NCBI GenBank assembly: GCA_964436015.1
Contig: CAYTAR010000002.1
Span: forward strand, 73,521 to 137,520
Direction: 5' to 3'
Origin: an uncultured Candidatus Saccharibacteria bacterium
GTDB taxonomy: Bacteria; Patescibacteriota; Minisyncoccia; Phycocordibacterales; GCA-2401445
DNA length: 64,000 bases
Positions 1 through 64,000 of the stretch are shown piece after piece (the first letter of the stretch is position 1; the number at the start of each line of letters is the position of its first letter). Both the position numbers and the translations under genes were made by a program. The notes under the pieces were generated by a model that worked only from the letters and a program-made list of their open reading frames with translations, made no database searches and had not been told where the DNA came from.

Positions 1-510
1 GTGACACGAGTTCAAGCATTACAGTTATGTGCGAAGTCGGGGTTACGACTCCCCTCATCTCGCGAGTGGTACTACGCATCCCTTGGAACAGAAGACATCC
101 TTCATGAACCAGTATCTTCTGGGTGTAATTTGTATACGAACTGGGGAGACGGTATCGGACTCACGGGGAGTGGAGAGAAGTGCGTCTCTTCTTTTGGGGT
201 ACACGATATGGCAGGAAATGTGTGGGAGTGGGTAGCTGATGATGTGGTGGCAAATTCCGTTGATGGAATACAACTTCCACAAAGTGGATACGTTGACGGA
301 GTTACGAGCGCTGGTTTTCCTTTTATATCCAGTACCTCACCAAATACATTATATGGAAATGATTATTTCTGGGCTTCAAAGTTACCCCTTACCGCGGTGA
401 TGCGTGGAGGATTTTATGGAAGTGGGGAGGATGGGGGTGTATTTTCAATGAATATTGAAGTACTTCCTACGTTTTCAAGCAGCGGTGTTGGTTTTAGGTG
501 TGCGTTTTAA
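1..510 (+). CDS. FGE-sulfatase (SUMF1/DUF323) domain protein, 5'-truncated by window edge
   Basis: Carries the GNVWEWV and MRGGF motifs typical of the formylglycine-generating-enzyme/C-type-lectin fold. 130 aa are identical to the downstream paralog. The protein ends just after a GFRC motif. Confidence 0.6.
   Translation: MTRVQALQLCAKSGLRLPSSREWYYASLGTEDILHEPVSSGCNLYTNWGDGIGLTGSGEKCVSSFGVHDMAGNVWEWVADDVVANSVDGIQLPQSGYVDGVTSAGFPFISSTSPNTLYGNDYFWASKLPLTAVMRGGFYGSGEDGGVFSMNIEVLPTFSSSGVGFRCAF
49..438 (+). repeat. Copy 1 of a perfect 390-bp direct repeat (offset 855 bp) inside the tandem FGE-domain genes
   Basis: Nucleotides 49-438 are identical to 904-1293 when read base by base. A divergent patch follows at 439-489, and similarity resumes at ggtttYaggtgtgc. 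Confidence 0.8.
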
Positions 511-528
511 GCGTGGTATGCTAGAGCT

Positions 529-1374
529 ATGAGAGTACTGATAATGAGTGTATCTGTTGTGGTGCTGGCGAGTGTTCTTGCAACCGTGGTATTGCGTGCA
601 AGCGATACTCTGTCGACTGACCCCTCCTTCTTCCTGAGTCGTGTATTTTCTCGCGCAATACCTTCTACTCCATGTGGAGAAGACATGACACTTATTAGCT
701 CACCTTTCGGAGCTTTTTGTATGGACATATTTGAAGCAAGTCCCGGGGAAGACTGTTTACAAACCAAAGTGCGAAATGAACCCGATTCTCAAGTAAATAT
801 TTCTCAGAGTAATTGTTTTCCAGAAAGCGTTAAGGGAGGAGAACCATGGGTGTTTGTAACAAGGGATAGCGCAATTGAATTATGTGCTCGTGTTGGAAAG
901 CATCTCCCCTCATCTCGCGAGTGGTACTACGCATCCCTTGGAACAGAAGACATCCTTCATGAACCAGTATCTTCTGGGTGTAATTTGTATACGAACTGGG
1001 GAGACGGTATCGGACTCACGGGGAGTGGAGAGAAGTGCGTCTCTTCTTTTGGGGTACACGATATGGCAGGAAATGTGTGGGAGTGGGTAGCTGATGATGT
1101 GGTGGCAAATTCCGTTGATGGAATACAACTTCCACAAAGTGGATACGTTGACGGAGTTACGAGCGCTGGTTTTCCTTTTATATCCAGTACCTCACCAAAT
1201 ACATTATATGGAAATGATTATTTCTGGGCTTCAAAGTTACCCCTTACCGCGGTGATGCGTGGAGGATTTTATGGAAGTGGGGAGGATGGGGGTCGTTTTA
1301 GTTTGTATACGGAAGCACAATCAACATTTGTGGGTAGCGCAGTAGGTTTCAGGTGTGCACGTGTAGTAGAATAA
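529..1374 (+). CDS. FGE-sulfatase (SUMF1/DUF323) domain protein with N-terminal signal/TM segment
   Basis: The N-terminus is hydrophobic (MRVLIMSVSVVVLASVLATVVL). It has the same GNVWEWV...MRGGF...GFRC C-terminal domain as the upstream paralog. Confidence 0.6.
   Translation: MRVLIMSVSVVVLASVLATVVLRASDTLSTDPSFFLSRVFSRAIPSTPCGEDMTLISSPFGAFCMDIFEASPGEDCLQTKVRNEPDSQVNISQSNCFPESVKGGEPWVFVTRDSAIELCARVGKHLPSSREWYYASLGTEDILHEPVSSGCNLYTNWGDGIGLTGSGEKCVSSFGVHDMAGNVWEWVADDVVANSVDGIQLPQSGYVDGVTSAGFPFISSTSPNTLYGNDYFWASKLPLTAVMRGGFYGSGEDGGRFSLYTEAQSTFVGSAVGFRCARVVE
904..1293 (+). repeat. Copy 2 of the 390-bp direct repeat
   Basis: Identical to 49-438. Followed by a divergent patch at 1294-1344. Confidence 0.8.
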
Positions 1375-1378
1375 GGTA

Positions 1379-3217
1379 ATGAAATATTTTGTGCGTATTT
1401 TTTTCATCTGTTTTTTTGTATTGGCATGCGGAAGCAGTGATGTGGGTGCTGCGGATATGCTTTCGGGCAGTGTGCGATTGACTGATTCAGCACCAAACGC
1501 TCCTGCCAATCATATTATTACCGCAACACTCACTAATTCGGTCCCACCCGGAGGTAAGGTGGTTATCACTCCCACGGAAGGAGAGTTCTCAATTTTGAAT
1601 ACATTTGATTACACTGATATAGATTTTTTGTATGCAACGAGCGCGGATGTATTTACTCAACGATTACTCGCTCCTGCACCGAGCGCGACTGAGGACGGAG
1701 TATCAGTGAGCGGGTTGATTTCAACCACGAGTACAAGCTCGGTCATTACTATTACACTTAATGCAACCGAAGGTCTTTCTGCGGGAAACCAGATACAGGT
1801 TCGTATTGGAACGAATGCTACATACCAACACACAGGGAATGTGCAATATGTAAATCCAAGTAGCGTAGGCTCGTTTGATTATGTGATTGAGACGCAAGAT
1901 GTGCTGAATAACCGGATTAATATTAAGGAAATGTTGGCGGTTATTATACAACCCATAACCACAAGTCTGTACTATGTCGATGTGACACCCCCCTTTAGAT
2001 TTAACGGCGCCCCTATGGGTAATTTGGCACCTAATACCACCAATGTTGAGGTAACATTTAGAACAAATGAACTTGCTTTGTGTAAGTTTGCAACCACGTC
2101 TGATGTTTCGTTTGCTGATATGCCGGATTTTTTTACGGTGGCAACAACCAGTACGCACTCCCGTAATTTTGTTACGGTAAATGGTGAGGCGTATAACATT
2201 TACATTCGTTGCCGAGATTATGCTGACAATGTAAACATTGATGACTATTTGATTGCATTTGCCATTGCTGCGCAACCAGGAGCGGGCGCTATTGCTGGTG
2301 ATACTGGTGGTGGTACAGGGGAGAACACTGGAGGGACCGGAGGAACAGGTTCTGGTACGGGTACTGGAGGAACATCTTCAGGAAGTGGTTCTTCAAGTGG
2401 TGGAGGTGGTGGAGGTGGAGGAGGTGGATCAAGTCCGATTTCTGGAGGAACACCATTTCCTACAACATACGCTTCTGTACGATTGGTAGGTATTGGGTTT
2501 CCATTCAGTACTATTTCGGTGATTCAAGATGGAGTACTCAGGGAAAACGTAAGTACCCCGGTTGGTTCTAATGGAGAGTTTAATATTTTAGTTAGCGATC
2601 TAACCAGAGGTACTCATACATTTGGAGTGTATGCAACCGGTCCAAATGGTATTGCGTCGTCGAAATACAACAGTACGCTAACAGTTATTGGTAACACGGT
2701 ATCAAGTGTTACTGATATTCATATTCCTCCTTCTATAACAACTGACAAGGTTACGTATACTGCAGGAGAGTCTGTTGTAATTAGTGGGTATGCGCCCGCT
2801 GAATCGGTGGTGGACGTGTGGTACCATCAACAAAAAAGTGTGGTTCTAGATAACGACATCGTTAAGCGTCAGGTTGCTGCAGATGCAAATGGTTTGTTTA
2901 CCACTACTATTAGTACCAGCGGTAATCCAAATGGTACGTATCAAATTAAAGCTCGTTGGAGCACAGCTACACAAAAAACGAGTGATTTTAGCGCGTATAA
3001 ACACGTCGGTGTAGGAGTTGCTCCTGCACCTGAGGCAACGGAAGGGTTAATTGGGGATCTTAATGTAGATGGAAAGGTTAATATTGTTGATTTTTCAATT
3101 TTACTTTTCCATTGGGGTAGTGATGGATCACAGTCAAACCCAACCGCTGACTTAAATAATGATGCACGTGTAAATCTTACAGACTTTTCAATTATGATTT
3201 TCCACTGGACTGGGTAG
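1379..3217 (+). CDS. Secreted surface protein with Gly-rich linker and C-terminal type-I dockerin module
   Basis: Signal peptide MKYFVRIFFICFFVLACGSS. A Gly/Ser/Thr linker lies at about 2290-2440. The C-terminus has two 22-residue segments, DLNVDGKVNIVDFSILLFHWGS and DLNNDARVNLTDFSIMIFHWTG, matching the dockerin Ca-binding loop pattern D1-N3-D5-N9-D12. Confidence 0.6.
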   Translation: MKYFVRIFFICFFVLACGSSDVGAADMLSGSVRLTDSAPNAPANHIITATLTNSVPPGGKVVITPTEGEFSILNTFDYTDIDFLYATSADVFTQRLLAPAPSATEDGVSVSGLISTTSTSSVITITLNATEGLSAGNQIQVRIGTNATYQHTGNVQYVNPSSVGSFDYVIETQDVLNNRINIKEMLAVIIQPITTSLYYVDVTPPFRFNGAPMGNLAPNTTNVEVTFRTNELALCKFATTSDVSFADMPDFFTVATTSTHSRNFVTVNGEAYNIYIRCRDYADNVNIDDYLIAFAIAAQPGAGAIAGDTGGGTGENTGGTGGTGSGTGTGGTSSGSGSSSGGGGGGGGGGSSPISGGTPFPTTYASVRLVGIGFPFSTISVIQDGVLRENVSTPVGSNGEFNILVSDLTRGTHTFGVYATGPNGIASSKYNSTLTVIGNTVSSVTDIHIPPSITTDKVTYTAGESVVISGYAPAESVVDVWYHQQKSVVLDNDIVKRQVAADANGLFTTTISTSGNPNGTYQIKARWSTATQKTSDFSAYKHVGVGVAPAPEATEGLIGDLNVDGKVNIVDFSILLFHWGSDGSQSNPTADLNNDARVNLTDFSIMIFHWTG

Positions 3218-3259
3218 TGAGAGAGGATATAATGAGAGAGTAGTAAGGGTGAACATCCT

Positions 3260-3712
3260 ATGGTTTCTTTTTTACGAAAATTACGAGGTGAAGGAATAGC
3301 AAAGTCCGAAGGGGCATTAAGTACTAAACCTGATTCAGATGCGGGGGTTGTTCAACTTGATGTTGATGTATTCCAATCTAAAGATGAGATTGTGCTGTAC
3401 GCACTTGTTCCAAGTTGTGAGATAGAAATGATTGATGTGAGTATTGAGGGGGACAATGACGTTGTGACAATTCGGGGGAAAAAAGAGCGTCCAATTTCAC
3501 TTGCATACCCTAAGGGTGAGAAGGAAGGCAACTATTATGCTGAAGAAATTGTGTGGGGTGAATTTTTTAGGCAGATTATATTACCGGAAGAGGTTGATAT
3601 AGATAAAATGGAGGCGCGTTTGCGGAACGGGGTTCTCGTCCTCGTCCTTCCGTTGTTGCGTGCAACACATACGAGTGCGGTAAAGGTAAAGATAACTAAT
3701 AATGAAGAATGA
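3260..3712 (+). CDS. Hsp20/alpha-crystallin family small heat-shock protein
   Basis: Shows the alpha-crystallin domain pattern (VVQLDVDV...DEIVLYALVP...IEGDNDVVTIRGKKER...FFRQIILPEEVD...ARLRNGVLVLVLP). An RBS-like aagggtga lies upstream. Confidence 0.6.
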   Translation: MVSFLRKLRGEGIAKSEGALSTKPDSDAGVVQLDVDVFQSKDEIVLYALVPSCEIEMIDVSIEGDNDVVTIRGKKERPISLAYPKGEKEGNYYAEEIVWGEFFRQIILPEEVDIDKMEARLRNGVLVLVLPLLRATHTSAVKVKITNNEE

Positions 3713-5193
3713 GTAGTAATACCATACATGCAAGATTAGCCCTTGTAACTGTGGTTTTTTGTTGTTTTTTTGCGGGTCTTTTTGTTAATCCAGCAGCTGT
3801 TTTAGCCGCAGCCAATCTCAATCTAAATCCAAATGTACAAAGTAAGGCGGTCGGTGAGAATTTTAGTGTAGTAATACAGGTTGACGGAGGAGGTTCATCC
3901 ATGAACGCTGTTGAGGCTCGAATTTCGTATGATAAGGCAAAATTATCGGTGGTCAATATCACCAAAGACGGCTCAGCGTTTACGCTCTGGACAACCGAAC
4001 CGACTTTTTCAAATGCCGACGGCACGATAACGTTTGGTGGAGGAAGTCCGACGCCATTTAGTGGAACAGCTCGTCTTGCAGTTATTACCTTTAGGCCGAT
4101 TGCTGAGGGAGAAGCAGTTGTAGAGTTTGTACAAGGGTCAGTTCTCGCTGCTGATGGTAAAGGAACTGATATTTTGGGAATTCTCGGAAAAGCAACCTAC
4201 ACAATTACACCACCTGTTGCGCCACCTGAGAGTGCTTCTGCTACGGGCGGGACAATTCCCCGTGCACCAGCAGTTACTTCAGTGACTCACCCAGACCCAG
4301 AAGGTTGGTATAACAAGGTAGTGGGTGAGTTTGAATGGACACTCCCTATTGATGCTATTGCCACCAGACTTTTGATAGGAAAAATAGCAGATGCAACCCC
4401 AACTGTTGAATACGATCCTCCAATAGCAACTAAAACCATTGATGATTTTGAAGAAGGGGTATGGTACTTCCATGTTCAAGTAAGAAATGGACGAGGATGG
4501 GGGGAGATAACTCATAGAAAGGTTCAAATTGATCTCACACCACCAGCTGAATTTGTTGTTACTGTGGAGCCAGAAGGAGCAACGAGTTCAACACCAACGC
4601 TTGTCTTTGAGACCACTGATGAGCTTTCAGGTATTGAGAAATACGAAGTTGTTATTGGAGGAGGAAGTCCGATCGTTGTTTTACCAGATGAATTAGTTTC
4701 TGGTTCATTCACGATTCCTCCACAGAATAAAGGGGAATACGCGGTAACAGTTACTGCTTTTGATAAAGCTGGAAACACGAGTAGTGCAGAAACAGTTCTT
4801 TCTATCGAAGAGGAACTACAGACTCAGGCGCGTGGTCCGGTGGTGTTTCAAGAGGAAGGTCCATCATTTTTGGAGAAATATGGAAATGTTATATTTATAA
4901 TACTTCTGATATCAATCATTATTGCACTTTCAATTACTATCTTCTTCCTCAAACAGAAGCATAATGCTGAGAAAAGACGGGCAATAGAAGAGGCAAGAGA
5001 GGCTGAAGCTAAAATGGAAATTATCTTCTCAACTCTTCGAGATGAGGTTGAAGATCAGGTTCGCCAATTAAGCACAAAAGCACGTCTGACCGATGGTGAA
5101 AAACGAGTATTGGTCAAATTACGTGAAGCTCTTGATATCTCAGAGGAGTTTATTGACAAAGAGATTTCTGATGTTGAAAAAGTCTTGAAGTAG
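3709..5193 (+). CDS. Membrane-anchored surface protein with cohesin-like N-terminal domain, Ig/FN3-like domains, C-terminal TM and cytoplasmic coiled-coil tail
   Basis: It has a signal peptide. Its N-terminal domain (VGENFSVVIQVDGGG...ARISYDKAKLSVVNITKDG...GTITFGGGSP...ARLAVITFRPIAEGEAVVEF) resembles the cohesin jelly-roll pattern. The TM segment is IFIILLISIIIALSITIFFL and the tail ends ..ISDVEKVLK. It is a paralog of 29204-30943. Confidence 0.5.
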   Translation: MSSNTIHARLALVTVVFCCFFAGLFVNPAAVLAAANLNLNPNVQSKAVGENFSVVIQVDGGGSSMNAVEARISYDKAKLSVVNITKDGSAFTLWTTEPTFSNADGTITFGGGSPTPFSGTARLAVITFRPIAEGEAVVEFVQGSVLAADGKGTDILGILGKATYTITPPVAPPESASATGGTIPRAPAVTSVTHPDPEGWYNKVVGEFEWTLPIDAIATRLLIGKIADATPTVEYDPPIATKTIDDFEEGVWYFHVQVRNGRGWGEITHRKVQIDLTPPAEFVVTVEPEGATSSTPTLVFETTDELSGIEKYEVVIGGGSPIVVLPDELVSGSFTIPPQNKGEYAVTVTAFDKAGNTSSAETVLSIEEELQTQARGPVVFQEEGPSFLEKYGNVIFIILLISIIIALSITIFFLKQKHNAEKRRAIEEAREAEAKMEIIFSTLRDEVEDQVRQLSTKARLTDGEKRVLVKLREALDISEEFIDKEISDVEKVLK

Positions 5194-5292
5194 CTATACA
5201 CAAAAGAACAAAAAAACTAGTAATAATTTGATATAATTACAGTATACATCCAAAAAATATTGGGGGCTTTTTACAGTGGATGTTAACGGTAA

Positions 5293-8200
5293 ATGAGATT
5301 ATTTAATGTAACAAAAAAGGTAGCGGTGATAAGTGGGGCGTTGTCCCTCTCACTCTTCGTATTGACTGGCAGTATGTACTTGAGAAGTGCCAATGCTGAA
5401 CCAGTTGTTGAAGGAAGTGTATATTTATTGCCAACCGAAGTGAGTGGTTCTGGTTGGCAGAACATCTCCACTATTGGAACGCAGGATGTATCGGGTGATG
5501 CCCTGTTCAGTTCTTTTAATGTAAAAAATTCTTCATTTATTATTTTTAAAAACGGCGCGTACAAAGAGGAAGAGGTTTTGCCAAGCGTGGAGGAATTAAA
5601 TGTAGTTACAGAAGTGGTTACTGAAAATAATGAAGAAGAGGGGGGAGGTAAAAGTGTAGAGGTAAATGAAATAGAGGATGAGTCTATACCATACGCAACG
5701 AGCACGGAAGTAATGGGTGAGGTTGAGACACTAGTGTCAACAAGTACAAGCGATACGGTTGTAGAGGTTTCTGGTGAAGAATATGTTGACCAAGAGAATA
5801 CAACTTCAAGCACCACGCAAAATATTGATATAAATAATCTTCTGAGTGAAGAGGTGCTGGAGGAGGCAGAAGAAACTATTAACACATCCACCGTAAGTGA
5901 TTTTGAGCAAATAGAAAGTGGAGAAACTTCTCTTCCGTCTGAGGAGGAGAGTGGAGTAGAGGAGTCTGCTCCTGCCCCAGTAACTCGTTTTTTTGATGCA
6001 GTAAAGAGAGTTCTGTTTTCTTTAATACCTGACGCGGTCTTTGCGGATGAAATAAGCACAACAACGCAGACGAGCACCCTAGAAGTACTATCGGACCTCT
6101 CTGTTTTTGGTGAAAGCAGTAGCACTGCATCGGTGGTAACGGAGGTAACGCAAATATTCAACGAGATAAAAGTACCAGAGCGTGTAATTCCCCCAGTTGA
6201 ACGTGTAGCTGTTGATTCGGTTCCTCCTGTAGTAACCGTTCTTGGTAATAACCCTGCAGTCATTCCTTTAGGGGCTACATACAATGATTTAGGTGCATCA
6301 GTCACCGATAATGTAAATAACAATTTAGGGGTAAAAGTATTTTTAGATAATGAAGAAGTTAAGAGGAGCGTTTCAATTGATACAACTACCCCAGGAAAGT
6401 ACAGAATTATGTATCAAGCAACCGATCAGGCGGGAAATGTGGGTAATGCAGTTCGAATGGTGTATGTAGGAATTGAACCTGATAATACTGATGAGGTGCT
6501 TGAAATGGTGGTTTCTGATGCGCAAGAAACATTTACTTGCATAGAAGGAGATATGTGTACCTCTAATGTGCTTGAGGTTGGCGGTTTTGGCGTAGGAGCT
6601 GACGCGTTTAGTGGCGCTATTGAGACTGCGCAACTACGAATATCAGCGGGAGGAAAAGTGTATTACAGAGATGAAGAAACAAAACCACTTAAACTTAACA
6701 TTCAGTATTTCTATGAAGATTCTTGGATTGATGCTGGCTCAATTATTCTTGATGAAGAGGTCTCCAATGCACTGAATGGTGGTTATTTCCTCTATGCACT
6801 TCCCATTTTTGAGTCGTGGGATGCGCTGTCTGATTTTAGAGTTCGTGTTAGATATGATCACCCTAAAACCCTTGAAGGAGAAGTATACATTGACAGCATA
6901 TGGGTTGAAATTTTTTCCGGTGAAGGGAGCGGTGGTGAGGATGGTCGGGTGACAAAGGAGGAGGCGAAGAAAATAGAGATTGCGAAAAGAGTAAAAAGTC
7001 CAAAACTCAATTCAGTGATTAAGGGGAAATCATTTTTTGAGGTTAGTGAAAGTCCTGAGTTTGAGTTTGAGTACACACTGCAACGGTCAAAATTATCACG
7101 TTTTGTGAGAGGGCTTTTCACTGATGGCCCAAAGTATCGAGTTGGTCTAATTGAAGTAAAAACCGCATCAGGCCAGGGAGTACACATGCCTATTTCTGTG
7201 CGGTACGGAGGGGATGAGCGTTGGCGACTTTTGATAGAGAAGAACCAAGCTTCAATGCATCCTGGTAAGTATGAGGTTTCTGTAACAATACACGAGGGAA
7301 GTAAAACCTTCACTGATTCTTTTGAGTTTTATTGGGGTGTATTAACTGTAAATACCAATAAAAGTATTTATGTAGAAGGTGAGACTGTACAGTTTTCAAT
7401 GGCAGCTCTTACTGATAATGGACACACAATGTGTGACGCTGACCTCCGCTTAACAGTGCTTGATCCTGAGGGAAGTGAAGTTAGTGTGCCTGTACAGCAA
7501 TCAGGTTTGTGTGATGGGAATAATGTTGTAGACGTCCCTGATTATTTTGGCGAAATGAGTGTTGGTGGTGTAGGCGAGTATTCGGTATTGCTTGAACGGT
7601 ATGATGAGTTAGGATCTTTGGTGATTCAAACACATGATATATTTCAAGTGAAAGAGTTTGTTTCGTTTGATGTGGAGCGAACTGGTCCGACCCGTATTTA
7701 CCCTCCCGCGCCGTACACTATGAAGCTTTCATTTACCGCATATGAATCTTTCAGTGGGATTGTAACCGAGACATTGCCAAAGGGGTTTGTGGTAGAAGAA
7801 AGTGATGGAGGAATTGTTTCTATAACAGAAAATGCTGTAGAAATTTCATGGCCTGTGTCTGTCAGAGCAGGTGAGTATGTGGAAAAATCTTATCAATTTG
7901 ATGCACCAGATATAAGTCCATATATATTTGAACTTGGCCCGTTAGTCTTTAAAAAACAAGGGGTCTCTATTGTTATGCAGGATACTCCTGACTGTATAGA
8001 AGAAAATTGTGTACAGTTTGGGGAAGATGAAATTGTGTTTGAGGAAATTAGAACGTGGAAAATAGCTTCAGATGCAGTGGGTAGAATGCTTATTTTGTGG
8101 GACGGTGGGGCTGCACCGAGTGGGTGGGAATGTGTTTCTTGTACAGGAGGAGATCCATTCTACCAGCGATTTATCAGAGGAGAGGCAACTTATGGAGCGA

Positions 8201-11200
8201 CTGGTGGAAGTGCGACACATACACATACTGTATCTACTGCTATAGGAGGTCCTTCAGCTAGTACCGGACAGACACCAGGAGGTACTACTGTTTCAGGTTC
8301 AGGTCACACTCACACTTTGACCCCAACAATTGGTACAGGAAGCAATCTGCCTGAATATCGGCAACTACGGGTATTGCGTTCAACTAGTGCGGGAACTCCT
8401 GCAACTCTTCCAGCGGGAGCTATTGTTTTTTTCACTGATACGGTACCAGCGGGTTGGACTCGCTACAGTGCTCAGGATGGACGATTTGTACGTGGAGAAA
8501 ACACCGTTACCACAACCGGTGGTTCAAATACTCACACACATGCAATATCAGGTACCACTGGAGCTGCGAGTGGTGATACCTATGGAACTCAGAGTGGTCA
8601 AACTCGTGCTGATGTTGCGCAAGCTAATCATACTCACACTGTATCTGGAACAACTAATGCAGGAACAAATGTACCTCCTTACATAGAAACTATTCTGGGA
8701 AAGATTAATGCCGAAGGCTCACTTCCTATTGGTATGCTGGCAATGTGGGATGAAGATGTTCCTGTAGGGTGGAACCATATGTCAGAATCTGGAGATCCAT
8801 TTTATCAACGATTTATTCTTCCTTCCGCGACATATGGAACAACTGGTGGAACTTCTACTCACTCACACGCTAATCAAGATATTGTGAGTAGCGTACCTGC
8901 TCAGGTAACCACTGCGCGAGCTGTTGGTAATGTTTCTTCGGCAGATCATACTCATATTGTTAGTTTGACAAACTATTCATCTCAAAACCACCTCCCGCCA
9001 TATATTAACGTGGTGATTGCTGAATTTTTGGGTACCGATCCCGTTTTTTCTCAAGCGCTATTTAGATGGTACACAAATACAAATGCAGAAACACCTACTG
9101 ATGCGTGGCCGAGTGGGGGAACCTTAAATATTATTGAGAATGAACCAATTACTTCTACATCTACTCCACTAAAACCGAATGATGTCGTTCGTCTCCGTAT
9201 GTCCGTTGGTGTAAGTAATGCAACATCAACTGCGGGTTCGGTTGATTTCAAGTTGCAATACGGACAAGGGTCCTCATGTGGGGCTGTTGCTACATGGAGT
9301 GATGTTGGTGAAATAAGTAGTTCAACCCCATGGAGGGGGTATAATAACGCCTCTGTTCTTGATGGCGCAACTCTTTCTTCAACAACACTCTCCCTTTCAA
9401 CTGTGTTTGGTTCGTATGAAGAAGAAAATAACTCAACAACGACACCAAATGAAGCAGGGGTCGGAGAGTACATTGAGTTTGATTGGGTCCTCCAGCACAA
9501 CAATGCAACAAGTGGTGTTGAGTATTGTTTTAGAATGGTTGAAGGTGACGGTACTCCTTTTTTGACGTACTCCACGTACCCGAAATTACAAACCAACTCT
9601 GCTCCAGAGACATCAACACTGACCCGTCTTTTTGATAATGAGAAAGTTGCTTCAACAACTCCACATTTCTGGTTTGTATCAACTGATGATGAGAATAATA
9701 CGCTTTACTACCAAATACAAATAGATGAGGCTCCAGATTTTGCGTCAACAGTGGTGGATAAAAACTCACAGGCACATGGCAGTCTTTTCACCAACCTTGT
9801 TAGTCCTACTCAAAAAGAGCCGTATACACAAGGTAACACTGTTCGGTTTATTCCAGATGTGTCATTAACCAACAACACTACCTATTGGTGGAGAGTTCGG
9901 GCATGGGACCCTACAGGTTCTACTAATTATAGTGAATGGTCAAATCCTCAGAGTTTTACCGTTGATGTAACTGTGGTTGAGTCTACATGGTTCCAGACGA
10001 CAGAAGAGCAGTTTGATACGAATACGCTTTCAGGTGTGTACACACCGGGAATTGATGCGGTTGAATTAAATGTGGGTTCAACGACGGGAGCTATGTATTC
10101 ATCATTAATTGAATTTTCAAGTGGTACCTATGGAAATATTTGGGAAGAATTTTCTTTTAATGATGTAGAAACAACTGGTTCAATTAGTTACCAAATTGAA
10201 TACCAAACGGCAACCGGCACTGCGCTTATTCCTAACAGTGTTCTTCCAGGGAATAGTACTGGTTTTGGAACATCTCCAGTGAGTCTTGCGGGAGTAGATC
10301 CAGAGTTATACGACACCCTTCGTATTGTTGCGAACTTTACAAACAGCGGAGGAAGCCCACGGTTGCTTGATTGGACGCTCACATGGGGGACTAAAATTGA
10401 CGCTCCAACACATCTTCTCCCTTTCGCAAATGAACGTTTTCCGACAACAACTCCAACATTTACGTTTGTAACTACTGATCCCCAATCTGATGATTTGCAG
10501 TATGAAATATCATGGTCTACAGACAATACTTTTACGTCATCGACGACACGTAATTCACTTAACCATAGTGGGTTTAGGAATAGTGAAAATGCAGGAGATA
10601 CAAACCCTTTCAATTCAGGAGATGTGGTTGCGTTTACAATTCAACCTGCTGATGCACTAACTGCTTCGACAACGTATTGGTGGAGAGCGCGTGCTAAAGA
10701 TCCAAATGGAGGCAATTCTTTTTCCGATTGGTCAGAACCAAAGAGTTTTACACATAATTACAATGATATTGTTTCTACATGGTTCCAAACTACCGATGAA
10801 CAGTTTAGTACAAACGTACTTTCAGGAACTAGAATTACAGGAAGTGACGCACTCACGGTTGCTACAACCTCAATAGAGGCGATGATTGCGTATGGAGAGG
10901 CGGCGGTAACAACTCCACGCTACAGAATATGGGATGGTGCGTCATGGTCAACGGAGGGAAGTGCGCTAACCGTTGGCGCGCAGATAAATTGGGTTGTTCT
11001 GAAAGAAGCACCAACACGAGAGGAGTATATTTTAGGAACACTTGGGACAGATAGCGATGTTAATGTTCAAATTTACAGTGAAGGAGTCTGGGGTAATCTT
11101 TTTGAGGTAACCCCGAGTATCAGTAATGCAAATAAAAGAGGTTTTGATATTGCGTATGAGTCGTTGTCTGGGGATGCAATGGTGGTAACGTGCGATGGAG

Positions 11201-14200
11201 ATTCAAATCCGACATTCTACGTGTGGAACGGTTCTTCATGGTCAAGTCCAGGCACAATTACTACTGCAACTGGAAGTAGCTGTGAGTGGATACGGCTTGC
11301 ATCAAATCCAGTGTCAGATGAAATAATTATGGTAACGCTTCCTGGGGGTGGAGCTCAATATGAAGCACAAGTATGGAACGGTTCTGTGTGGGGGAATGCA
11401 GTTACGTGGGGAGGAATGAGTGAGGCAAATGAAGGTATCGGTGTTGCGTATCAACCAAATGGAGCACTAGCGGTTGTTACTGTAAACAACGACGGTGCTT
11501 CACCTCCGAGCCGTATGTCATCACGAACATGGAATGGTTCATTTTGGAGCGGTACTACAAATACGAACGTTGGGTATTTTGAACAGGGAAGTTTGGTTGG
11601 AGATGATGGTACAAACAACATGAACCTCTGTTTTGTTAATGACGCAACTACCATTCAGACTATTCCATGGAACGGAACTGCGTGGGGAACGCAAGTCCAA
11701 CTTGATGCGGTAGCGCACGGGAAGGATGATCGTCCAGTTGATTGTGTATATGAAGTAACAAGTGGTAGAGATGGGAATGTAATGGTTGCATATAGTGATG
11801 CCACTGCGGCTAGATTTAGTGTGTTCAGTGGTACATGGTCAACTGAGGCGAGCATTAGTACGATTGGTAGATCGGCAACAATTCAACTTGAGCGTACTGG
11901 AAATGGTTTAATCCTCGGTACATTTTTTGATCACGTTAACGGTCAGTATGATTTTTCATATTGGAATGGTTCAGCGTGGTCAACTGCACAAACGCTTGAA
12001 GCGAGTCCTTCAGTAAGCTCTGCTCCGTTTAAGGAGCCGTTCATGATGGCCGCGAGGGGTCCCGCAACGAGTGGAGTTGTTGCGGTTTCACCGGGTATTG
12101 TGTTTACTGAGGGCACTGGTCCGTATTGGGGAGAAATTACCTTCAATCATACTACACCCGGATCGAGTAATATCGTATATCAAGTACAGTATGCAACAGG
12201 TACCACCTACGCGCTTATTCCAGATGGCGCACTTACTGGAAACTCAACTGGTTTTACGTCTGGTCCAATTGATCTAACTGGCCTTGATATTGAAACATAC
12301 GGCACACTCCGTTTGCGCGCAACACTTACCTGTGATGGAGCGAATTGTCCTACGTTGAATGATTGGACACTGACATGGGCCGAAGGAGCAACTATCTCGG
12401 GTACAATTGCGGAGTACGATGAGGCGACTAATGTAACAAGTGGAACTGTTTCAGTTGCAGTTAATGGTGTATTGCAAACCGGGAAAACTGGCACAATTCA
12501 GGGCGATGGTACTTGGAGTATTGCAAACGTAACACTTTTTGAAAATGATGTCGTTACGGTGTTCGTAAGTGGAGCAACTGATGAAAATAAAGCGGTTGGA
12601 GTGACAAAATATGATGGATCAGGGGATGTAACTGGTATGCAATTGTTTGAACGACACGTAACTATAGGTTCAAATGATGCTCCTCTTATTACGAATGCCG
12701 ATCTGGGACTTTTTGATAGGGAGGTTGCGGGAAATGACTTGTTCCATACGGTTGATGCTTCAAATAACTTTTTTGCAACTTCAACTGGAGCAGGGTTCAA
12801 TGATGTGGTGCTCTTCATTGGTACTGGTGCAACATATCAGCCAGATAGTGCGTCCAGTGGTGATGTCGCTACTCACGATATTGTAGTCGAGGGGACTTTC
12901 GTGGGAAATGGAAATACTATTTCACTTTCGGGTTCTTGGGTAAATAGTGGAACATTTACTGCGGGAACGAGTCACGTAATCTTCACCGCAACTACTGGAG
13001 CTGAATCTCTTGATGGAACAGGGGCAAGTGTGAATGATTTCTATAGAGTTACATTTGGGCAGACAACAGGAAGTGCAACATGGGCACTTGAAACACCTTT
13101 GGTTGTTACAAACAATACAGCAATAGATTATGGAACGCTTTCTCCAGGGACACAACCTCTTTTACTGGGGGGTAATCTTGCGCTTGGCGTGAATGGAATA
13201 TTCACAAAAGGAAGTGCCACAACAACATTCAACGGAACAGGTAGTAGTAGTTGGACAGATTTATCTGCTTCAAAACAAGATTTGGGAATTGTGGTAGTTG
13301 ATGGAACAAGCAAGACAGTAACTCTCGGTTCAAATGTGCGAGCTACAAATATTATTATTGGTTCGAATGATACGTTTGATGTAACCACAGGGAACTATAC
13401 GGTATTTGTTGAAGGTTCGTGGACAAACAACAATGTCTTTCTCTCACGTCAAGGAGGTGTAAATTTTTCCGGTTCTGTAACAAATACCCCTATTCAGTCC
13501 GGATCATCATCATTCTACAATCTTTCATTTAGTGGTACAGGCTCTTGGTTGTTTACCCCAACTACAGTTACCGTGACGAACGACTTTAGTGTTTCTAATG
13601 GAGCAGTAACACTCCCTAGTGGGACGACAACGGTTAATGGTTCATTTTCAGTTACCGGCAGTGGTTCATTTATAAGTAATACCGGCACGGTCGCTTTTGC
13701 TGGAACAGGATCTGGAAAAACAATCAGTCAGAATGGTTCAGATTTCTATAATCTTTCATTCACCGGAAGTGGGGCGTGGTCATTTACAGAAACACACGCA
13801 ACAACAACAAACAATGTTAGGGTTACCGCTGGTTCAGTTTCTGCGCCCTCTGGCGTGTTCGCAATTGGAGGATCGTTTACCAATAGTAGTACCTTTACTC
13901 ACAACAGCGGAACACTTCGTTTCTTCTCAAGTTCACAAGGAAGAAGCGTGAATCCCGGGTCCTCTTCAATTAACAATATTATTTTTGATGGAGTAGGAGG
14001 CGGATGGAGTTTACCACCAGCGTCAAACGTAACTGTGCTTGGTGATTTCACTATTATTTCAGGAATAGCTACTGGAACAGCAGGTACTCTTTCGGTTGGA
14101 GGTTCGTGGTATGTGGACTCACTATTGGGAACATTTAATCATTCCAATGGTACCGTATTGTTTAACTCATCTGATACGGGCGAAATTGTAGAATCTGGAG

Positions 14201-17200
14201 ATTCTCCATTTTCAACCATTACGTTTAGTAGTAGTGGCGGAGGGTGGACGGTTGCAGAAAACGCAACCGCAACGGTGGCATGGAATTTAACAAATGCTGC
14301 TTCATTTACGGTACAATCAGGAGTGACAATTGATATTTTAGGAATATTTTCACATAGTATTGCGTCCTCTTCAACAACGTGGACCGGGTCAACACTTAAA
14401 CTAAATTCAGGAGGAAGTGTTTCCCTCAATACAAAAACATCTTCAGGTGATACGTACGGCACCCTTTTGGTTGGAAGTGGCACCCGTGCGTCCATGTGGA
14501 ATTCTGACGCAGTTGCGGTTATTACAAACACAAATAGTTCTCTCTACTCCCAAGATCATGCAAGCGTGAATGGAAGTCTAGCAATTTTTGGTGATTATGT
14601 TCGCACTAGTGGTACTGAACACTGGTCGTATGCAACTGATTTTGATGGTACGAGTTTAACTGGAGGAAATGAGCGTTCTGTTACGGTTGCTTTTGCACCA
14701 AATGCTACAGGAACAATATCAAACGCAACGCTTTCTGTAGTGGGGGAAGAGAGCGCAACAACAACTATCACCAACCAAGGAAGTGGAACGTATGGTTTGC
14801 GAGTGATCAATGGAACAACCACTGCTGAGTACTATGCGGTACGTAATACTAATACTGACGGTTTTGTTATCACAGGAAATTCAGTAGTTACTTCACTCTC
14901 TGATGGAGACTTTGAATTAGGTGTAGATGGGGGTAGCATGCTCACAGTCTCATCTTCTACTATTGGTATAAATCCAGTACTTCAAGTATTCAGAACACGC
15001 TTTGCGACATCAACTGGTGTAACGAGTGGTTTCAACGTAACGGCAACAGGAACACCGACTTCATATTGGTGGTTTAGAGAACACTATGGTAACTATGATG
15101 GAGAAGCGCATGACAGTGACCCAGGTGGAAATCCAGGAGACATTTGGTGGGATGACAGTAATTTAACTATTACTATTTCAGGCATCGTGTATGAAGAGGA
15201 TAGAATAACTCCGCTTGGTGGACCAACGTGTAACGGAAGTACTGAAATTGTTACAGTATACGTTCCAAATAGTGGGACATTTACTGCAAGTTGTAATAGT
15301 GGAACGGGAGCATTCAGTATTCCAGATGTCTCATTCAATGGGGATGTGTTGATGACTGTGTACTTAGACACCAATGGTGGAGCAAAAGCGGTAACCGTAC
15401 TTAAAACACCGAGTGCTAATGTTACTGATCTTGCGTTGTATCAAAATTGGCTTACAGTGAGAAATGAAGACGTAGGTCCAGTAACCATTCTTGATTTAAC
15501 TACATTCGATTCAAACAACGATGGTGATATTTTCTATACTGCAGAGGATAGCTCTCCTGATACATTGACACTGTCTCCTGAGTTTGGTGTGTATATTCCT
15601 TCTGGTAAAACATTTGCGCCGGGAGGGAATATCACTCTTTCTTCAGGAGGAGTTGGTTCGATAGACGGAACTCTTGAACTCGGTCCAAGTGCTCGTCTTA
15701 CACTTGCGAATGGACAGAGTCATGCTATTGGAGGAAGTTTTATAGTTGGTACTAATGCCACCGCAACTATTGCAAGTTCTACACTAGCCTTTACCGCAAC
15801 CACATCAGGAAAAATTATTACCCCGAACGGTTCAAGTTTGTATAATGTGTCTTTCCTCGGGTCAGGGGGCGGATGGATCCTCGGTACATCAACTATTACC
15901 GGCGATTTTGTACTCGATGCAGGCGTTGTGTCTGGGGTATCAAATGTGGCAGTTACAAGTGGAGATATTACTGGAGACGGTGAACTCGCTTTTACAGATG
16001 GAATATTTACGTTAAGCGGAGCAGGGCAGTTTGGTGGAAGTCAGCCGTGGCTGTTTGCAGGTCTTACGCTTGGCAATGGTGCTACAGTAGCAACAACCAC
16101 CAAATATGGAAATAATACCATTTCAGCACGTACGCTTACGGTGGGTGCTAATCATGTATTAGATGCAGGAGACGACACGTGGACACTTTCAGGATCAGGA
16201 GCTCCGCTTGTTACAACCGGAACATTGAATGCAAGCACTTCATCTTTTATCTACACCGGTACTAGTGCAACTGCAATTTCTGCTGAAGATTATTACAATG
16301 TATCTTTTGCTCCACAGTCAGGCTCTCCTACATATACTACCGCTTCGGGAAATATTTCAGCCTACAATATTACCGTAGGGAATGGCACAGATGCGGTTTC
16401 TGTTAATGCAAATACCAACGACCCAATAATTTCAGTAGCAAATAACTTTACTATTTCAGACGGAGCGACCTTTATTGCTTCCAATAGTTCTGATTTGGTA
16501 ATTGCGGGAAGTTATGAAAATAATGGAACATTTACGCACTCATCTGGTACGGTGCGGTTTAATGCTTCTAATACCGGAGAGAACATATCAGCTGGTGCTT
16601 CATCTTTCGGCACGGTGGTGCTTAACAATTCACTCGGTGGGTGGACGGTTACTGAAAATGCCACCACAACTGGTGCATTTATTCTTGCGTCCAGCTCAAG
16701 TTTTACTTTGGCGGATGGTGTAACTCTTACCGTAGGTGGTGTGTTTGAAAATTCAGTGTTAGGTTCCGGGACTACCTGGTCAGGTTCTGTGTTGCGTTTA
16801 AATGGAGGAGGAAGTTTCAGTATAAACAGCGCAACAAGTTCTGGAGATACATATGGAATTCTTGAGGTAACTAATGGAACTGATATCCGCATGTGGTCAT
16901 CATCCGCAGGAACCACTACCGTGGCGTCTACCGCATCACTCTACTCACAAGACCACAGTGGTGTAGATGGAAGCCTCTACATTTGGGGAGACTACGCGAG
17001 AACTACGGGAACTGACTACTGGAGCTACGCAACTGATTTTGACGGAACAAGTCTCACTGGAGGAAATGAACGACAGGTGAATGTCCGTTTCGCACCAAAT
17101 GCAACCACTACTCTTTCAGGTGGAAGTTTGCAGATTGTGGGAACATCAACTGCAACAACTACCATAGACAGACAGTCTACTGGTACGTACGCGCTACGCA

Positions 17201-19848
17201 TTACCGGAGGAACACTCAATGCAAATAGGTATCAAATTAGAAATATTGATAGTTCTGGATTGACGTTGAGTGGTACACCAACCGTGACAAGTCTTTCAAA
17301 TGGAGATTATGAGCTCAGTAATGAGGGAGGGACAATGATTTCCGTTTCTTCTACCACGATTGATTTTAATCCAACACTCACTATAAGTGCGGTTCGTTTT
17401 GCAACCAGCACCGGAATTACTAGTGGCTTTAACGTTACGCGCATAGGCACCCCAATAAACGCGTGGACATTTGCAGGACATAGTGGAAATTTTGACGGCG
17501 AATCATATGACGATGATGGGGGAGATGCGTGCGGATATATACGTTGGAGTGACAGTGTGTGTCTCTTCGTGAGCCAAGATGCGTATCGATTTAGAAATGA
17601 TAATGGTGGGGAAGGAGTTCCGGTGGATGAGTGGTTTGATGCAGACTGGGGTAAGCGTGTAGGGGTGCACATTTCAAATGCATCCACTTCCGCGCTTACC
17701 AACCAACAAATACTGATAGAGTTACCTAAGGCTGCGAGCATGCAAAGTGATTACGGTGATTTGCGTTTTACTGATAGCTCTGGAACAACCACTATTGATT
17801 ACTGGATTGAACGTTACACCACATCTACTTCCACCGTATGGGTAGAGGTTCCGTATATTCCTGCTGAAGAATCTACATATATCTACGCATACTATGATAC
17901 TGTTGCAACACTCACCACAACTGGAGTTGCCACATCAACGTTTGTGGTCTATGACGGCTTTGAAGATAATAATATTAGCGAGTATTCCGGTGATACTTCT
18001 ATGTTTGCAGTCTCAGCAACATTTGATTTTGAGGGAAATTATGGACTAACTTCGTCACCAGGAAACGAAGATCAAAGGACCACGGATGGTATATATCGTA
18101 CCGGAGCTGGTAGCACGATATCGCAAGGTCAGACAATTCAATTTGCTCAGTATATCGATACTTCTCTTGGTTTTCAAGATGAACCGTGTATGTTGTTTGG
18201 GGTTCAGACACCAGGTTCAAACAATCAAAATTATGCTGCGTGTTTGGATGTGTTCGGAGATTCTGTTGTTATTGCTAAGGACGTTTCTTCAAACGATAGT
18301 TCTGGAACAACGCTCGCAAGTGATACGTCTGTAGGTTTTTCAAGTGGTTGGTATACGGTTGAAATTGATTGGTTAACAAGTGGTATCATTGCAGTGCGTG
18401 TGTACGATGACAGTGGAGCGCTTTTCTCAGAAGTAAGTACAAACGATGCGAGTTATAGTTCGGGAGGTTATGGATTTGGTTATTGGCTTCAATATGGTGG
18501 TTGGGATTATGTGAGCGCACAATACTACATAGCAATTCCGCTTACATACTCTTTTGGTTTAGAGCAAGTTGGAGGTGGGGCCACATGGAGTAGTGCTGAA
18601 AACACACCACTTACCGGACAAACCACTGATGAGGACATTAGACTTAGATTCCTCGTGAAAAATTCAGGACCTGGAATTACAGATCAAAACTTTAGGTTAC
18701 AAATTGCACCGAAAACAGGATATGGTAGCTGTGCTTCAGTTCCATACAATTTATATGAAGATGTTCCGGTGAGCGGTAGTTGTGGCAATTCAGCCGCGTG
18801 TATGTCTACTTCAAGCGAGGTGGTTGATGGTGCGTTGACGTCTCAACTTCTTTCAGTTCCAGAAAACTCATCATTTATTCAAGGTAATTTTGTTGAAAGC
18901 CCATCAAACCAAACAAGTGCGATTGATATTGATACAAATGAATATACTGAAATAGAGTATATATTTGGTCTGACAAATTATGCAATTGATTCAGCATATT
19001 GTTTCCGAACAACTGATTCGGGTGTCCCCCTTGATAATTACGCACATGTTGCAGAAATAAGTTTAATATTCCCACCAACAATAACAAACTTTAACCTCAA
19101 TAACACACAAGCAATTGAGCTTTTGAATGGCACAACTACAACAGTGTATGCAACAGGAACCGCTATTGATTTGAATGGTTTTTCAGATTTCCTATTTGCG
19201 ACATCTACCATATACAGAACAGGAGTAGGTCCGTCATGTACTCCTAATGATAATTCATGCTATCAGATTGCAAGTACTTCATGTTCATTTACCAACTGTT
19301 CCGGAAATAGTTGTGAGGTAATTTGTGGCGCAGATATTGCATTTTTTGCAGATCCAACTGATGGTGGTGCGTTTATAGGTGAAGAATGGGAGGCACAGAT
19401 TACGATCGTGGATCAAAGCGGCTATAGGGATACAGGGGTGACCATGGGAGTTGAGTTGGGAACACTGCGAGCACTTGCTGTTGAAAATGAAATCGATTAT
19501 GGGGAACTTGAAGTGGCGAGTGATACAGGAGCGACGAATGCAACAAGTACGGTAATAAATAAAGGAAATGATTATATTGATGTTGACGTGTACGGAACCG
19601 ACCTAGTGGGAAATGCAAGTACTATTACAGTTGATAATCAGAAGTTTGCTACATCAACTTTCTCATATACCGCGTGCGCCTTCTGTCCTTTTCTTGATAG
19701 CAATCCAGTACCTGTTGGAGTAAACCTCATTAAGCCGACATCATATACTCCAATTGAAACTGATATATATTGGGGAATTCAAGTTCCACTTGGCACTGCT
19801 GGGGTTCCTCATTACGGACAGACCACATTTGAAGCTGCTGGAATATAG
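5293..19848 (+). CDS. Giant (4851 aa) secreted/surface protein with multiple repeat modules
   Basis: A single uninterrupted ORF with a signal peptide (MRLFNVTKKVAVISGALSLSLFVLTGSMYL).
- Three phage tail-collar-like repeats (GxxTHTHTVS...HTH) lie at about 8100-9010.
- FN3-like YWWRVRAWDP and YWWRARAKDP modules lie at about 9880 and 10680.
- A duplicated module sits near 10190-10390 and again near 12180-12380.
- A ~1-kb internal duplication spans 14161-15160 and 16558-17560.
- A DUF2341-like segment (GDLRFTDSSGTTTIDYWIERY...VWVEVPYIP...IYAYY) and a LamG-like segment lie at about 17730-18550.
- The C-terminal domain ends IYWGIQVP. Confidence 0.7.
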   Translation: MRLFNVTKKVAVISGALSLSLFVLTGSMYLRSANAEPVVEGSVYLLPTEVSGSGWQNISTIGTQDVSGDALFSSFNVKNSSFIIFKNGAYKEEEVLPSVEELNVVTEVVTENNEEEGGGKSVEVNEIEDESIPYATSTEVMGEVETLVSTSTSDTVVEVSGEEYVDQENTTSSTTQNIDINNLLSEEVLEEAEETINTSTVSDFEQIESGETSLPSEEESGVEESAPAPVTRFFDAVKRVLFSLIPDAVFADEISTTTQTSTLEVLSDLSVFGESSSTASVVTEVTQIFNEIKVPERVIPPVERVAVDSVPPVVTVLGNNPAVIPLGATYNDLGASVTDNVNNNLGVKVFLDNEEVKRSVSIDTTTPGKYRIMYQATDQAGNVGNAVRMVYVGIEPDNTDEVLEMVVSDAQETFTCIEGDMCTSNVLEVGGFGVGADAFSGAIETAQLRISAGGKVYYRDEETKPLKLNIQYFYEDSWIDAGSIILDEEVSNALNGGYFLYALPIFESWDALSDFRVRVRYDHPKTLEGEVYIDSIWVEIFSGEGSGGEDGRVTKEEAKKIEIAKRVKSPKLNSVIKGKSFFEVSESPEFEFEYTLQRSKLSRFVRGLFTDGPKYRVGLIEVKTASGQGVHMPISVRYGGDERWRLLIEKNQASMHPGKYEVSVTIHEGSKTFTDSFEFYWGVLTVNTNKSIYVEGETVQFSMAALTDNGHTMCDADLRLTVLDPEGSEVSVPVQQSGLCDGNNVVDVPDYFGEMSVGGVGEYSVLLERYDELGSLVIQTHDIFQVKEFVSFDVERTGPTRIYPPAPYTMKLSFTAYESFSGIVTETLPKGFVVEESDGGIVSITENAVEISWPVSVRAGEYVEKSYQFDAPDISPYIFELGPLVFKKQGVSIVMQDTPDCIEENCVQFGEDEIVFEEIRTWKIASDAVGRMLILWDGGAAPSGWECVSCTGGDPFYQRFIRGEATYGATGGSATHTHTVSTAIGGPSASTGQTPGGTTVSGSGHTHTLTPTIGTGSNLPEYRQLRVLRSTSAGTPATLPAGAIVFFTDTVPAGWTRYSAQDGRFVRGENTVTTTGGSNTHTHAISGTTGAASGDTYGTQSGQTRADVAQANHTHTVSGTTNAGTNVPPYIETILGKINAEGSLPIGMLAMWDEDVPVGWNHMSESGDPFYQRFILPSATYGTTGGTSTHSHANQDIVSSVPAQVTTARAVGNVSSADHTHIVSLTNYSSQNHLPPYINVVIAEFLGTDPVFSQALFRWYTNTNAETPTDAWPSGGTLNIIENEPITSTSTPLKPNDVVRLRMSVGVSNATSTAGSVDFKLQYGQGSSCGAVATWSDVGEISSSTPWRGYNNASVLDGATLSSTTLSLSTVFGSYEEENNSTTTPNEAGVGEYIEFDWVLQHNNATSGVEYCFRMVEGDGTPFLTYSTYPKLQTNSAPETSTLTRLFDNEKVASTTPHFWFVSTDDENNTLYYQIQIDEAPDFASTVVDKNSQAHGSLFTNLVSPTQKEPYTQGNTVRFIPDVSLTNNTTYWWRVRAWDPTGSTNYSEWSNPQSFTVDVTVVESTWFQTTEEQFDTNTLSGVYTPGIDAVELNVGSTTGAMYSSLIEFSSGTYGNIWEEFSFNDVETTGSISYQIEYQTATGTALIPNSVLPGNSTGFGTSPVSLAGVDPELYDTLRIVANFTNSGGSPRLLDWTLTWGTKIDAPTHLLPFANERFPTTTPTFTFVTTDPQSDDLQYEISWSTDNTFTSSTTRNSLNHSGFRNSENAGDTNPFNSGDVVAFTIQPADALTASTTYWWRARAKDPNGGNSFSDWSEPKSFTHNYNDIVSTWFQTTDEQFSTNVLSGTRITGSDALTVATTSIEAMIAYGEAAVTTPRYRIWDGASWSTEGSALTVGAQINWVVLKEAPTREEYILGTLGTDSDVNVQIYSEGVWGNLFEVTPSISNANKRGFDIAYESLSGDAMVVTCDGDSNPTFYVWNGSSWSSPGTITTATGSSCEWIRLASNPVSDEIIMVTLPGGGAQYEAQVWNGSVWGNAVTWGGMSEANEGIGVAYQPNGALAVVTVNNDGASPPSRMSSRTWNGSFWSGTTNTNVGYFEQGSLVGDDGTNNMNLCFVNDATTIQTIPWNGTAWGTQVQLDAVAHGKDDRPVDCVYEVTSGRDGNVMVAYSDATAARFSVFSGTWSTEASISTIGRSATIQLERTGNGLILGTFFDHVNGQYDFSYWNGSAWSTAQTLEASPSVSSAPFKEPFMMAARGPATSGVVAVSPGIVFTEGTGPYWGEITFNHTTPGSSNIVYQVQYATGTTYALIPDGALTGNSTGFTSGPIDLTGLDIETYGTLRLRATLTCDGANCPTLNDWTLTWAEGATISGTIAEYDEATNVTSGTVSVAVNGVLQTGKTGTIQGDGTWSIANVTLFENDVVTVFVSGATDENKAVGVTKYDGSGDVTGMQLFERHVTIGSNDAPLITNADLGLFDREVAGNDLFHTVDASNNFFATSTGAGFNDVVLFIGTGATYQPDSASSGDVATHDIVVEGTFVGNGNTISLSGSWVNSGTFTAGTSHVIFTATTGAESLDGTGASVNDFYRVTFGQTTGSATWALETPLVVTNNTAIDYGTLSPGTQPLLLGGNLALGVNGIFTKGSATTTFNGTGSSSWTDLSASKQDLGIVVVDGTSKTVTLGSNVRATNIIIGSNDTFDVTTGNYTVFVEGSWTNNNVFLSRQGGVNFSGSVTNTPIQSGSSSFYNLSFSGTGSWLFTPTTVTVTNDFSVSNGAVTLPSGTTTVNGSFSVTGSGSFISNTGTVAFAGTGSGKTISQNGSDFYNLSFTGSGAWSFTETHATTTNNVRVTAGSVSAPSGVFAIGGSFTNSSTFTHNSGTLRFFSSSQGRSVNPGSSSINNIIFDGVGGGWSLPPASNVTVLGDFTIISGIATGTAGTLSVGGSWYVDSLLGTFNHSNGTVLFNSSDTGEIVESGDSPFSTITFSSSGGGWTVAENATATVAWNLTNAASFTVQSGVTIDILGIFSHSIASSSTTWTGSTLKLNSGGSVSLNTKTSSGDTYGTLLVGSGTRASMWNSDAVAVITNTNSSLYSQDHASVNGSLAIFGDYVRTSGTEHWSYATDFDGTSLTGGNERSVTVAFAPNATGTISNATLSVVGEESATTTITNQGSGTYGLRVINGTTTAEYYAVRNTNTDGFVITGNSVVTSLSDGDFELGVDGGSMLTVSSSTIGINPVLQVFRTRFATSTGVTSGFNVTATGTPTSYWWFREHYGNYDGEAHDSDPGGNPGDIWWDDSNLTITISGIVYEEDRITPLGGPTCNGSTEIVTVYVPNSGTFTASCNSGTGAFSIPDVSFNGDVLMTVYLDTNGGAKAVTVLKTPSANVTDLALYQNWLTVRNEDVGPVTILDLTTFDSNNDGDIFYTAEDSSPDTLTLSPEFGVYIPSGKTFAPGGNITLSSGGVGSIDGTLELGPSARLTLANGQSHAIGGSFIVGTNATATIASSTLAFTATTSGKIITPNGSSLYNVSFLGSGGGWILGTSTITGDFVLDAGVVSGVSNVAVTSGDITGDGELAFTDGIFTLSGAGQFGGSQPWLFAGLTLGNGATVATTTKYGNNTISARTLTVGANHVLDAGDDTWTLSGSGAPLVTTGTLNASTSSFIYTGTSATAISAEDYYNVSFAPQSGSPTYTTASGNISAYNITVGNGTDAVSVNANTNDPIISVANNFTISDGATFIASNSSDLVIAGSYENNGTFTHSSGTVRFNASNTGENISAGASSFGTVVLNNSLGGWTVTENATTTGAFILASSSSFTLADGVTLTVGGVFENSVLGSGTTWSGSVLRLNGGGSFSINSATSSGDTYGILEVTNGTDIRMWSSSAGTTTVASTASLYSQDHSGVDGSLYIWGDYARTTGTDYWSYATDFDGTSLTGGNERQVNVRFAPNATTTLSGGSLQIVGTSTATTTIDRQSTGTYALRITGGTLNANRYQIRNIDSSGLTLSGTPTVTSLSNGDYELSNEGGTMISVSSTTIDFNPTLTISAVRFATSTGITSGFNVTRIGTPINAWTFAGHSGNFDGESYDDDGGDACGYIRWSDSVCLFVSQDAYRFRNDNGGEGVPVDEWFDADWGKRVGVHISNASTSALTNQQILIELPKAASMQSDYGDLRFTDSSGTTTIDYWIERYTTSTSTVWVEVPYIPAEESTYIYAYYDTVATLTTTGVATSTFVVYDGFEDNNISEYSGDTSMFAVSATFDFEGNYGLTSSPGNEDQRTTDGIYRTGAGSTISQGQTIQFAQYIDTSLGFQDEPCMLFGVQTPGSNNQNYAACLDVFGDSVVIAKDVSSNDSSGTTLASDTSVGFSSGWYTVEIDWLTSGIIAVRVYDDSGALFSEVSTNDASYSSGGYGFGYWLQYGGWDYVSAQYYIAIPLTYSFGLEQVGGGATWSSAENTPLTGQTTDEDIRLRFLVKNSGPGITDQNFRLQIAPKTGYGSCASVPYNLYEDVPVSGSCGNSAACMSTSSEVVDGALTSQLLSVPENSSFIQGNFVESPSNQTSAIDIDTNEYTEIEYIFGLTNYAIDSAYCFRTTDSGVPLDNYAHVAEISLIFPPTITNFNLNNTQAIELLNGTTTTVYATGTAIDLNGFSDFLFATSTIYRTGVGPSCTPNDNSCYQIASTSCSFTNCSGNSCEVICGADIAFFADPTDGGAFIGEEWEAQITIVDQSGYRDTGVTMGVELGTLRALAVENEIDYGELEVASDTGATNATSTVINKGNDYIDVDVYGTDLVGNASTITVDNQKFATSTFSYTACAFCPFLDSNPVPVGVNLIKPTSYTPIETDIYWGIQVPLGTAGVPHYGQTTFEAAGI

Positions 19849-19908
19849 CTTGTATTTTATCTACAGCGAATCACGTTATGAAATACCTTGCGTGATATAC
19901 TGTACTTG

Positions 19909-21426
19909 ATGCGACTGCACAAGAATTTTTTTAGTGGGAAAATAGTAAACCGAAATATATTCTTGGTGTGTATCTGTGTCGTGGTAAGTATTTTTTCCTT
20001 TAATAGGGGTATATCAGCGCAGGTTAATGATGGGAGGGCACCAACAATATCAGGTATAAATATCGCAGAGATAAATGAAACGGAGGTTCGTATACTGTGG
20101 GAAACTGACGAGGATGCTGATTCAATGATAAATTACGGTTTGAACAAACAGTACGGAATTGTACGAGATCCTATTTCCAATAGAACCGAGCATGAGTTGG
20201 TGATAGAAGAATTAGAGCCTTCAACGACGTATCATTTTCGTGTATTGTCTTCTGATGCTTCAGGAAACCAAAGTATTTCAGGAGATTTTAGATTTACCAC
20301 AAAGGGGATAGTGGATGTGGAAGATATTGAACGAGTTGAATCAACTGAGCAACGAGCGATTGTTGAACAAGCAGTTGCACAGATTGATAAAATCACCGAT
20401 ATAGAAGCACTTGATATTATTATTAATAAAGTCCAACAGGTTGCTTCGGGAATTACGGATGACTTGACCATCATAGGTATACCAACTGTTGTTCCACAGA
20501 CGACAACCGCGGTAGTTACGTGGACTACGAACCGTCCCTCAGACTCAACCGCATCTTTCGTGCCTGCAAGTCAGTATAATCCTCAAAATGCTAATCCATA
20601 TATTTTCTCTCAGAGTAGTAACGACACAAACGTAACTAATCACCGGGTGGAAATTATAGGACTTGAGCCGTTTACTGAGTACCACCTACAGGTTTCTTCT
20701 AAGGATTCTTTTGGAATTACTGGCAGAAGTGTAGATATTACATTCACCACGAAGTCAGTGTTGCCTCAGATTACAAATATAAATTTGGATAAGGTAGAAG
20801 AAACTGGCGCGACTATCACCTGGAATACGACGGTTCCGTCATCTTCCTTGATTGAGTATGAAAATTTAGAAACTGGTGAATTGCTATCTATTGGTAGTCC
20901 TAGTTTCGCAACAAGCCACTCACTCCGTCTCTCTGATTTAACGTTGGGAACGCAGTATCGAGCAGTTATTACTGCTGAAAATGCCGGAGGAGAACGGGTG
21001 AGGAGTGACCCTATTACTTTTGTTACGGTGAAAGATGAGTTGCCTCCGGTTATCTCAAAAGTAACCAATGAGTCAACAATTTTCCCTGGTTCCGAAGCAA
21101 AAATTCAGACTATCATTAGTTGGCAAACTGACGAACCTGCGGTATGTAATTTTTACTTCCACCAAGGATTGGTGCCCGGGGTTACTGCAGAGCAAAATAT
21201 TCCTCGCAAAGATGAGAATTATAAACAGGAACACGTTATTGTGGTCGTAGATTTTACCCCTTCAACCGTGTACAAATTTTGGGTAACATGTGATGATCCT
21301 TCGCAAAACAACGCTCGTTCAGAAGACTTCGTGCTTTTTACTCCACAGAAAGAGAAGAACATTATTGATATAATTCTTGAAAACTTTGAAGGAACGTTTG
21401 GTTGGGTAAAAGATATCACTGGATAA
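19909..21426 (+). CDS. Membrane-anchored protein with four FN3-like repeats
   Basis: N-terminal TM segment. Four repeats of the pattern (T/A)xVxWxTxxPxxSxxxY......HxxxIxxLEPxTxYHxxVxSxDxxGN. The ORF track starts at TTG 19888. I preferred the in-frame ATG at 19909. Confidence 0.5.
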   Translation: MRLHKNFFSGKIVNRNIFLVCICVVVSIFSFNRGISAQVNDGRAPTISGINIAEINETEVRILWETDEDADSMINYGLNKQYGIVRDPISNRTEHELVIEELEPSTTYHFRVLSSDASGNQSISGDFRFTTKGIVDVEDIERVESTEQRAIVEQAVAQIDKITDIEALDIIINKVQQVASGITDDLTIIGIPTVVPQTTTAVVTWTTNRPSDSTASFVPASQYNPQNANPYIFSQSSNDTNVTNHRVEIIGLEPFTEYHLQVSSKDSFGITGRSVDITFTTKSVLPQITNINLDKVEETGATITWNTTVPSSSLIEYENLETGELLSIGSPSFATSHSLRLSDLTLGTQYRAVITAENAGGERVRSDPITFVTVKDELPPVISKVTNESTIFPGSEAKIQTIISWQTDEPAVCNFYFHQGLVPGVTAEQNIPRKDENYKQEHVIVVVDFTPSTVYKFWVTCDDPSQNNARSEDFVLFTPQKEKNIIDIILENFEGTFGWVKDITG

Positions 21427-21427
21427 T

Positions 21428-22753
21428 ATGGCAAAACCACAAATCATCGCTCGAAACCTTGAGGTGACATACAATAAAGGTAAATCAAATGAGTTCAAAG
21501 CCTCACGGGACTTGAATGTGGAAATCTACGCTGGTGAATACATTATTTTGTTCGGTCCTTCCGGATGTGGGAAATCCACATTGTTGTATTCAATACTTGG
21601 AGCACTTCCTCCATCGAGCGGTGAGATGGTAATTAAAGGTGATGATATTTACAAGTATTCGCAAGAAGATTTAGTTAATTTTCAGAGAAATGTTATTGGT
21701 ATTATTTACCAGTCATTTAACCTCATACCTTCTATTTCAGTGCTTGATAACGTAGTACTTCCGCAGATTTTTGCGTCGATAGACAAGGTCCGTAGAGATA
21801 ACCGCGGAAGAGATTTACTTAAGCGATTCGGGGTAGATCATATTGCAAATAAGCTACCAACAAATCTGTCTGGAGGGCAGATGCAGAGAGTGGCTGTGGC
21901 AAGGTCGCTCGTGAATGATCCAGAAATACTCCTTGGTGACGAGCCGGTTGGAAACTTGGACAGTATCTCATCGGCACAAGTTATGGATACGCTTGAACAA
22001 ATCAACATAAATGATAAAAAGACTATTATTCTTGTTACTCACGATGCAAAGTATCTCCCATACGCGCATCGCGTGTACTACCTCCGTGATGGAAGAAATG
22101 AACGAGAGGTTCCTAATCCTGAGAAGAAACAGATAAAGAAAATTGAAGCAGGGAAAACTATCACCACGGAAATTGAAAAGCTTGCACGTATGTACCCTTA
22201 TTCTTCAATTGAGGAATTGCGCGTAAAAAGCTTAGCTAATTATTTGACTCAAGATATTGAATTTGATCAGTTGGTTATTCTTGAAAAAGCAATTGAGGAG
22301 GTGATTAAGGGAAGGTTAGGTGACAATCACTTTTTTACTATTTTACATAAAACAGTAGGTGAGGGTGGGGTTGGATTCAGTAAGGCACGAGCAGAAATGG
22401 TAACAAAAAAGATTTTTACTATAATGGATGAATCAAAAGACATTACTCGCTTCAGGACGACGATTGATATGGACTTGGGATACTATTACCAGACACGATT
22501 CATCGCTCGCCTAAAGAAGTACATTCTCTCTGAAGTTAAATTAAAGTTTAGTAAGGAACAAGAGAAGCGAATGGATGAGCTAATTTCTGATAGAATGACA
22601 GGGCTATTAAGGAGACATGAGTTTTTACTTATGCTTGACAAGCCGTTTAAGAAGGGTGGAATTGGGTTGAATAAAAAAGCATCAGCAATGATTTCTAGGC
22701 ACATGGAGAAACTACTGGCACAGGGTGTACAGTATATTATCGCAAAACACTAG
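21428..22753 (+). CDS. ABC transporter ATP-binding protein (MacB/LolD/FtsE-like) with ~200-aa C-terminal extension
   Basis: Walker A GPSGCGKST, ABC signature LSGGQMQRVAVARSL, and Walker B ILLGDEPVGNLD. Confidence 0.8.
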   Translation: MAKPQIIARNLEVTYNKGKSNEFKASRDLNVEIYAGEYIILFGPSGCGKSTLLYSILGALPPSSGEMVIKGDDIYKYSQEDLVNFQRNVIGIIYQSFNLIPSISVLDNVVLPQIFASIDKVRRDNRGRDLLKRFGVDHIANKLPTNLSGGQMQRVAVARSLVNDPEILLGDEPVGNLDSISSAQVMDTLEQININDKKTIILVTHDAKYLPYAHRVYYLRDGRNEREVPNPEKKQIKKIEAGKTITTEIEKLARMYPYSSIEELRVKSLANYLTQDIEFDQLVILEKAIEEVIKGRLGDNHFFTILHKTVGEGGVGFSKARAEMVTKKIFTIMDESKDITRFRTTIDMDLGYYYQTRFIARLKKYILSEVKLKFSKEQEKRMDELISDRMTGLLRRHEFLLMLDKPFKKGGIGLNKKASAMISRHMEKLLAQGVQYIIAKH

Positions 22754-22754
22754 T

Positions 22755-23963
22755 ATGCAAATAATTGACCTTGCAAAACTTTCTACTCGTATGTTCAAAA
22801 CAAACCCTGCTCGTACTTGGCTCACGATTTTAGGCATGGGTGTAGGAACTGGAGCGGTGGTGGTGTTGGTGGGTTTAGGATTTGGGTTACAAGGTATTAT
22901 GCTCGAGCAGATCGTATTCGGAGAAACACTTCTTTCACTTAACGTCTCAAGTCCTTCTTCTGATGTGGTTAAGTTGGATAAGCAAGCGATAGACGATTTT
23001 TTCACGATAGAGAATGTGATTGACGTCTCTCCTCGTTCAAGTTTTGCAGCACTTGTTACGTACGGTGACTTGACCGGAAACGTATTTTTGGAAGGCTTGA
23101 ATCCTGCATACTTGCGGTACACTGGTGTTCAGCCTGATGCGGGTGAGATTTTCACTGATGATACGCGAGAAGACGACCAAAGGAGTGTGCTTTTGGCTCA
23201 ATCAGTATTGAAATTGTTCGGAGTCGAGGTTCCTGATGAAATTGTAGGTAAGGAGGTAACGTTCAGAATTTTCCTTGAAGGAACTGATAAGACAGAGTTG
23301 CGTGAGGTAATACTGCCAAATAAATATATTGTGAAGGGAGTAACGAATGATGCAACCTCACTCTCAGCTCAAATGCTGACTGAAGAACTTGAACAATATG
23401 TCGCAGTAACTAATTATGATCGAGTTCAGGTCCGTGTTTCAAAAAGTGAGTTTCTAAATCAAGTAACTGATGCAATCATTGAAAAAGGTTTTAATGTAAC
23501 CGCGTTGTCAAAAACGGTAGAGCAGGCGACCAAGATTTTTCAAGGAGTACAGGCGGTACTTGCATCATTTGGTGGTATCGCACTTATTGTATCTGCTATC
23601 GGAATGTTCAACACTATGACCGTTACATTGCTTGAAAGAACGGGGGAGATTGGAATTATGCGAACCATCGGCGCTTCATCAATTGATATTAAGATTCTTT
23701 TCGTTTCTGAAGCGGTGATAGTAGGTTTTTTGGGTGGGGTTATGGGAATTGCGATAGGGATGGGTATAGGAATTACCTTAAATACAGGTATTAATTTTCT
23801 TGCGTCACAGTATGGAGGAGTTGCGGTGAAGATGTTCCGTTTTCCAATATGGTTTCTCATTTTCATTTCAAGTTTCTCCGGTATTGTAGGATTTATGACG
23901 GGGGTATTTCCAGCCCGTCGAGCTGCTGCGCTTAATCCGCTTGACGCTATCAGATATAAGTAA
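22755..23963 (+). CDS. ABC transporter permease, FtsX/MacB family
   Basis: An N-terminal TM segment, then an extracytoplasmic domain, then a C-terminal bundle of several TM helices with the FtsX-like layout. The ATG at 22755 sits 1 nt after the ATPase stop. The ORF track start at 22725 overlaps the ATPase. Confidence 0.65.
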   Translation: MQIIDLAKLSTRMFKTNPARTWLTILGMGVGTGAVVVLVGLGFGLQGIMLEQIVFGETLLSLNVSSPSSDVVKLDKQAIDDFFTIENVIDVSPRSSFAALVTYGDLTGNVFLEGLNPAYLRYTGVQPDAGEIFTDDTREDDQRSVLLAQSVLKLFGVEVPDEIVGKEVTFRIFLEGTDKTELREVILPNKYIVKGVTNDATSLSAQMLTEELEQYVAVTNYDRVQVRVSKSEFLNQVTDAIIEKGFNVTALSKTVEQATKIFQGVQAVLASFGGIALIVSAIGMFNTMTVTLLERTGEIGIMRTIGASSIDIKILFVSEAVIVGFLGGVMGIAIGMGIGITLNTGINFLASQYGGVAVKMFRFPIWFLIFISSFSGIVGFMTGVFPARRAAALNPLDAIRYK

Positions 23964-24052
23964 TTGTTGTACACAGGTAGTTGTGTTTTTGCAAACTAAG
24001 TCATGTATAATAGTTGAAAGGCATGAGTGTGCCGTTCAAAATCATATAACAT

Positions 24053-25897
24053 ATGTATCGTTTTACACATAATCAACGTACTGCAGGCAAAATAACAATT
24101 GTAACCATTCTTGCTGGTATTACGGTGTTTTCCTTTTTGTATTTTTTTAATCTGGATGAGCGGGCGGTAGAAATTGCTGAGGCGCAGGACAATGCAACCA
24201 CATCGGTTCGAGTACTTAATACTCCACCTGCATGGACGGTTGACGCCGAGGAATCTGTAGAGTCTTCTGTAACCAACCCAACAAACTCAGGAAGCGTGGT
24301 AACGTGGGTAGCAACCGCTACAGACTCAAATGGAGAACCATATTACCTTTTGATATGTAACGCATCTTCCACCCCTCAAGCGAATTCTGGAGCGGCGCCA
24401 AATTGTACCGGTGGTACTCAGTGGGCGGTATCTACCTCAACGCTTAGCGGTACGCAAGCAACAGTTTCAACTACCACTCTTGAGGCGTGGGCAGAAAGCA
24501 ATGCGTGGTATGCCTATGTGTGTGATGACAATATTGGAACTCCTCGATGTAATGCTGGGCACAGACAGGGAAGCGGCTCAACCGCATCACCGTTTATTGT
24601 GAACCATCGTCCAACGTTCAGTATTTTTCTAGATAATTCACCGACTCTTCCAGGGGCAACGGTAACGTGGTATTCAACCTCCACCGATTCTGATTCTGCA
24701 GGCGGTGCAGATACCCTAACTTTGCATGTCTGTAGAGAAGCTGATTTTACAGGAACTGAGTGTGGCCCCGGAGGATTTTGGGCATCAACCAGTATTTCAT
24801 ATTCACTGACAGAAGATGCATCTGCAACCACAACTATATCTGTCCCAACACAAGATGGAATTTATGAGGCGTATGGATACATTGTTGATAACCACGGGCA
24901 TGCTGCGACTGGAGGACAGCAGGGTGCTGATTCGGTGTTGATTGTAGCAAATGCAACCCCTACAGTTGGATCAGGAACAATCACCATAAATGGAAATACG
25001 GATCTTGAATTGACAATCGCTGGAGGAGAGACGACAGGCTTTACTCTCGCATTTACGGTTACTGATGCAAATAGTTGTGTTGCAAATGCATCTACCACGT
25101 ATGAGATTGCGACAACCACCGCAGACTTTTATCGATCTGGTGTCACTGCAGCAAGTTGTAATGCATCGGGAGACTATGATCCTAACAACTGTTACCCTGG
25201 CGCAGTGGGAACCGGCGTATGGAATTTAGTTTGTACGAGAGACAACACATCCTGTGGCGGTCCCAATGATACAGACACTGTATGGAACTGTACGTTCCCA
25301 CTCTGGTTCGTTGCTGACGCAACAGATTTAGATAGTTTTTATGAAGGGGAAGATTGGAGGGCGACTATTACCGCGTACGATGATAATTATGCAACAAGTA
25401 CGCCAACCGAAAGTGCTGGCGGAAGAGATGTCCTTCAACTTACTTCATTCGTTTTAAATACATCTGATATAGAGTATGGAGATCTTGAGCCGGGACAAAG
25501 TACTGGAGATCTCATTGCAACCACTACTATTGCTGCAAATGGAAATGTTGGTGTAAACCAAAATTTGTATGGAACTCACATGTGTCCAGGGTACACTGGT
25601 CCAGGGAGCTGTCCATGGCAAGTTCCTATTGCAACATCGTCAATTCATGCAGAGTATCAGAAGTATGGTACGTCAACAGCAGAGTATACGAGTTTAACCG
25701 AAGCGTTCAGTCTTTCGTCATCAACTCCAGATCTGCTTGAATTGAGATTAGTTAAGACGACAAGCACCTCATCATTTGCAACAAGTAGTATTTACTGGGG
25801 TATTCAAGTTCCTTCTACAATCACATTTGCCGGAGACTATGAGGGAGAGAACACGTTTCAGGTAGTAACTTCTGATTCTGCGTTCTGGGGTAACTAG
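24053..25897 (+). CDS. Secreted Cys-rich surface protein sharing a C-terminal domain (ends IYWGIQVP) with the giant protein
   Basis: N-terminal TM/signal segment (ITIVTILAGITVFSFLYFF). The C-terminal ~250 aa align with the C-terminus of the 5293-19848 product (..FxADxTD...EDWxAxITxxD.....IYWGIQVP). Confidence 0.5.
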   Translation: MYRFTHNQRTAGKITIVTILAGITVFSFLYFFNLDERAVEIAEAQDNATTSVRVLNTPPAWTVDAEESVESSVTNPTNSGSVVTWVATATDSNGEPYYLLICNASSTPQANSGAAPNCTGGTQWAVSTSTLSGTQATVSTTTLEAWAESNAWYAYVCDDNIGTPRCNAGHRQGSGSTASPFIVNHRPTFSIFLDNSPTLPGATVTWYSTSTDSDSAGGADTLTLHVCREADFTGTECGPGGFWASTSISYSLTEDASATTTISVPTQDGIYEAYGYIVDNHGHAATGGQQGADSVLIVANATPTVGSGTITINGNTDLELTIAGGETTGFTLAFTVTDANSCVANASTTYEIATTTADFYRSGVTAASCNASGDYDPNNCYPGAVGTGVWNLVCTRDNTSCGGPNDTDTVWNCTFPLWFVADATDLDSFYEGEDWRATITAYDDNYATSTPTESAGGRDVLQLTSFVLNTSDIEYGDLEPGQSTGDLIATTTIAANGNVGVNQNLYGTHMCPGYTGPGSCPWQVPIATSSIHAEYQKYGTSTAEYTSLTEAFSLSSSTPDLLELRLVKTTSTSSFATSSIYWGIQVPSTITFAGDYEGENTFQVVTSDSAFWGN

Positions 25898-26002
25898 TAT
25901 TTTCCCCAGTATATACACCTCTATTGTTGCGTAAAAGGATTTACGCGGTATCATAAATAGAACCAGGCATTTCGTGCATGGTTGGTTTAGGCTTGTCTGT
26001 TA

Positions 26003-26947
26003 ATGAAAAAATTTAGAACAATATCGTACTGTTTATTTTTGGCGGCGATAGTGAGCGTCCCTCTTTTTGTGCATGCTAGTTTCGGTATTACTCCTCCCTA
26101 CGTAAAAAATTCAACACTTACACGAAATTCTCAGTTTACCCAGAAAATCACCTTGGTGAGAGGAGATCCGATTGGGGATCTCAAGGCAGAGCTCATCATT
26201 GACGTTCCAGGTGCGAATGAGTGGATTACCATTGATAAAGGTACAACCTTCCTTCTCCCTAAAGGAGAACAGAAAGTGCCTATGTATGTAACAGTGAAAG
26301 TTCCAGATTCTGCTGCGTTTCAAAAGTATAAAGGCAATATTCGTATTAGAACTTCTCCCGCTGACGGGGGGAGGAGTGGCGGAGGTGCGGTTTCAATCGC
26401 ACTCGGAGCACAGGTTGATGTTGATTTTGATATTATTGATAAAAAAATATTTGACTTTAAGGTAAGAAGAATCGGACTTGATGATGTAGCAGAAGGTCAC
26501 ACGTTGGGGTGGTTGTACTTCCCAGGTAAAATTCGCTTTAAGGTGACCCTTGAAAATACAGGGAATGTTGATGTTTCGCCATCACGAGTGGTGTTTGATA
26601 TTTTTGATTTTAACGGAGAGACTTTGCTTGAAACTACGGAGAGTAAGAATAAAATTGAGAAAGTAAAACCGTTTGAGACGAAAGAGGTGATTGCAGAATT
26701 GCCTACAAAACTCACGACTGGCAGTTACCTTGTTCGTTACGCGGTATACAACAATGAGGAAATAAAACAGTCAGGAGAACTCAATCTTTCCATAGTTCCA
26801 TATGGCACGATAGCAAATTCTGGCTACGGGTTCAGTGGTTTGTCTTTGCCACATAAACTAACAATTATACTTCCTATTGGAATCGTTGCTCTGCTCGTAT
26901 TTTTAATTCTTTTGAAATCGCGAAAGCGAGGACGAAGGCGAGCGTAA
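26003..26947 (+). CDS. Hypothetical membrane-anchored extracellular protein
   Basis: Signal peptide (MKKFRTISYCLFLAAIVSVPLFVHA). A C-terminal TM segment followed by a basic tail (KSRKRGRRRA). No recognisable catalytic motifs. Confidence 0.4.
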   Translation: MKKFRTISYCLFLAAIVSVPLFVHASFGITPPYVKNSTLTRNSQFTQKITLVRGDPIGDLKAELIIDVPGANEWITIDKGTTFLLPKGEQKVPMYVTVKVPDSAAFQKYKGNIRIRTSPADGGRSGGGAVSIALGAQVDVDFDIIDKKIFDFKVRRIGLDDVAEGHTLGWLYFPGKIRFKVTLENTGNVDVSPSRVVFDIFDFNGETLLETTESKNKIEKVKPFETKEVIAELPTKLTTGSYLVRYAVYNNEEIKQSGELNLSIVPYGTIANSGYGFSGLSLPHKLTIILPIGIVALLVFLILLKSRKRGRRRA

Positions 26948-26952
26948 GTTAT

Positions 26953-28083
26953 ATGTATATTCGTGCCACACTTGCCATTGTTTGCACAGTGTTCGGGTTT
27001 CTTTTTCCGTTAGAAACGGAAGCGCTTTCAATAGGTGTGTCATCGACTACAATACGCGTCTCTATTTGCGGGGATGCGATAGTAAATGATGGAGAAGATT
27101 GTGACCCTCCTGGATCGGGGAATTATAGTACGAGTATCGCAGGGAGGGAATGTAATGCATTTTGCCAGTGGGCCCCGTACTGCGGTGATTCGGTAGTGCA
27201 GACTAGTTTTGGGGAAGAGTGTGATGATGGTAACAACGTCTCAAAAGATTTTTGTTCTGCAGAGTGTTTGGCTGAAGAGATTATTATTCCCACAGGCGGA
27301 GGAGGGGGTGGTGGAGGAGGGGCGGGTATATTTCCAGGAGGCTCTTTTATTCCGCCTTCAAACGCACAAGTAACTGTAAATGGAAAAGCGTACCCGAGCG
27401 CAAGTGTTACTATACTGAAAGATGGAGTATCAATTGGGTCGGTTACCGCAGACAGTGACGCGAACTTTCTTTTCACTGCAAGTGGAATAACACCAGGGAC
27501 GGCAACATTCGGGTTTTGGGCTCTTGATGGTAAGGGGAGGCGTTCCATTACGTACACCACAACATTTGAGGTTATTCAAAGTGCAATTACGACAGTCTCA
27601 GGTGTAAACCTGCCACCCACTCTTGAACTCGCACCACGTTCACTTAACCGCGGAGAGGAGATTGTGTTTCGTGGTACCACTATACCAGGAGCAACGGTAG
27701 TCACTGAGATAAATACTAATCCGGTAACTAAACTTGAAGCGGTGTCAGATACGTTCGGAGAATGGGAATTGCCCTACAACACACAACCTCTTCCAAATAG
27801 TGCGTATACCGCAAAGTCATCATTTCGTACGGTGGTGGGAAATTTGTTTTCAGAAAGTGGGTACAGCCAAGCTCTCTCTTTTTTTGTGGGGGTAGATGCA
27901 CAACCTGAGGCTGGACCATCTGACCTTAACGTGGATGGAAAAGTAAATATTGTTGATTTCTCTATCATGCTTTTTCACTGGGGAACTGACGGACGTGCCT
28001 CTAGTCCCTCAGCGGATATTAATGGCGATGGTAGAGTGAATTTGACCGACTTCTCTATCATGATTTTTAACTGGACTGGTTAA
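26953..28083 (+). CDS. Secreted protein with Cys-rich repeats, Gly-rich linker, Ig-like region and C-terminal type-I dockerin module
   Basis: Cys-rich repeats of the form CGDxxVxxGExCDDGN...C...C. A G9-rich linker. The C-terminus SDLNVDGKVNIVDFSIMLFHWGTDG...ADINGDGRVNLTDFSIMIFNWTG is nearly identical to the dockerin of 1379-3217. Confidence 0.55.
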   Translation: MYIRATLAIVCTVFGFLFPLETEALSIGVSSTTIRVSICGDAIVNDGEDCDPPGSGNYSTSIAGRECNAFCQWAPYCGDSVVQTSFGEECDDGNNVSKDFCSAECLAEEIIIPTGGGGGGGGGAGIFPGGSFIPPSNAQVTVNGKAYPSASVTILKDGVSIGSVTADSDANFLFTASGITPGTATFGFWALDGKGRRSITYTTTFEVIQSAITTVSGVNLPPTLELAPRSLNRGEEIVFRGTTIPGATVVTEINTNPVTKLEAVSDTFGEWELPYNTQPLPNSAYTAKSSFRTVVGNLFSESGYSQALSFFVGVDAQPEAGPSDLNVDGKVNIVDFSIMLFHWGTDGRASSPSADINGDGRVNLTDFSIMIFNWTG

Positions 28084-28140
28084 CCCTGTGCATAAAATAT
28101 TCGAAGCAAATAAATTCTGCATGGTATACTCAATACAACT

Positions 28141-29202
28141 ATGGCGGTAAAATGTAGCAGGTGTGTCAGTGCATTATTCGGAGTGGCGACTCTTGCTATT
28201 TTATTGCTACCTTCTCAGTCCCAGGCATCACTTCTCTACTTAGATCCAACAGGTGGTTCATATCAAAAAGGAAGCACGTTTGTCGTTACGGTGCGTCTTG
28301 ATCCCGAAGGGGAATGTGTTAATGCGGTGAATGCGGTAGTGACGTATCCGAAGGATGAGATTACTGTATTTGATGTATCTCAAAGTCGCTCAATTTTATC
28401 ATTATGGGTTGAACCTCCGCGTATTGACCAAGTGAATGGTCAAATACATTTTCAAGGGGGCATTCCAAATGGATATTGTGGCCGTATTGATGGTGATCCG
28501 GGTAATACTAACGTAATAGGTGAAATCATTTTTAGAAAGCAAGGAGGGTTGAGTGTCGGCGGAGGATCGGGGGTAAGCGATATACGTGTAGATTTCAATG
28601 AAGATGTGAGTGAGGTGTTGCGTAATGACGGAAGAGGAACGCCCGCAGATCTTACCTTTCAAGGCGGAGTCTATCGTATTGACCCAAACGCACCACTGAT
28701 TGATGAAAGCGCATGGTTTGATGTTCTTCGTAATGACCGCATTCCACCGGAAAGTTTTACGGTTACTTTAGCCTCAAAAAGTGATATTAAAAACGGACGA
28801 TACTTTGTGGTTTTTTCTACCACAGATAAACAGAGTGGAATAGACAGTTATGAGATAATGGAAGAGTCAAGAAATAATCCTGGAATGAATGAGTGGAAGA
28901 AAAATACTCCAGCAATTTGGGAGCGCGCATCGAGTCCGTATGTATTGAAGGACCAGACGCTGAATAGTATTATTCGGATTAAAGCTATTGATAAAGCAGG
29001 GAATGAAAGAATTTCTGTGTATGTTCCAAATGACAGTGAGCGAAGTATTCCTAAAGAACAGAGTGTAACGGGCGTGCTATATGCAGGAATTGTTGGCATT
29101 ATAGTAATTATCGGAGGAGTGCTATTTATTAGTAAGGTTCGTCGAAAGAAACTTCCACCACTTCGTGAGGAAGTAGAAGGAGACGTGCATAATCAACCAT
29201 AG
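28141..29202 (+). CDS. Membrane-anchored protein with cohesin-like N-terminal domain and C-terminal TM
   Basis: It has a signal peptide. Its N-terminal domain (GGSYQKGSTFVVTVRLDPEG..VNAVNAVVTYPKDEITVFDVSQ...GQIHFQGGIPNG) has the same pattern as the cohesin-like domains of 3709 and 29204. C-terminal TM segment GIVGIIVIIGGVLFI. Confidence 0.45.
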   Translation: MAVKCSRCVSALFGVATLAILLLPSQSQASLLYLDPTGGSYQKGSTFVVTVRLDPEGECVNAVNAVVTYPKDEITVFDVSQSRSILSLWVEPPRIDQVNGQIHFQGGIPNGYCGRIDGDPGNTNVIGEIIFRKQGGLSVGGGSGVSDIRVDFNEDVSEVLRNDGRGTPADLTFQGGVYRIDPNAPLIDESAWFDVLRNDRIPPESFTVTLASKSDIKNGRYFVVFSTTDKQSGIDSYEIMEESRNNPGMNEWKKNTPAIWERASSPYVLKDQTLNSIIRIKAIDKAGNERISVYVPNDSERSIPKEQSVTGVLYAGIVGIIVIIGGVLFISKVRRKKLPPLREEVEGDVHNQP

Positions 29203-29203
29203 T

Positions 29204-30943
29204 ATGAGTACTTTATTTAAAACATGTAATGCATTGTTCATGTCATTGTTTTTGCTGTTAGGCATGACGTTGTTTTCTCATACTGCATATGCCGCGGGCT
29301 CGCTCGTGCTCTCACCTCCAACAGGTGTGTACACTGCAGGAAGTACATTTACGGTGAGGGTGCTTGTAAATACGGACGGATCAGCAATAAATGCTGCAGA
29401 AGGGGAAATAACATTTAATCCAAGCGAGCTTGTAGTAGTGAGCGTATCCCAAGCGGGATCCATTTTTAACTTGTGGACCGTTGAGCCTACTTTTTCAAAT
29501 CAAGCGGGAACTATTTCTTTTGGCGGTGGTAGTCCAAAGGGTTACACAGGCAGCGCGGGAACGGTTCTTTCGGTAACATTTCGTGCACTGAAAGAAACTA
29601 CCGCGACAGTGCGGTTCTCATCAGGTTCAATTCTTGCAGCAGATGGCAAAGGTACCAACATAATCGGAGCTCTATCTTCTGGGTCATATACGTTGCAATC
29701 ACAACGTCAAACACCACCTCCAGAAATTGTGGTTCCCGATAATTCACCGAGCGCCCCAAATGTAAAATCTAGCACGCACCCTGACGAAACTCGTTGGTAT
29801 AACGCGACAGAAGCAACTCTTATGTGGGAAGTACCAGATGGAGTAAGCGCGGTGCGTTTACTTGTAGATCAAGAGAGATTTACCATACCTACTGTATTTT
29901 ATAGTCCTCCAATTAGCGAACGGGTTGTTTCAGATCTTGAAAATGGTGAGTGGTATTTCCACGCTCAATTTAGAAATGCTGAAGGGTGGGGTAAAGTTCG
30001 TCACTTCAGAATCGGCGTTGATACAGAAGCACCGAGTTCGTTTGAAATACGAGAGCCAGAAAATAGAGATCCAACGAGTCCAAACACGCAACTTATCTTT
30101 GATGCGAAAGATGCAGTTTCCGGAATTGCTCGGTATGAGATACAAATAGGAGGGCAAGATCCGATTGTCTGGGTAGATGAGAAAGGAGATGGACTGTATA
30201 CGCTTCCCACACTTCCTGCAGGAAAACACACCATCATAGTTAAGGCGTTTGACGGTGCTGACAATGTGATAGTGCAGACGAAAACAATTACTATAATCGC
30301 CCTTGGTGCCCCAACATTCACTGAGTATCCTGATACTATTACTTCAGGTTCAATTTTGGTCGTTCGTGGTACTGCAATCCCAGATAGCACGGTTACGGTG
30401 TGGATGCGTAAGACTGGTGAAGAACCGAAACCATTTACGATAACTACTAATGCTGAAGGGGTATTTACTTTTATTACCGAGACAGAACTTGAAAAAGGGG
30501 TATATACACTTTGGGCTACCGCAATAGATACGCGAGGCGCACAGAGTGAGTCAAGCAGTGAAATTAAAATTGGCGTTCGTGATCCTGGGTATATTAGAGT
30601 CGGTTCGCTCGCGCTAAGTATTCTTTCCCTCATTGTTCCTTTGGTAGGTCTAGTTGCGCTTCTCGTATTCTTGTTCTGGTATACAAGACACAAAATAGTT
30701 CTTCTCCGTAGAAAATTAAATAAAGAGGTATTAGAAGCTGAGGTTGCGCTTCACAAAGCATTCGTTACCCTTCAGAAGGGCGCAGAAAAACAAGTGAAAA
30801 TGCTTGAAGCTCTTTCTGAAAAGCGAAAACTTACCGCTGAAGAGAAAGATATTCTTCTTAATCTTAAGAAGAATTTAACACTTGCCGAAAAGACAGTAGC
30901 GAAAGAAATTGAAGATATTGAGAAGGTATTGAAGGGTAAGTAG
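29204..30943 (+). CDS. Membrane-anchored surface protein with cohesin-like N-terminal domain (paralog of 3709-5193)
   Basis: Same architecture as the 3709 gene, with shared motifs THPDxxxWYN, GEWYFHAQFRNAEGWG and GIARYEIQIGG. It has a TM segment and a cytoplasmic coiled-coil tail ending EIEDIEKVLKGK. Confidence 0.55.
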   Translation: MSTLFKTCNALFMSLFLLLGMTLFSHTAYAAGSLVLSPPTGVYTAGSTFTVRVLVNTDGSAINAAEGEITFNPSELVVVSVSQAGSIFNLWTVEPTFSNQAGTISFGGGSPKGYTGSAGTVLSVTFRALKETTATVRFSSGSILAADGKGTNIIGALSSGSYTLQSQRQTPPPEIVVPDNSPSAPNVKSSTHPDETRWYNATEATLMWEVPDGVSAVRLLVDQERFTIPTVFYSPPISERVVSDLENGEWYFHAQFRNAEGWGKVRHFRIGVDTEAPSSFEIREPENRDPTSPNTQLIFDAKDAVSGIARYEIQIGGQDPIVWVDEKGDGLYTLPTLPAGKHTIIVKAFDGADNVIVQTKTITIIALGAPTFTEYPDTITSGSILVVRGTAIPDSTVTVWMRKTGEEPKPFTITTNAEGVFTFITETELEKGVYTLWATAIDTRGAQSESSSEIKIGVRDPGYIRVGSLALSILSLIVPLVGLVALLVFLFWYTRHKIVLLRRKLNKEVLEAEVALHKAFVTLQKGAEKQVKMLEALSEKRKLTAEEKDILLNLKKNLTLAEKTVAKEIEDIEKVLKGK

Positions 30944-30948
30944 TTCTT

Positions 30949-30980
30949 AAAAACGCCTGCGGTAGCAGGCGTTTTTTTGT
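30949..30980 (+). terminator. Rho-independent terminator
   Basis: Hairpin acgcctgc-ggta-gcaggcgt followed by T7. Confidence 0.7.
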
Positions 30981-31089
30981 GGGTTTATCCTAAAGGTTTT
31001 TTGGATGACGTGTATTGAGCATATATAATTTCTTTCTGAGATAATTCATGTATACCATGTTTTTTCTTTTCCACAGAAAAGGTATGGTA

Positions 31090-31107
31090 TGTGAACATAT
31101 GTTCACA
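31090..31107. promoter_or_regulatory. Putative LexA operator (Cheo-box type GAAC-N4-GTTC) within perfect palindrome TGTGAACATATGTTCACA
   Basis: An 18-bp perfect palindrome sits immediately upstream of the in-frame lexA ATG at 31120. It overlaps a tatact -10-like hexamer. Confidence 0.5.
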
Positions 31108-31119
31108 TATACTGTATGC

Positions 31120-31689
31120 ATGGATACTGTGTATGAAAAAAAGATACGAGAGTATGTAGAGAAAGAAGGGAGGGTTCCGACGTATCGGAAGCTTGGAGAG
31201 TTGTGCGGGTTTGCGTCCACTAATGCAGTGAGTCGATTAGTAACACGTTTGGTTGCCCGAGGATTTTTTGCTCGTAATGAACAAGGAAAGTTAGTATTGG
31301 GAGCACATATGCAAGGGATACACTTTCTTGGTTTCGTAGAGGCGGGTTTTCCAAGTCACGCGGAAGAGGCAGATTTAGATACTGTTACTCTGGACGAGTT
31401 TCTTATAGAAAAACGCGAATCAAGTTATATGCTTAAAGTGAAGGGGGATTCAATGATTGGGGCTGGTATTTGCCCAGGAGATTATGTAATCGTAGAACGT
31501 ACCAATCATGCCCGTGTGGGAGATATTGTGGTTGCTGAGGTTGATCGTGAGTATACAATGAAATATTTACGGGAGAAGAGTGGGGTACGTTTTCTTGAGC
31601 CTGCAAACAAAAAGTACAAGTCTATTCGTCCAAAAAATTCTTTGGTCATTGTTGCGGTTGTGCGAAGCGTTATTAGAAAGTACCAGTAA
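31120..31689 (+). CDS. lexA: LexA repressor (S24 peptidase with N-terminal wHTH)
   Basis: The N-terminal wHTH (KIREYVEKEGRVPTYRKLGELCGFASTNAVSRLVTRLVARGFF) matches the LexA DNA-binding domain. The C-terminus has the S24 Ser/Lys dyad context (GDSMIGAGI...GDIVVAEVDREYTMKYL). The track ORF from 31048 would include the operator, so I chose the start after the palindrome. Confidence 0.7.
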   Translation: MDTVYEKKIREYVEKEGRVPTYRKLGELCGFASTNAVSRLVTRLVARGFFARNEQGKLVLGAHMQGIHFLGFVEAGFPSHAEEADLDTVTLDEFLIEKRESSYMLKVKGDSMIGAGICPGDYVIVERTNHARVGDIVVAEVDREYTMKYLREKSGVRFLEPANKKYKSIRPKNSLVIVAVVRSVIRKYQ

Positions 31690-31692
31690 TAT

Positions 31693-32916
31693 ATGAGAGC
31701 AGATCAATATATACTACACATTGATGGGGATGGCTTTTTTGCGGGTTGTGAAATGGCGGTTAATGTGTCGCTTAGGGGCAAGAAGGTGGTTGTAGGCAGA
31801 GAACGGGGTATTGCAACCGCGGTAAGTTATGAGGCAAAGAAATGTGGAATCTTGAGAGGTATGCCTATCCATCATGTACAAAAAATGTTTCCAGACGCGA
31901 TTATTGTTTCTGGAAATTACCGTTTATACATGGAATTCTCACGAAGAATGCGGAGTATTGTAGGTCGTTCTTCTTCTCAAGTAGAAGCGTACAGTATTGA
32001 TGAGTGCTTTGCATATGTAACTGGTAATTCAAATCAATCACTCTATTCGCTAGGACGAAAAATTCAAGAAGTGCTCATGAGTGAACTAGGAGTTTCTTTT
32101 TCAGTTGGTATCGGAAAGACAAAGGTGCGGGCAAAGATTGCCTCAAAGTTTCAAAAACCGTTTGGGTGTACGGTGTTTGAACGAGATGTGTGTGATTCCT
32201 CGCGAGCGGTCATTCCTGTTGGGTCCGTATGGGGAATTGGAAAGAGTACTGCTCAGTTTTTGCAAGCACAAGGGATTGTAACCCTTGCAGACTTCATGCA
32301 CACGAAGGAGTCTGTAATTATGAATATTGGAGATAAGCACGTACGAGAAATTTGGAGTGAGCTTGCGGGCATACCGGTGTTTTCAATTATCACGCACGAG
32401 TCAATTCCACAGTCAATAAGTAGCACAAGAACGTTTTCTAAGAGAACATCTTCATTGAGTACACTTATGCAGGAGTTAGCACTTCATACTGAAACGGTTG
32501 CCTTTCGATTAAGGAGCTTTCAAGCGGTTTGTGGAAGTTTTTCATTTTTCATAAAAACACATCAATCTGAGTACCACACTCAAAAAATTACATTTGATAT
32601 TCCCACAAACGCGACACATGAGATCGTGCGGCATATAAGACCATTATTAAAAAACATGTATCAATCTCAAGGGTTATATCGTTCAGCTGGAGTTACCGCG
32701 CTCAGTATTACACCGGTACATTTTCAAGGACTCTCATTATTCGAAGCAGACACAACGCATAAACGTCTATATGCAACAGTAGATACGATACTTAAGAAAT
32801 ATGGAAGTGACTCAATTATGCTCGCCTCTGGATATCGCCCGCATGAAAAGGAACACATAGTGGGTGTGGAGGTACATGGCTCGTTCCCACTTCCATTTAT
32901 TGGATATGTGGATTAA
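31693..32916 (+). CDS. Y-family DNA polymerase (DinB/UmuC-like)
   Basis: N-terminal ILHIDGDGFFAGCEMAVNVSLRGKKVVVG matches the Y-family HIDxDxFFA catalytic motif. It starts 4 nt after the lexA stop. Confidence 0.75.
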   Translation: MRADQYILHIDGDGFFAGCEMAVNVSLRGKKVVVGRERGIATAVSYEAKKCGILRGMPIHHVQKMFPDAIIVSGNYRLYMEFSRRMRSIVGRSSSQVEAYSIDECFAYVTGNSNQSLYSLGRKIQEVLMSELGVSFSVGIGKTKVRAKIASKFQKPFGCTVFERDVCDSSRAVIPVGSVWGIGKSTAQFLQAQGIVTLADFMHTKESVIMNIGDKHVREIWSELAGIPVFSIITHESIPQSISSTRTFSKRTSSLSTLMQELALHTETVAFRLRSFQAVCGSFSFFIKTHQSEYHTQKITFDIPTNATHEIVRHIRPLLKNMYQSQGLYRSAGVTALSITPVHFQGLSLFEADTTHKRLYATVDTILKKYGSDSIMLASGYRPHEKEHIVGVEVHGSFPLPFIGYVD

Positions 32917-32949
32917 ACCAAGAGTATTTGTGGGGTATAATAGTAAGCA

Positions 32950-33939
32950 ATGATAGGCATGCTATACGGAATTATTGTAACTGCAGGAATAACTGGTTTT
33001 TTCCTTGCGTACTACATTTATTATAAAAAAGCTCACAATACCCGTTTAGTGTGTCCAGTGGGGGCGAACTGTGATGCAGTGGTGCATAGCGAATATTCAA
33101 CATTCCTTGGGATTAATCTTGAGTATTGGGGAATGTTGTATTATGGGGTAATCGTCATTTCATACAGCACGCTTTTGCTTTTCCCTGAACTCTTTCCACC
33201 GCTTGCTCAGTTACTTCTCATTACCCTTACGGTGGGAGGTTTTGCTTTTTCGGTGTATCTAACCTCCATTCAGGCATTTGTAATTAGGTACTGGTGTACA
33301 TGGTGTTTGTTTTCGGCCAGTCTCTCAACATTGATTTTTTTCTGTACCCTCGTGGGAAATATGAATATGATTAGTGAACTTATCACTAATAATTTGACTC
33401 TTCTGACTGCAATACATTCGCTATCAATTGCATTGGGTGTTGGTGCAATCACGATAAATATTATTTTCTTGTTTAAGTTTGTGAGTGACTATGTGGTAAC
33501 CATAGGAGAGTATGAGATTTTGAAAACAATTAACCATGTGGTGTGGATTGCCTTGGGTGCGTTCGTTATCACTGGTGCCGGTTTGCATATACTATTACCT
33601 GGTGATGAATTGGTCTCTGGTTTGTTTTTGTTAAAAATGTGTATTGCGTTACTTATGACTATGACGTTGTGGTTCACTCAATTTGCGATAGTTCCACAGT
33701 TCATGCAGGCAATTGCAGTTGATGGGGAGCCACCTTCAACAGTCCGCTCACAACTTCACCAACGAGTATTCATTACAGGAATAGTGAGTGCGGTCGCTTG
33801 GTATGCGCTCTTTGCGACAAACCTCATTGCACCATTTATACAAAATGTGACGCTCCTCTCGGTTATATTTTTGGTTGTACTCGCAGGAAGTGTTACTGGA
33901 GGTCTTGCTCTTGAGCAAATTGTTGCACATCGAAAGTAG
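32950..33939 (+). CDS. VKOR (vitamin K epoxide reductase)-family thiol-disulfide oxidoreductase fused to an additional polytopic membrane domain
   Basis: The loop Cys pair sits in CPVGANCDAVVHSEYSTFLGINLEYWGMLYYG. A CXXC (WCTWC) lies in a TM helix. The ~180 C-terminal aa add about 5 more TM segments. Confidence 0.5.
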   Translation: MIGMLYGIIVTAGITGFFLAYYIYYKKAHNTRLVCPVGANCDAVVHSEYSTFLGINLEYWGMLYYGVIVISYSTLLLFPELFPPLAQLLLITLTVGGFAFSVYLTSIQAFVIRYWCTWCLFSASLSTLIFFCTLVGNMNMISELITNNLTLLTAIHSLSIALGVGAITINIIFLFKFVSDYVVTIGEYEILKTINHVVWIALGAFVITGAGLHILLPGDELVSGLFLLKMCIALLMTMTLWFTQFAIVPQFMQAIAVDGEPPSTVRSQLHQRVFITGIVSAVAWYALFATNLIAPFIQNVTLLSVIFLVVLAGSVTGGLALEQIVAHRK

Positions 33940-33974
33940 TGTTACAAAAGATGAAGACGTCCGTCTTATAGTGT

Positions 33975-34787
33975 ATGGAACAGCATATTAATAATAACAA
34001 TACATATATGAATACATGGGAAAAAGTCGCACAGCGACTAGGGTTTTTTATCACGATAGTGACTATTCTTGGAATAGTAGCAGTGTTCGGTGCAATAAAA
34101 TGGTACTTTACCATTGGCGCAGATATTGTTCCACAGTCGGTGATAAGTGTGAGTGGAGAAGGTACTGCATATGCAACCGCAAATATAGCTCAATTTTCGC
34201 TCTCAGTTCGTGATCTGAAAGACACTGTTGCTGAGGCGCAAAAAAACACTACAGATAGGAGTAACGCAATACTTGCATATCTTCGGGAACAAGGAATTGC
34301 TGAAAAGGATATAAAGACAACAGGGTACAATATTTATCCGCAGTACTCATATCCAGAAATTCGTTGTATTAGTTATCCATGTCCACAGCCTCCACGTGAA
34401 CTTGATGGGTATGAAGTTAGCCAGTCAATTACGGTGAAAGTACGTAACCTAGACACAGTAGGAACACTTCTTTCGGGAGTGGGAACACTCGGAGTAGATT
34501 CTGTAGGAGGAGTATCTTTTATTGTTGAAGATGAAAGTGCGGTGATGGCAGAAGCGCGGAAAGAGGCAATTGATGACGCGGAACAGAAAGCGCGTACTCT
34601 TGCAAAGCAACTCGGGGTAAAAATAGTGAGAATTGTGAATTTCAATGAAGGGGGGTATGCTCCATATTACGCAAAGACAGAAATGGCCTTTAGTGCCGAT
34701 GCTGGACTTGGCGGAGGAGTTCCTGAATTGCCAGCAGGTGAGAATGAATACCATTCAAATGTAACTATTACGTACGAGATACGATAA
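33975..34787 (+). CDS. SIMPL/DUF541 (YggE-like) periplasmic protein with N-terminal membrane anchor
   Basis: Has the SIMPL pattern ISVSGEGTAYATANIAQFSLSV...AQKNTTDRSNAILAYLREQGIAEKDIKTTGYNIYPQY...SQSITVKVRNLDTVGTLL. Confidence 0.6.
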   Translation: MEQHINNNNTYMNTWEKVAQRLGFFITIVTILGIVAVFGAIKWYFTIGADIVPQSVISVSGEGTAYATANIAQFSLSVRDLKDTVAEAQKNTTDRSNAILAYLREQGIAEKDIKTTGYNIYPQYSYPEIRCISYPCPQPPRELDGYEVSQSITVKVRNLDTVGTLLSGVGTLGVDSVGGVSFIVEDESAVMAEARKEAIDDAEQKARTLAKQLGVKIVRIVNFNEGGYAPYYAKTEMAFSADAGLGGGVPELPAGENEYHSNVTITYEIR

Positions 34788-34792
34788 TTAAC

Positions 34793-34834
34793 AGAGATTA
34801 GAGATTAGAGATTAGAGATTAGAGATTAGAGATT
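34793..34834. repeat. Heptanucleotide microsatellite (AGAGATT)x6
   Basis: Six perfect tandem copies, counted base by base, lie between the SIMPL gene stop and its terminator. Confidence 0.9.
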
Positions 34835-34867
34835 GGAAAGAGGAAATTGGGAAGAGAGATAAGAAAT

Positions 34868-34900
34868 AAAAAACAGCCCGCTCGGGCTGTTTTTTATTTC
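34868..34900 (+). terminator. Rho-independent terminator
   Basis: Hairpin cagcccg-ctc-gggctg followed by T6. Confidence 0.7.
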
Positions 34901-34989
34901 TTACTGACTGTGAGGATTATGTTCCTATAATTCCTTTTTTGGAGGTTTGGTCTTCATGCCTGCTCAAAAAATGCCTGTGTGGTGGGTAG

Positions 34990-35019
34990 TTGACAAAATG
35001 CATGACTTTCTAGTATTAT
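34990..35019 (+). promoter_or_regulatory. Sigma70-like promoter upstream of secE-nusG-rplK
   Basis: TTGACA at 34990-34995, then a 17-18 nt spacer, then TATTAT(A). Confidence 0.4.
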
Positions 35020-35062
35020 ATAAGTATTAAAGCCCTGACGGGCGGTTTTTAATAGGAAATAT

Positions 35063-35383
35063 ATGGGATTATTTGAATACATAAATGAAACGAGAGGAGA
35101 AATGCGACATGTGAGTTGGCCAACTCGAAAACAGACGGTGATTTATACGTCTTTGGTGGTTGGTGTTTCAATTCTTACCGCAGTGTATTTGGGGTTATTT
35201 GATTATATTTTTACTGATAAATTGATTGGACAAGTGTTGGGAGTAGATGCGGTGTCAGCTCCAGCGTCCTCTGAAGTGACCGAGGTAGCTCCTGCTGGAT
35301 CTGAGGGAAATAACATTGAATCAACAGGAGAAATTGATGTATCAGTCGAAGGCGCTGAAGTGGTTCCAGTAACTATAGAATAA
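35063..35383 (+). CDS. secE: Preprotein translocase subunit SecE (with C-terminal extension)
   Basis: GEMRHVSWPTRKQT followed by a single TM helix. It sits directly upstream of nusG-rplK in the conserved order. Confidence 0.6.
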   Translation: MGLFEYINETRGEMRHVSWPTRKQTVIYTSLVVGVSILTAVYLGLFDYIFTDKLIGQVLGVDAVSAPASSEVTEVAPAGSEGNNIESTGEIDVSVEGAEVVPVTIE

Positions 35384-35387
35384 TACT

Positions 35388-35933
35388 ATGTCAAAACAAT
35401 CAACAAACAATGAACGTCACTGGTATGCAATTCATACCTATGCTGGATATGAGAATGCGGTGGTGCGAAATTTGAAGCAGAGAATTGAATCTCTTGGCAT
35501 GGAAGATAAAATTTTTAACGTGCTTGTTCCAACTGAGAAGACTTTTAAAATTAAGGGCAACAAACGTGTTGAAGAAGAGGAGAAGGTGTACCCTGGGTAT
35601 GTTCTCGTTGATATGATCGTGACTGATGATTCATGGTTCGTAGTGCGAAACACACCCCGAGTTACCGGCTTCGTTGGTTCTGGTGTTCATCCGGTACCGC
35701 TCGATCAGAAAGAGGTTGATATGCTTCTTAATAAAATGAAGACCGATACCGTAAAGCACGCAATTGACCTTACTATCAATGATGCGGTTACTATTGTTGA
35801 TGGTCCATTTAAAGATCTAGATGGTAAAGTAAGCGAGGTTGATCCAGCTCGAGGAAAAGTGAAGGTGCTTGTATCTATGTTCGGTCGAGAGACTCCGGTT
35901 GAGCTTGATTTTCTTCAGATTAAAAAAATATAG
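35388..35933 (+). CDS. nusG: Transcription termination/antitermination factor NusG
   Basis: N-terminal NGN domain (WYAIHTYAGYENAV) and C-terminal KOW domain (VTIVDGPFKDLDGKVSEVD). Confidence 0.85.
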   Translation: MSKQSTNNERHWYAIHTYAGYENAVVRNLKQRIESLGMEDKIFNVLVPTEKTFKIKGNKRVEEEEKVYPGYVLVDMIVTDDSWFVVRNTPRVTGFVGSGVHPVPLDQKEVDMLLNKMKTDTVKHAIDLTINDAVTIVDGPFKDLDGKVSEVDPARGKVKVLVSMFGRETPVELDFLQIKKI

Positions 35934-35979
35934 CTTGACTTGCACTTTTATTCTGGTATCGTTAACCAACTAACATTTT

Positions 35980-36405
35980 ATGGCAAAAAAGGTACTCAAA
36001 CAGCTTAAATTACAAATTCCTGGAGGCGCAGCAAACCCAGCTCCTCCAATTGGTCCTGCTTTGGGGCAGGCAGGTATTAACATTGGAGACTTCGTAAAGA
36101 AGTTTAATGATGCGACTCAGGCAATGCGTGGAGATGTTGTTCCTGTAGTTATTACCGTATACGAGGATAGAAGTTACGATTTTATTTTGAAGACTCCTCC
36201 TGCAACCAACCTTATTCTCAAAGCGATAGGTGTTGAGAAAGGTTCAGGTAAAAACGTTGCACAAAAGGTGGGTAAAATTACAAAAGCACAAATTCGTGCC
36301 GTTGCAGAGAAGAAGATGCCAGATTTGAATGCAAATGATATTGAAGCAGCAATGAAGATAATTGAGGGAAGTTGCCGTTCAATGGGAATTGAGGTTGTAG
36401 CATAA
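35980..36405 (+). CDS. rplK: 50S ribosomal protein L11
   Basis: [26 protein letters not shown] matches the L11 signature. Confidence 0.9.
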
Positions 36406-36412
36406 TATTCAT

Positions 36413-36450
36413 AAAAAACACCGTTCGCCTTGCGGACGGTGTTTTTTTAT
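36413..36450 (+). terminator. Rho-independent terminator after rplK
   Basis: Imperfect hairpin ccgttcgc-cttg-cggacgg followed by T7. Confidence 0.6.
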
Positions 36451-36478
36451 GCTTTCTTACAGAGAGAAAGGTAAATCT

Positions 36479-36895
36479 ATGAAGACAAGTATATATGTTG
36501 GATGCGCGCTGACGCACGCTCCGCAGGAGTACCATGATCAGGTGGCACAGCTGAAGCTTCATTTGGGTAATCATTTCAGAGTGAAAGAGTTCCTCGGACT
36601 TACTGCCGGCAACCCGCAGGATGTGTACCATGAGGATATTCGGTGTGGGGTTGGAGGTGCGGATGTGTTCGTGGCGTTTGCTGATTATCCCTCAACTGGT
36701 CTTGGGCTTGAACTTGGTGCGGCGGTGTGGAGGTGTAACAAGCCAGTGCTACTGATGTGGCAAAGAAACTCCATGGTTACACGCCTTATCAAAGGTATTA
36801 ATGATTATCCTCGTCTTGTGTGCAAAACGTACGAGCGAATCAGTATGCAGAGCGCAGGAAAGATTATCATTCAGAATGTTCCCAAGCTTCTTTGA
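36479..36895 (+). CDS. Hypothetical protein, possibly nucleoside 2-deoxyribosyltransferase-like fold
   Basis: Its pattern (IYVGCAL...ADVFVAFADYPSTGLGLELGAAVWRCNKPVLLM) resembles the Nuc_deoxyrib_tr/DUF4406 family. I chose the start after the upstream terminator, with an agagagaaagg RBS. Confidence 0.3.
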   Translation: MKTSIYVGCALTHAPQEYHDQVAQLKLHLGNHFRVKEFLGLTAGNPQDVYHEDIRCGVGGADVFVAFADYPSTGLGLELGAAVWRCNKPVLLMWQRNSMVTRLIKGINDYPRLVCKTYERISMQSAGKIIIQNVPKLL

Positions 36896-36925
36896 AAAAC
36901 CCCGCGCCTAAAGCGCGGGTTTTTA
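36896..36925. terminator. Bidirectional rho-independent terminator
   Basis: Hairpin cccgcgc-ctaaa-gcgcggg flanked by an A-run and a T-run. It lies between convergent genes. Confidence 0.65.
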
Positions 36926-37411
36926 TCGCTCAAGCGTTACCCAAGAAAAGGTAGGGGTATGTTCAGTATGTTTTTCTTCAGTAATTATTCTTTTAAAATT
37001 AGTATAGGGAGGGAAGTGAGCATCTCCGTTTTCATTGCTTTCAATGAGGGTGAGGTAAAGCCTTTGTGTGTGTGGGAGAAGTTCGGTATAAATTTGTGCT
37101 CCTCCAATGATAAATACTTCATCGGAATCAAGAGTACAGGCAAGTGTTAGTGCCTCTTCGGGTGTGCGGGCAACCATTACTTGTTCGTGAGCGAAATTTG
37201 CGTTACGGGTGATAACAATAGAAGTGCGTCCTGGAAGGGCTTTGCCAATAGACTCAAATGTTTTACGTCCCATAATTATGGGGTGGCCCATGGTAAGTTC
37301 TTTGAATCGTTTTAAGTCGGACGGAATGCGCCAGATAAGCTCGTTATTTTTCCCGATTGCGCGAGTTTCTTTGCCGAGTGCGACAATAGCGCTTATAATG
37401 GGTGTATTCAT
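36923..37411 (-). CDS. folA: Dihydrofolate reductase
   Basis: IISAIVALGKETRAIGKNNELIWRIPSDLKRFKELTMGHPIIMGRKTF...IIGGAQIY matches DHFR. The start ATG at 37411 is the internal Met of the longer track ORF. Confidence 0.85.
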   Translation of the reverse strand: MNTPIISAIVALGKETRAIGKNNELIWRIPSDLKRFKELTMGHPIIMGRKTFESIGKALPGRTSIVITRNANFAHEQVMVARTPEEALTLACTLDSDEVFIIGGAQIYTELLPHTQRLYLTLIESNENGDAHFPPYTNFKRIITEEKHTEHTPTFSWVTLER

Positions 37412-37427
37412 TTTGTAATAGTAACGC

Positions 37428-37919
37428 ATGAGTACAGAAAAGTACAAACGGCCTTCATGGGATGAGTATTTCATGAGATTGGTAAAAGAGGTGGGTTCGC
37501 GAGCAACGTGTGATCGTGGAAGATCAGGTTGTGTTGTTACTCGTGACCGAAGAATTCTTTCAACTGGGTACGTTGGAGCTCCGGCTGGGTGCAAGGATTG
37601 TGATGAGGTTGGTCATGAAATGCATTCAGTGACACATCCGAACGGGAAGCAATCTCAACATTGCATTCGCACGAGTCATGCGGAGGCAAATGCAATAGCG
37701 CTCGCGGCACGTAACGGCGTTATGTTAGATGGTGCGACACTTTATTGCAACATGACACCGTGCTATGCGTGCGCAAAAGTGATTATCAATGCTGGAATTG
37801 TGAGAGTGATTGTTCGGACTGACTACCATGCAGGGGAGAGAAGTAAGGAAATTTTCAAGGAAGCCGGTATTGATTTTGAAATAGTTGAAGGGGGAATGGA
37901 AACGTATGAAAATCAATAA
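37428..37919 (+). CDS. dCMP deaminase (cytidine/deoxycytidylate deaminase family)
   Basis: Zinc-binding HAEANAI...PCYACAKVI motifs. Confidence 0.8.
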   Translation: MSTEKYKRPSWDEYFMRLVKEVGSRATCDRGRSGCVVTRDRRILSTGYVGAPAGCKDCDEVGHEMHSVTHPNGKQSQHCIRTSHAEANAIALAARNGVMLDGATLYCNMTPCYACAKVIINAGIVRVIVRTDYHAGERSKEIFKEAGIDFEIVEGGMETYENQ

Positions 37920-37922
37920 GAT

Positions 37923-38237
37923 ATGATAGATATAAAAAAACTACAGAAGGAAGTTTTTCAAAATAAGATTGATAAAGGTTTCAATACTACTGATGTTGCG
38001 CTTGAGTTTTGTCGTGCGCATGAAGAGCTCTCTGAAGCATTTAAAAAGTACAATCAAAAAGAAGAAGGGGTTGCTGAGGAGCTTGCTGATGTGGCAATTT
38101 TTCTACTTGGCATGGCAGAAATGCTTGGGTATGATCTTGAAGACGAATTAGTAAAAAAGGTTGAAATAAATAAAAAACGTAAGTACAAACTTACCAACGG
38201 GGTCTTTGTAAGAGAAAAAACTGAACAGGATCCTTAG
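37923..38237 (+). CDS. MazG-like nucleotide pyrophosphohydrolase (small, single-domain)
   Basis: A ~100-aa all-helical protein with EELSEA...EELADVAIFLL, as in the MazG/NTP-PPase family. Confidence 0.55.
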   Translation: MIDIKKLQKEVFQNKIDKGFNTTDVALEFCRAHEELSEAFKKYNQKEEGVAEELADVAIFLLGMAEMLGYDLEDELVKKVEINKKRKYKLTNGVFVREKTEQDP

Positions 38238-38244
38238 AGTCCGT

Positions 38245-39087
38245 TCACACAATCATCTCTGCTTTAATTGGTTCGTGGTGCTGGTAGTTTTCAAGCTTGA
38301 TGTCATCCATTGTGAACGCATCTATGTCAGTAATCTCTGGATTGAGCCAGAGTGTCGGAGGTGGGTATGGTTTTCGGGACAACTGCTCTTTTACCGCGTC
38401 AAAGTGTTCATGGTAGATGTGAGCGTCGTTTAGAGTGAGAATGCATTCATGTGCTTTTTTCCCGGTTACCTGCGCTACCATTGCGAGTAGGAGTGCGTAA
38501 GAAGCGATATTGAATGGAACTCCCAAGAACATATCACAACTTCTCTGTATCATGTGGAGCGAGAGTTTGTCTCCATCAACAAAAAACTGAAACATCATGT
38601 GGCATGGGGGGAGTGCCATATCGTCCATCTCTCCTGGGTTGAATGCGGTAACGAGAAGTCTTCGGTCGTACGGGTCTGTTTTTATTTTGTTAATAACATT
38701 CGCAATCTGGTCAACTGTTGTTCCGTCAGGTTTCTTCCATTTTCTCCACTGAACACCATACACTCGACCTAAATCCCCCTCAGACTGAGCTTTTGGCTTC
38801 CAATAGTCTGATTCTGCATTTGCAGTCCAGATGGTTGTGTCTTTACCAACGAGCTTCTTCAGGTCATTGTCATTCATGCGGTCTTTATCTCCCCCTGCTT
38901 GAAGGAACCACAGTAGCTCGCTTTTTACTCCTTTGAACGCTAGTTTTTTGGTGGTTACTGCGGGGAAACCGTCCTCTAAATTAAAACGCATTTGGATGGC
39001 GAATAATGCTCGAGTCATAGCATTTCTCGTTTGTCGGTCGTGACCTTCCTCAAGAATGCGCGCAAGTACATCGTTGTAGATTTTCAT
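38245..39087 (-). CDS. thyA: Thymidylate synthase
   Basis: Conserved ThyA motifs: LPPCHMMFQF with the active-site Cys, and RSCDMFLGVPFNIASYALL. Confidence 0.9.
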   Translation of the reverse strand: MKIYNDVLARILEEGHDRQTRNAMTRALFAIQMRFNLEDGFPAVTTKKLAFKGVKSELLWFLQAGGDKDRMNDNDLKKLVGKDTTIWTANAESDYWKPKAQSEGDLGRVYGVQWRKWKKPDGTTVDQIANVINKIKTDPYDRRLLVTAFNPGEMDDMALPPCHMMFQFFVDGDKLSLHMIQRSCDMFLGVPFNIASYALLLAMVAQVTGKKAHECILTLNDAHIYHEHFDAVKEQLSRKPYPPPTLWLNPEITDIDAFTMDDIKLENYQHHEPIKAEMIV

Positions 39088-39131
39088 ACTGTAATTCTAT
39101 CATTTTTAAGATAAGAATTCATTTGTTCTGA

Positions 39132-39767
39132 GTGTGGTACTATAAAGGGATGAAAAAAGGTTTATTTATCGTCATAGATGGGTGCGAAGGGGCAGGAAAG
39201 AGCTCAATGATTGAGGTATTAAAAACTCACTTTTCGGATACCAAGTTTCTTTTTACTCGTGAACCAGGAGGGTCTCCCTTTGCTGAACAGATTCGCTCAC
39301 TCATGTTGTCTCCAGAGGCAAAAGATGCAAGTGCCGAGACACAGTTCGGACTCGTGTGGGGGGCTCGACATGATCATTTGATGAAGACAGTTAAACCTGC
39401 ACTCGCACGTGGAATGCATGTGGTGTGTGACCGGTTTGATTCTTCTACGTACGCGTACCAGATACACGGGCAAGGAGGATCTCACCTGAAAGAATATTTC
39501 TGGACGACGCGAGATGTGTATTTGGGGGATTTAGTTCCCGACATGTATGTCTTCTTTGATGTGGACCCGTCGGTTGGTATTGAACGAGTAAAGGGAAGAA
39601 AAGATGACCGGACTCATTTTGATGAACGAAACTTAGCATTCCATACTTCGGTACGGAATGGATTTAAAGAGTTTTTGACGCAAGTACCAAGTATCGTTAT
39701 AAATGCAAATAAAACACAAGAAGAAGTGAAGGAGAGTTTCATCAAAGAAATAACCGCAATTCTTTAG
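39132..39767 (+). CDS. tmk: Thymidylate kinase
   Basis: P-loop IVIDGCEGAGKSS. The start is uncertain: GTG at 39132 or ATG at 39150. Confidence 0.85.
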   Translation: MWYYKGMKKGLFIVIDGCEGAGKSSMIEVLKTHFSDTKFLFTREPGGSPFAEQIRSLMLSPEAKDASAETQFGLVWGARHDHLMKTVKPALARGMHVVCDRFDSSTYAYQIHGQGGSHLKEYFWTTRDVYLGDLVPDMYVFFDVDPSVGIERVKGRKDDRTHFDERNLAFHTSVRNGFKEFLTQVPSIVINANKTQEEVKESFIKEITAIL

Positions 39768-39768
39768 T

Positions 39769-40191
39769 ATGCAATTACGGGTTAAAAAATTAGATACTGA
39801 TGCACGCCTGCCTCTGTACGCGCACAAAGGAGATGCGGGTATGGATTTGTTTGCACTTGAAGAAACGGTGCTGCTACCACATACGCAAGTATCTATACGC
39901 ACAGGTATTGCGTTTGAAATACCAGAGGGGTATGTCGGGCTCATTTGGGATAAAAGCGGGCTTTCACACAAGCATGGACTGAAAACATTTGGTGGGGTAG
40001 TGGATGCCGGATACCGTGGAGAGATATCAGTAGGTATTATGAATCTTTCGGATACACCATATGTTTTTGAGAAGGGGCATAAAATAGCCCAGATGTTGAT
40101 TCAGCCGGTTGTATCGGCTAGTATTGTTGAGTCAGATACACTCTCTGATTCATCACGAGGAGAAGGAGGGTTTGGTAGTACGGGAAAATGA
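39769..40191 (+). CDS. dut: dUTP diphosphatase
   Basis: dUTPase motifs AGMDL, RSGL-like (KSGLSH), GVVDAGYRGEI and the C-terminal GGFGSTG. Confidence 0.85.
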   Translation: MQLRVKKLDTDARLPLYAHKGDAGMDLFALEETVLLPHTQVSIRTGIAFEIPEGYVGLIWDKSGLSHKHGLKTFGGVVDAGYRGEISVGIMNLSDTPYVFEKGHKIAQMLIQPVVSASIVESDTLSDSSRGEGGFGSTGK

Positions 40192-41894
40192 AGAAAGAGC
40201 TTATACAACATATTACAGAAGTATTAGTGTCGCTCGGAGTGGGTGATGTTGGTGCTGTCGTACTTGAACGACCCCAAGACATAATGCATGGGGACTGGGC
40301 TACTAATGTTGCGCTCGTCTATGCAAAACAAGTTAAAAAAATTCCAGCAGTATTCGCGCGCGAAATTGTAGAAGCGCTCACTGAAAGAAAAATCTCAAAT
40401 GTAAAAAGCATTTCAGTTGCAGGGCCGGGGTTTATCAATATCATGTTAGAACCTGCGTACTATAATGCGCGTTTGAGTAGTTTGCTTGCCGAGGGGGATT
40501 CATTTGGAAACACTGATGTATACCAAGGTGAGAAGGTAATGGTTGAGTATACTGATCCAAATCCATTCAAAGTTTTTCATATAGGGCACCTGATGAATAA
40601 TGCAATTGGCGAGTCGCTCGCATGCGTAACGGAAGCAGGTGGTGCGGAGGTGGTACGGGCAAACTACCAAGGGGATGTAGGACTGCATGTAGCAAAAGCA
40701 ATATGGGGCATGCGACAAAACAAACTCGCGTTTCCACATGATACAGACGATTTACATACAAAGATGCGTTTTGTGAGTGATGCGTACGTATTGGGTGCTT
40801 CACGGTACGAAGAAGATGAACTGGCAAAAAAAGAAATTGATGTCATTAACCGAGAGGTGTACTCACGAGAAAATGATGATACCAATGTATATTACGATAA
40901 AGGGCGTTCGTGGAGTTTGGAGCATTTTGAGGAAGTATACGTGCTCCTTGGAACTACTTTTGACCGCTACTATTTTGAAAGTGAAGTCGCAGAAAAAGGT
41001 GTATCTATCGTTCGTGCAAATATGGGGAGTGTATTTGAAGAAAGTAACGGTGCGATTATTTACCGTGGTGAAAAACATGGACTCCATACGAGGGTATTTA
41101 TTAATTCCCAAGGCCTTCCCACGTATGATGCGAAAGATATTGGTCTCACCTGGACTAAGGAAGAGGGGTATGATCTCACGCGGTCAATTGTAGTGACTGC
41201 GGATGAGCAGAGAGAGTACTACAAGGTACTTATGGCAGCAATCGGTGACATTGATCCAAAAGTCGCAAAAAAAATGGTTCACATCACACACGGTATGATG
41301 CAGGGACCAGACGGAAGCAAGCTCTCTTCCCGAAAAGGAACGGCACTCACCGGTGTGTCGCTTATTGAAGAGGTAAAAGCACTCGTATATGAGAAGCTCA
41401 AAGAGCGGGAGATGAGTGAGGAAGAAAAAAAACGGGTTGCAGAATACGTAGCAGTGGGTGCGGTAAAGTATTCAATTCTCCGCGCTAAAACAAGCAGTGA
41501 CATTGCATTTGATTTTGACCGTTCTATTTCTTTTGAGGGAGATTCTGGTCCTTACTTACAGTACACAGCTGTGCGTGCTCGCTCACTGCTTCAAAAGGCG
41601 CACTCTCTATACCCAGGAGTGTACGTGCCAGAGTATAGGGAGAGTGAGAGGACTCTCCACCTTTTACTTGATAGGTATGAGGAAGTAGTAACGCGCTCAC
41701 AGAGAGAGTTTCAGCCACATTACATTGCCACTTTCGCGATAGAGCTCGCGAGTGCTTTTAATGCTTTTTATTCAAATAATAAGATACTACATACTCCCGA
41801 GGCATCTTCTCGCCTCGCGCTTGTTTTTGTTACGGAGAGAACACTCACGCATGCGCTCAAACTTCTTGGTATACGAGTTCCCGACAAGATGTAG
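40188..41894 (+). CDS. argS: Arginyl-tRNA synthetase
   Basis: HIGH motif (FHIGHLMN). The C-terminal anticodon-binding DALS-type region has GPYLQYTAVRARS. Length and architecture are typical of ArgRS. Confidence 0.8.
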   Translation: MKKELIQHITEVLVSLGVGDVGAVVLERPQDIMHGDWATNVALVYAKQVKKIPAVFAREIVEALTERKISNVKSISVAGPGFINIMLEPAYYNARLSSLLAEGDSFGNTDVYQGEKVMVEYTDPNPFKVFHIGHLMNNAIGESLACVTEAGGAEVVRANYQGDVGLHVAKAIWGMRQNKLAFPHDTDDLHTKMRFVSDAYVLGASRYEEDELAKKEIDVINREVYSRENDDTNVYYDKGRSWSLEHFEEVYVLLGTTFDRYYFESEVAEKGVSIVRANMGSVFEESNGAIIYRGEKHGLHTRVFINSQGLPTYDAKDIGLTWTKEEGYDLTRSIVVTADEQREYYKVLMAAIGDIDPKVAKKMVHITHGMMQGPDGSKLSSRKGTALTGVSLIEEVKALVYEKLKEREMSEEEKKRVAEYVAVGAVKYSILRAKTSSDIAFDFDRSISFEGDSGPYLQYTAVRARSLLQKAHSLYPGVYVPEYRESERTLHLLLDRYEEVVTRSQREFQPHYIATFAIELASAFNAFYSNNKILHTPEASSRLALVFVTERTLTHALKLLGIRVPDKM

Positions 41895-41935
41895 ACAAAA
41901 TATATTTTTTATGGTATATCTCTCTTCAGAGTACC

Positions 41936-42322
41936 ATGAAAAAGAAAAAGTTATTTGCTCCAAATTGGGAGGTAATTCACCGGACGACTTTATCACGCCT
42001 TGCGTATGCAGTGAGGACTCACAGGATGAGCGAGGAGCAGGCGGGAATTATCCGTGATGCACTTTCGCTCACCAGTGCAGATGGGTTTTACCTACACGTT
42101 CAGCTCACTTATGAGAATGAGTGCGCATACAAGGAAATTCTTTCTCCAATGCGTAAACGTTTGGAGGATGTAAAACAACTGCTCGTAGTAGGGGCAGACA
42201 AAGAAGTCATTGCGCGAATTGTGGTCAGTTTGGAAGGTGATTGTACTGCGGTACGTGTATTTCATAACCGTGTATTCAAGAAAGGAGGTGAGACATATGC
42301 AACCGGTGGAGATGTTTCTTAA
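41936..42322 (+). CDS. Hypothetical protein
   Basis: An ORF with no recognisable motifs. It overlaps the next gene by 26 nt. Confidence 0.35.
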   Translation: MKKKKLFAPNWEVIHRTTLSRLAYAVRTHRMSEEQAGIIRDALSLTSADGFYLHVQLTYENECAYKEILSPMRKRLEDVKQLLVVGADKEVIARIVVSLEGDCTAVRVFHNRVFKKGGETYATGGDVS

Positions 42323-42593
42323 TCCGGGCACACTTTCTCCCGATGGAATTAAGCTCGTGCAGGGGTTTATTGACCGCCATCAATTATCCACTCGGGCGAT
42401 TGTGGAGCTCTGCTTGTTGTTTGAAGATATCAACTCGCGCTACATTACCATTGATGATGTACTCTCTACGTGGAGGTGCTACGGACTGCACGATTGGGCG
42501 TATGACGACTTCGCAGACGTGAGGTGGGGAATATGTCAATGTGTGCTGGTGTATCAGCGCCTCATGAAGCTTCATCGTGAACGGGATACGTGA
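42297..42593 (+). CDS. Hypothetical protein
   Basis: ATG at 42297 preceded by a strong RBS, aggaggtg. The track ORF extends to 42210. Confidence 0.4.
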   Translation: MQPVEMFLNPGTLSPDGIKLVQGFIDRHQLSTRAIVELCLLFEDINSRYITIDDVLSTWRCYGLHDWAYDDFADVRWGICQCVLVYQRLMKLHRERDT

Positions 42594-42621
42594 CGAGTAT
42601 CTTTAATAAAGGGTAAGTCTC

Positions 42622-42658
42622 TAAACGCTCGGTGGTACACCGAGCGTTTTTATTTTTT
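42622..42658 (+). terminator. Rho-independent terminator
   Basis: Hairpin aaacgctcgg-tggtaca-ccgagcgttt followed by a T-run. Confidence 0.7.
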
Positions 42659-42728
42659 ACCAAAGCTTTATCAAGGTTTAACCTCGCTATAAAACCTCGG
42701 TATAGTGTGTGCATATTACCACGAAATA

Positions 42729-42757
42729 TTGACAATCACTATATTTAGGTGTATAAT
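42729..42757 (+). promoter_or_regulatory. Consensus sigma70 promoter TTGACA-17-TATAAT upstream of the DGR target gene
   Basis: TTGACA at 42729-42734, exact 17-nt spacer, TATAAT at 42752-42757. Confidence 0.5.
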
Positions 42758-42892
42758 TTATAATAAAGTTCTTTGATAGAAATTGCGAGTTCGCTACAGC
42801 AGAAAGTACCTTAAATATTAAGGTTTTCTCCGCTGTGGCGAAGAGTCCAGCAAACTAACCAATATCCCTGAAAGGATACTAACCAAGAAAGG

Positions 42893-43618
42893 GTGACAAC
42901 GATGAAAAATCCATCGATTGCATCAGACAGTGAAGTCAGTGATGGTCAAATCGAAACCTGCGTGACTTTGGTCACCGATGCTACGCGCAAAGGGACAGGC
43001 GCCGCACTCCGCGAACTTGTCAAGAACGGTGTTCTCAACAAACAGAACATTGAACGTGTGCGAGCGCGCGGTAACGAGGTGGTCGCCGAGATCACGAGGA
43101 TCGTGAAGGAAAAGTTTGCAGAAATCGCCGAAAATATCGCTGGTATCGTCAAGCTCATCTCCGGCGCGGAAACCCTTGAACTCGACGAAACGGATGGGAA
43201 TGCAACCATTGCGAAAGCGAAGGATACCTTTCCTGGCTGGATTGATTCCGACTTCAAGGAATACGGTTGCGATGTAAAATCGGAACCTACCAAAAAGGTA
43301 CAGGTTTCCGTCCACGAGATGATCAAGGACGGCACCTTCGCCCAGATCTTTAACGGCATGAGTGACGACTTGAACAAACTCGTTATGACTCAACCGCAGA
43401 TCATTCAGTTCGTGCAGAAACACCGCAAGTGGCTCCGCACGGAAGGGTGTGGGAACTTCTTCCTCTTCAAGGTTGGAAATGAGCTCTTCGTTGCGTACGT
43501 GCGCTTCCGCGACGACGGGCGGCTCGAGGTCCGCGTGCGCCGCTTCTCGTGCGGCCGCGTCTGGCGCGCCGGGCGCCGTCTTCGCGTCGTGGTCCCGCAA
43601 CTGGCACTTGCAAATTAG
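42893..43618 (+). CDS. DGR target (variable) protein; VR occupies the last ~40 codons
   Basis: GTG at 42893, or more likely ATG at 42902 with an aagaaaggg RBS. No signal peptide. The C-terminal segment (VAYVRFRDDGRLEVRVRRFSCGRVWRAGRRLRVVVPQL) corresponds codon for codon to the TR-encoded VANVNFNDDRQLKVNVNRFSNDNVWNAENRHRIVVPKL. Confidence 0.6.
   Translation: MTTMKNPSIASDSEVSDGQIETCVTLVTDATRKGTGAALRELVKNGVLNKQNIERVRARGNEVVAEITRIVKEKFAEIAENIAGIVKLISGAETLELDETDGNATIAKAKDTFPGWIDSDFKEYGCDVKSEPTKKVQVSVHEMIKDGTFAQIFNGMSDDLNKLVMTQPQIIQFVQKHRKWLRTEGCGNFFLFKVGNELFVAYVRFRDDGRLEVRVRRFSCGRVWRAGRRLRVVVPQLALAN
43484..43603 (+). repeat. DGR variable repeat (VR)
   Basis: Aligned base by base with 43920-44039. 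93 of 120 positions are identical. All 27 mismatches fall where the TR has A: A->G x15, A->C x9, A->T x3. The segment is locally GC-rich. Confidence 0.85.
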
Positions 43619-43919
43619 CCTTGAGCCTTTGTCTCTCAGTCCCTCTGACCCTTGTCAAAATTTATTTTGGCAAATCAGGGGGATTTTTGTATACTGAAAC
43701 GGCACGCATGAATGTACGGTGGCTATGGCTCCCGTGCCACGCTTGTGAAAAAATACATTCGAGAATTCTGCCGGACATGTTTTGCGGAAGAGTGGGTGTA
43801 TTTTTATCTAAACAAAAAATAATCAGTTGGTGTAGCGAACTGGAGGACTTCAATGTCCCGAATACTATTCAACCTGTCCTGATTGGGCTGGTGGTGTGCC
43901 GGATGGTTCGCTGCACATT

Positions 43920-44039
43920 ATCTTCGTTGCGAACGTGAACTTCAACGACGACAGGCAGCTCAAGGTCAACGTGAACCGCTTCTCGAACGACAACGTCTGG
44001 AACGCCGAGAACCGTCATCGCATCGTAGTCCCGAAACTG
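43920..44039 (+). repeat. DGR template repeat (TR)
   Basis: A-rich, with AAC codons. Of its 33 adenines, 27 are substituted in the VR. It is non-coding; the track ORFs over it are spurious. Confidence 0.85.
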
Positions 44040-44054
44040 TCATTTCTCTCATCA

Positions 44055-44423
44055 TTATTTGGTGAGAGTTTTGTTGAGTGTTGATTTGGTAGAGGGACTT
44101 TGGAGGCCTTTGCGCCATCCGCCAAGCATTCGTCCTATTTCTTCTAACTTTTCGGAAAGCTCGGTATATTTATCGGTAGGAATTAGCTTGTTTTCCCATG
44201 CTAGTTGATAAAAGAATTTAAGAGTATCTACCTTCGTTATGGTTCGGCCAAGCATAACTATCTTGGCTTCAGGTGGCAGATAGATGCAGGCAAAACTGAA
44301 TTCCAAAGTATCTAAGAATAGGTTCTCGATCTTTTGCCCAATACCGAGACGTTCGACTCTCGGGAAGTTTCTATGAATAGCTAACCAGGATTGGTATACC
44401 TCCTTTTCCTTTAGAATTACCAC
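44055..44423 (-). CDS. Avd-like accessory variability determinant (four-helix-bundle protein)
   Basis: 122 aa. The pattern (FPRVERLGIGQKIENLFLDTLEFSFA...KVDTLKFFYQLAWENKLIPTDKYTELSEKLEEIGRMLGGW) resembles the four-helix-bundle/S23-intervening-sequence family that contains DGR Avd. It is encoded on the opposite strand to the TR and RT. Confidence 0.5.
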   Translation of the reverse strand: MVILKEKEVYQSWLAIHRNFPRVERLGIGQKIENLFLDTLEFSFACIYLPPEAKIVMLGRTITKVDTLKFFYQLAWENKLIPTDKYTELSEKLEEIGRMLGGWRKGLQSPSTKSTLNKTLTK

Positions 44424-44463
44424 TGGAGAACTGCGGGGGGGGGTATGTCATAGTCATTTTTTT

Positions 44464-45456
44464 ATGAAAAATAAGGGAGTTACGTACAACCATATCATAT
44501 CTCTCAAAAATATCCACGAAGCATGGTGTGAATTTGTGTCTGGTAAAAAATATAAAAAAGATGTAGCAGAATTTCTGCTCAAACTATCAGAGAACACCTA
44601 TAAACTCCATATTGATTTGAAAAATAAAATATATGTCCACGGACCGTATGAAGCATTTGCAGTTAATGATCCGAAACCTCGCAGTATTCATAAAGCGAGT
44701 GTACGAGACCGCTTGCTTCATCATGCTCTCTATCGACAGCTCTATCCATACTTTGATCAAAAATTTATTTATGATTCCTATTCCTGTCGTGATTTCAAGG
44801 GAACTCATCGGGCACTGGACCGCTTCATGCAATTTGGCCGCAAGGTTTCAAAGAGTAACAAGTGCACTTGTTGGGTGTTGAAGTGTGATGTGCGAAAGTT
44901 CTTTGCTTCAGTGGATCATGTGGTACTCATGACGATACTTAAAAAGCATATTTTTGACTCCAATATTATAAGCCTTGTTAGTAGGGTAGTGGAGAGTTTT
45001 AAGAGTACTGGTCCAGGAAAGGGTTTACCCCTCGGCAACCTTACATCACAGCTCCTAGTTAATGTCTACATGAACGAATTTGACCAGTTTATGAAGCATG
45101 AAATAAAAACTAAATACTACATAAGGTATGCTGATGATTTTATTATTATGAGCAGGGATAGGGATTTTTTAAAGAAATTGATCCCTCAGATATCTAAGTT
45201 TTTGAATGAGAGATTAAAGCTTTCCTTGCATCCTGATAAGGTTTTTATAAAGTCGTTATCATCGGGAGTTGATTTTTTAGGTTGGGTCCATTTTCCAGAT
45301 CATAGGGTATTGAGGACGAGTACCAAAAAGAGAATGTTTAGGAATTTGATAGCAAAAGAAGCTAAAAAAGAAACTGTACAGTCGTATCTCGGGTTACTGA
45401 AGCATGGAAATACAAGGAAGTTGGAAAATTATATTAGAAATAGTTTTTTACCATAA
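44464..45456 (+). CDS. DGR reverse transcriptase
   Basis: RT motifs: VLKCDVRKFFASVDH (motif A region), GLPLGNLTSQLLVNVYM, and YIRYADDFIIM (YADD catalytic motif). At 330 aa it is typical of DGR RTs. Confidence 0.85.
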   Translation: MKNKGVTYNHIISLKNIHEAWCEFVSGKKYKKDVAEFLLKLSENTYKLHIDLKNKIYVHGPYEAFAVNDPKPRSIHKASVRDRLLHHALYRQLYPYFDQKFIYDSYSCRDFKGTHRALDRFMQFGRKVSKSNKCTCWVLKCDVRKFFASVDHVVLMTILKKHIFDSNIISLVSRVVESFKSTGPGKGLPLGNLTSQLLVNVYMNEFDQFMKHEIKTKYYIRYADDFIIMSRDRDFLKKLIPQISKFLNERLKLSLHPDKVFIKSLSSGVDFLGWVHFPDHRVLRTSTKKRMFRNLIAKEAKKETVQSYLGLLKHGNTRKLENYIRNSFLP

Positions 45457-45471
45457 AAATGTTAAAATGGA

Positions 45472-48400
45472 TTGATGAATGAAGGAGAGAAACCACCGAA
45501 GAGTAAAGTTGCAGAAACCGAAGAGAAGATACTAGATTTCTGGCAAAAGAACGATATTTTTAAGAAAACGCTTGAAAAATCCTCACCCAAGGGTGATTTT
45601 GTGTTCTATGACGGTCCTCCATTTGCAACTGGACTTCCTCACTACGGACACATACTTCCTGCGACCATGAAGGATGTCATTCCTCGCTTTAAAACAATGC
45701 AGGGGTATCGGGTGCGAAGAAGGTGGGGGTGGGACTGTCACGGGTTGCCGGTGGAAAACTTGATTGAAAAGGAGTTGGGACTCAAAGACAAGCAGGATAT
45801 TTTGCGATTCGGTATTGGGAACTTTAATGATGAAGCCAAAAAGAGCGTGCTTCGCTACGCAGACGATTGGAGGCGTGCGGTCCCAAAGTGGGGACGGTGG
45901 GTTGATATGGTTGATGACTATCGCACCATGGATCTTTCATACACGGAATCTATCTGGTGGATGTTCAAAACGCTCCATGATAAAAATTTAATTTCTGAGG
46001 GGTATAAGTCAATGCATTTGTGCCCTCATTGCGAAACTACACTTTCAAACTTTGAGGTCAATCAGGGGTATAAAGATATTACAGATATTTCCGTGTATGT
46101 CGCTTTTGAGCTTGAGAACGAGCCGAATACTTTTTTGCTGGCATGGACGACAACACCATGGACGCTCCCAGGGAATGTTGCTCTTGCGGTTAATCCAGCC
46201 GTTGCATACTCTACAGTTGAGAAAGATGGGAAGCGTTATATCCTCGCGGAAGATCTTGTTGCAAAGAGGTTTACGCTTGAGGGTGAGACTGCAGTCGTTG
46301 GTAACAAGATAAAAGGCTCTGAGCTTATTGGCAAATCATACAAACCCGTATTTCCATACTACGCAGAAGATACGACGCTAGAAGGAAGAGAGAAGGGGTG
46401 GAAGGTATATGGTGCGGATTTTGTAACTACCGAAGATGGAACCGGAATTGTTCACATTGCTCCAGCATTTGGAGATGACGACATGACGCTCGGGAAAAAG
46501 GAAGGTCTGCCATTTGTTCAGCACGTTACTACTGGTGGAATTTTCAAGCCTGAGGTACGTGATTTTGCGGGGGTGTACGTAAAACCAAAAGATGACCACC
46601 AATCGGGTGATGTTGCGATAATAAAATATCTTGCTCACAAGGGAGTGCTTTTTGCGAAAGAAAAAATTATTCACTCATACCCTCACTGTTGGCGTTGTGA
46701 TACTCCACTTTTGAACTATGCATCAAGCTCGTGGTTTATTACGGTAACTGCGATTAAGGATAAACTCGTTGAGGAAAATAAAAAGGTACAGTGGGTACCA
46801 AAAGAGATGGGTGAGGGTCGTTTTGGGAAGTGGCTTGAAGGGGCGCGCGACTGGGCTATCTCACGCTCTCGTTTTTGGGGAGCTCCGCTTCCAGTGTGGA
46901 GGGATACGGACGGGAAAGAAGTCTTTATTCCCGCTTCGGTTAAAGAACTCAAGGAGCGAATCGGGTTTAGAAATACGTACGTGGTTATGCGTCACGGTGA
47001 AGCGGAGAGTAATGCACAGAATATTTTAAGTGGGAAAAAGGATAACCCGCACCATATAACAGAGAAAGGGAAAAAGGAGGTTGAACAAGCAATTCTTGAG
47101 TTACAAGGAAGAGCTATTGATATGGTTTTTGTATCGCCTTTTGTGCGCACACAAGAAACGGCACATATGGTACAAAAAGCATTAGGCTTAAACGATAGTC
47201 AGATAGTTACTGAGGATAGAATTGCTGAGATAGATACAGGTGATTTTAATAACAAGCCGATTGAGGAGTATCGGGCGTACTTTGAGAGCACCACTGAAAA
47301 GTTTTCAAAACGTGCCCCTAATGGCGAGAGTTTGCGTGATGTACGTACGCGCGTGGGTGAATTTTTGTACGAGATTGACAAGCGATATGAAGGTAAAACT
47401 ATTCTCATTATCACGCATGAGTATCCAATCTGGCAGTTGTACTCGGTTGCGGAAGGGTGGGATGAACGTGGATCAATCAAAGCAAAAGACGGAAGAGATG
47501 ATTTCGTTAAAACGGGAAGCGTGAGCGAGATCACCTTCGCGCCACTTCCGGTGAATGAACAGTTTGTGACTGACTTGCATCGTCCATACATTGACGAAGT
47601 GGTGCTGACAACAAAGGATGGCGCTCCGATGAAGCGAGTACCTGAAGTATTTGATTGTTGGGTAGAGTCAGGTTCCATGCCGTTTGCATCTCATGGGTAC
47701 ATAGGTAGCCCGCTCCCGCATTTTGATCCACAAAACAATGTTGGTTTTCCTGCTGATTTCATTGCAGAAGGACAGGACCAGACACGTGGGTGGTTTTACT
47801 CACTCATCGTGCTTGGCGTGGCGCTCTTCGGAGAGTCGCCGTATAAGAATGTGGTGGTGAATGGAATTGTACTTGGTGAAGATGGACAAAAAATGAGTAA
47901 ACGTCTCAAAAATTATCCTGACCCGATGCACGTTGTTGAAAAATATGGAATGGATGCATTGCGTTTATATTTACTCGGTTCACCTTTGGTAAAAGCTGAA
48001 GATGTTTGCTTTTCGGAGAAGAGTGTTGATGAAATAATGAAAAAGAATATCGGGCGACTTGATAACGTGGTCTCATTTTTTGAGATGTTTAAGGAAGGGG
48101 AAGAAGTACGTGGGGAGAGTGAACACGTCTTGGACCGGTGGATGGTAAGTAAAAGAAACCAGTTAATTATTTCTGTATCTGCATCGCTTAATGCGTACCA
48201 GTTTGATCGCGCGGTACGGGCTGTAGCGGAGTTTATTGAGGATCTTTCAACCTGGTATGTCAGACGTTCGCGTGACCGTTTTAAAGGGGAGGACTTGAGT
48301 GATGTGGCATGTGCACGTAAGACGCTCAGAGAAACACTTTCTATTCTTGCGCGAGTAAGTGCTCCACTGATTCCATTTACCGCTGAGCATGTGTACAGGG

Positions 48401-48954
48401 CCGTGAGAGAAGAAAGCGACCCCGAGAGTGTACATCTCTCAGAGTGGCCAGTAGCAGGAGTGGTGGACGAAACTCTTCTTTCATACATGAATACTGCGCG
48501 AGAGTTGGTGTCATTTGGGTTTGATGCGCGCACAAAAGCAAAAATAAAAGTTCGCCAACCCCTCGCATTGCTCACCATAAAAGAGAAACTTCCAGCAGAA
48601 TTTCTTGATCAAATTGCCGATGAAGTAAATGTGAAAGAGGTTATTGTTGGAGATACCAAAGAAGATTCTGTATTGCTTGATACGACACTTACCCCCGTAC
48701 TTGTTACCGAAGGGTATCAGCGTGACGTTATTCGTCATGTGCAGGAAAAGAGAAAAGAAGCGGGGCTACAGACGAGTGATAAAATAGTACTCATGATTGA
48801 GGGGGATAGTAATACGCACGCTTTTATTTCAGCAATTGAGCACGAGCTTGGGCGCGTGGCGCAGGTTGCGCGTTTTGAATACAAGGGGCCAGGTGAAGAT
48901 AGTTCTCTCGTACTGGGTAGTTTCTCTTTCTCTTTTTCGGTGAAGAAATTGTAA
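45472..48954 (+). CDS. ileS: Isoleucyl-tRNA synthetase (type 2) with inserted histidine-phosphatase (PGAM-like) domain
   Basis: PPFATGLPHYGHIL (HIGH region), KMSKRL (KMSKS), and WAISRSRFWGAPLPVW are all IleRS-typical. An in-frame ~200-aa insert at about 46972-47568 carries RHGE...N, SPFVRTQETA and ITHE motifs. Confidence 0.85.
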   Translation: MMNEGEKPPKSKVAETEEKILDFWQKNDIFKKTLEKSSPKGDFVFYDGPPFATGLPHYGHILPATMKDVIPRFKTMQGYRVRRRWGWDCHGLPVENLIEKELGLKDKQDILRFGIGNFNDEAKKSVLRYADDWRRAVPKWGRWVDMVDDYRTMDLSYTESIWWMFKTLHDKNLISEGYKSMHLCPHCETTLSNFEVNQGYKDITDISVYVAFELENEPNTFLLAWTTTPWTLPGNVALAVNPAVAYSTVEKDGKRYILAEDLVAKRFTLEGETAVVGNKIKGSELIGKSYKPVFPYYAEDTTLEGREKGWKVYGADFVTTEDGTGIVHIAPAFGDDDMTLGKKEGLPFVQHVTTGGIFKPEVRDFAGVYVKPKDDHQSGDVAIIKYLAHKGVLFAKEKIIHSYPHCWRCDTPLLNYASSSWFITVTAIKDKLVEENKKVQWVPKEMGEGRFGKWLEGARDWAISRSRFWGAPLPVWRDTDGKEVFIPASVKELKERIGFRNTYVVMRHGEAESNAQNILSGKKDNPHHITEKGKKEVEQAILELQGRAIDMVFVSPFVRTQETAHMVQKALGLNDSQIVTEDRIAEIDTGDFNNKPIEEYRAYFESTTEKFSKRAPNGESLRDVRTRVGEFLYEIDKRYEGKTILIITHEYPIWQLYSVAEGWDERGSIKAKDGRDDFVKTGSVSEITFAPLPVNEQFVTDLHRPYIDEVVLTTKDGAPMKRVPEVFDCWVESGSMPFASHGYIGSPLPHFDPQNNVGFPADFIAEGQDQTRGWFYSLIVLGVALFGESPYKNVVVNGIVLGEDGQKMSKRLKNYPDPMHVVEKYGMDALRLYLLGSPLVKAEDVCFSEKSVDEIMKKNIGRLDNVVSFFEMFKEGEEVRGESEHVLDRWMVSKRNQLIISVSASLNAYQFDRAVRAVAEFIEDLSTWYVRRSRDRFKGEDLSDVACARKTLRETLSILARVSAPLIPFTAEHVYRAVREESDPESVHLSEWPVAGVVDETLLSYMNTARELVSFGFDARTKAKIKVRQPLALLTIKEKLPAEFLDQIADEVNVKEVIVGDTKEDSVLLDTTLTPVLVTEGYQRDVIRHVQEKRKEAGLQTSDKIVLMIEGDSNTHAFISAIEHELGRVAQVARFEYKGPGEDSSLVLGSFSFSFSVKKL

Positions 48955-48960
48955 CGGTAT

Positions 48961-49548
48961 ATGTACCACGTACATACGACTGATGCGTATATTTTAGAGC
49001 GAAATCCGCACGGAGAAGCGAATGCGCTCATAACGCTTTTTACACGCGAGTTCGGACGCATACAAGCGGTGGCTCAGGGGGTAAGAAAGGGCGTTTCAAA
49101 ACTTAATCCTTCACTGCAAGAATACTCACGCGTTCGTGTTTCGCTCGTTCGTGGACGTGAGTGGTGGAGGGTGGTTTCAGTGGGTGGGTGTACTTCACTT
49201 TTTGCATGCACAAAGAATGATGAGGAGCGCTTACGTGTGGTAGTGAACAGTAGTAAGTTATTGGGACGCTTAGTGCAAGGAGAAGAGGGAAATGAAGCTT
49301 TGTTTGATGCGTTCACCGAGGTTATGCATTTGCTTGCAGATAGGAGCAACACGCGTGAAGTTATTTCCGCGCTTGAAATAATACTGGTGCTCCGTGTGCT
49401 GTATCATTTGGGATATGTATCAAAGACTGATGATATTGTTTCAATTATTGAAGAAGGGGTGAGTGATGCCATAATTTCAAAGGTTCTCACCGTGCGCTCG
49501 CAGTTGATTTCGTCAATTAATACGTCACTCAAGGTAACACAGTTATAA
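48961..49548 (+). CDS. recO: RecO-like recombination mediator (short form)
   Basis: N-terminal OB-fold pattern (AYILERNPHGEANALITLFTREFGRIQAVAQGVRKGVSKL...LQEYSRVRV) and a later helical region (LEIILVLRVLYHLGY) resemble RecO. No C-terminal zinc-finger region is apparent. Confidence 0.5.
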   Translation: MYHVHTTDAYILERNPHGEANALITLFTREFGRIQAVAQGVRKGVSKLNPSLQEYSRVRVSLVRGREWWRVVSVGGCTSLFACTKNDEERLRVVVNSSKLLGRLVQGEEGNEALFDAFTEVMHLLADRSNTREVISALEIILVLRVLYHLGYVSKTDDIVSIIEEGVSDAIISKVLTVRSQLISSINTSLKVTQL

Positions 49549-49573
49549 ATAATTTTGTGGTATACTGCACACA

Positions 49574-51523
49574 ATGGAGAAGGAACGGCCAGAGGATATT
49601 ATAGAGCGAACCAAACGGAAACTGTACTCGGTAGACGGTGCTTCAATTCAACACGAAAAGACAGTAGAGCTACACAAGCAATCTTTTGAGGTGCCGGAAG
49701 GGTGGCAGTCAGATGAAAATGTTTCTGTTGGTGGTAAAGATGTTGACTATAGTATGGCGCGAAGAAAATTACATGATCACTCGTTGCTAAAAAAACTGTT
49801 GGTGGTTGCAGGGGTGTTTTTTGCTGTTGCTGTCGGCATTTTTTCATACTTATATTTTGGCGGATTAAATACTATTTCATCTCAGAATGTTGATATTACA
49901 ATTATTGCGCCCGTTACCGTGGCGGGAGGGGAACCTCTTCCTATTCAGTTGGTGGTCAGTAACCGAAATTCTATTCCACTTGAATCTGCCCTACTTACTC
50001 TTGAATTTCCAGAAGGAACACGCTCTGGAGAGTCTTCTGGAGAAGCGTTGGTTCGATATACGTATGATTTAGGGAAAGTGGAGGCTGGGGGAGATGTGAA
50101 TCATACTGTGAATGCAGTTCTTTTTGGTGAAGAAAATAGTATCAAACGGATTGTGGTGTCGGTTGAGTATCGTGTGCCCGACTCAAGCGCGCGATTGTAC
50201 AAAGAAAAGTTTTATGAGCCGACAATTAGTTCGTCTCCAGTAATCATGTCTATAACGCCGATTAAGGAGACAAATTCTGGTAAGGAATTTACCATGACAG
50301 TGACGGTTGCCTCAAACTCTGGTTCAACAATTGAAGATGTGTTACTGAAGGCTGAGTATCCGTTTGGGTACGAGTTTGTGAGCGCAACTCCTGAACCAAC
50401 CTTTGATGATAGTGTGTGGAGAATTGGTGACTTACGTCCAGAGCAGAAGAAGGAAATTGTCATACGCGGAGTGCTTACAGGTGAAGACGGTTCAAACCGC
50501 GCGTTCAATTTTTCCGTTGGTAATCAAGATACTCAAAATGAAAAACGAATTGGAATTACGCTTCTTTCTCAACAAGAGACGGTGCGTATCGCACGTCCGT
50601 TTATTGGCACGACTCTCGCATTGAATGGAAAGAGTGATGGCACGGCGATTATAAATGCCGGCGGTACGGTTCGAGGGGATATTTCGTATGTAAATAATCT
50701 TCCTACGCAAGTTACTAACGTTGAAATTGAGGTTAAGCTCGGAGGAACTATTCTTGATAGGCGTTCAGTATCTGCAGGAAACGGTTTCTATCGCTCCATT
50801 GACGATACGATTGTGTGGGAGAAGAGCAGAAACGCTTCACTTGCGTCACTTAATCCTGGGGAGCGAGGAACGGTGAGTTTCAGTGTGTCTCCTTTGGCTA
50901 TAACACCGGGAACATTGTCACTGTACGGAAATCCGGAAATGAATTTCGTAGTGAGTGTCCGAGGTACACGAGTATCTGAATCAAATGTACCTGAATCTAT
51001 TGTTTCAAGTACGGAGGGAAAGGTGGTTCTTGCTTCAAACTTGTCAGTACAGCCGAGAGTGGTATATTCAGATGGTCCTTTTGTGAATACTGGACCAGTT
51101 CCACCACGAGCTGAGCTTGAAACAACGTATACGGTCTACTGGACAATAACCAATACGACAAATGACGTGTCCGGTGCTCGTGTGTCCGCCTCTTTGCCTT
51201 TCTATGCGCGATGGGTTGGTCAAGTGAGTCCTCCGAACGAGCGTGTTACGTATAATCAAGTTGGAGGACAAATTGTGTGGGATGTTGGAAGTATTCCAGC
51301 AGGAAGTGGGTTATTGTCTACTCCACGTGAGGTGGCGTTCCAGGTTGCAATTTTGCCTAGTTTAAGTCAATTGGGGACCGAACCAAATATTATTGGAGCA
51401 ACGACACTCACCGGGTTTGATGTGTTTACCGAAACCTCGCTTCAAGCAACGGCTCGTGAGGTTACGACGCGTCTTACAAGCGATCCACTGTATGGTTTTA
51501 GTAAGGGAGAAGTTGTTCAGTAA
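49574..51523 (+). CDS. Hypothetical single-pass membrane protein with large extracytoplasmic domain
   Basis: An ~80-aa cytoplasmic N-terminus, a TM segment (LLVVAGVFFAVAVGIFSYLYF), then a ~550-aa Ser/Thr/Val-rich region predicted to be beta-rich. Confidence 0.4.
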   Translation: MEKERPEDIIERTKRKLYSVDGASIQHEKTVELHKQSFEVPEGWQSDENVSVGGKDVDYSMARRKLHDHSLLKKLLVVAGVFFAVAVGIFSYLYFGGLNTISSQNVDITIIAPVTVAGGEPLPIQLVVSNRNSIPLESALLTLEFPEGTRSGESSGEALVRYTYDLGKVEAGGDVNHTVNAVLFGEENSIKRIVVSVEYRVPDSSARLYKEKFYEPTISSSPVIMSITPIKETNSGKEFTMTVTVASNSGSTIEDVLLKAEYPFGYEFVSATPEPTFDDSVWRIGDLRPEQKKEIVIRGVLTGEDGSNRAFNFSVGNQDTQNEKRIGITLLSQQETVRIARPFIGTTLALNGKSDGTAIINAGGTVRGDISYVNNLPTQVTNVEIEVKLGGTILDRRSVSAGNGFYRSIDDTIVWEKSRNASLASLNPGERGTVSFSVSPLAITPGTLSLYGNPEMNFVVSVRGTRVSESNVPESIVSSTEGKVVLASNLSVQPRVVYSDGPFVNTGPVPPRAELETTYTVYWTITNTTNDVSGARVSASLPFYARWVGQVSPPNERVTYNQVGGQIVWDVGSIPAGSGLLSTPREVAFQVAILPSLSQLGTEPNIIGATTLTGFDVFTETSLQATAREVTTRLTSDPLYGFSKGEVVQ

Positions 51524-51525
51524 AT

Positions 51526-52902
51526 ATGAAAAACGAATCACAAAATACAATGGAATTAATTGTGTCGCTTGCGAAGCGACGCGGTTTTATATATCAAGGA
51601 TCAGAAATTTATGATGGTCTTGCTGGTACGTGGGACTACGGACCGCTTGGGGTACTACTAAAGCAGAATATTAAACAGCTATGGTGGAAGCGTTTTGTTG
51701 AGTCGCGTGATGATATGTACGGTGTGGATGCAGCTATTTTAATGAATCAGAATGTATGGAAAGCGAGCGGACACGTGGGGGGGTTTAATGATCCTCTTGT
51801 GGATGATGTTAAAACAAAAAGGCGGTATCGTGCGGATCATCTGCTTGAAGAAAATGGAATTAATCCTGCAGGTATGACCCTTGCGGATATGAATGCGTGT
51901 ATTGTGGAGAAAAATATAAAAAGTCCCGAAGGTAATGCGTTGGGAGAGGTTCGTCAATTTAACATGATGTTTAAAACACATGTTGGTGCGACAGTTGATG
52001 AAAATGCGATATCATACCTCCGTCCTGAAACTGCGCAGGGTATGTTTGTGAATTTTAAAAATGTCATGGATTCATTCAGTCCGAAAATACCTTTCGGATT
52101 GGGTCAAATCGGTAAAGCTTTCAGGAATGAAATTGCTCCGAGGGATTTTATTTTTAGAACTCGGGAGTTTGAGCAAATGGAGGTTGAGTATTTTGTGCAT
52201 CCGAATGACTGGGAACGAGCGTTTGAGGAGTGGAGAGGGGAGATGCATGCGTTTATGAGTGACATTGGACTTCCGCAAGAGCGCGTTCATGAACTTGAGG
52301 TTCCTGATAGTGACCGCGCGCACTATTCAAAACGGACAATTGATTTTGAATTTGAGTATCCGTTTGGAAGAAAAGAGTTATACGGTCTTGCGTACCGTAC
52401 TGATTATGATTTACGAAAACACCAAGAACACAGCGGGGTGTCTCTTGAGTATTTTGAACAGGAGACTCGTGAAAAGTATATTCCGCATGTGATTGAACCA
52501 TCTTTGGGAGTAGACAGAACGGTGCTCGCAATTCTTGCGAGTGCGTACACAGAGGATGAACTCGGTGGTGAGAAGCGAGTGTACTTAAAATTCACTCCTC
52601 GTATTGCGCCGGTACAAGTTGCGGTGTTTCCTTTATTGAAAAACAAACCGGAGCTCGTTGCGAAGGCTCGCGAAGTGTACAGTATTCTGAAACAGAGTGG
52701 CATACGCGCAAAGTTTGATGATAATGGGAATATTGGAAAGCGGTATCGCAGACAGGATGAAATCGGCACCCCATTTTGTGTGACTGTTGACTTTGATACC
52801 CTTGAGAAAGACGATACGGTTACCGTGCGTAACCGTGATACAGGGGAACAGGAGCGTTTATCTTGTGAAAATATTCTCTCTGAATTGCAAAAACGCCTGT
52901 AG
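51526..52902 (+). CDS. glyQS: Glycyl-tRNA synthetase (dimeric class II, archaeal/eukaryotic type)
   Basis: N-terminus LAKRRGFIYQGSEIYDGLAGTWDYGPLG. Motif 2 FRNEIAPRDFIFRTREFEQME. A C-terminal anticodon-binding domain. Confidence 0.85.
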   Translation: MKNESQNTMELIVSLAKRRGFIYQGSEIYDGLAGTWDYGPLGVLLKQNIKQLWWKRFVESRDDMYGVDAAILMNQNVWKASGHVGGFNDPLVDDVKTKRRYRADHLLEENGINPAGMTLADMNACIVEKNIKSPEGNALGEVRQFNMMFKTHVGATVDENAISYLRPETAQGMFVNFKNVMDSFSPKIPFGLGQIGKAFRNEIAPRDFIFRTREFEQMEVEYFVHPNDWERAFEEWRGEMHAFMSDIGLPQERVHELEVPDSDRAHYSKRTIDFEFEYPFGRKELYGLAYRTDYDLRKHQEHSGVSLEYFEQETREKYIPHVIEPSLGVDRTVLAILASAYTEDELGGEKRVYLKFTPRIAPVQVAVFPLLKNKPELVAKAREVYSILKQSGIRAKFDDNGNIGKRYRRQDEIGTPFCVTVDFDTLEKDDTVTVRNRDTGEQERLSCENILSELQKRL

Positions 52903-52920
52903 GGCGTTTTTTGTTTTCAG
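52890..52920 (+). terminator. Rho-independent terminator overlapping glyQS stop codon
   Basis: aaacgcc-tgtag-ggcgtttttt. Confidence 0.6.
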
Positions 52921-52951
52921 AACTCATTTTATTTGATACACTGCTCATACT

Positions 52952-54220
52952 ATGAAGTTCAAAAAAAGCATATTATCTAATGGTATTCGCCTGATTGTCG
53001 CTCCCATGGAGGATAATCCAACTGTTACTGCGCTTGTGTTGGTTGAGGCAGGCTCTAAGTATGAGAAGAAAGAGGAGAGTGGAATATCTCATTTCCTTGA
53101 GCATATGATGTTCAAGGGGACAACCAAGCGACCCAAGGCTCTTGATATCAGTCGCGAGTTAGATGCCCTTGGTGCTGAGTACAATGCGTTTACTTCCCAG
53201 GAGTTTACTGGGTACTACGCAAAGGCAAATGGAAAACACGCTGAAAAAATTATTGATGTCGTTTCTGATATTTTTCTTAACCCAACGTTCCCTGAAATAG
53301 AACTAGATCGTGAACGAGGGGTGATTATTGAGGAGATAAATATGTACGAAGACCTCCCACATCGTCAGGTGCATGATGAGTTTATGAGACTCTTGTATAA
53401 AGACCAACCTGCGGGGTGGAGTATTGCCGGCACTAAAGAGGTGATTCGCTCACTTGCTCCACATCAGTTTAAGAAGTACCACAAGAATCACTATGTTCCA
53501 GAGGCAACAACAGTGGTTATTGCAGGGGCGATAACTGCGCCACACGCACTCAAACTTGCGAAAAAGTATTTTGGTTCAATGAAGCCCGCAAAGAAAGGAG
53601 CAAAAAAGAAAGTGAAAGAAAATCAGCAGGTTCCTGAGCTTTTAGTGAAAAATAAAAAAACTGATCAAACACACCTTGTGCTCGGCGTGCGAACGTACCC
53701 AATGATGCACAAAGATGACACCGTGCTTTCGGTGATGGCGGGAGTTCTTTCTGGTGGTATGAGTTCGCGATTGTTCCAAAAAATGCGTGAGGAACTCGGC
53801 GTGTGCTACTACATTCGTGCCCAACACGATGCGTATACCGACCATGGCGTACTTGCGATTTCAGCAGGGGTTGATAAAACTCGTTTACAAGAAGTGGTAC
53901 GTGAACTTATGAATGAATTGCGTCGTCTCACTACGGAAGAAGTTTCAAGTGATGAGTTGTTGAAAGTGAAAGAATATTTAGTTGGAAGATTTTTGCTTGG
54001 TATGGAGACAAGTGATGCCGTTGCACAGAATTTTGGTTTTGAAGAATGTCTTAGACATGAAGTAAAAAAAGTAGAGCATACTATTGCTCAGGTTAAAGCC
54101 GTGACCGCAAAGGATATTATGCGTGTTGCACGTTCAGTGATGAAAAATAACCGCCTCAATTTGGCAATAATTGGCAATGGTATTGATGAGTCACACATTC
54201 AACCCCTCCTTGCCTTTTAA
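52952..54220 (+). CDS. M16-family zinc peptidase (insulinase-like)
   Basis: Inverted zinc-binding motif HFLEHMMFKGT (HxxEH) plus a downstream Glu. Confidence 0.8.
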   Translation: MKFKKSILSNGIRLIVAPMEDNPTVTALVLVEAGSKYEKKEESGISHFLEHMMFKGTTKRPKALDISRELDALGAEYNAFTSQEFTGYYAKANGKHAEKIIDVVSDIFLNPTFPEIELDRERGVIIEEINMYEDLPHRQVHDEFMRLLYKDQPAGWSIAGTKEVIRSLAPHQFKKYHKNHYVPEATTVVIAGAITAPHALKLAKKYFGSMKPAKKGAKKKVKENQQVPELLVKNKKTDQTHLVLGVRTYPMMHKDDTVLSVMAGVLSGGMSSRLFQKMREELGVCYYIRAQHDAYTDHGVLAISAGVDKTRLQEVVRELMNELRRLTTEEVSSDELLKVKEYLVGRFLLGMETSDAVAQNFGFEECLRHEVKKVEHTIAQVKAVTAKDIMRVARSVMKNNRLNLAIIGNGIDESHIQPLLAF

Positions 54221-54225
54221 GGTCT

Positions 54226-55338
54226 GTGTTATTATGGGTAGACACTATGAACGATAGACCGCTACTCATATCAATAACGTCGGGAACCATTGTCAAAATA
54301 CTATTGCTTTTATTGGCGGTGTATTTATTTTTTGTGTTGAAAGATGTGGTTTTAGTGGTTCTTACTTCTGTTGTGATTGCCTCTGCGATAGAGCCATGGA
54401 CAGTGTGGTTTGAAAAACGGGGATTAAGAAGGTTGCCAGGTGTACTCACAATTTACGGAACAGTCGCGCTGTGCGCAATAGGGTTCTTTTACCTTTTTTT
54501 ACCACCACTTCTTGATGAGTCAGCCGGGCTTCTTAGAGCGCTCCCAAGTTACCTTGAATCAACTGAGCTATGGGCACCAACTGGTACCGGCAATGCGCTT
54601 GTAGAGCTTGGAAATACATTCCAAGGACTTCACGATTCTTTCTCAACAAAAGATTTATTAGGAGGAGTGCAATCAACAATATCAAATCTCTCTGCGGGAT
54701 TTATTCAGACCGCGAGTACCTTCTTTGGAGGTATTGTGAGTTTTGCAATGATTGTCGTACTTTCATTTTATCTTTCGGTACAGAGTAACGGGGTGGAATC
54801 TTTCTTGCGTATTGTTACTCCACTCAAGAACGAGCGGTACATTATTGATTTGTGGAGACGATCTCAAATGAAAATAGGGCAGTGGATGCAAGGACAGATG
54901 CTTCTTGGAGTTATTATTGGCGTACTTGTCTACCTGGGTCTATCTATTCTTGGTGTTGAATATGCGTTCCTACTCGCGCTTCTTGCAGCGGTCTTGGAGC
55001 TTATTCCACTCTTTGGTCCGATCATCGCTGCGATTCCTGCAGTTGGTATTGCTATGAGTGACGGAGGGATTACTGCGGTATTGTTAGTAGTTGGTTTGTA
55101 CGTCATTATTCAACAGTTTGAAAACCATTTGATATATCCTTTGGTGGTACGAAAGGTGGTTGGGGTTCCGCCACTGCTTGTGATTTTAGCGCTTCTCGTT
55201 GGTGCAAAATTGGGAGGATTTTTGGGAATTTTACTCTCGGTGCCAATCGCTGCGGCACTTCGTGAATATTTGTCAGATGTGGAGTCTGATAGGAAAAAAG
55301 AAGGCGAGGCTCTTGCGAATGAAGGGTTAAACACGTAA
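54226..55338 (+). CDS. AI-2E family transporter (PerM/YdiK-like)
   Basis: About 8 TM segments with the characteristic C-terminal ELIPLFGPIIAAIPAV region. Confidence 0.65.
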   Translation: MLLWVDTMNDRPLLISITSGTIVKILLLLLAVYLFFVLKDVVLVVLTSVVIASAIEPWTVWFEKRGLRRLPGVLTIYGTVALCAIGFFYLFLPPLLDESAGLLRALPSYLESTELWAPTGTGNALVELGNTFQGLHDSFSTKDLLGGVQSTISNLSAGFIQTASTFFGGIVSFAMIVVLSFYLSVQSNGVESFLRIVTPLKNERYIIDLWRRSQMKIGQWMQGQMLLGVIIGVLVYLGLSILGVEYAFLLALLAAVLELIPLFGPIIAAIPAVGIAMSDGGITAVLLVVGLYVIIQQFENHLIYPLVVRKVVGVPPLLVILALLVGAKLGGFLGILLSVPIAAALREYLSDVESDRKKEGEALANEGLNT

Positions 55339-55348
55339 GGTTAGAGCT

Positions 55349-56788
55349 ATGGAGAAAAAGCCTGTATATATTACTACTACACTTCCATATGTAAATGCAG
55401 ATCCACATATTGGATTTGCAATGGAGATTGTCCGTGCAGACGCGCTTGCTCGATACTTTAGACTATGCGGGCATGAGGTATTCTTTAATACGGGAACAGA
55501 TGAACACGGAACGAAGATTTATGAAAAGGCGAAAGAAGCGGGAGAAGATACGCAAGACTATGTAGACAGGTATGCAAGTCGTTTCAAGCAATTGAAAGAA
55601 ACTCTGCACCTCTCATATGACCGTTTTATTAGAACAACAGATACAGATCATGTTGCGTCTGCACAGGAATTTTGGAAGCGTGTTGAACAAAACGGATACA
55701 TCTATAAAAAATCATACACAGGTTTATACTGCGTGGGGTGCGAATTGTTTTTAACCGAGAAAGATATGGTGGATGGAAAGTGTCCGCATCATCCAGATCG
55801 TGCGCCAGTGTTACTGGAAGAAGAAAATTATTTTTTTAAGTTTAGCGCATTTCAGGACCGCTTACGTTCATACTATGAAGCAAATCCGAGGTTTGTAATT
55901 CCTGATTTCAGATTTAATGAAATAAAAGCGTTTTGCGATCGCGGGTTGGAAGACTTCAGTATTTCACGTTCTCGCGCGAGAATGCCGTGGGGAGTTCCGG
56001 TCCCTGGCGATGATACTCAAGTAATGTATGTGTGGTTTGATGCACTGGTGAACTATATTTCTACATTAGGATGGCCAAAGGACGCTTTGGGGAATTACAA
56101 AAAATTCTGGGAAGAAGGCATAACGATACAGTATGCTGGGAAAGATAATCTCCGTCAGCAGTCGGCAATGTGGCAAGCGATGTTGCTTTCAGCAGAAATT
56201 TCACCAACGGCGCACATTATTATCAACGGCTTTATTACCGGCGAGGATGGTAGGAAGATGAGCAAGTCGCTCGGGAATGTAATTAACCCGTTTGATATCG
56301 TGTCAGAATTTGGAGTTGATGCGCTTCGCTCTTTTTTGCTTCTTGAACTTTCTTCATTTGAGGACAGTGGTTTTTCTCTTGAACGGTTTAAAACTGCCTA
56401 CAATGCGAACCTTGCGAATGGTATTGGAAATCTTGCTTCCCGTATCATGAAGCTCGTGGAGAAGTATGGAGTAGTGGTGTCTGGAGAGAAGAATGATTTT
56501 CCTTCAGATTATAGAGAGAATTTTGAGAACTATAACATACAACGTGTGGCGCAAATTGTATGGCACTATATTGGAGTGTTGGACAAATATATTCAGGAAA
56601 CAGAGCCGTTTAAGGTGGTTAAGGTTGATGAGGAGAAGGGGAAAGAGCTCATATTGGGCATGGTAATGAGGTTGCGTGATATTGCGTACATGCTTGAACC
56701 ACTTCTACCGGAAGCGAGTAAGAAAATTATTCTCCATATCACCGAAGGTCGTTCTTTTTCTGAACCGTTGTTTCCTCGAAAAGACTAG
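55349..56788 (+). CDS. metG: Methionyl-tRNA synthetase (core enzyme)
   Basis: PYVNADPHIGFAME (HIGH-type), KMSKSLGNVI (KMSKS), and a Zn-knuckle CVGCE...CPHH. Confidence 0.85.
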   Translation: MEKKPVYITTTLPYVNADPHIGFAMEIVRADALARYFRLCGHEVFFNTGTDEHGTKIYEKAKEAGEDTQDYVDRYASRFKQLKETLHLSYDRFIRTTDTDHVASAQEFWKRVEQNGYIYKKSYTGLYCVGCELFLTEKDMVDGKCPHHPDRAPVLLEEENYFFKFSAFQDRLRSYYEANPRFVIPDFRFNEIKAFCDRGLEDFSISRSRARMPWGVPVPGDDTQVMYVWFDALVNYISTLGWPKDALGNYKKFWEEGITIQYAGKDNLRQQSAMWQAMLLSAEISPTAHIIINGFITGEDGRKMSKSLGNVINPFDIVSEFGVDALRSFLLLELSSFEDSGFSLERFKTAYNANLANGIGNLASRIMKLVEKYGVVVSGEKNDFPSDYRENFENYNIQRVAQIVWHYIGVLDKYIQETEPFKVVKVDEEKGKELILGMVMRLRDIAYMLEPLLPEASKKIILHITEGRSFSEPLFPRKD

Positions 56789-56789
56789 T

Positions 56790-57620
56790 ATGCGCTACAT
56801 TGATGTTCATGCACATTTGAATTTTGCAGCTTATGATGCTGACAGGGACGCTGTGGTTGAGCGTATGAATAAAGAGGAGGTTGCGGTTATTAATGTGGGA
56901 ACGCAAAAAGATACTTCTCTTATGGCGGTTACGCTTGCGGAGAAGTACGAATCTATGTACGCAATTGTTGGCTTGCATCCAATACACACAGAAGCGAGTT
57001 TTCATGACGCGCATGAACTGGGAGAAGGAAACACCGAGTTTACATCACGCGGAGAGGTATTTGATTACGAGTATTACAAATCACTTGCGCAACACCCACA
57101 GGTTGTGGGGATTGGTGAGTGTGGACTCGATTACTTTAGGTTAGGAGACGGCACACTTTCAGTTCAGGGAGAGAATTTTGATGCGCAACTCATGCTTGCA
57201 AAAGAAGTAAAAAAACCGGTGATGTTGCACACTCGGCCGTCTAAGGGCGAAGGGAGGAGAGTATACAGTGATGTGCGAGAGCATCTACAGCGATATCCTG
57301 ACGTAACAGGAAACCTTCATTTTTTTGCAGGAACGTGGGAAGAGGCTAAATGGTTTTTGAATATGAACTATACCTTGTCGTTTACAGGTGTCATTACGTT
57401 TACCAAAGACTATCACGAGGTGATTTTGAATACCCCGCTTGAATATTTACTGTCTGAAACTGACAGTCCATATGTAACTCCTACTCCATATCGAGGTTCG
57501 CGAAATGAGCCTACTTTTGTGGTTGAAGTGGTAAAGAAAATTGCCGAAATCAAGCAACTTCCATTTGAAGAGGTACGAGAACAGATGCTTGTTAATGCTC
57601 GTCGGGTGTTCTCACTTTGA
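56790..57620 (+). CDS. TatD-family metal-dependent deoxyribonuclease
   Basis: MRYIDVHAHL at the N-terminus and the GECGLDY motif. ATG at 56790 sits 1 nt after the metG stop. The track ORF start at 56676 overlaps metG. Confidence 0.8.
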   Translation: MRYIDVHAHLNFAAYDADRDAVVERMNKEEVAVINVGTQKDTSLMAVTLAEKYESMYAIVGLHPIHTEASFHDAHELGEGNTEFTSRGEVFDYEYYKSLAQHPQVVGIGECGLDYFRLGDGTLSVQGENFDAQLMLAKEVKKPVMLHTRPSKGEGRRVYSDVREHLQRYPDVTGNLHFFAGTWEEAKWFLNMNYTLSFTGVITFTKDYHEVILNTPLEYLLSETDSPYVTPTPYRGSRNEPTFVVEVVKKIAEIKQLPFEEVREQMLVNARRVFSL

Positions 57621-57769
57621 TGGGTTTTCTCTAAGGTTCGTATAGATAGTGCGTATAGCGCCCCACTTGCCCAAAGAAGCCATTATGTGGTACTCTAGCG
57701 GGACGTTGCTACTAGTCGGGTAGTCGCGTATTTCCAAGGATTTTTGGAAAAGTAAATTAACAACACATT

Positions 57770-58288
57770 ATGACAGAAAAAATGCATGATGATATGCCGG
57801 AGAGCAAAGTATACGAAATAGGATACTGGCTTTCTCCGCTCATTGCCGAGGAACGTGTCGGGCAGCATGTCACTGAGATTAAGGATATGTTGGATACCGC
57901 AGGGGCACAGGTTATTGGAGAAGAATTTCCCCAAGATCGTGCGCTTGCATACCCGATTACCCACTCAGTGGAACACAAGAATACCGTGTTCTCAAAGGGT
58001 TACTTTGGATGGATTAAGTTTGAACTTACTCCGGACAAGGTTAAAGAAGCTGAAAACTTCTTGAAGAACAATGTGCTTATATTCAGGTACATTCTCATTC
58101 GTACCGTAAAAGAGAATACCATGTCTCAACGACGGGTAACCGAAGTAAAGAAGGGAGATCCGGTAGGTGAGAAAGCTCCTCAATCAAGCGCGGAGGGAGA
58201 TTTACTTGCGAAAAGCAAGAAAGTTGATAAAGATCCGTTGTCAGAGGAGGACTTGGACAAGACCATTGATGATCTTGTTATTGAGTAG
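57770..58288 (+). CDS. rpsF: 30S ribosomal protein S6 with N- and C-terminal extensions
   Basis: The S6-like core is YEIGYWLSP...DRALAYPI. It lies in the conserved rpsF-ssb-rpsR order. Confidence 0.6.
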   Translation: MTEKMHDDMPESKVYEIGYWLSPLIAEERVGQHVTEIKDMLDTAGAQVIGEEFPQDRALAYPITHSVEHKNTVFSKGYFGWIKFELTPDKVKEAENFLKNNVLIFRYILIRTVKENTMSQRRVTEVKKGDPVGEKAPQSSAEGDLLAKSKKVDKDPLSEEDLDKTIDDLVIE

Positions 58289-58333
58289 TACTATACACTA
58301 TAAGGCTACTTATTCATTAACCGAAAAAACGGT

Positions 58334-58795
58334 ATGTATCTCAATAAAGCATTCGTATACGGCAATTTAACTCGTGATCCGGAGATGCGGGCACTTCCAT
58401 CAGGAATTCAGGTTGCAAGCTTCTCAGTCGCAACCAATCGCGTTTGGAAAGATAAAAATGGAGCTCGCCAGGAGTCAGTTGATTACCACAACATTGTGGT
58501 GTTCGGACGACAAGCGGAAACCGCTTCAAAATATCTTCGCAAAGGAAGCGGGGTATTTGTTGAAGGGAGAATGCAGACACGAAGTTGGGACGCTGAGGGA
58601 GGGAAGAAGTATCGGACTGAAATTGTCGCAGACCGCGTACAGTTTGGTCCACGAGGCGGAGACGCTTCGTCTCCTACTTCATCGTCTTCCTCTACTTCAA
58701 AGAAGCAGGCGACTGCTAAGGACTCAAAGGAAGAGCCAATGGATGCAATTGAATATCCGGAAGAAGATATTAATCCGGATGATATACCGTTTTAA
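58334..58795 (+). CDS. ssb: Single-stranded DNA-binding protein
   Basis: An OB-fold pattern and the acidic C-terminal tail ending DDIPF. Confidence 0.85.
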
Positions 58796-58806
58796 CCACA
58801 TACAAT

Positions 58807-59007
58807 ATGGCACAGTGCTATTTTACTCAAAATGGAATAAAGCATATTGATTACAAGGACCTTGAGCTTTTAAAGAAGTTCATTAATCCTCACTCAAGAA
58901 TGCAATCAAGAAAGCGAACTGGCGTTAGTGCGAAAAATCAACGCAAGCTCGCTCTTGCGATAAAACGAGCACGATACATGGGATTACTCCCGTACGTAAC
59001 TCGTTAA
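58807..59007 (+). CDS. rpsR: 30S ribosomal protein S18
   Basis: [12 protein letters not shown]...[30 protein letters not shown]. Confidence 0.85.
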
Positions 59008-59040
59008 ACAAAAAAGCGCCCGGAAGGGCGCTTTTTTGTT
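59008..59040 (+). terminator. Rho-independent terminator
   Basis: aagcgccc-ggaa-gggcgctt followed by T6. Confidence 0.7.
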
Positions 59041-59088
59041 GACACTCAAATTAAGAAACAGTATGTTTATACAAGAACCGAACATTAT

Positions 59089-59355
59089 ATGAATACTAAT
59101 CTCGTTATTGTCGGAACAGTCCTTTTTGTTTTGGGGTGCGTGTGTGCTATTGGGTGTGTATTTGCACTCACCATACTCCCGCGGTTAATGAAGAGATGTT
59201 CCCATGGTATGGAGCAAGAAATCCTCAAGAACTTTGGCTCGCTTGATAGCTTCATGTTTGCTCAAGCGCTACTGATGCTTGTAGGACTGATTATCTCTTG
59301 GGGGTTTGGGTTTATAATAGCTCTTGCCGTCATGTGGATGCATCTGCTTCGGTAG
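59089..59355 (+). CDS. Hypothetical small two-TM membrane protein
   Basis: Two hydrophobic helices and nothing else. Confidence 0.3.
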   Translation: MNTNLVIVGTVLFVLGCVCAIGCVFALTILPRLMKRCSHGMEQEILKNFGSLDSFMFAQALLMLVGLIISWGFGFIIALAVMWMHLLR

Positions 59356-59364
59356 GTGAATGCT

Positions 59365-59400
59365 AAAACAGCAGGACTTGCGTCCTGCTGTTTTTTTATT
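59365..59400. terminator. Bidirectional rho-independent terminator
   Basis: cagcaggac-ttgc-gtcctgctg followed by T7. It lies between convergent genes; efp ends at 59402. Confidence 0.7.
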
Positions 59401-59401
59401 A

Positions 59402-59974
59402 TTACTTTTGTACTCGCTCTACGTATTCGCCGGTTGCAGTACTTATTCGGAGCACCTCTCCTTCATTAATAAACATAGGTACAGTTACGGTTGCGCCTGT
59501 TTCAAGCGTTACGAGCTTGTTTCCGCCTTGAGCAGTACTACCTTTTACATTCGGTGGAGCTTCGGTTACTTTCAGGTCTACTTTCGGAGGAAGTTCAATA
59601 CCAATGACTTTTTCATCAAAGAGAAGTGCGTTCACGAGCGCGTTAGGGAGTAAGTACAGTTTCGCATTTCCAAGTATTGCATCATCAAGTTTGAATCGAT
59701 TTCCAGGGTTGTTTGATTCGCAGAACCACCATTCATTTTTATTGTTGTAGAGGTATTTGATTTCTTTAGTATCAATTTCTGCTTCGTGTACTTTCTCTGA
59801 TACATGGAAAGAATATTCCATCACACGACCATTAAGGAGGCTTTTGAGCTTAGTTGCATTTACTGGTTTACGCTGTTGTTTTCTGAATACATGGCTCGTG
59901 AGCACTTCAAAAGGCTCATTATTCATAATAATGTATTTTCGCTCTCGGATTTCATTGTATTCAAGCATTGCCAT
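59402..59974 (-). CDS. efp: Elongation factor P
   Basis: 190 aa with a three-domain EF-P pattern (KPVNATKLKSLLNGRVME...). Confidence 0.8.
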   Translation of the reverse strand: MAMLEYNEIRERKYIIMNNEPFEVLTSHVFRKQQRKPVNATKLKSLLNGRVMEYSFHVSEKVHEAEIDTKEIKYLYNNKNEWWFCESNNPGNRFKLDDAILGNAKLYLLPNALVNALLFDEKVIGIELPPKVDLKVTEAPPNVKGSTAQGGNKLVTLETGATVTVPMFINEGEVLRISTATGEYVERVQK

Positions 59975-60091
59975 AATAAGTGTAAGCTCAGGTGTATTAA
60001 CGACTAATAATACAAGAGTCTATCCTAGCATACATAAAATGTCCACTCAGACAGAGATTATTAATGGGTAAAGAGAAGAAATAGAAAGGAG

Positions 60092-61129
60092 TTATACGCG
60101 TTGTGATTGTGCAAGTTTTTCCTCTTTCAATTTAGCTCGAATTTCTTTTAGAATTGCATCAGCTATTTTTTTCTCTGATTTGAGTATTTGGCGAGTTGCA
60201 TCATACCCTCGTCCAAGTTTTGTCTCCCCATATGAGTAGGAAGAACCGCTTTTCTGGATAATCCCGTACTTTTCTCCGAGTGCAATAAGTTCTCCTTCAT
60301 GTGAGATACCCTCGTTGTACATAAGGTCAAACTCTGTGGTTCTAAATGGAGCAGCTACTTTATTTTTCACCACCTTCGCGCGAACGCGTCCGCCCATAAC
60401 TTCTTCGCCTTTTTTAATCTGCGCAATTCTTCTAATATCTATACGTACTGAGGTGTAAAATTTAAGTGCTTTTCCGCCTGGGGTAGTTTCAGGATTTCCG
60501 AACATAACTCCGATTTGCATACGGATCTGGTTGATGAAGATGACAATTGTTTTTGACTTTGCGACGATACTGGTTAGTTTACGAAGCGCCTGACTCATGA
60601 GACGGGCCTGTTTTCCTACGTGGTGTGCGCCCATTTCTCCCTCTATCTCGTCCTTTGGAGTAAGTGCTGCGACTGAGTCAATCACAATAACATCAATTTT
60701 TCCAGACCGCACCAAGCTTTCTGTAATTTCAAGCGCTTGTTCTCCGGTATCTGGTTGTGAAATAAGTAATTCATCAATTTTTACCCCCAAACGTCCTGCG
60801 TATTCAGGATCCATGGCATGTTCAGCATCAATAAAAGCACAGATACCACTCTTTTTTTGTGCTTCAGCAATAACATGAAGCGAGAGGGTTGTTTTTCCTG
60901 AAGATTCAGGACCAAATATCTCAATAATACGTCCTCGGGGAAGTCCTCCTACGCCGAGTGCGTCGTCCAGTCCAATGGAGCCAGTTGAGATAGCGTCCAC
61001 ATCTACGTGTGGTTTGCTCCCAAGTGTCATGATCGCCTCATCTCCAAACTTAGTTTTTATTTGTGCGATAGTCGCGTCAATATTTGGACGTTCAGTTTGT
61101 TCAGTTTCTTTTGTATTTTTTTTCGCCAT
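60092..61129 (-). CDS. recA: Recombinase RecA
   Basis: Walker [10 protein letters not shown], and L1/L2 loop regions typical of RecA. Confidence 0.9.
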
Positions 61130-61132
61130 AAC

Positions 61133-61483
61133 TTACGGAATGCGTACTAATTGTAATGTTTGAGAAACGGATCGATTAAACCGGTCTCGTGCTGTCACCT
61201 CAATTATAGTATAGCCCAGGGGGAGGAGCAATTTTTCGCTAAAATTACCTTCTTCGTCAATAAATATCTCTCTGTCGTTAAAGGTGAGAGTGTTAATACG
61301 CTTACTTACGCCGGTAACCGTTACAGAGGTGGTTGCAATAGTCGCATTGTTCTGTGGTGTATGAATGAGTAGTAGCGGTCCTGCAATAAGGGGCCGTGCT
61401 TGATAGTATGAATAGGCACCAATTGCGATGAGAGCGATAAAAATGAAAGCTCTCTTTATGTAGGTGATAATATCAGTTTCCAT
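61133..61483 (-). CDS. Hypothetical small membrane-anchored protein
   Basis: Start METDIITYIK at 61483 is translationally coupled to the ftsK stop. One TM segment and then a beta-rich domain. Confidence 0.35.
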   Translation of the reverse strand: METDIITYIKRAFIFIALIAIGAYSYYQARPLIAGPLLLIHTPQNNATIATTSVTVTGVSKRINTLTFNDREIFIDEEGNFSEKLLLPLGYTIIEVTARDRFNRSVSQTLQLVRIP

Positions 61484-61484
61484 A

Positions 61485-63875
61485 CTACTTTTCTTCAGAA
61501 CCGGCTTGTTCTTCCAAAGAAGGGGTTTCTTCGGCTTCCTGTTCAGTGTCTCCCTCACGCATGTATACTTCCCGTGCCTTTGAGCCGTTTTTAGGACCAA
61601 TAACCCCACGTTCCTCAAGCATGTCTACTAGTTTTGCTGCACGTGAGTACCCAACTCCCAGTTTGCGTTGGATAAATGAGGTGGAGGCTTGGCCGGTGCG
61701 TAGTACCAACTCATACGCATCATCATACGCCGAATCTTCAGATGAATCAGAGTCATCAAGACTGCCACTGCTGAACGTGAGGTTTTTATCCTTTACTTCG
61801 GAGAGGTCAATTTGGTAGTTGAGTTCATCAGCGTATGAATCTTTTAAGTATTTAACGACCGCCTTAACCTCTGTTTCTGAAATAAATGATGCTTGTATAC
61901 GTTGAGGTTTAGACATTTCTCCCGAAATATAGAGCATATCTCCTGACCCAAGGAGTTTTTCTGCACCGGCACTATCAAGGATTGTTCGAGAATCTATCTG
62001 TGAAGCTACTTGGAGAGCGATACGGGCTGGTACGTTTGCTTTAATAAGGCCGGTGATAACGTTGACTGAAGGGCGCTGAGTGGAGAGAATGAGGTGGATA
62101 CCGACCGCACGACTCATTTGCGCAAGACGTACAATACCTGCTTCAAGTTCTCTTGGATACATTTGCATAATATCTGCAAGCTCGTCAATGATAAATACAA
62201 TGTATGGCATCATATCAGGAGGAACCGGTTCAGTAGTTTTTTCCTTTTGAGCATCAGTGAGTCCGTCAAATCTCGCTTTTTCCTTTTTGTATTCTTCTAG
62301 AAGCGGGTTTCTAACATTTTCGTGATACGAATCAATATCTCGCACCTGTTCTGCTTCCAGAACATCATACCGGCGAGTCATCTCATTAATTGCCCATTTG
62401 AGTGCTTGTATACAGAGCTTTGGGTCAGTGATAACTGGGGTACAGAGATGAGGGATTTTGTTGTACATGGTGAGCTCTACTCGTTTTGGGTCAACCATGA
62501 TGAATTTCATTGTCTCGGGAGAGTTTCTATAGAGAAGTGAAATGAGTAGGTTATGGATGGTAACGGACTTTCCAGAACCAGTTGCTCCTGCAACGAGCAG
62601 GTGGGGCATTTTTGCAAGGTTTGCAAAGTGAGGGGTACCTGAGATTCCTTTTCCGAGAGATACCAAGAGTTGTTTTGGAGATTTTTGGAATTCTTCACTT
62701 TCAAGCAGGGTTCCAAGCCCTACTTTGGTCTTGGTGCTATTTGGTATTTCAATACCCACGAGCGACTTGCCTGGAATCGGTGCTTCTATACGTATCGGGT
62801 GGGCCGCGAGAGATAGCGCGAGATCATTCTGAAGACCGACAATTCGGGAGAGTTTTACACCCTCCGCTGGCTTGAGTGAGAAGCGTGTTACAGAAGGTCC
62901 GATATTTATTTCATCCATCTCTACATTGATACCGAAGTTCTGTAGCGTCCTTTTGATAATATTTGAACTTGCCTTCACATCTCCTGAATCAGGCTTTCCT
63001 TTGTCGTGAGCAAGGAGGGAGAGGGGAGGGGTTGCATATGGTCGTCCGACGTAAGATTCATGAGGCGACATAATGAGCGCGTCATCTGCTACAGGTGCGG
63101 ACTTCCTTCGTTTACTCTGCACCTCTTTTTCTTCCTCTACCTCTTCGTCTTCCTCTTCAATCTCTTCGTCCTCTTCTGCTAGGGGAACTTCGTCTACTTC
63201 TGGTTCCTCAGTAGCACTTTCAGTGTCAGGGACAATACCAGTAATGACAGGCTCAGCATCAGGTGTGTCTTTTGAAGCAAACATTCGTTTCCAGAAAAAG
63301 AGTCTATCAAAGTGAAGCTCTGAATTGAGGGTAATTAAAATTGAAATAAAAAGAAGTGCGATGAGAGAGAGTGTGCTCGGGATATCTCCAAAGAGTGAGA
63401 CAAGAGGTTTTTCAATCAACTCCCCAACGAATCCTGCACCATTGTTTGTTGCGCGCGCTACAAGACCAAGTGATGTGAGGAAGAATAAAATAATACCCAC
63501 AAAGCGAGATGTCGGTAGTTTTGTATGGAGTGCTCTGAAGTAGGCGATTGAGAAAAATAGAGCAGTAGAAGGAAGGAGGTAGTAACCGATACCGAGGAGT
63601 GCGGTAAACCATTCAAATGTTTTCGCTCCTACAACTCCGGCGATATTGAGCGGGGCAAGAAAAAGAATTATCGCAAGTAAAAGAAAAAGTGTTGCATACA
63701 CCATGTGGCGAGTACCCTCTGTTAATTCACTAAAAAACGATACACGAGGTTCTTCTTTTTTCTTGCGTCCCATAGGCACAATTGTAACATGCGAGAGGGG
63801 ATTGCGTGTAGAAAAGAGATAGTGTTTTTTGAGGTGCATATTCAAAAACAGTAAGAGAAAAAGAATACGTATCAA
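61485..63875 (-). CDS. ftsK: DNA translocase FtsK/SpoIIIE
   Basis: N-terminal TM helices, an acidic linker, Walker A AGATGSGKS, and a C-terminal gamma winged-helix domain (LGVGYSRAAKLVDMLE). The start is uncertain, at 63875, 63839 or 63785. Confidence 0.85.
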   Translation of the reverse strand: MIRILFLLLFLNMHLKKHYLFSTRNPLSHVTIVPMGRKKKEEPRVSFFSELTEGTRHMVYATLFLLLAIILFLAPLNIAGVVGAKTFEWFTALLGIGYYLLPSTALFFSIAYFRALHTKLPTSRFVGIILFFLTSLGLVARATNNGAGFVGELIEKPLVSLFGDIPSTLSLIALLFISILITLNSELHFDRLFFWKRMFASKDTPDAEPVITGIVPDTESATEEPEVDEVPLAEEDEEIEEEDEEVEEEKEVQSKRRKSAPVADDALIMSPHESYVGRPYATPPLSLLAHDKGKPDSGDVKASSNIIKRTLQNFGINVEMDEINIGPSVTRFSLKPAEGVKLSRIVGLQNDLALSLAAHPIRIEAPIPGKSLVGIEIPNSTKTKVGLGTLLESEEFQKSPKQLLVSLGKGISGTPHFANLAKMPHLLVAGATGSGKSVTIHNLLISLLYRNSPETMKFIMVDPKRVELTMYNKIPHLCTPVITDPKLCIQALKWAINEMTRRYDVLEAEQVRDIDSYHENVRNPLLEEYKKEKARFDGLTDAQKEKTTEPVPPDMMPYIVFIIDELADIMQMYPRELEAGIVRLAQMSRAVGIHLILSTQRPSVNVITGLIKANVPARIALQVASQIDSRTILDSAGAEKLLGSGDMLYISGEMSKPQRIQASFISETEVKAVVKYLKDSYADELNYQIDLSEVKDKNLTFSSGSLDDSDSSEDSAYDDAYELVLRTGQASTSFIQRKLGVGYSRAAKLVDMLEERGVIGPKNGSKAREVYMREGDTEQEAEETPSLEEQAGSEEK

Positions 63876-64000
63876 CTGTGTAAAACAAAGACAAACCTTT
63901 GACTTTTAGGTAAGTCCTAGATAGACTGTGTCTGTGAGTCAATCTATATAAAAGACAAGTAAAAGACGGGTGTTCTTGTCCAATACTAAGTTCAAAGTCA

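What the first reader, a model, noticed from the sequence alone, without database searches (positions are those of the whole stretch)
42729..45456. Complete diversity-generating retroelement with adenine-specific VR/TR pair
VR (43484-43603) and TR (43920-44039) align without gaps over 120 bp. Every one of the 27 mismatches sits at a TR adenine; 6 TR adenines are unchanged and there are no non-A mismatches. That is the signature of DGR mutagenic homing.

A YADD reverse transcriptase (44464-45456) and an Avd-like four-helix-bundle gene (44055-44423) complete the cassette. A perfect TTGACA-17-TATAAT promoter lies upstream of the target.

Two things are unusual. The Avd-like gene is on the opposite strand to the TR and RT. 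The order is target-VR, then TR, then avd (minus strand), then RT.
Basis: seen in the sequence. Interest (0 to 1): 0.8.

Follow-up and report, generated by a model that had tools for sequence, protein, structure and literature searches.

The report
Patescibacterial diversity-generating retroelement, standard CPR layout
This is a real, intact diversity-generating retroelement that rewrites the tip of one small protein at adenine-templated positions; its "odd" gene order is the usual one for these tiny uncultivated bacteria, though its template RNA has an undescribed structured leader.

Summary
VR 43484-43603 and TR 43920-44039 align without gaps, and all 27 mismatches fall on the 33 TR adenines (P about 2e-21).

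The RT (44464-45456) is closest to the Bordetella phage DGR RT and carries the LGxxxSQ and YADD motifs. The minus-strand gene (44055-44423) passes Pfam's bAvd threshold.

The same cassette, target-VR, about 300 nt, TR, avd(-), RT, occurs in 27 related Patescibacteria loci, all with adenine-only VR/TR mismatches. Three near-identical strains of one relative differ in the VR only at TR-adenine positions, so the family was recently active.

The "unusual" inverted avd is architecture B3, TR-(avd)-RT, which Wu et al. 2018 report for 90% of CPR DGRs. The element is therefore a new member of a known kind.

Four features go beyond the finding:
- The TR lies in a roughly 372-nt unit with an invariant -10 box, a 5' leader of about 215 nt with strong covariation, and a conserved 3' hairpin plus U-tract.
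- No conserved structure lies in the antisense-avd stretch where a Bordetella-type spacer would sit.
- A conserved poly-G tract separates avd and RT.
- The target's VR domain is only weakly C-type-lectin-like.

The parts
42729..42757 (+). Promoter of the target gene (TTGACA-17-TATAAT)
   Evidence: 12 of 12 consensus match. Both hexamers are conserved upstream of target homologues in about 19 loci. Function is inferred from consensus only.
42790..42842 (+). Conserved long hairpin in the ~145-nt 5' UTR of the target mRNA
   Evidence: RNAalifold on 15 loci gives 20 pairs, 11 with compensatory changes. No Rfam match. Role unknown.
42902..43618 (+). Target (variable protein) gene, 238 aa (alternative GTG start at 42893)
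   Evidence: ORF. More than 300 homologues, all Patescibacteria or unnamed, with no Pfam, NCBIfam or PDB sequence match. The AF2 model has pLDDT 89.5.
43484..43603 (+). Variable repeat (VR), the last ~40 codons of the target
   Evidence: Homologues are hypervariable exactly at codons templated by TR AAC: FVAxVxFxDxGxLxVxVxRFSxDxVWxAExRxRxVVPQL.
43598..43618 (+). VR-specific 3' boundary (IMH-like): CGCAACTG then GCACTTGCAAATTAG, differing from the TR flank
   Evidence: Homology with the TR ends at 43603. The fixed C (VR) against A (TR) is seen in nearly all loci. Assignment as IMH is by analogy.
43640..43688 (+). Hairpin (43640-43648 / 43675-43683, extending to 11 bp in relatives) plus T-run. 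Likely terminator of the target mRNA, possibly the DGR inverted repeat downstream of the VR
   Evidence: 89% of cells paired against 27-64% for slid controls. 5 of 11 pairs have compensatory changes, and G-U pairs favour plus-strand RNA.
43667..43695 (+). Promoter of the TR RNA (TTGGCA-17-TATACT)
   Evidence: 10 of 12 match. The -10 box TATAMT is invariant in 25 loci.
43701..43919 (+). Structured 5' leader of the TR RNA. Helices: P1 43715-24/43727-36; P2 43753-61/43793-801 and 43766-76/43779-89; P3 43830-41/43905-16, enclosing 43845-48/43855-58 and 43872-75/43889-92. Also an invariant AGUUGGUG motif at 43824-43831
   Evidence: 96% of cells paired against 42-48% for slid controls. 43 pairs have compensatory changes against 14-22. 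0 of 500 shuffles reach the observed values. No Rfam family matches.
43920..44039 (+). Template repeat (TR), with 33 adenines and 9 in-frame AAC codons
   Evidence: TRs are identical among near-identical strains whose VRs differ.
44046..44072 (+). Hairpin (44046-44054 / 44060-44068) plus UUUU directly after the TR. Terminator-like, and positioned like the Avd-binding stem-loop of other DGRs. It overlaps the avd stop codon
   Evidence: flags it as terminator-like. GAGUUUU is invariant and the stem covaries in 25 loci. A stem-loop at this position was surveyed by Handa et al., bioRxiv 10.1101/2023.10.23.563531.
44055..44423 (-). avd (accessory variability determinant), 122 aa, GTG start
   Evidence: Pfam bAvd PF22296 scores 44.8 bits, above the gathering score of 40. 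NCBIfam DivGenRetAVD scores 59.8 bits, below its cut-off of 80. The minus-strand orientation is conserved in all 27 cassettes.
44435..44443 (.). Poly-G tract (G9) in the 40-nt avd-RT divergent intergenic region
   Evidence: It is the only G or C run of 8 or more in the window. A tract of G8-G13 is present in 25 of 27 cassettes. It reads 9 against 10 in near-identical strains. Role unknown.
44464..45456 (+). DGR reverse transcriptase, 330 aa
   Evidence: RVT_1 4.3e-25. The best PDB relative is 8ub7, the Bordetella phage bRT, at 2.6e-40. The LGNLTSQ and YADD motifs are visible in the alignment.

Best explanation
This is a chromosomal diversity-generating retroelement of the Patescibacteria (CPR) lineage, lying between argS and ileS.

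Proposed mechanism:
1. The target gene (42902-43618) is transcribed from a strong promoter.
2. Its last ~40 codons (the VR) are periodically overwritten by cDNA copied from the TR (43920-44039).
3. The RT (44464-45456), working with Avd (44055-44423, minus strand), copies the TR faithfully except at adenines. Up to about 30 positions, mostly the first two bases of nine AAC codons, are therefore randomised while scaffold residues are kept.
4. Randomisation stops before the VR-specific 3' boundary (CGCAACTG...).

What is shown here:
- the adenine-specific VR/TR pattern;
- the family membership of the RT and Avd;
- conservation of the cassette in 27 loci;
- recent adenine-site VR change in near-identical strains of a relative;
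- a conserved, covariation-supported RNA structure around the TR.

What is inferred:
- The TR RNA is its own ~372-nt transcription unit, made of the invariant -10 box, the structured leader, the TR and the hairpin plus U-tract.
- The leader supplies the RT/Avd-docking, priming and stop functions that the 3' spacer supplies in the Bordetella phage element.
- Helix P3 ends 3-4 nt before the TR and would act as the stop for cDNA synthesis.
- The 3' hairpin binds Avd and/or terminates transcription.

The biological role of the variable protein is unknown. It is a small soluble-looking protein with an N-terminal helical hairpin and a C-terminal alpha/beta domain whose diversified residues alternate along beta-strands. 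It is most likely a binding module.
For: - VR/TR: 27 of 27 mismatches at TR adenines, P 2e-21.
- RT: nearest to bRT 8ub7 (2.6e-40) and well separated from group II (1.5e-22) and retron RTs. All NCBIfam group II, retron and DRT models score far below their cut-offs.
- Avd: passes Pfam's bAvd threshold.
- Cassette: 25 genome loci and 2 metagenome loci share target-VR, ~300 nt, TR, ~16 nt, avd(-), RT. Across the 25 genome loci, 393 of 663 TR-A sites are changed, against 8 non-A mismatches; the 2 metagenome loci also show adenine-only VR/TR mismatches.
- Target homologues vary exactly at TR-AAC codons.
- Strains L046, L047 and L008 differ at 15 of 2760 nt. Five differences are in the 3' part of the VR, all at TR adenines (P 1e-3), and the TRs are identical.
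- RNA: the unit from the -10 box to the U-tract is 370-400 nt in all 25 loci.
- RNA: 96% of cells paired against 42-48% for slid controls, and 43 against 14-22 pairs with compensatory changes.
- RNA: no conserved structure in the 150 nt 3' of the hairpin.
- L003 and L004 keep target, leader, TR and hairpin without avd or RT downstream.
- Literature: architecture B3 is typical of CPR (PMC5758913). CPR DGRs form a cellular clade whose targets lack recognisable domains (PMC8144416).
Against: - There are no population or read data for this exact strain, so current activity here is inferred from intact parts and from relatives.
- Promoters and the terminator are consensus matches only. No convincing promoter was found for the RT or avd, so read-through from the TR into the RT cannot be excluded.
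- Avd scores below NCBIfam's equivalog cut-off (59.8 against 80).
- The proposed pairing of leader AGUU with the TR 3' end rests on 4 invariant pairs. Its extension is only marginally supported (P 0.02-0.06).
- A single-sequence fold of the RNA is not unusually stable (z -1.48).
Confidence: 0.9

Rival explanations
1. It is a DGR with classical RNA logic. The hairpin after the TR is only an Avd-binding stem-loop, not a terminator. The TR RNA continues 3' through the antisense of avd into the RT, giving one TR-spacer-RT transcript as in Bordetella phage. The spacer functions lie in that antisense-avd stretch. The conserved leader is then a regulatory or stability element, or the 3' UTR of the target.
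For: - No convincing separate RT promoter was found.
- Handa et al. report stem-loops just 3' of the TR as Avd-binding elements in 207 of 278 DGRs, including CPR ones.
- The U-tract is short, at 4-5 U.
Against: - RNAalifold finds no conserved or covarying structure in the 130-150 nt after the hairpin.
- The alignment there decays as avd C-termini vary, whereas the leader is strongly structured.
- The -10 box upstream of the leader is invariant, and the unit length is fixed at 370-400 nt.
- L003 and L004 keep the unit without avd or RT downstream.
Confidence: 0.3
2. It is a decayed or silent DGR. The parts are present, but the element no longer homes in this strain, and the VR/TR differences are a historical record.
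For: - There are no population data for this strain, and its target protein has no full-length near-identical variant in the protein collection.
- 82% of TR adenines are already substituted in the VR.
Against: - All ORFs are intact and full-length, with catalytic motifs.
- The TR, leader helices, -10 box and hairpin match the family consensus.
- There are zero non-A mismatches in 120 bp, which argues against long neutral drift.
- A close relative shows recent adenine-site VR change.
Confidence: 0.08
3. It is not a DGR. A group II intron, retron or defence RT happens to lie next to an unrelated diverged direct repeat.
For: NCBIfam's top-scoring model is group_II_RT_mat (146 bits), and retron and DRT models give weak hits.
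Against: - All those hits are far below their cut-offs (146 against 300, 65 against 235, 81 against 200).
- The best solved relative is the DGR RT.
- Rfam finds no group II intron or retron RNA at E up to 1.
- The adenine-only mismatch pattern has P 2e-21 and recurs in 27 loci.
Confidence: 0.01

Closest known systems
CPR/Patescibacteria DGRs: architecture B3, TR-(avd)-RT, of Wu et al. 2018 (PMC5758913); DGR clade 2 of Roux et al. 2021 (PMC8144416)
   Same: - Chromosomal and cell-encoded.
- Order is target-VR, TR, reverse-strand avd, RT.
- The target has no recognisable domain or membrane anchor.
- The bias is adenine-specific.
   Different: Nothing defining differs. Three features were not found described in the papers I could read: the covariation-supported 5' leader of the TR RNA, the conserved poly-G tract between avd and RT, and this particular target family.
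Bordetella phage BPP-1 DGR (mtd-VR, avd, TR, spacer, brt); RNP structures 8ub7-8ube
   Same: - The RT is homologous across its full length (E 2.6e-40).
- Avd is present.
- The VR is at the C-terminus of the target.
- AAC-rich TR.
- A stem-loop lies directly 3' of the TR.
- A duplex abuts the 5' end of the TR (here P3).
   Different: - avd is inverted and lies between the TR and RT.
[quoted passage not shown]
- The conserved structured RNA lies 5' of the TR.
- The element is chromosomal, not phage-borne.
- The target is not a tail-fibre protein, and its fold is only weakly CLec-like.
C-type-lectin-fold DGR variable proteins (Mtd, TvpA 2y3c, archaeal AvpA, TaqVP)
   Same: - The VR lies in the C-terminal alpha/beta domain.
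- Topology is beta-alpha-alpha-beta-beta-beta-beta.
   Different: - No CLec or FGE Pfam match.
- Variable residues alternate with conserved ones along three beta-strands.
- The usual CLec VR sequence signature is absent.

Membership tests
Diversity-generating retroelement | VR/TR near-repeat whose differences are confined to TR adenines | tested here: met
   27 of 27 mismatches at TR A, with none at other bases, over 120 bp. P 2e-21.
Diversity-generating retroelement | RT of the DGR clade ([LIV]GxxxSQ in motif 4, YxDD), distinct from group II and retron RTs | tested here: met
   LGNLTSQ and YADD are present. The best PDB relative is bRT 8ub7 at 2.6e-40, against group II at 1.5e-22. No dedicated DGR-RT HMM was available and no phylogeny was built.
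Diversity-generating retroelement | VR at the 3' end of a protein-coding target; TR non-coding and close to the RT | tested here: met
   The VR ends 15 nt before the target stop codon. The TR is 424 nt upstream of the RT start.
Diversity-generating retroelement | Accessory protein Avd (four-helix bundle) | tested here: met
   Pfam bAvd scores 44.8 bits, above the gathering score of 40. NCBIfam DivGenRetAVD scores 59.8, below its cut-off of 80. No structure was predicted.
Diversity-generating retroelement | IMH at the VR 3' end, distinct from IMH* at the TR | tested here: inconclusive
   Homology ends at 43603/44039 with different flanks. A fixed CGCAAC (VR) against CGAAAC (TR) difference is seen across loci, and the last three TR adenines are not randomised. 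The function of this boundary cannot be tested here.
Diversity-generating retroelement | Variation within a population restricted to TR-adenine positions | tested here: inconclusive
   Not testable for this strain, because there are no reads and no close full-length variant. It is met in a relative: all 5 VR differences among three near-identical strains are at TR A.
Diversity-generating retroelement | Variable region displayed on a C-type lectin fold | tested here: inconclusive
   [not shown]
Architecture B3 (CPR-type DGR) | Core order TR-(avd)-RT with avd on the reverse strand | tested here: met
   Coordinates. The same order is seen in 27 loci. The definition comes from PMC5758913.
Bordetella-type DGR RNA (TR followed by a structured spacer; Rfam RT-10 motif) | Conserved structured spacer RNA between the TR and RT on the TR strand | tested here: not met
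   No Rfam match at E up to 1. No conserved structure beyond the first hairpin in the 130-150 nt after the TR.
Bordetella-type DGR RNA (TR followed by a structured spacer; Rfam RT-10 motif) | Stem-loop of about 9 bp directly 3' of the TR (Avd-binding element) | tested here: met
   An 8-9 bp covarying stem at 44046-44068. Binding to Avd is not testable here.
Group II intron | Intron RNA domains flanking an RT/maturase | tested here: not met
   No Rfam group II hit. TIGR04416 scores 146 bits, below its cut-off of 300.
Retron / defence RTs (DRT) | A family-specific RT model score, and an msr/msd or associated ncRNA | tested here: not met
   The retron model scores 64.8 against a cut-off of 235. 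Drt3a scores 81 against 200. No Rfam retron RNA matches.

The most novel reading that the evidence does not exclude
In this CPR lineage the DGR RNA appears to be a rearranged, self-contained small RNA gene. The elements that dock RT-Avd, prime cDNA synthesis and stop it lie in a ~215-nt structured leader 5' of the TR, not in a spacer 3' of it.

The contiguous leader segment 43822-43841 would clamp both ends of the TR. AGUU would pair with AACU at the TR 3' end, and P3 abuts the TR 5' end.

In addition, a hypermutable poly-G tract in the 40-nt avd/RT divergent promoter region would act as an on/off or dosage switch for the diversifier.
Probability: 0.35. Interest if true: 0.6.

Novelty: new member of a known kind. 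Interest (0 to 1): 0.4.

Why it matters
As a DGR, this element adds one more well-preserved example to a class already catalogued in CPR bacteria. That alone is ordinary.

Its value is as a clean comparative model. Twenty-seven syntenic cassettes give enough covariation to draw the RNA that surrounds the template in the commonest but biochemically unstudied CPR architecture. They suggest that the functional RNA lies upstream of the template, which would change how DGR RNAs are searched for and engineered. Current surveys look 40 nt upstream and 100 nt downstream.

The conserved poly-G tract hints at phase-variable control of hypermutation.

The target family has more than 300 members and no annotation. 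It is a compact scaffold with alternate-residue diversification on beta-strands. It is a candidate new binding scaffold and a handle on what episymbiotic Patescibacteria need to recognise.

Tried and rejected
- Metagenome scan with a degenerate VR/TR pattern (N at TR adenines) to find strain-level VR variants: no hits. A second scan with the VR 3' end found only two more distant loci, which show the same cassette.
- Exact look-up of the window's target protein. It is in the collection on one NCBI contig, but its only cluster mate is a fragment lacking the VR, and no contig could be fetched. Within-strain variation therefore could not be tested.
- Foldseek against the PDB found nothing significant, and the afdb50 library was unavailable.
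- Rfam at a permissive threshold gave no family for the leader, the 5' UTR or the hairpins.
- The TR-internal helices proposed by RNAalifold have no compensatory changes and are not claimed.
- The leader GUUG pairing with an internal TR CAAC is invariant, so it is uninformative.
- The extension of the leader-to-TR-3' duplex beyond four invariant pairs is not significant.
- A hairpin around the avd start seen in some loci does not form in the window and was dropped.
- No convincing sigma-70-like promoter was found for the RT or avd.
- The two ORFs between argS and the target (41936-42322 and 42210-42593) have no Pfam match.
- Paul et al. 2017 (CPR DGRs) was not held. The supplements of Wu et al. 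were not held either, so I could not check whether this VR belongs to one of their UVR1-6 classes.
Full report
**1. The observation**

The region was read directly and the two repeats were compared base by base. VR 43484-43603 and TR 43920-44039 align without gaps over 120 bp. There are 27 mismatches, and each one sits where the TR has an adenine (15 A>G, 9 A>C, 3 A>T). The TR has 33 adenines, 6 of them unchanged in the VR. No other base differs.

If 27 mismatches were placed at random among 120 positions, the chance that all hit the 33 adenines is 2e-21. Degenerate patterns covering both halves of the repeat find only these two copies in the window, so there is no second target here.

The VR is the last ~40 codons of a 238-aa ORF (42902-43618). 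Read in that frame, the TR carries nine AAC codons (the translation is).

The perfect TTGACA-17-TATAAT promoter at 42729-42757 is real. It follows a strong terminator at 42623-42649.

**2. The proteins**

The 330-aa product of 44464-45456 matches RVT_1 (4.3e-25). Among all solved structures, its best relative is the Bordetella phage DGR reverse transcriptase 8ub7. The match has E 2.6e-40 and runs from residue 10 to 310. The best group II intron RT is far behind at 1.5e-22. That alignment shows the DGR-type LGNLTSQ motif and YADD. NCBIfam's group II, retron and DRT models all score far below their cut-offs.

The 122-aa minus-strand product of 44055-44423 passes Pfam's bAvd threshold, at 44.8 bits against 40. 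It scores 59.8 bits on NCBIfam's DGR Avd model, below that model's strict cut-off of 80.

The target protein matches nothing in Pfam, NCBIfam or PDB sequences.

**3. Relatives**

The target has more than 300 homologues. All are unnamed or from Patescibacteria (Paceibacteria, Taylorbacteria and similar). Homologues that are 80-88% identical elsewhere are hypervariable at alternate positions of the C-terminus. The pattern is FVAxVxFxDxGxLxVxVxRFSxDxVWxAExRxRxVVPQL, and each x corresponds to a TR AAC or other adenine-bearing codon.

A scan of one genome per species returned 39 loci. Of these, 24 distinct loci, plus the window itself, carry the whole cassette in the same order and orientation:
- target(+) with VR;
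- a gap of about 300 nt;
- TR(+);
- about 16 nt;
- avd(-);
- RT(+).

Two further metagenome loci are the same.

In every case the VR/TR mismatches are essentially adenine-only. Over the 25 loci, 393 of 663 TR-adenine sites are changed (G 197, T 119, C 77), against 8 non-adenine mismatches.

The closest syntenic relative, L001, lies between argS and ileS like the window. The element is therefore chromosomal.

**4. Recent activity**

No close variant of the window's own strain could be found. Three near-identical strains of a relative were available: L046, L047 and L008, whose target is 83% identical to the window's. They differ at only 15 of 2760 cassette positions:
- Five differences fall in the 3' quarter of the VR. 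All five are at TR-adenine positions (P about 1e-3 for position, and 1e-4 for clustering in the VR).
- Their TR, leader, avd and RT are identical.
- One further difference is the length of a poly-G tract.

This is what a recent, partial, 3'-anchored retrohoming event should look like.

**5. The "unusual" architecture is known**

Wu et al. 2018 define architecture B3 as TR-(avd)-RT, with avd on the reverse strand. [quoted passage not shown]

Roux et al. [quoted passage not shown] They predict novel C-type-lectin variants there (PMC8144416).

The finding is therefore a new member of a known kind.

**6. The target fold**

AlphaFold2 with 115 homologues gives a confident model (pLDDT 89.5). It has an N-terminal helical hairpin (residues 14-77) and a C-terminal alpha/beta domain. 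The three strands at 194-232 carry the VR.

I read this as a very divergent, minimal CLec-like domain. The assignment is not secure.

**7. The RNA around the template**

This part goes beyond the finding.

*Conservation.* The ~300 nt between the target stop and the TR are strongly conserved in all 25 loci.

*Hairpin after the VR.* Directly after the target stop there is a hairpin at 43640-43648 / 43675-43683 with a T-run. It is 89% paired, against 27-64% for slid controls. Five pairs have compensatory changes, and its G-U pairs imply plus-strand RNA. It is most simply the target's terminator.

*Promoter.* Overlapping that hairpin is a promoter-like site, TTGGCA-17-TATACT at 43667-43695. Its -10 box is invariant. 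From that box to an invariant GAGUUUU after the TR is 370-400 nt in every locus.

*Structure.* RNAalifold on this unit predicts 74 pairs. The controls are:

| Measure | Predicted structure | Slid controls |
|---|---|---|
| Cells forming a standard pair | 96.1% | 42-48% |
| Pairs with compensatory changes | 43 | 14-22 |
| Covariation score | 0.516 | about 0.12 |

None of 500 shuffles reaches the observed values.

*Supported helices.* In window coordinates these are:
- P1, 43715-24 / 43727-36;
- P2, 43753-61 / 43793-801 together with 43766-76 / 43779-89;
- P3, 43830-41 / 43905-16, which encloses two small hairpins;
- the hairpin 44046-53 / 44061-68 directly after the TR.

Helices inside the TR show no compensatory change and are not claimed.

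*Downstream region.* The 130-150 nt after the hairpin, which are the antisense of avd, show no conserved structure.

*Separable unit.* L003 and L004 keep target, leader, TR and hairpin with no avd or RT downstream.

**8. Reading of the mechanism**

In the Bordetella element, the RNA surrounding the TR wraps the RT-Avd complex. That RNA is mostly the 3' spacer. According to Handa et al., it:
- provides an Avd-binding stem-loop just 3' of the TR;
- provides the cis-primer;
- forms a stop duplex at the TR 5' end.

Their survey looked only 40 nt upstream and 100 nt downstream of the TR (bioRxiv 10.1101/2023.10.23.563531).

Here the 3' hairpin fits the Avd-binding stem-loop, and it also looks like an intrinsic terminator. 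P3 ends 3-4 nt before the TR, where a stop duplex would sit, but its partner strand lies upstream.

The invariant leader motif AGUU (43824-43827), just 5' of P3, can pair with AACU at 44035-44038 at the TR 3' end. This is where randomisation stops, because TR A44034-A44036 are never randomised in VRs. However, that duplex is four invariant pairs, and its extension is only marginally supported (P 0.02-0.06).

My preferred model is a self-contained ~372-nt TR RNA whose 5' leader replaces the 3' spacer. I give this sub-claim roughly even odds. The rival is read-through into the RT, with spacer functions in the antisense of avd. It is kept at about 0.3, mainly because I could not find an RT promoter.

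**9. Verdict**

The "unusual" features are the norm for CPR DGRs.

- Novelty: new member of a known kind.
- Interest: moderate (0.4). It comes from the undescribed leader RNA, the poly-G tract and the unannotated target scaffold, and not from the existence of the DGR itself.

Noticed in passing
window 44435-44443: A G9 homopolymer lies in the 40-nt gap between the divergent avd and RT starts. It is the only G or C run of 8 or more in the 64-kb window. A tract of G8-G13 is conserved in 25 of 27 related cassettes, and it reads 9 against 10 in near-identical strains. It is followed by a conserved -10-like ATAGTCAT. It could be a phase-variable promoter spacer, although an assembly error in the homopolymer is not excluded. 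I found no paper linking DGRs and such a tract.
   Followed up: partly
window 42758-42901 (hairpin 42790-42842): The target mRNA has a conserved 5' UTR of about 145 nt with a 20-bp hairpin. Eleven pairs show compensatory changes across 15 loci. The UTR is also present upstream of target paralogues that have no adjacent DGR. There is no Rfam match and its role is unknown.
   Followed up: partly
L003 6001-7200 and L004 92-1300: A relative on a 633-kb contig has the target-VR, the conserved leader, a TR with adenine-only mismatches and the 3' hairpin. It has no avd or RT in the 5.7 kb downstream. The RT may be elsewhere in that genome or lost.
   Followed up: partly
L005 6001-6714 versus L008 (same MAG, CAZAEF01): One genome carries two target paralogues. 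One has the full cassette. The other (87% identical to the window's target) has no TR, avd or RT nearby. It may be a remote second target or an undiversified paralogue.
   Followed up: no
window 43598 / 44034: A fixed difference, CGCAAC (VR, Gln) against CGAAAC (TR, Lys), occurs in almost all loci, and the next two TR adenines are never changed.
   Followed up: yes
window 45472-48954: The isoleucyl-tRNA synthetase just downstream is 1160 aa. On the L001 orthologue it carries a histidine-phosphatase (His_Phos_1) domain inserted within the synthetase.
   Followed up: no
window 41936-42593: About 700 nt of extra sequence lie between argS and the target, relative to the syntenic L001. It holds two overlapping ORFs of about 128 aa with no Pfam match.
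   Followed up: partly
window 5293-19848: A single 4851-aa ORF. It was not examined.
   Followed up: no
window 42902-45456: Base composition changes sharply across the cassette. The target outside the VR is 50.5% GC, the VR 74%, the TR 54%, avd 41% and the RT 36%, against 43% for the whole window.
   Followed up: no

What the first reader, a model, noticed from the sequence alone, without database searches (positions are those of the whole stretch)
42893..43618. DGR target is a small, apparently cytoplasmic protein without a recognisable CLec/FGE/Ig variable fold
The 241-aa target has no signal peptide or TM segment and is Lys/Glu-rich and helical-looking. Its VR-encoded tail in the current allele is Arg/Val-rich: VRFRDDGRLEVRVRRFSCGRVWRAGRRLRVVVPQL. 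The 27 A->G/C/T substitutions make the VR the only GC-rich segment in the window.

Most characterised DGR targets display their VR on a C-type-lectin or Ig-like fold on surface or tail proteins. This could be a divergent CLec-like C-terminus too short to recognise by eye, or a new target class with an intracellular ligand.
Basis: partly seen in the sequence, partly recalled or inferred. Interest (0 to 1): 0.55.

Follow-up and report, generated by a model that had tools for sequence, protein, structure and literature searches.

The report
Unclassified-fold DGR target in a CPR bacterium
A small soluble protein of a candidate-phyla-radiation bacterium is rewritten at about 20 codons by a diversity-generating retroelement, and its confidently predicted variable domain matches no known fold, including the C-type-lectin fold usual for such proteins, though that fold is not excluded.

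Summary
A complete DGR is present. The VR (43484-43603) lies at the 3' end of a 238-aa ORF whose true start is ATG 42902. The TR is at 43920-44039, avd at 44055-44423 (-) and the RT at 44464-45456. All 27 VR/TR mismatches fall at TR adenines, and the VR is the GC maximum of the window.

The target belongs to a very large Patescibacteria-restricted family: 2470 clusters at 50% identity. The family travels with the same target-TR-avd(-)-RT cassette in 24 of 38 genome loci. It matches nothing in Pfam, NCBIfam, PADLOC or PDB sequences, and PHROGs gives only a noise-level hit. 262 of 263 members lack an N-terminal hydrophobic segment.

AlphaFold2 predicts an N-terminal helical hairpin plus a compact alpha/beta domain (pLDDT 93, pTM 0.90). 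Variable residues alternate along the last strands. Foldseek against PDB and BFVD finds no match at E<=0.001 and no CLec protein in the top 50.

Earlier surveys already listed CPR targets without a membrane anchor or a recognisable domain. The locus is therefore a member of a catalogued but uncharacterised class. A non-CLec scaffold would be the new element.

The parts
42729..42757 (+). Consensus sigma-70-type promoter (TTGACA-17-TATAAT) in front of the target gene
   Evidence: 12 of 12 hexamer matches. A terminator-like hairpin at 42623-42649 closes the upstream unit. Similar TTGACA/TATAAT pairs precede the target in related loci.
42790..42842 (+). Conserved long hairpin in the 5' leader of the target mRNA
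   Evidence: Inverted repeat I1. RNAalifold on 13 loci gives 18 pairs, 9 of them with compensatory changes. No Rfam family matches in the window.
42863..42878 (+). Second small leader hairpin (TATCC-CTGAAA-GGATA) before the RBS
   Evidence: Read from the sequence. It recurs as GTATCC-GAAA/GCAA-GGATAC in relatives.
42902..43618 (+). DGR target gene (238 aa plus stop); the true start is ATG 42902 rather than GTG 42893
   Evidence: There are 307 homologues at E<=1e-3 and 2470 50%-identity clusters.
42902..43141 (+). N-terminal region (aa 1-80): predicted helical hairpin H14-41, H50-55, H57-80. It is exchangeable across the family.
   Evidence: AF2. N-terminal extensions of relatives fall into many unrelated sequence clusters with a median length of 73 aa. 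Weak CARD-like hits were rejected.
43133..43615 (+). Conserved alpha/beta domain (aa 78-238) that carries the VR. This is the module shared by the whole family.
   Evidence: Profile matches start at about position 77-80 in most representatives. The AF2 domain model has pLDDT 93.3 and pTM 0.90. Foldseek finds no hit in PDB or BFVD.
43484..43603 (+). Variable repeat (VR), codons 195-234
   Evidence: The hypervariable alignment columns 199, 201, 203, 207, 209, 211, 213, 217, 219, 222 and 225 coincide with TR AAC/AAG/CAG codons.
43591..43603 (+). IMH-like 3' boundary of the VR (GGTCCCGCAACTG). The diagnostic C at 43598 corresponds to A in the TR.
   Evidence: VR CCGCAA versus TR CCGAAA in nearly all of 23 cassettes. 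Homology ends after 43603.
43623..43635 (+). Small hairpin just 3' of the VR (GAGCC-TTT-GTCTC). Relatives have a perfect GAGCC-TTT-GGCTC.
   Evidence: The window copy has one stem mismatch. Its role as a target-recognition hairpin is inferred by analogy with the BPP-1 DGR (own knowledge, Guo et al. 2011).
43667..43695 (+). Promoter-like site (TTGGCA-17-TATACT) upstream of the TR
   Evidence: 10 of 12 hexamer matches. That it drives the TR RNA is an inference.
43920..44039 (+). Template repeat (TR), with 33 adenines in 125 nt and nine AAC codons in the VR frame
44046..44073 (+). Conserved hairpin plus T-run immediately 3' of the TR
   Evidence: Terminator-like site. It is present in all 23 cassettes with covarying stems.
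44055..44423 (-). avd accessory gene, on the opposite strand
   Evidence: PF22296 bAvd 2e-11. NF033474 2.6e-16. phrog_3206 'Avd protein of DGR' 1.4e-15.
44464..45456 (+). DGR reverse transcriptase (330 aa)
   Evidence: RVT_1 4e-25. phrog_1423 1.8e-102. YADD at aa 222. LGNLTSQ motif visible in the translation.

Best explanation
The ORF 42902-43618 encodes the variable protein of a CPR-type diversity-generating retroelement.

Shown:
- The cassette target-VR / TR / avd(-) / RT(+) is complete.
- All VR/TR differences lie at template adenines.
- The same protein family sits in front of the same cassette across Patescibacteria.
- The family is hypervariable at exactly the adenine-encoded codons.

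Inferred mechanism:
1. An RNA containing the TR is made from the promoter-like site at 43667-43695. It ends or folds at the conserved hairpin at 44046-44073.
2. RT with Avd copies it into cDNA with random misincorporation opposite adenines.
3. The cDNA replaces the VR up to the IMH-like boundary at 43591-43603.
4. This recodes up to about 20 codons (nine of them AAC, 15 amino acids each), giving roughly 10^17 possible proteins.

The protein has two parts. The first is an exchangeable N-terminal helical hairpin of about 80 aa. The second is a conserved alpha/beta domain of about 155 aa. In the second, variable residues alternate with conserved hydrophobic ones along the last long strands (aa 199-213) and continue into the following loop and short helix (217-227). 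The invariant VVPQ lies on the final strand. I take this to be a diversified ligand-binding surface built largely from one face of a beta-sheet.

The domain has no detectable relative among known sequence families or solved folds. I therefore regard it as most likely a scaffold distinct from the canonical FGE-type CLec and Ig scaffolds.

The family almost never carries a signal peptide or a membrane anchor. I therefore regard it as most likely a soluble cytoplasmic binder, or one released by a non-classical route. Its ligand is unknown. The present allele, with 11 Arg in the last 45 aa, suggests an anionic partner.
For: - DGR anatomy.
- Family and co-occurrence: 307 and 2470 relatives. 24 of 38 genome loci carry the same cassette immediately downstream, and 25 related loci have A-biased VR/TR mismatches.
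- An unlinked paralogue in one MAG differs from that MAG's TR at 13 of 14 positions at TR adenines.
- Hypervariability is confined to A-encoded codons. Close relatives are 88-93% identical outside the VR but match at only 2-7 of 17 variable codons.
- Repertoire size.
- Structure: full model pLDDT 89; domain model pLDDT 93.3, pTM 0.90.
- No fold match: Foldseek PDB best E 0.27-0.3 with TM <=0.3; the top hits are generic helix-on-sheet folds (YpmB, KSI-like, SH2, RelE, XLF), with no CTLD, FGE, Mtd or TvpA in the top 50. BFVD likewise.
- No sequence-family match: Pfam, NCBIfam, PADLOC and PDB sequences, with only a noise-level PHROGs hit at E 0.014. hhalign against Mtd gives probability 0.1.
- No hydrophobic N-terminus in 262 of 263 members.
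- No conserved neighbour other than the cassette genes.
- Arg excess: AAC>CGC in 7 of 9 codons here versus 21 of 162 in relatives; 11 Arg versus a family maximum of 8.
Against: - The order of predicted elements and the placement of the variable and invariant VR residues match the CLec core definition. The domain may therefore be a minimal CLec that Foldseek cannot recognise.
- The structure is a prediction only.
- Cytoplasmic location rests on the absence of canonical signals in a phylum whose export signals are poorly studied. One family member (P0159) does have a hydrophobic N-terminus.
- Activity of this particular cassette is not shown. The hairpin 3' of the VR has a stem mismatch that relatives lack.
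- The ligand is unknown.
Confidence: 0.6

Rival explanations
1. The VR domain is a stripped-down C-type-lectin fold without the usual inserts. It would be the ordinary DGR scaffold, too diverged for HMMs and Foldseek to recognise. Roux et al. predicted this for uncharacterised CPR targets.
For: - The secondary-structure order b-a-a-b-b-b-b equals the CLec core order b1-a1-a2-b2-b3-b4-b5.
- The variable residues lie between the third and last strands, and the invariant IMH-encoded residues lie on the last strand, as in TaqVP, Mtd and TvpA (PMC6328139).
- PMC8144416 expects new CLec variants in CPR.
Against: - No CTLD, FGE or DGR variable protein appears among the top 50 Foldseek hits for either model. 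The reported hits are two-layer helix-on-sheet folds.
- No FGE-sulfatase, DUF1566 or Lectin_C match appears for the window protein at E<=1 or among the listed matches of 241 relatives.
- The strands are long and regular (7-9 residues) and joined by tight turns, forming a meander. This is unlike the loop-rich FGE-type CLec (inference).
Confidence: 0.3
2. The protein is exported or displayed by a route that needs no classical signal. It would serve as a variable adhesin for attachment of the episymbiotic CPR cell to its host or to particles, the role usually proposed for cellular DGR targets.
For: - Most cellular DGR targets are surface proteins (PMC8144416).
- CPR DGR targets have been proposed to act in attachment (Paul et al. 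2017, own knowledge; cited).
- The consensus promoter suggests high expression.
Against: - 262 of 263 family members have no hydrophobic N-terminal segment.
- No sorting motif, anchor domain or secretion gene is conserved next to it.
- A phage copy lies among early or accessory genes, not tail genes.
Confidence: 0.3
3. The N-terminal helical region is a CARD or death-like adaptor. The protein would then be a minimal immune sensor that oligomerises and recruits an effector after the variable domain binds a phage component.
For: - The family profile hits the caspase-1 CARD at E=0.007 over residues 31-87.
- Pfam CARD matches 8 of 98 members at E<1, best 0.0099.
- Atypical_Card matches 1 of 143 members at 2e-4.
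- Death-like adaptors occur in DGR-diversified conflict systems (PMC10907252).
Against: - All hits are far below the curated thresholds and sit among equally frequent noise hits (DUF349, TMP_3, POTRA_2).
- Only caspase-1, and no other CARD, is hit in the PDB.
- AF2 predicts two long helices plus one short one, not a six-helix bundle.
- No CARD structure appears among the Foldseek hits.
- No effector gene is conserved nearby. There is no PADLOC hit.
Confidence: 0.07
4. This cassette is no longer diversifying. The Arg-rich VR would be a frozen allele rather than a snapshot of ongoing variation.
For: - The hairpin 3' of the VR has a C-T mismatch where relatives have a perfect GAGCC/GGCTC stem.
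- Decayed cassettes exist in relatives. In L019 the TR has been overwritten by the VR and RT and avd are fragmented.
Against: - RT, avd, TR (nine AAC codons intact), the IMH-like boundary and the TR-flanking hairpin are all intact.
- 26 of 33 TR adenines differ in the VR, which implies at least one homing event from this TR.
Confidence: 0.15

Closest known systems
CPR-type DGRs (RT 'clade 2' of Roux et al. 2021; architecture B3 of Wu et al. 2018) with uncharacterised 'Cell_other' targets or 'unknown VR' classes UVR1-6
   Same: - Same phylum.
- Same cassette order, with avd inverted between the TR and the RT.
- RT of about 330 aa and a VR at about 0.9 of the target length.
- The target lacks a TM segment, a signal peptide or a recognisable domain.
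   Different: I could not map this family to a specific published cluster, because the supplementary alignments are not held. Those surveys left the fold open or presumed a new CLec variant. Here a confident model gives no CLec match.
CLec-fold DGR variable proteins (Mtd, TvpA, TaqVP, AvpA)
   Same: - C-terminal VR.
- Variable residues are solvent-facing and alternate with core residues.
- The last VR residues are invariant, IMH-encoded and lie on the final strand.
- The order of core elements is the same.
   Different: - No sequence-profile or Foldseek similarity.
- No inserts.
- Long regular strands.
- Only about 155 aa including an extra N-terminal subdomain.
Ig-fold-associated DGR targets of gut phages
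   Same: Variation is placed on the body of beta-strands rather than only in loops (statement in PMC6328139).
   Different: The domain here is mixed alpha/beta, not an all-beta sandwich. It is cellular, not a tail fibre. The Ig assignment itself was questioned by Roux et al..
Cytoplasmic DGR-diversified 'antigen sensors' of multicellular bacteria (Dore et al. 2024)
   Same: Predicted cytoplasmic DGR targets whose C-terminal variable domain would sense an intracellular ligand.
   Different: - Those are large multidomain STAND, MoxR or kinase proteins with CLec domains, in conflict-system neighbourhoods, with clade 5 RTs.
- This one is a 238-aa protein with no NTPase, no effector and no conserved neighbour.

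Membership tests
Diversity-generating retroelement (system) | Reverse transcriptase of the DGR type next to the repeats | tested here: met
   RVT_1 4e-25. phrog_1423 1.8e-102. YADD and LGNLTSQ. 55-83% identity to the RTs of 24 related cassettes.
Diversity-generating retroelement (system) | TR/VR pair whose mismatches are restricted to template adenines | tested here: met
   27 of 27 mismatches at TR adenines in 43484-43600.
Diversity-generating retroelement (system) | Avd accessory protein | tested here: met
   bAvd 2e-11, above the gathering score. phrog 'Avd protein of DGR'.
Diversity-generating retroelement (system) | VR at the 3' end of a target ORF with an IMH boundary and a nearby hairpin | tested here: met
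   A fixed VR/TR difference CCGCAA/CCGAAA is conserved in 23 cassettes. A small hairpin lies 3' of the VR, imperfect in the window.
Diversity-generating retroelement (system) | Ongoing mutagenic homing in this population | not testable with these tools
   No reads are available. Indirect support only: relatives 88-93% identical outside the VR share 2-7 of 17 variable codons.
CLec-fold DGR variable proteins | Profile match to FGE-sulfatase, DUF1566, Lectin_C or a known variable protein | tested here: not met
   No such Pfam or NCBIfam hit for the window protein at E<=1, or among the listed matches of 241 relatives. No PDB sequence hit. hhalign against Mtd gives probability 0.1.
CLec-fold DGR variable proteins | Structural similarity to solved CLec domains | tested here: inconclusive
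CLec-fold DGR variable proteins | Core order b1-a1-a2-b2-b3-b4(-b4')-b5, with the binding site between b3 and b5 and the invariant VR end on b5 | tested here: met
   The DSSP string of the model gives E133-140, H146-151, H164-173, E184-191, E194-202, E208-214, E228-232. Variable codons span 199-227 and the invariant VVPQ lies at 230-233. This tests order only.
CLec-fold DGR variable proteins | N- and C-terminal strands paired antiparallel; two roughly perpendicular helices | not testable with these tools
Only secondary structure is returned.
Ig-fold DGR targets | All-beta sandwich domain carrying the VR | tested here: not met
   The domain contains four helices. There are no Ig hits by Pfam or Foldseek.
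CARD / death fold (N-terminal region) | Significant profile match and a six-helix bundle | tested here: not met
   Best CARD E-value 0.0099, below the curated cut-offs. PDB caspase-1 CARD at 0.007 only. AF2 predicts two long helices and one short one.
Sec/Tat/lipoprotein-exported or membrane-anchored proteins | N-terminal hydrophobic h-region or TM helix | tested here: not met
   The maximum Kyte-Doolittle 19-mer score is 0.99. Only 1 of 263 relatives has an N-terminal hydrophobic stretch. Dedicated predictors (SignalP, DeepTMHMM) were not available.

The most novel reading that the evidence does not exclude
The most abundant target family of Patescibacterial DGRs uses a third scaffold that is neither CLec nor Ig. 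It is a compact alpha/beta domain that displays about 17-20 randomisable residues mainly on one face of a beta-sheet. It works as a free cytoplasmic binder fused only to a short exchangeable helical adaptor. It would then be a minimal, self-contained, hypervariable recognition protein for intracellular ligands such as phage or host components. A phage-encoded copy would point to a role in phage-host conflict.
Probability: 0.35. Interest if true: 0.75.

Novelty: new variant of a known kind. Interest (0 to 1): 0.52.

Why it matters
DGR biology rests on the generalisation that massive variation is carried by the CLec fold. Large surveys explicitly assumed that the unannotated CPR targets are new CLec variants, and they left open whether these targets are really not membrane-bound.

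This family is very large: at least 2470 clusters at 50% identity. It is tightly tied to one cassette type, it is small enough to express, and it is predicted with high confidence. It therefore makes both open questions directly testable, with a structure and a localisation or pull-down experiment.

If the scaffold is new, two things follow:
- It adds a compact, probably disulfide-independent display scaffold with a natural repertoire of about 10^17 variants.
- It suggests that ultra-small symbiotic bacteria invest in diversified intracellular recognition.

If it turns out to be a minimal CLec, it defines the smallest known version of that scaffold.

Tried and rejected
- **CARD or death-like N-terminus.** I followed this through PDB profile search and Pfam scans of 241 members. 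I rejected it as noise-level and inconsistent with the model.
- **Conserved functional partners.** All-against-all ORF clustering of 40 loci found only target, avd and RT (plus IleRS in close relatives).
- **Defence or phage annotation.** PADLOC gave nothing for the target and PHROGs gave only a noise-level hit (phrog_15215, E 0.014).
- **Direct profile comparison with Mtd from BPP-1.** No similarity. This is uninformative either way.
- **Exact-sequence look-up of the window protein.** Not on record with either start.
- **Additional targets or TR copies in the window.** None.
- **Mapping the family to published classes.** The supplementary alignments of Wu et al. 2018 are not held. Paul et al. 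2017 is not held. The tables of Roux et al. list CPR 'Cell_other' clusters but no sequences.
- **Viral origin.** Only 2 of 2.9 million IMG/VR contigs carry a relative, and it does not lie among tail genes. I therefore rejected a receptor-binding tail protein.

Full report
**1. Observation**

The region holds a complete diversity-generating retroelement.
- The only long direct repeat in 42500-45600 is 43485-43609 versus 43921-44045 (125 nt, 78% identity).
- Base by base, the mismatches inside 43485-43603 are 15 A>G, 8 A>C and 3 A>T, read as TR>VR. Homology ends after 43603.
- In the codon-aligned block 43484-43600 there are 27 mismatches, all at TR adenines.
- The VR lies at the 3' end of an ORF running 42893-43618.
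- Downstream lie a bAvd gene on the minus strand (44055-44423; PF22296 2e-11, NF033474 2.6e-16, phrog 'Avd protein of DGR') and a 330-aa reverse transcriptase (44464-45456; RVT_1 4e-25, phrog_1423 1.8e-102, YADD and LGNLTSQ motifs).
- The VR is the GC maximum of the whole window: 75% over 120 nt against a mean of 43%, with the next peak at 59%.
- The quoted peptide tail is exact.

Two corrections apply.
- The start is almost certainly the ATG at 42902. It has AAGAAAGGG 8 nt upstream, and homologues begin MKNPSI. The protein is therefore 238 aa.
- Only the first third of the protein is predicted to be helical.

**2. The family**

The target has no Pfam, NCBIfam or PADLOC match and only a noise-level PHROGs hit (E 0.014). 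Nothing in the PDB matches by sequence. It is nevertheless far from an orphan.
- 307 proteins match at E<=1e-3 in the word-indexed search. All are unannotated, and the named ones come from Patescibacteria (Taylorbacteria, Paceibacterota, Parcubacteria).
- A profile search of 1.84 billion cluster representatives finds 2470 clusters at E<=1e-3 and 866 at E<=1e-30.
- Most representatives match from about profile position 77-80 to 234. The conserved unit is therefore a domain of about 155 aa.
- Of 263 sampled members, 256 have one copy of the domain, 5 have two and 2 have three.
- The N-terminal extensions (median 73 aa) fall into many unrelated sequence clusters.
- Column entropy across 114 relatives is low everywhere except at positions 199, 201, 203, 207, 209, 211, 213, 217, 219, 222 and 225, and partly at 204, 205, 218, 224 and 227. 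These are the codons that contain adenine in the TR.
- Close relatives are 88-93% identical outside the VR, yet they share only 2-7 of the 17 variable codons.

**3. Link to the cassette**

In one-genome-per-species contigs, 38 loci encode a relative.
- 24 loci have TR, inverted avd and RT immediately downstream, in the same order as the window.
- 25 related loci show VR/TR mismatches that are overwhelmingly at adenines.
- Nothing else is conserved around the gene. The window copy sits between ArgRS and IleRS.
- Some targets lack an adjacent cassette. In MAG CAZAEF01, such an unlinked copy (L006) differs from the TR on another contig of the same MAG (L009) at 14 positions, 13 of them TR adenines. 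One cassette can therefore serve two paralogous targets.

The cis elements are conserved.
- A fixed VR/TR difference (CCGCAA versus CCGAAA) marks the IMH-like boundary.
- A small hairpin lies 3' of the VR. It is a perfect GAGCC-TTT-GGCTC in relatives, with one mismatch in the window.
- A hairpin plus T-run lies directly after every TR, with covarying stems.

The theoretical repertoire of this TR is about 10^18 proteins. It is about 10^17 if the boundary codon is excluded.

**4. Structure**

- With 98 family sequences, AlphaFold2 gives a full-length model with pLDDT 89 and pTM 0.68.
- The isolated domain (aa 78-238) gives pLDDT 93.3 and pTM 0.90.
- Predicted elements are helices 14-41, 50-55 and 57-80, then short strands 83-85 and 92-94, helix 117-120, strand 133-140, helices 146-151 and 164-173, strands 184-191, 194-202 and 208-214, a loop with a short helix, and strand 228-232.
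- Variable positions alternate with conserved hydrophobic ones (V200, F202, L208, V210, V212) along two hairpin-connected strands and continue through the following loop. This points to one exposed surface, which is my inference from the pattern.
- Foldseek against 350,542 PDB chains finds no match at E<=0.001 for either model. The best E-values are 0.27-0.3 with TM <=0.3.
- The top hits are generic helix-on-sheet folds (YpmB/PepSY, a KSI-fold protein, SH2, XLF head, RelE). No C-type lectin, FGE or DGR variable protein is in the top 50.
- BFVD gives nothing either.

**5. Is it a CLec?**

I cannot settle this.

Against a CLec:
- No profile hit to FGE-sulfatase, DUF1566 or Lectin_C for the window protein at E<=1 or among the listed matches of 241 relatives.
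- No similarity to Mtd by hhalign.
- No Foldseek hit.

For a CLec:
- The CLec core is defined as terminal antiparallel strands b1/b5, two perpendicular helices and a b2-b3-b4(-b4') sheet. The site lies between b3 and b5, and the invariant IMH-encoded residues lie on b5 (PMC6328139).
- The order of elements in the model, and the placement of variable and invariant VR residues, fit this order.

**6. Location and function**

- The most hydrophobic 19-mer of the protein scores 0.99 on the Kyte-Doolittle scale and lies in the beta-strands.
- Only one of 263 family members has a hydrophobic N-terminus.
- No anchor, sorting motif or secretion gene is associated.

This supports a soluble, probably cytoplasmic protein. 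It is negative evidence in a poorly known phylum.

A weak resemblance of residues 31-87 to the caspase-1 CARD would have suggested an immune-adaptor reading. The evidence was E 0.007 in the PDB, Pfam CARD in 8 of 98 members at E<1, and Atypical_Card in 1 of 143. I reject it for three reasons.
- The hits are no better than other noise families.
- No other CARD is hit.
- The model shows two long helices rather than a six-helix bundle.

A true phage contig (terminase, portal and methyltransferases by PHROGs) encodes a 222-aa homologue.
- It has a VR-like end, the VR-type boundary and the downstream motif.
- It lies between methyltransferase genes and the terminase, not among tail genes.
- No RT lies in the 12.9 kb held.

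This is compatible with a role in phage-host conflict, but it proves nothing.

**7. The present allele**

- Seven of nine TR AAC codons read CGC (Arg) in the VR. In 25 related loci CGC accounts for 21 of 162 such codons.
- The last 45 residues contain 11 Arg, against a family median of 5 and a maximum of 8, and have a pI near 11.8.
- By my binomial estimate the chance probability is about 2e-5.

The allele therefore looks selected, and it would present a strongly cationic surface. That suggests an anionic ligand. This is a hint, not a finding.

**8. Comparison with the literature**

- Wu et al. 2018 found that 90% of CPR DGRs have the architecture seen here. They left six 'unknown VR' classes unassigned to any fold (PMC5758913).
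- Roux et al. 2021 placed CPR clade-2 targets in uncharacterised 'Cell_other' clusters and noted that they lack TM segments or conserved domains. They stated that whether these are genuine non-membrane targets 'remains to be established', and they guessed that the unannotated VR domains are new CLec variants (PMC8144416).
- Cytoplasmic DGR targets are known in multicellular bacteria, but those are large CLec-bearing NTPase sensors (PMC10907252).
- Searches for structural work on this family found none.

**9. Verdict**

The locus is a member of a catalogued but uncharacterised class. What is added here:
- the size and modularity of the family;
- a confident model;
- the absence of any detectable fold relative;
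- the family-wide absence of export signals.

I rate it a new variant of a known kind, of moderate interest. It hinges on one decisive and feasible test: structural comparison, or a solved structure.

Noticed in passing
window 42790-42842 and 42863-42878 (A6; L006-L022): The target mRNA has a conserved structured 5' leader. It starts with a consensus promoter and a GTTCTTTGAT motif. A long hairpin follows, with 18 pairs on 13 loci, 9 of them with compensatory changes. A small GNRA-like-looped hairpin then precedes the RBS. No Rfam family matches. The leader is also present before 'orphan' targets that lack an adjacent RT. It may be a new cis-regulatory RNA controlling expression of the variable protein.
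   Followed up: partly
window 44046-44073 (A5; 23 loci): A hairpin plus GTTTT run lies directly 3' of the TR in every related cassette. The stems covary (CTCTCA/TGAGAG, CTCCCG/CGGGAG, CTCCCA/TGGGAG). It overlaps the 3' end of the antisense avd gene. It could be the terminator of the TR RNA, or the structure that positions cDNA priming.
   Followed up: partly
window 43484-43603: The VR allele is extremely Arg-rich. AAC>CGC occurs in 7 of 9 codons, against 21 of 162 in relatives. There are 11 Arg in the last 45 aa, against a family maximum of 8 among 261 proteins. The cause is unexplained. It suggests selection for an anionic ligand.
   Followed up: partly
window 43623-43635: The small hairpin 3' of the VR is perfect in relatives (GAGCC-TTT-GGCTC). 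In the window it has a stem mismatch (GAGCC-TTT-GTCTC). This could reduce homing efficiency.
   Followed up: no
L045:4292-4960 (IMGVR_UViG_3300050821_006364) and L046: A phage contig with terminase, portal and DNA methyltransferases encodes a 222-aa homologue of the target. The homologue has a Cys/His-rich N-terminus, a VR-like C-terminus, the VR-type IMH and the downstream motif. No TR, avd or RT lies in the stretch held.
   Followed up: partly
L006 and L009 (same MAG, CAZAEF01): There are two paralogous targets in one genome, and only one is next to the cassette. The unlinked VR differs from the cassette's TR at 13 of 14 positions at adenines. This indicates diversification in trans.
   Followed up: yes
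L019:8559-9126 and 9167-10342: This is a decayed cassette. The TR and VR are 99% identical, and the 'TR' carries VR-like non-Asn codons. The avd and RT matches are fragmented. L001 has a target and a TR copy but no avd or RT nearby.
   Followed up: partly
window 45472-48954: The isoleucyl-tRNA synthetase (1160 aa) carries a histidine-phosphatase (PGAM-like, PF00300, E 2e-32) domain at aa 504-665. The domain is inserted within the class I catalytic domain. The syntenic relative in L007 has a similar length (1166 aa).
   Followed up: partly
window 44424-44463: Only 40 bp separate the divergently oriented avd and RT start codons. It is unclear how the RT is transcribed: from a promoter inside avd, or by read-through from the TR promoter across antisense avd.
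   Followed up: no
window 41936-42593: Two overlapping hypothetical ORFs (128 and 127 aa) lie between ArgRS and the terminator at 42623-42649. They have no family match and no counterpart in related loci.
   Followed up: partly

What the first reader, a model, noticed from the sequence alone, without database searches (positions are those of the whole stretch)
46972..47568. Histidine-phosphatase (PGAM-like) domain inserted in-frame into isoleucyl-tRNA synthetase at the zinc-knuckle position
IleRS normally goes from ...WAISRxRYWGxPLPxW-C..C-(short linker, ELK..) straight to ..DLHRPYxDxVxL-C.C-..RVPxVxDxWxxSGSMP. Here the sequence reads WAISRSRFWGAPLPVWRDTDGKEVFIPASVKELKERIGFR, then about 200 extra residues, then [41 protein letters not shown].

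The insert has the branch-1 histidine phosphatase signature VMRHGEAESN, the SPFVRTQETA motif (compare SPLxRAxQTA of SixA/CobC/PhoE) and a downstream ITHE. The four Cys of the usual zinc knuckle are replaced by D/T/K.

The ORF is continuous at 1160 aa with no frameshift. I am not aware of an aminoacyl-tRNA synthetase carrying a phosphohistidine-phosphatase-type domain. It could be regulatory, a moonlighting nucleotide or ribazole phosphatase, or a hint of an unusual editing or proofreading activity.
Basis: partly seen in the sequence, partly recalled or inferred. Interest (0 to 1): 0.65.

Follow-up and report, generated by a model that had tools for sequence, protein, structure and literature searches.

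The report
Phosphatase domain nested inside isoleucyl-tRNA synthetase
The enzyme that loads isoleucine onto tRNA in this ultra-small (Patescibacteria/CPR) bacterium carries a complete, apparently active histidine-phosphatase domain spliced into one of its surface loops; hundreds of related species share this, no paper I could find describes it, and it points to an unknown phosphate-removing step tied to tRNA charging.

Summary
ORF 45472-48954 (+) encodes an uninterrupted 1160-aa type-2 IleRS. Residues 501-699 (nt 46972-47568) are a clean His_Phos_1 domain (Pfam E=2e-32; AF2 pLDDT 96), inserted exactly between yeast IleRS residues 496 and 497. That site is the CP3 subdomain, which holds a Zn knuckle in Thermus IleRS.

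It is not a chimera. At least 458 species-representative genomes encode a relative. In all 80 loci inspected, all Patescibacteria, the domain lies at the same point of a ~1120-1290-aa IleRS, mostly between intact CxxC...CxC cysteines.

The catalytic set R507/H508/N514/R559/E586/H649 is invariant. The insert is as conserved as the editing and anticodon-binding domains.

Three further results:
- The closest free-standing ~190-aa relatives are all (5/5) encoded immediately upstream of an insert-free ileS.
- Other Patescibacteria (Gracilibacteria/Peregrinibacteria-type) carry the same domain family at other IleRS loops.
- Some proteins hold 2-4 copies, and one also has a GNAT domain.

Best reading: an active phosphomonoesterase selected to work beside IleRS. 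The substrate is unknown; I favour a nucleotide or tRNA-3'-end phosphomonoester. The Cys loss is incidental.

No paper describes this, although annotation pipelines flag the domain pair. I call it a new variant of a known kind, interest about 0.65.

The parts
45472..48954 (+). ileS: 1160-aa type-2 (eukaryote-like) isoleucyl-tRNA synthetase with a nested phosphatase domain. Start is TTG 45472 or ATG 45475; stop codon included.
45640..45651 (+). HIGH signature (HYGH, residues 57-60) of the class I catalytic site
   Evidence: sequence
46066..46686 (+). CP1 editing domain (about residues 199-405). It contains WTTTPWTLPGN (225-235) and GTGIVHIAPAFG (323-334), so editing motifs are retained.
   Evidence: match to isolated Thermus editing domain 1wk8, residues 199-405
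46885..46971 (+). N-terminal half of CP3 (residues 472-500, PLPVWRDTDGKEVFIPASVKELKERIGFR). The first knuckle CxxC is replaced here by D/T/D/G.
46972..47568 (+). Nested His_Phos_1 (branch-1 histidine phosphatase) domain, residues 501-699
46990..46998 (+). RHG motif (R507, H508 = predicted phospho-acceptor histidine, G509). N514 follows at 47011-47013.
47134..47148 (+). S555-P-F-V-R559: second phosphate-binding arginine
   Evidence: 68/68 invariant
47227..47229 (+). E586: predicted general acid/base
   Evidence: 68/68
47416..47418 (+). H649: second catalytic histidine (IITHE)
   Evidence: 68/68
47539..47571 (+). Return linker (APLPVNEQFVT). Relatives have a conserved P-x-P-H-N-x-x-Y-E-L here; it is partly degenerate in the window copy.
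47572..47691 (+). C-terminal half of CP3 ([38 protein letters not shown]). The second knuckle CxC is replaced by T/K.
47692..47727 (+). Loop (residues 741-752) that hosts a His_Phos_1 domain (P0241, P0208) or a GNAT domain (P0159) in other Patescibacteria. It has no insert here.
47890..47904 (+). KMSKS signature (KMSKR, residues 807-811)
48088..48132 (+). [quoted passage not shown] It hosts a His_Phos_1 domain in Gracilibacteria-type and other relatives and has no insert here.

Best explanation
What it is. This is the organism's IleRS; it is the only ileS and the only His_Phos_1 copy in the window. A complete, catalytically competent branch-1 histidine phosphatase of the compact ~200-aa PhoE/CobC/PspA type has been nested into the tip of its CP3 zinc-knuckle hairpin. 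The arrangement is an ancient, selected feature of a large part of Patescibacteria, not an accident of this genome.

How it probably works. The phosphatase would use the standard mechanism. H508 attacks a terminal phosphoryl group held by R507, R559, N514 and H649. E586 protonates the leaving group, and the phospho-histidine is then hydrolysed.

Functional coupling (inferred). The same phosphatase family occurs in three arrangements: as a separate gene abutting ileS, nested in CP3, or nested at other IleRS loops, sometimes in 2-4 copies. I infer that selection acts on physical proximity to IleRS. The domain would then act in cis on something bound to or released from IleRS.

Substrate (speculative). 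My committed guess is a nucleotide-type phosphomonoester. The first candidate is a phosphorylated 3'-terminal A76 of tRNA-Ile, which cannot be charged until the phosphate is removed. That would make the domain a third, repair-type site beside the synthetic and editing sites. The second candidate is the product AMP.

Status of each step. Shown: domain identity, insertion point, conservation, distribution, gene adjacency. Inferred: catalytic activity and functional coupling. Speculative: substrate identity.
For: - Domain identity and fold: (pLDDT 96.3, pTM 0.92); top structural neighbours are PspA 4ij6 (TM 0.79), CobC 6e4b/6nru and PhoE 1h2e, while dPGMs give lower target-normalised TM.
- Insertion point: between yeast residues 496 and 497. 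CP3 is Candida IleRS residues 473-534, and Thermus CP3 carries the zinc motif.
- Nesting inside an intact knuckle in most relatives.
all 80 lie in a long IleRS ORF at the same site. One search found about 48 independent metagenomic clusters.
- Purifying selection. Mean pairwise identity is 0.46 in the insert, against 0.52-0.63 in core domains and 0.38 in the C-terminal domain. R559, E586, E619 and H649 are invariant in 68/68. One search shows the same in 23 sequences that were not selected through the motif.
- Rosetta-stone evidence. Five of five free-standing closest relatives sit directly upstream of an insert-free ileS (gaps of 1-10 nt or overlapping), within the same argS-ileS-recO synteny as the window.
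- Independent insertion sites and multiple copies with catalytic residues kept. These occur in other classes (Peregrinibacteria and Gracilibacteria names) and in a different gene context.
Against: - No activity, substrate or structure of the whole protein is available. The only full-length model was unusable (pLDDT 31). The distance and orientation of the phosphatase pocket relative to the aminoacylation site or the tRNA path are therefore unknown.
- The inserted domains are on average acidic (mean net charge -5.4; window copy -8, pI 5.2). That gives no support to broad RNA binding.
- No His_Phos_1 enzyme known to me acts on RNA 3' ends.
- Nearest characterised relatives act on small metabolites (phosphoserine, alpha-ribazole-5'-P, sugar phosphates).
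- No NCBIfam equivalog cut-off is reached, so specificity cannot be read from homology.
- There is no obvious reason why only IleRS among the synthetases would need such an activity.
- Operon adjacency can persist by inertia.
- The phosphatase-domain tree is star-like and carries no support values.
Confidence: 0.6

Rival explanations
1. Metabolic moonlighting. The domain is an ordinary small-molecule phosphatase or mutase (for example phosphoserine phosphatase, a sugar-phosphate or ribazole-type phosphatase, or a minimal dPGM). Its gene happened to lie in the argS-ileS operon and was captured into ileS in genome-reduced lineages. The fusion only guarantees co-expression, and the chemistry has nothing to do with aminoacylation.
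For: - The best sequence and structure neighbours are metabolite phosphatases: PspA 4ij5/4ij6, CobC, PhoE.
- The active-site architecture is generic.
- The domain is acidic rather than RNA-binding-like.
- Reduced genomes do accumulate fusions.
Against: - A gene lying upstream would most easily fuse end-to-end, yet I found no N-terminal fusions. The apparent ones are truncated fragments.
- Instead the domain is nested in internal loops at three or more distinct positions, in different classes and in different gene contexts, sometimes in 2-4 copies. That is hard to explain without selection for placement on IleRS.
- No equivalog cut-off is met for any metabolic family.
Confidence: 0.17
2. Built-in protein phosphatase. 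The domain removes an inhibitory phosphate from IleRS itself, or from a partner of the translation apparatus. It would counter a kinase, analogous to HipA-type toxins that phosphorylate GluRS, TrpRS or LysRS, or it would serve as a regulatory switch.
For: - The requirement for tethering or adjacency and the several positions around the catalytic core would fit a cis-acting protein phosphatase.
- From general knowledge, the superfamily includes protein phosphatases (SixA, PGAM5, Sts).
- There is a weak N-terminal match to TIGR00249 SixA: 43-47 bits, below the 74.5-bit cut-off.
Against: - The structure and sequence resemble small-substrate phosphatases more than SixA.
- No kinase was seen in the neighbourhoods.
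- No PADLOC defence-system match.
- No evidence that IleRS is phosphorylated in any organism was retrieved.
Confidence: 0.1
3. Ligand-sensing or structural module. The domain binds a phosphorylated metabolite and allosterically tunes IleRS, or it simply replaces the stabilising role of the CP3 zinc knuckle, with little or no turnover.
For: - It sits in a subdomain whose zinc site is dispensable in many IleRSs.
- 16 of 68 relatives, including the window, have lost the Cys.
- Two extra copies have RHA instead of RHG (P0241_A and P0255_1), and P0208_1 has Q at positions 619 and 627.
Against: - Every catalytic residue is invariant across 68 CP3-nested copies and nearly all extra copies. That pattern is typical of active enzymes, not pseudoenzymes.
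- Most relatives keep both the zinc knuckle and the insert, so the insert is not a replacement for the zinc site.
- Free-standing versions exist.
Confidence: 0.08
4. Artefact or selfish element. The insert is an assembly chimera, an intein-like mobile insertion, or a decaying passenger.
For: - Mobile DNA is active next door: a DGR in the window, and TnpB plus Cas1 in L082.
- P0159 carries a Y1-transposase-like segment in its editing domain.
Against: - The same junctions occur in 80 of 80 independent genome loci and about 48 metagenomic clusters.
- GC content across the junctions shows no break (0.41-0.49).
- Pfam finds no Hint or intein domain, and there are no intein splice-junction residues.
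- Conservation is comparable to core domains.
Confidence: 0.01

Closest known systems
Type-2 (eukaryote-like, MupA/MupB-related) isoleucyl-tRNA synthetase, e.g. yeast/Candida cytoplasmic IleRS (8WND, 7D5C, 6LDK), Priestia IleRS2 (8C8U), Thermus IleRS (1ILE)
   Same: - Full-length collinear match outside the insert (E about 1e-217 to 1e-195).
- HIGH and KMSKR signatures, CP1 editing motifs, anticodon-binding domain and DUF5915 C-terminal domain are all present.
- The CP3 subdomain is present.
   Different: CP3 is interrupted by a 199-aa enzyme domain. None of the solved IleRS structures has anything there.
Compact branch-1 histidine phosphatases: PspA-type phosphoserine phosphatase (4IJ5/4IJ6), CobC alpha-ribazole-5'-phosphatase (6E4B, 6NRU), PhoE/YhfR (1H2E, 1EBB)
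   Same: - Same fold (TM 0.75-0.80).
- Same catalytic R-H-G...N...R...E...H set.
- Same ~200-aa size, lacking the dPGM-specific extensions.
   Different: - Only 22-29% identity, and below every NCBIfam equivalog cut-off.
- Not free-standing but nested in another enzyme, or encoded abutting ileS.
- Has its own conserved P-x-P-H-N-x-x-Y-E-L return linker.
NCBIfam NF040702 'ileS_w_GNAT' (IleRS containing an N-acetyltransferase domain)
   Same: It is a precedent for an IleRS carrying an extra catalytic domain. One relative found here (P0159) has both His_Phos_1 and GNAT domains.
   Different: - The window protein scores 321 bits against a 1999-bit cut-off, so it is not a member.
- From the profile coordinates matched (query 10-271 to profile 16-291; L083 residues 254-919 to profile 456-1079), the GNAT of that family appears to lie in the CP1 region, not CP3. 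This is an inference from coordinates and was not checked on a member sequence.
Trans-acting or appended aaRS accessory enzymes (general knowledge: YbaK/ProX, AlaX, D-Tyr-tRNA deacylase, CP1 editing domains)
   Same: The logic is similar: a second hydrolytic activity associated with a synthetase, either fused or as a separate protein depending on lineage.
   Different: Those are aminoacyl-ester hydrolases of unrelated folds. Here the chemistry is phosphomonoester hydrolysis through a phospho-histidine intermediate, which has no established role in aminoacylation.

Membership tests
Isoleucyl-tRNA synthetase (TIGR00392 ileS), type 2 | Whole-protein score above the curated equivalog cut-off | tested here: met
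   877.5 bits against a cut-off of 621.4
Isoleucyl-tRNA synthetase (TIGR00392 ileS), type 2 | Class I signatures HIGH and KMSKS | tested here: met
   HYGH at 57-60 and KMSKR at 807-811
Isoleucyl-tRNA synthetase (TIGR00392 ileS), type 2 | CP1 editing domain with a Thr-rich motif and the GTGxVHxAP motif | tested here: met
   WTTTPWTLPGN at 225-235 and GTGIVHIAPAFG at 323-334; match to the isolated editing domain 1wk8
Isoleucyl-tRNA synthetase (TIGR00392 ileS), type 2 | Type-2 C-terminal architecture (Anticodon_1 plus DUF5915, no C-terminal zinc-binding domain) | tested here: met
   Pfam hits at 888-1032 and 1066-1154; best PDB relatives are eukaryotic, IleRS2 and Thermus enzymes
Isoleucyl-tRNA synthetase (TIGR00392 ileS), type 2 | Isoleucine-specific aminoacylation activity | not testable with these tools
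   Needs biochemistry
Histidine phosphatase superfamily, branch 1 (PF00300) | Pfam score above the gathering threshold | tested here: met
   112.7 bits in the whole protein and 117.6 bits for the excised insert, against 21.7
Histidine phosphatase superfamily, branch 1 (PF00300) | Catalytic core: RHG histidine, two Arg, second His, acidic proton donor | tested here: met
   R507, H508, R559, E586 and H649 (plus N514) are present. R559, E586 and H649 are invariant in 68/68 relatives.
Histidine phosphatase superfamily, branch 1 (PF00300) | Alpha/beta fold of the superfamily | tested here: met
   AF2 pLDDT 96.3; Foldseek probability 1.00 and TM 0.75-0.80 to PspA, CobC and PhoE
Histidine phosphatase superfamily, branch 1 (PF00300) | Phosphatase or mutase activity | not testable with these tools
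   Needs an enzyme assay
2,3-BPG-dependent phosphoglycerate mutase (dPGM) | Equivalog score, and dPGM-specific length and extensions | tested here: not met
   Best dPGM model NF038349 scores 80-85 bits against a 225-bit cut-off; TIGR01258 scores 36 against 81.7. The domain is ~200 aa, and target-normalised TM to dPGMs is 0.60-0.67 against 0.71-0.78 for the phosphatases.
Alpha-ribazole phosphatase CobC (TIGR03162) | Equivalog score | tested here: not met
   72-77 bits against a cut-off of 162.9
Phosphohistidine phosphatase SixA (TIGR00249) | Equivalog score over the full length | tested here: not met
   43-47 bits against a cut-off of 74.5, and only the N-terminal 75 residues align
PspA-type phosphoserine phosphatase (NF045917) | Equivalog score | tested here: not met
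   72-77 bits against a cut-off of 350, although PspA is the closest solved structure
IleRS with GNAT domain (NF040702) | Score above cut-off and presence of a GNAT domain | tested here: not met
   321 bits against a cut-off of 1999; no acetyltransferase Pfam hit in the window protein
Intein / Hint-domain insertion | Hint domain and splice-junction residues (N-terminal C/S; C-terminal HN followed by C/S/T) | tested here: not met
   No Hint or intein Pfam hit. The insert begins with N-T-Y. The conserved PHN in relatives is followed by x-x-Y-E-L, not C/S/T.

The most novel reading that the evidence does not exclude
Patescibacteria IleRS has a third catalytic site. The tethered histidine phosphatase would act on the tRNA-Ile acceptor end or on another IleRS-bound phosphorylated species, for example by removing a 3'-(pyro)phosphate that blocks charging. 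That would be a phosphate-dependent quality-control, repair or anti-toxin step in aminoacylation with no counterpart in any characterised synthetase. It would have evolved repeatedly: as a separate operon partner, nested in CP3, and nested at other loops.
Probability: 0.25. Interest if true: 0.85.

Novelty: new variant of a known kind. Interest (0 to 1): 0.65.

Why it matters
Aminoacyl-tRNA synthetases are among the best-studied enzymes. Their known accessory activities are editing hydrolases and RNA- or protein-binding appendages. Here a phosphomonoesterase is kept next to or inside IleRS across a whole bacterial superphylum, has been acquired at several different loops, and keeps its catalytic residues intact. 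That implies an unrecognised phosphate-removing step linked to isoleucine charging, or to IleRS regulation, in organisms with minimal genomes that retain little dispensable sequence.

The case is directly testable. One can express the fused enzyme, the H508A mutant, and the split pair (for example the L083 phosphatase with its IleRS).

It also identifies CP3 and two further loops as permissive sites for domain insertion in class Ia synthetases, which is useful for engineering. Finally, it gives a clean natural example of the same two proteins being joined in several different ways.

Tried and rejected
- Full-length single-sequence AlphaFold2 model: unusable (mean pLDDT 31.5). The tool also returns no coordinates.
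- The search for related loci with the 23-sequence alignment failed because no stretch was conserved enough. A 7-sequence subset worked, but it biases the genome set to copies carrying MRHGEAE[SNQ]. The figure of 458 is therefore a lower bound, and conservation of residues 506-513 in that set is by construction.
- Short PF00300 hits on long contigs (P0039, P0041) looked like split genes or free-standing copies. They are frameshift-fragmented ileS in long-read assemblies.
- Hits of 700-760 aa with an N-terminal phosphatase looked like N-terminal fusions or a split IleRS. They are N-truncated fragments starting in CP2/CP3.
- Intein, assembly chimera and decaying-passenger readings were rejected.
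- dPGM, CobC, SixA and PspA membership: all below curated cut-offs.
- PADLOC: no hit. PHROGs: only an unknown-function family, phrog_12933.
- Rfam on the window: no hits.
- The distance tree of phosphatase domains is star-like and carries no support values. I use it only to say that the free-standing copies group together within the family.
- The net-charge test was meant to detect an RNA-binding character. The result was acidic and does not support one.
- Six literature searches found no paper on an aaRS-histidine phosphatase fusion. The library lacks most subscription journals, so absence is not proof.
Full report
**1. The observation**

The window contains one long ORF, 45472..48954 on the + strand, 1160 codons, with no stop or frameshift. 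The listed start is TTG 45472 and an ATG follows at 45475.

Pfam finds five families:
- tRNA-synt_1, split into two stretches
- His_Phos_1 at residues 504-665 (E = 2.3e-32; 7.4e-34 when the 199 residues encoded by 46972-47568 are scanned alone)
- Anticodon_1 at 888-1032
- DUF5915 at 1066-1154
- tRNA-synt_1g, a weaker match at 50-194 that overlaps the tRNA-synt_1 region

NCBIfam's ileS equivalog scores 877 bits against a cut-off of 621. GC content runs smoothly through both junctions.

**2. Where exactly the insert is**

A phmmer search of PDB sequences aligns residues 15-501 to yeast cytoplasmic IleRS residues 12-496. It aligns residues 699-1060 to yeast 497-884.

The Candida IleRS structure paper defines residues 473-534 as the CP3 subdomain. 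It states that Thermus CP3 contains a zinc-binding motif, whereas Candida and S. aureus CP3 do not (PMC7191050). The "zinc-knuckle position" is thus CP3, not the CP1 editing domain. The CP1 motifs WTTTPWTLPGN and GTGIVHIAPAFG are intact here.

The absence of the four Cys in the window copy is real but incidental. Many homologues with the same insert keep CxxC before it and CxC after it. In a 68-sequence alignment only 16, including the window, have none. The domain is therefore nested inside the knuckle hairpin, and the zinc site was lost later in some lineages, as it was in insert-free eukaryotic IleRS.

**3. It is real and widespread**

- A word-indexed search with residues 451-750 returned about 48 independent clusters carrying both PF00133 and PF00300. 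Where named, most come from Patescibacteria, Paceibacterota or Vogelbacteria.
Of these, 458 were confirmed as relatives.
- The best 80 are all Patescibacteria MAGs: Yonath-, Taylor-, Campbell-, Lloyd-, Nomura-, Wolfe- and Vogelbacteria, Paceibacterota and one Berkelbacteria. They include the complete Campbellbacteria genome CP011215.1.
- In all 80 the match lies in a long IleRS reading frame, about 1120-1290 aa when complete. It always sits between the "...GS..EL......N.Y" strand and "DLHRPYID".

An assembly chimera is excluded.

**4. The domain looks active and is under selection**

- With a 23-sequence alignment the insert folds with pLDDT 96.3 and pTM 0.92.
- Its closest solved structures are compact branch-1 phosphatases: the PspA-type phosphoserine phosphatase 4IJ6/4IJ5 (TM about 0.79), CobC 6E4B/6NRU and PhoE 1H2E/1EBB. 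The larger dPGM mutases match less well when normalised by target length.
- No NCBIfam equivalog (dPGM, CobC, PspA, SixA, GpmB) reaches its cut-off, so homology does not give the specificity.
- In sequences collected without the motif filter, R7, H8, G9, N14, R59, E86, E119, R127 and H149 of the insert are invariant at 28-47% identity to the window copy. Add 500 to get protein numbering.
- In 68 full-length proteins, R559, E586, E619 and H649 are 68/68.
- Mean pairwise identity of the insert is 0.46. The anticodon-binding domain gives 0.52, the editing domain 0.53, the Rossmann halves 0.58-0.63 and the C-terminal domain 0.38.

This is the pattern of a working enzyme, not a passenger or pseudoenzyme.

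**5. The result that changes the picture: gene adjacency**

An exhaustive HMMER search of 1.84 billion representatives with the insert alone gave 905 hits at E <= 1e-10. Fused IleRS proteins and their fragments dominate the top of the list. It also contains genuine free-standing proteins of about 190 aa, at 31-37% identity, that begin MKLNNKYF.LRHG and end right after the last strand.

I looked up the context of five of them. All five lie immediately upstream of ileS.

| Protein | Locus | Arrangement |
|---|---|---|
| P0194 | L083-L085 | argS, phosphatase, 984-aa insert-free ileS, then a 100-aa ORF, recO and a CLIPPER-like gene; phosphatase stop, one base, ileS ATG |
| P0205 | L087/L088 | argS, phosphatase, 962-aa ileS |
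| P0193 | L086 | downstream gene begins with an IleRS N-terminus |
| P0238 | L089 | downstream fragment best matches TIGR00392 ileS |
| P0252 | L090 | downstream fragment best matches TIGR00392 ileS; ArgRS upstream |

The insert-free IleRSs of L083 and L087 pass the ileS cut-off. They have an intact CxC...CxxC CP3 with only about 10-13 residues where the window has 199.

The window has the same synteny: argS 40188-41894, ileS, recO 48961-49548, and a DUF11/CLIPPER-like ORF at 49574-51523. The same phosphatase family is thus either a separate gene abutting ileS or a domain inside IleRS. That is a classic Rosetta-stone signal of functional coupling.

**6. Repeated nesting at other sites**

I mapped further hits onto the window protein with the insert removed. 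His_Phos_1 domains occur at these other positions:
- In the loop right after CP3 (window residues about 741-752): P0241 copy A and P0208 copy 2. P0159 has a GNAT domain there in addition to a CP3 phosphatase.
- At the junction between the stem-contact fold and the anticodon-binding domain (window 873-887): P0241 copy B, P0255 copy 2, P0332, P0267, P0268, P0271 and P0290.
- After DLHRPYID: P0208 copy 1.
- Near residue 426: P0155, which has four copies.

P0241 is a complete 1419-aa protein. Its cluster has six members, all 1419 aa, on contigs up to 1.06 Mb. It lies in a different neighbourhood with purA, DAHP synthase and an SLH protein.

Named relatives of these forms are Peregrinibacteria and Gracilibacteria. 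JGI's pipeline calls one [quoted passage not shown].

Nearly all extra copies keep the catalytic residues. The exceptions are RHA in two copies, a Q/Q pair in P0208 copy 1, an Ala at the N514 position in P0155 copy 3, and a Gly at the E586 position in the truncated P0155 copy 4. I found no simple N-terminal fusion, even though the gene lies upstream; the apparent cases are truncated fragments.

**7. Interpretation**

Shown:
- The domain's identity, insertion point, conservation and distribution.
- Its adjacency to ileS when free-standing.
- Multiple insertion sites.

Inferred:
- The domain is an active phosphomonoesterase using H508 as the phospho-acceptor.
- Selection acts on its proximity to IleRS.

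Speculative: the substrate. Terminal phosphomonoesters near IleRS include the product AMP, the tRNA 5'-phosphate, and a tRNA-Ile 3' end that carries a phosphate and so cannot be charged. A phosphorylated IleRS is another possibility.

I favour a nucleotide or tRNA-end substrate, at roughly 0.25-0.3 for that specific class. My reasons are that CobC- and PhoE-like enzymes accept nucleotide-like substrates, and that a single-stranded CCA end can reach a deep pocket, as it does in the editing site.

The evidence for this is weak. The domains are acidic on average. No RNA-directed His_Phos_1 enzyme is known to me. I could not obtain inter-domain geometry.

Unrelated metabolic moonlighting is disfavoured by the repeated internal nesting, but it is not excluded.

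**8. Novelty**

Six full-text searches found no paper on an aaRS with a histidine-phosphatase domain. The sequences themselves have been public for years, and annotation pipelines see the two domains. Both parts are well-known families. The new element is the combination: its breadth, its alternative genetic arrangements, and the implied function. I therefore rate it a new variant of a known kind, with interest about 0.65. It is surprising to a synthetase specialist and immediately testable, but the mechanism is unresolved.

Noticed in passing
window 42893-45456: A complete diversity-generating retroelement lies between argS and ileS. The target ORF is 42893..43618 (+, 241 aa, no Pfam hit), with the variable repeat at 43485-43609. 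The template repeat is at 43921-44045 (78% identical, and every mismatch is an A in the template against G/C in the variable copy). A bAvd ORF lies at 44055..44423 (-) and the reverse transcriptase at 44464..45456 (+). This accounts for the GC-rich patch at about 43300-43750.
   Followed up: partly
window 40188-41894 and 48961-51523; loci L081-L088: The synteny argS - (variable cargo) - ileS - recO - large DUF11/CLIPPER-like protein is conserved. The argS|ileS gap holds the DGR in the window, the free-standing phosphatase in L083 and L087, and a TnpB (IS605 OrfB)-like gene plus Cas1 in L082.
   Followed up: partly
P0159 (1066 aa, JGI metagenome; truncated): This IleRS carries three extras: a Y1/IS200-like transposase domain in-frame inside the editing-domain region (residues 340-461), a His_Phos_1 domain in CP3 (680-854), and a GNAT acetyltransferase in the next loop (935-1063).
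   Followed up: no
P0155 (1161 aa), P0208 (1087 aa), P0241 (1419 aa), P0255 (979 aa): These IleRS proteins have two to four His_Phos_1 domains at different loops, nearly all with intact catalytic residues. P0241 is complete and its cluster has six members, all 1419 aa, on contigs up to 1.06 Mb.
   Followed up: partly
L081 (ERZ25039480 contig_65275) and L082 (ERZ25039540 contig_54002): The ileS genes are broken into 3-4 called pieces in long-read assemblies, most likely by frameshift errors. This inflates the number of apparent short 'His_Phos_1 + tRNA-synt_1' proteins in the databases.
   Followed up: partly
window 1-64000: No Rfam family reached its gathering score anywhere in the 64 kb, so no tRNA or other known RNA gene was detected at that threshold.
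   Followed up: no
free-standing phosphatases P0194, P0205, P0207, P0234, P0252 compared with the nested domains: The ileS-adjacent free-standing phosphatases are strongly basic (pI 9.2-9.8). The nested domains are on average acidic (pI about 6). A subset of the free-standing ones also has Q for N514 and D for E586.
   Followed up: no
L067 (Berkelbacteria PEZV01000039.1): The CP3-nested phosphatase is about 232 aa rather than about 197 aa, so this lineage has an additional ~35-aa element within or beside the domain.
   Followed up: no
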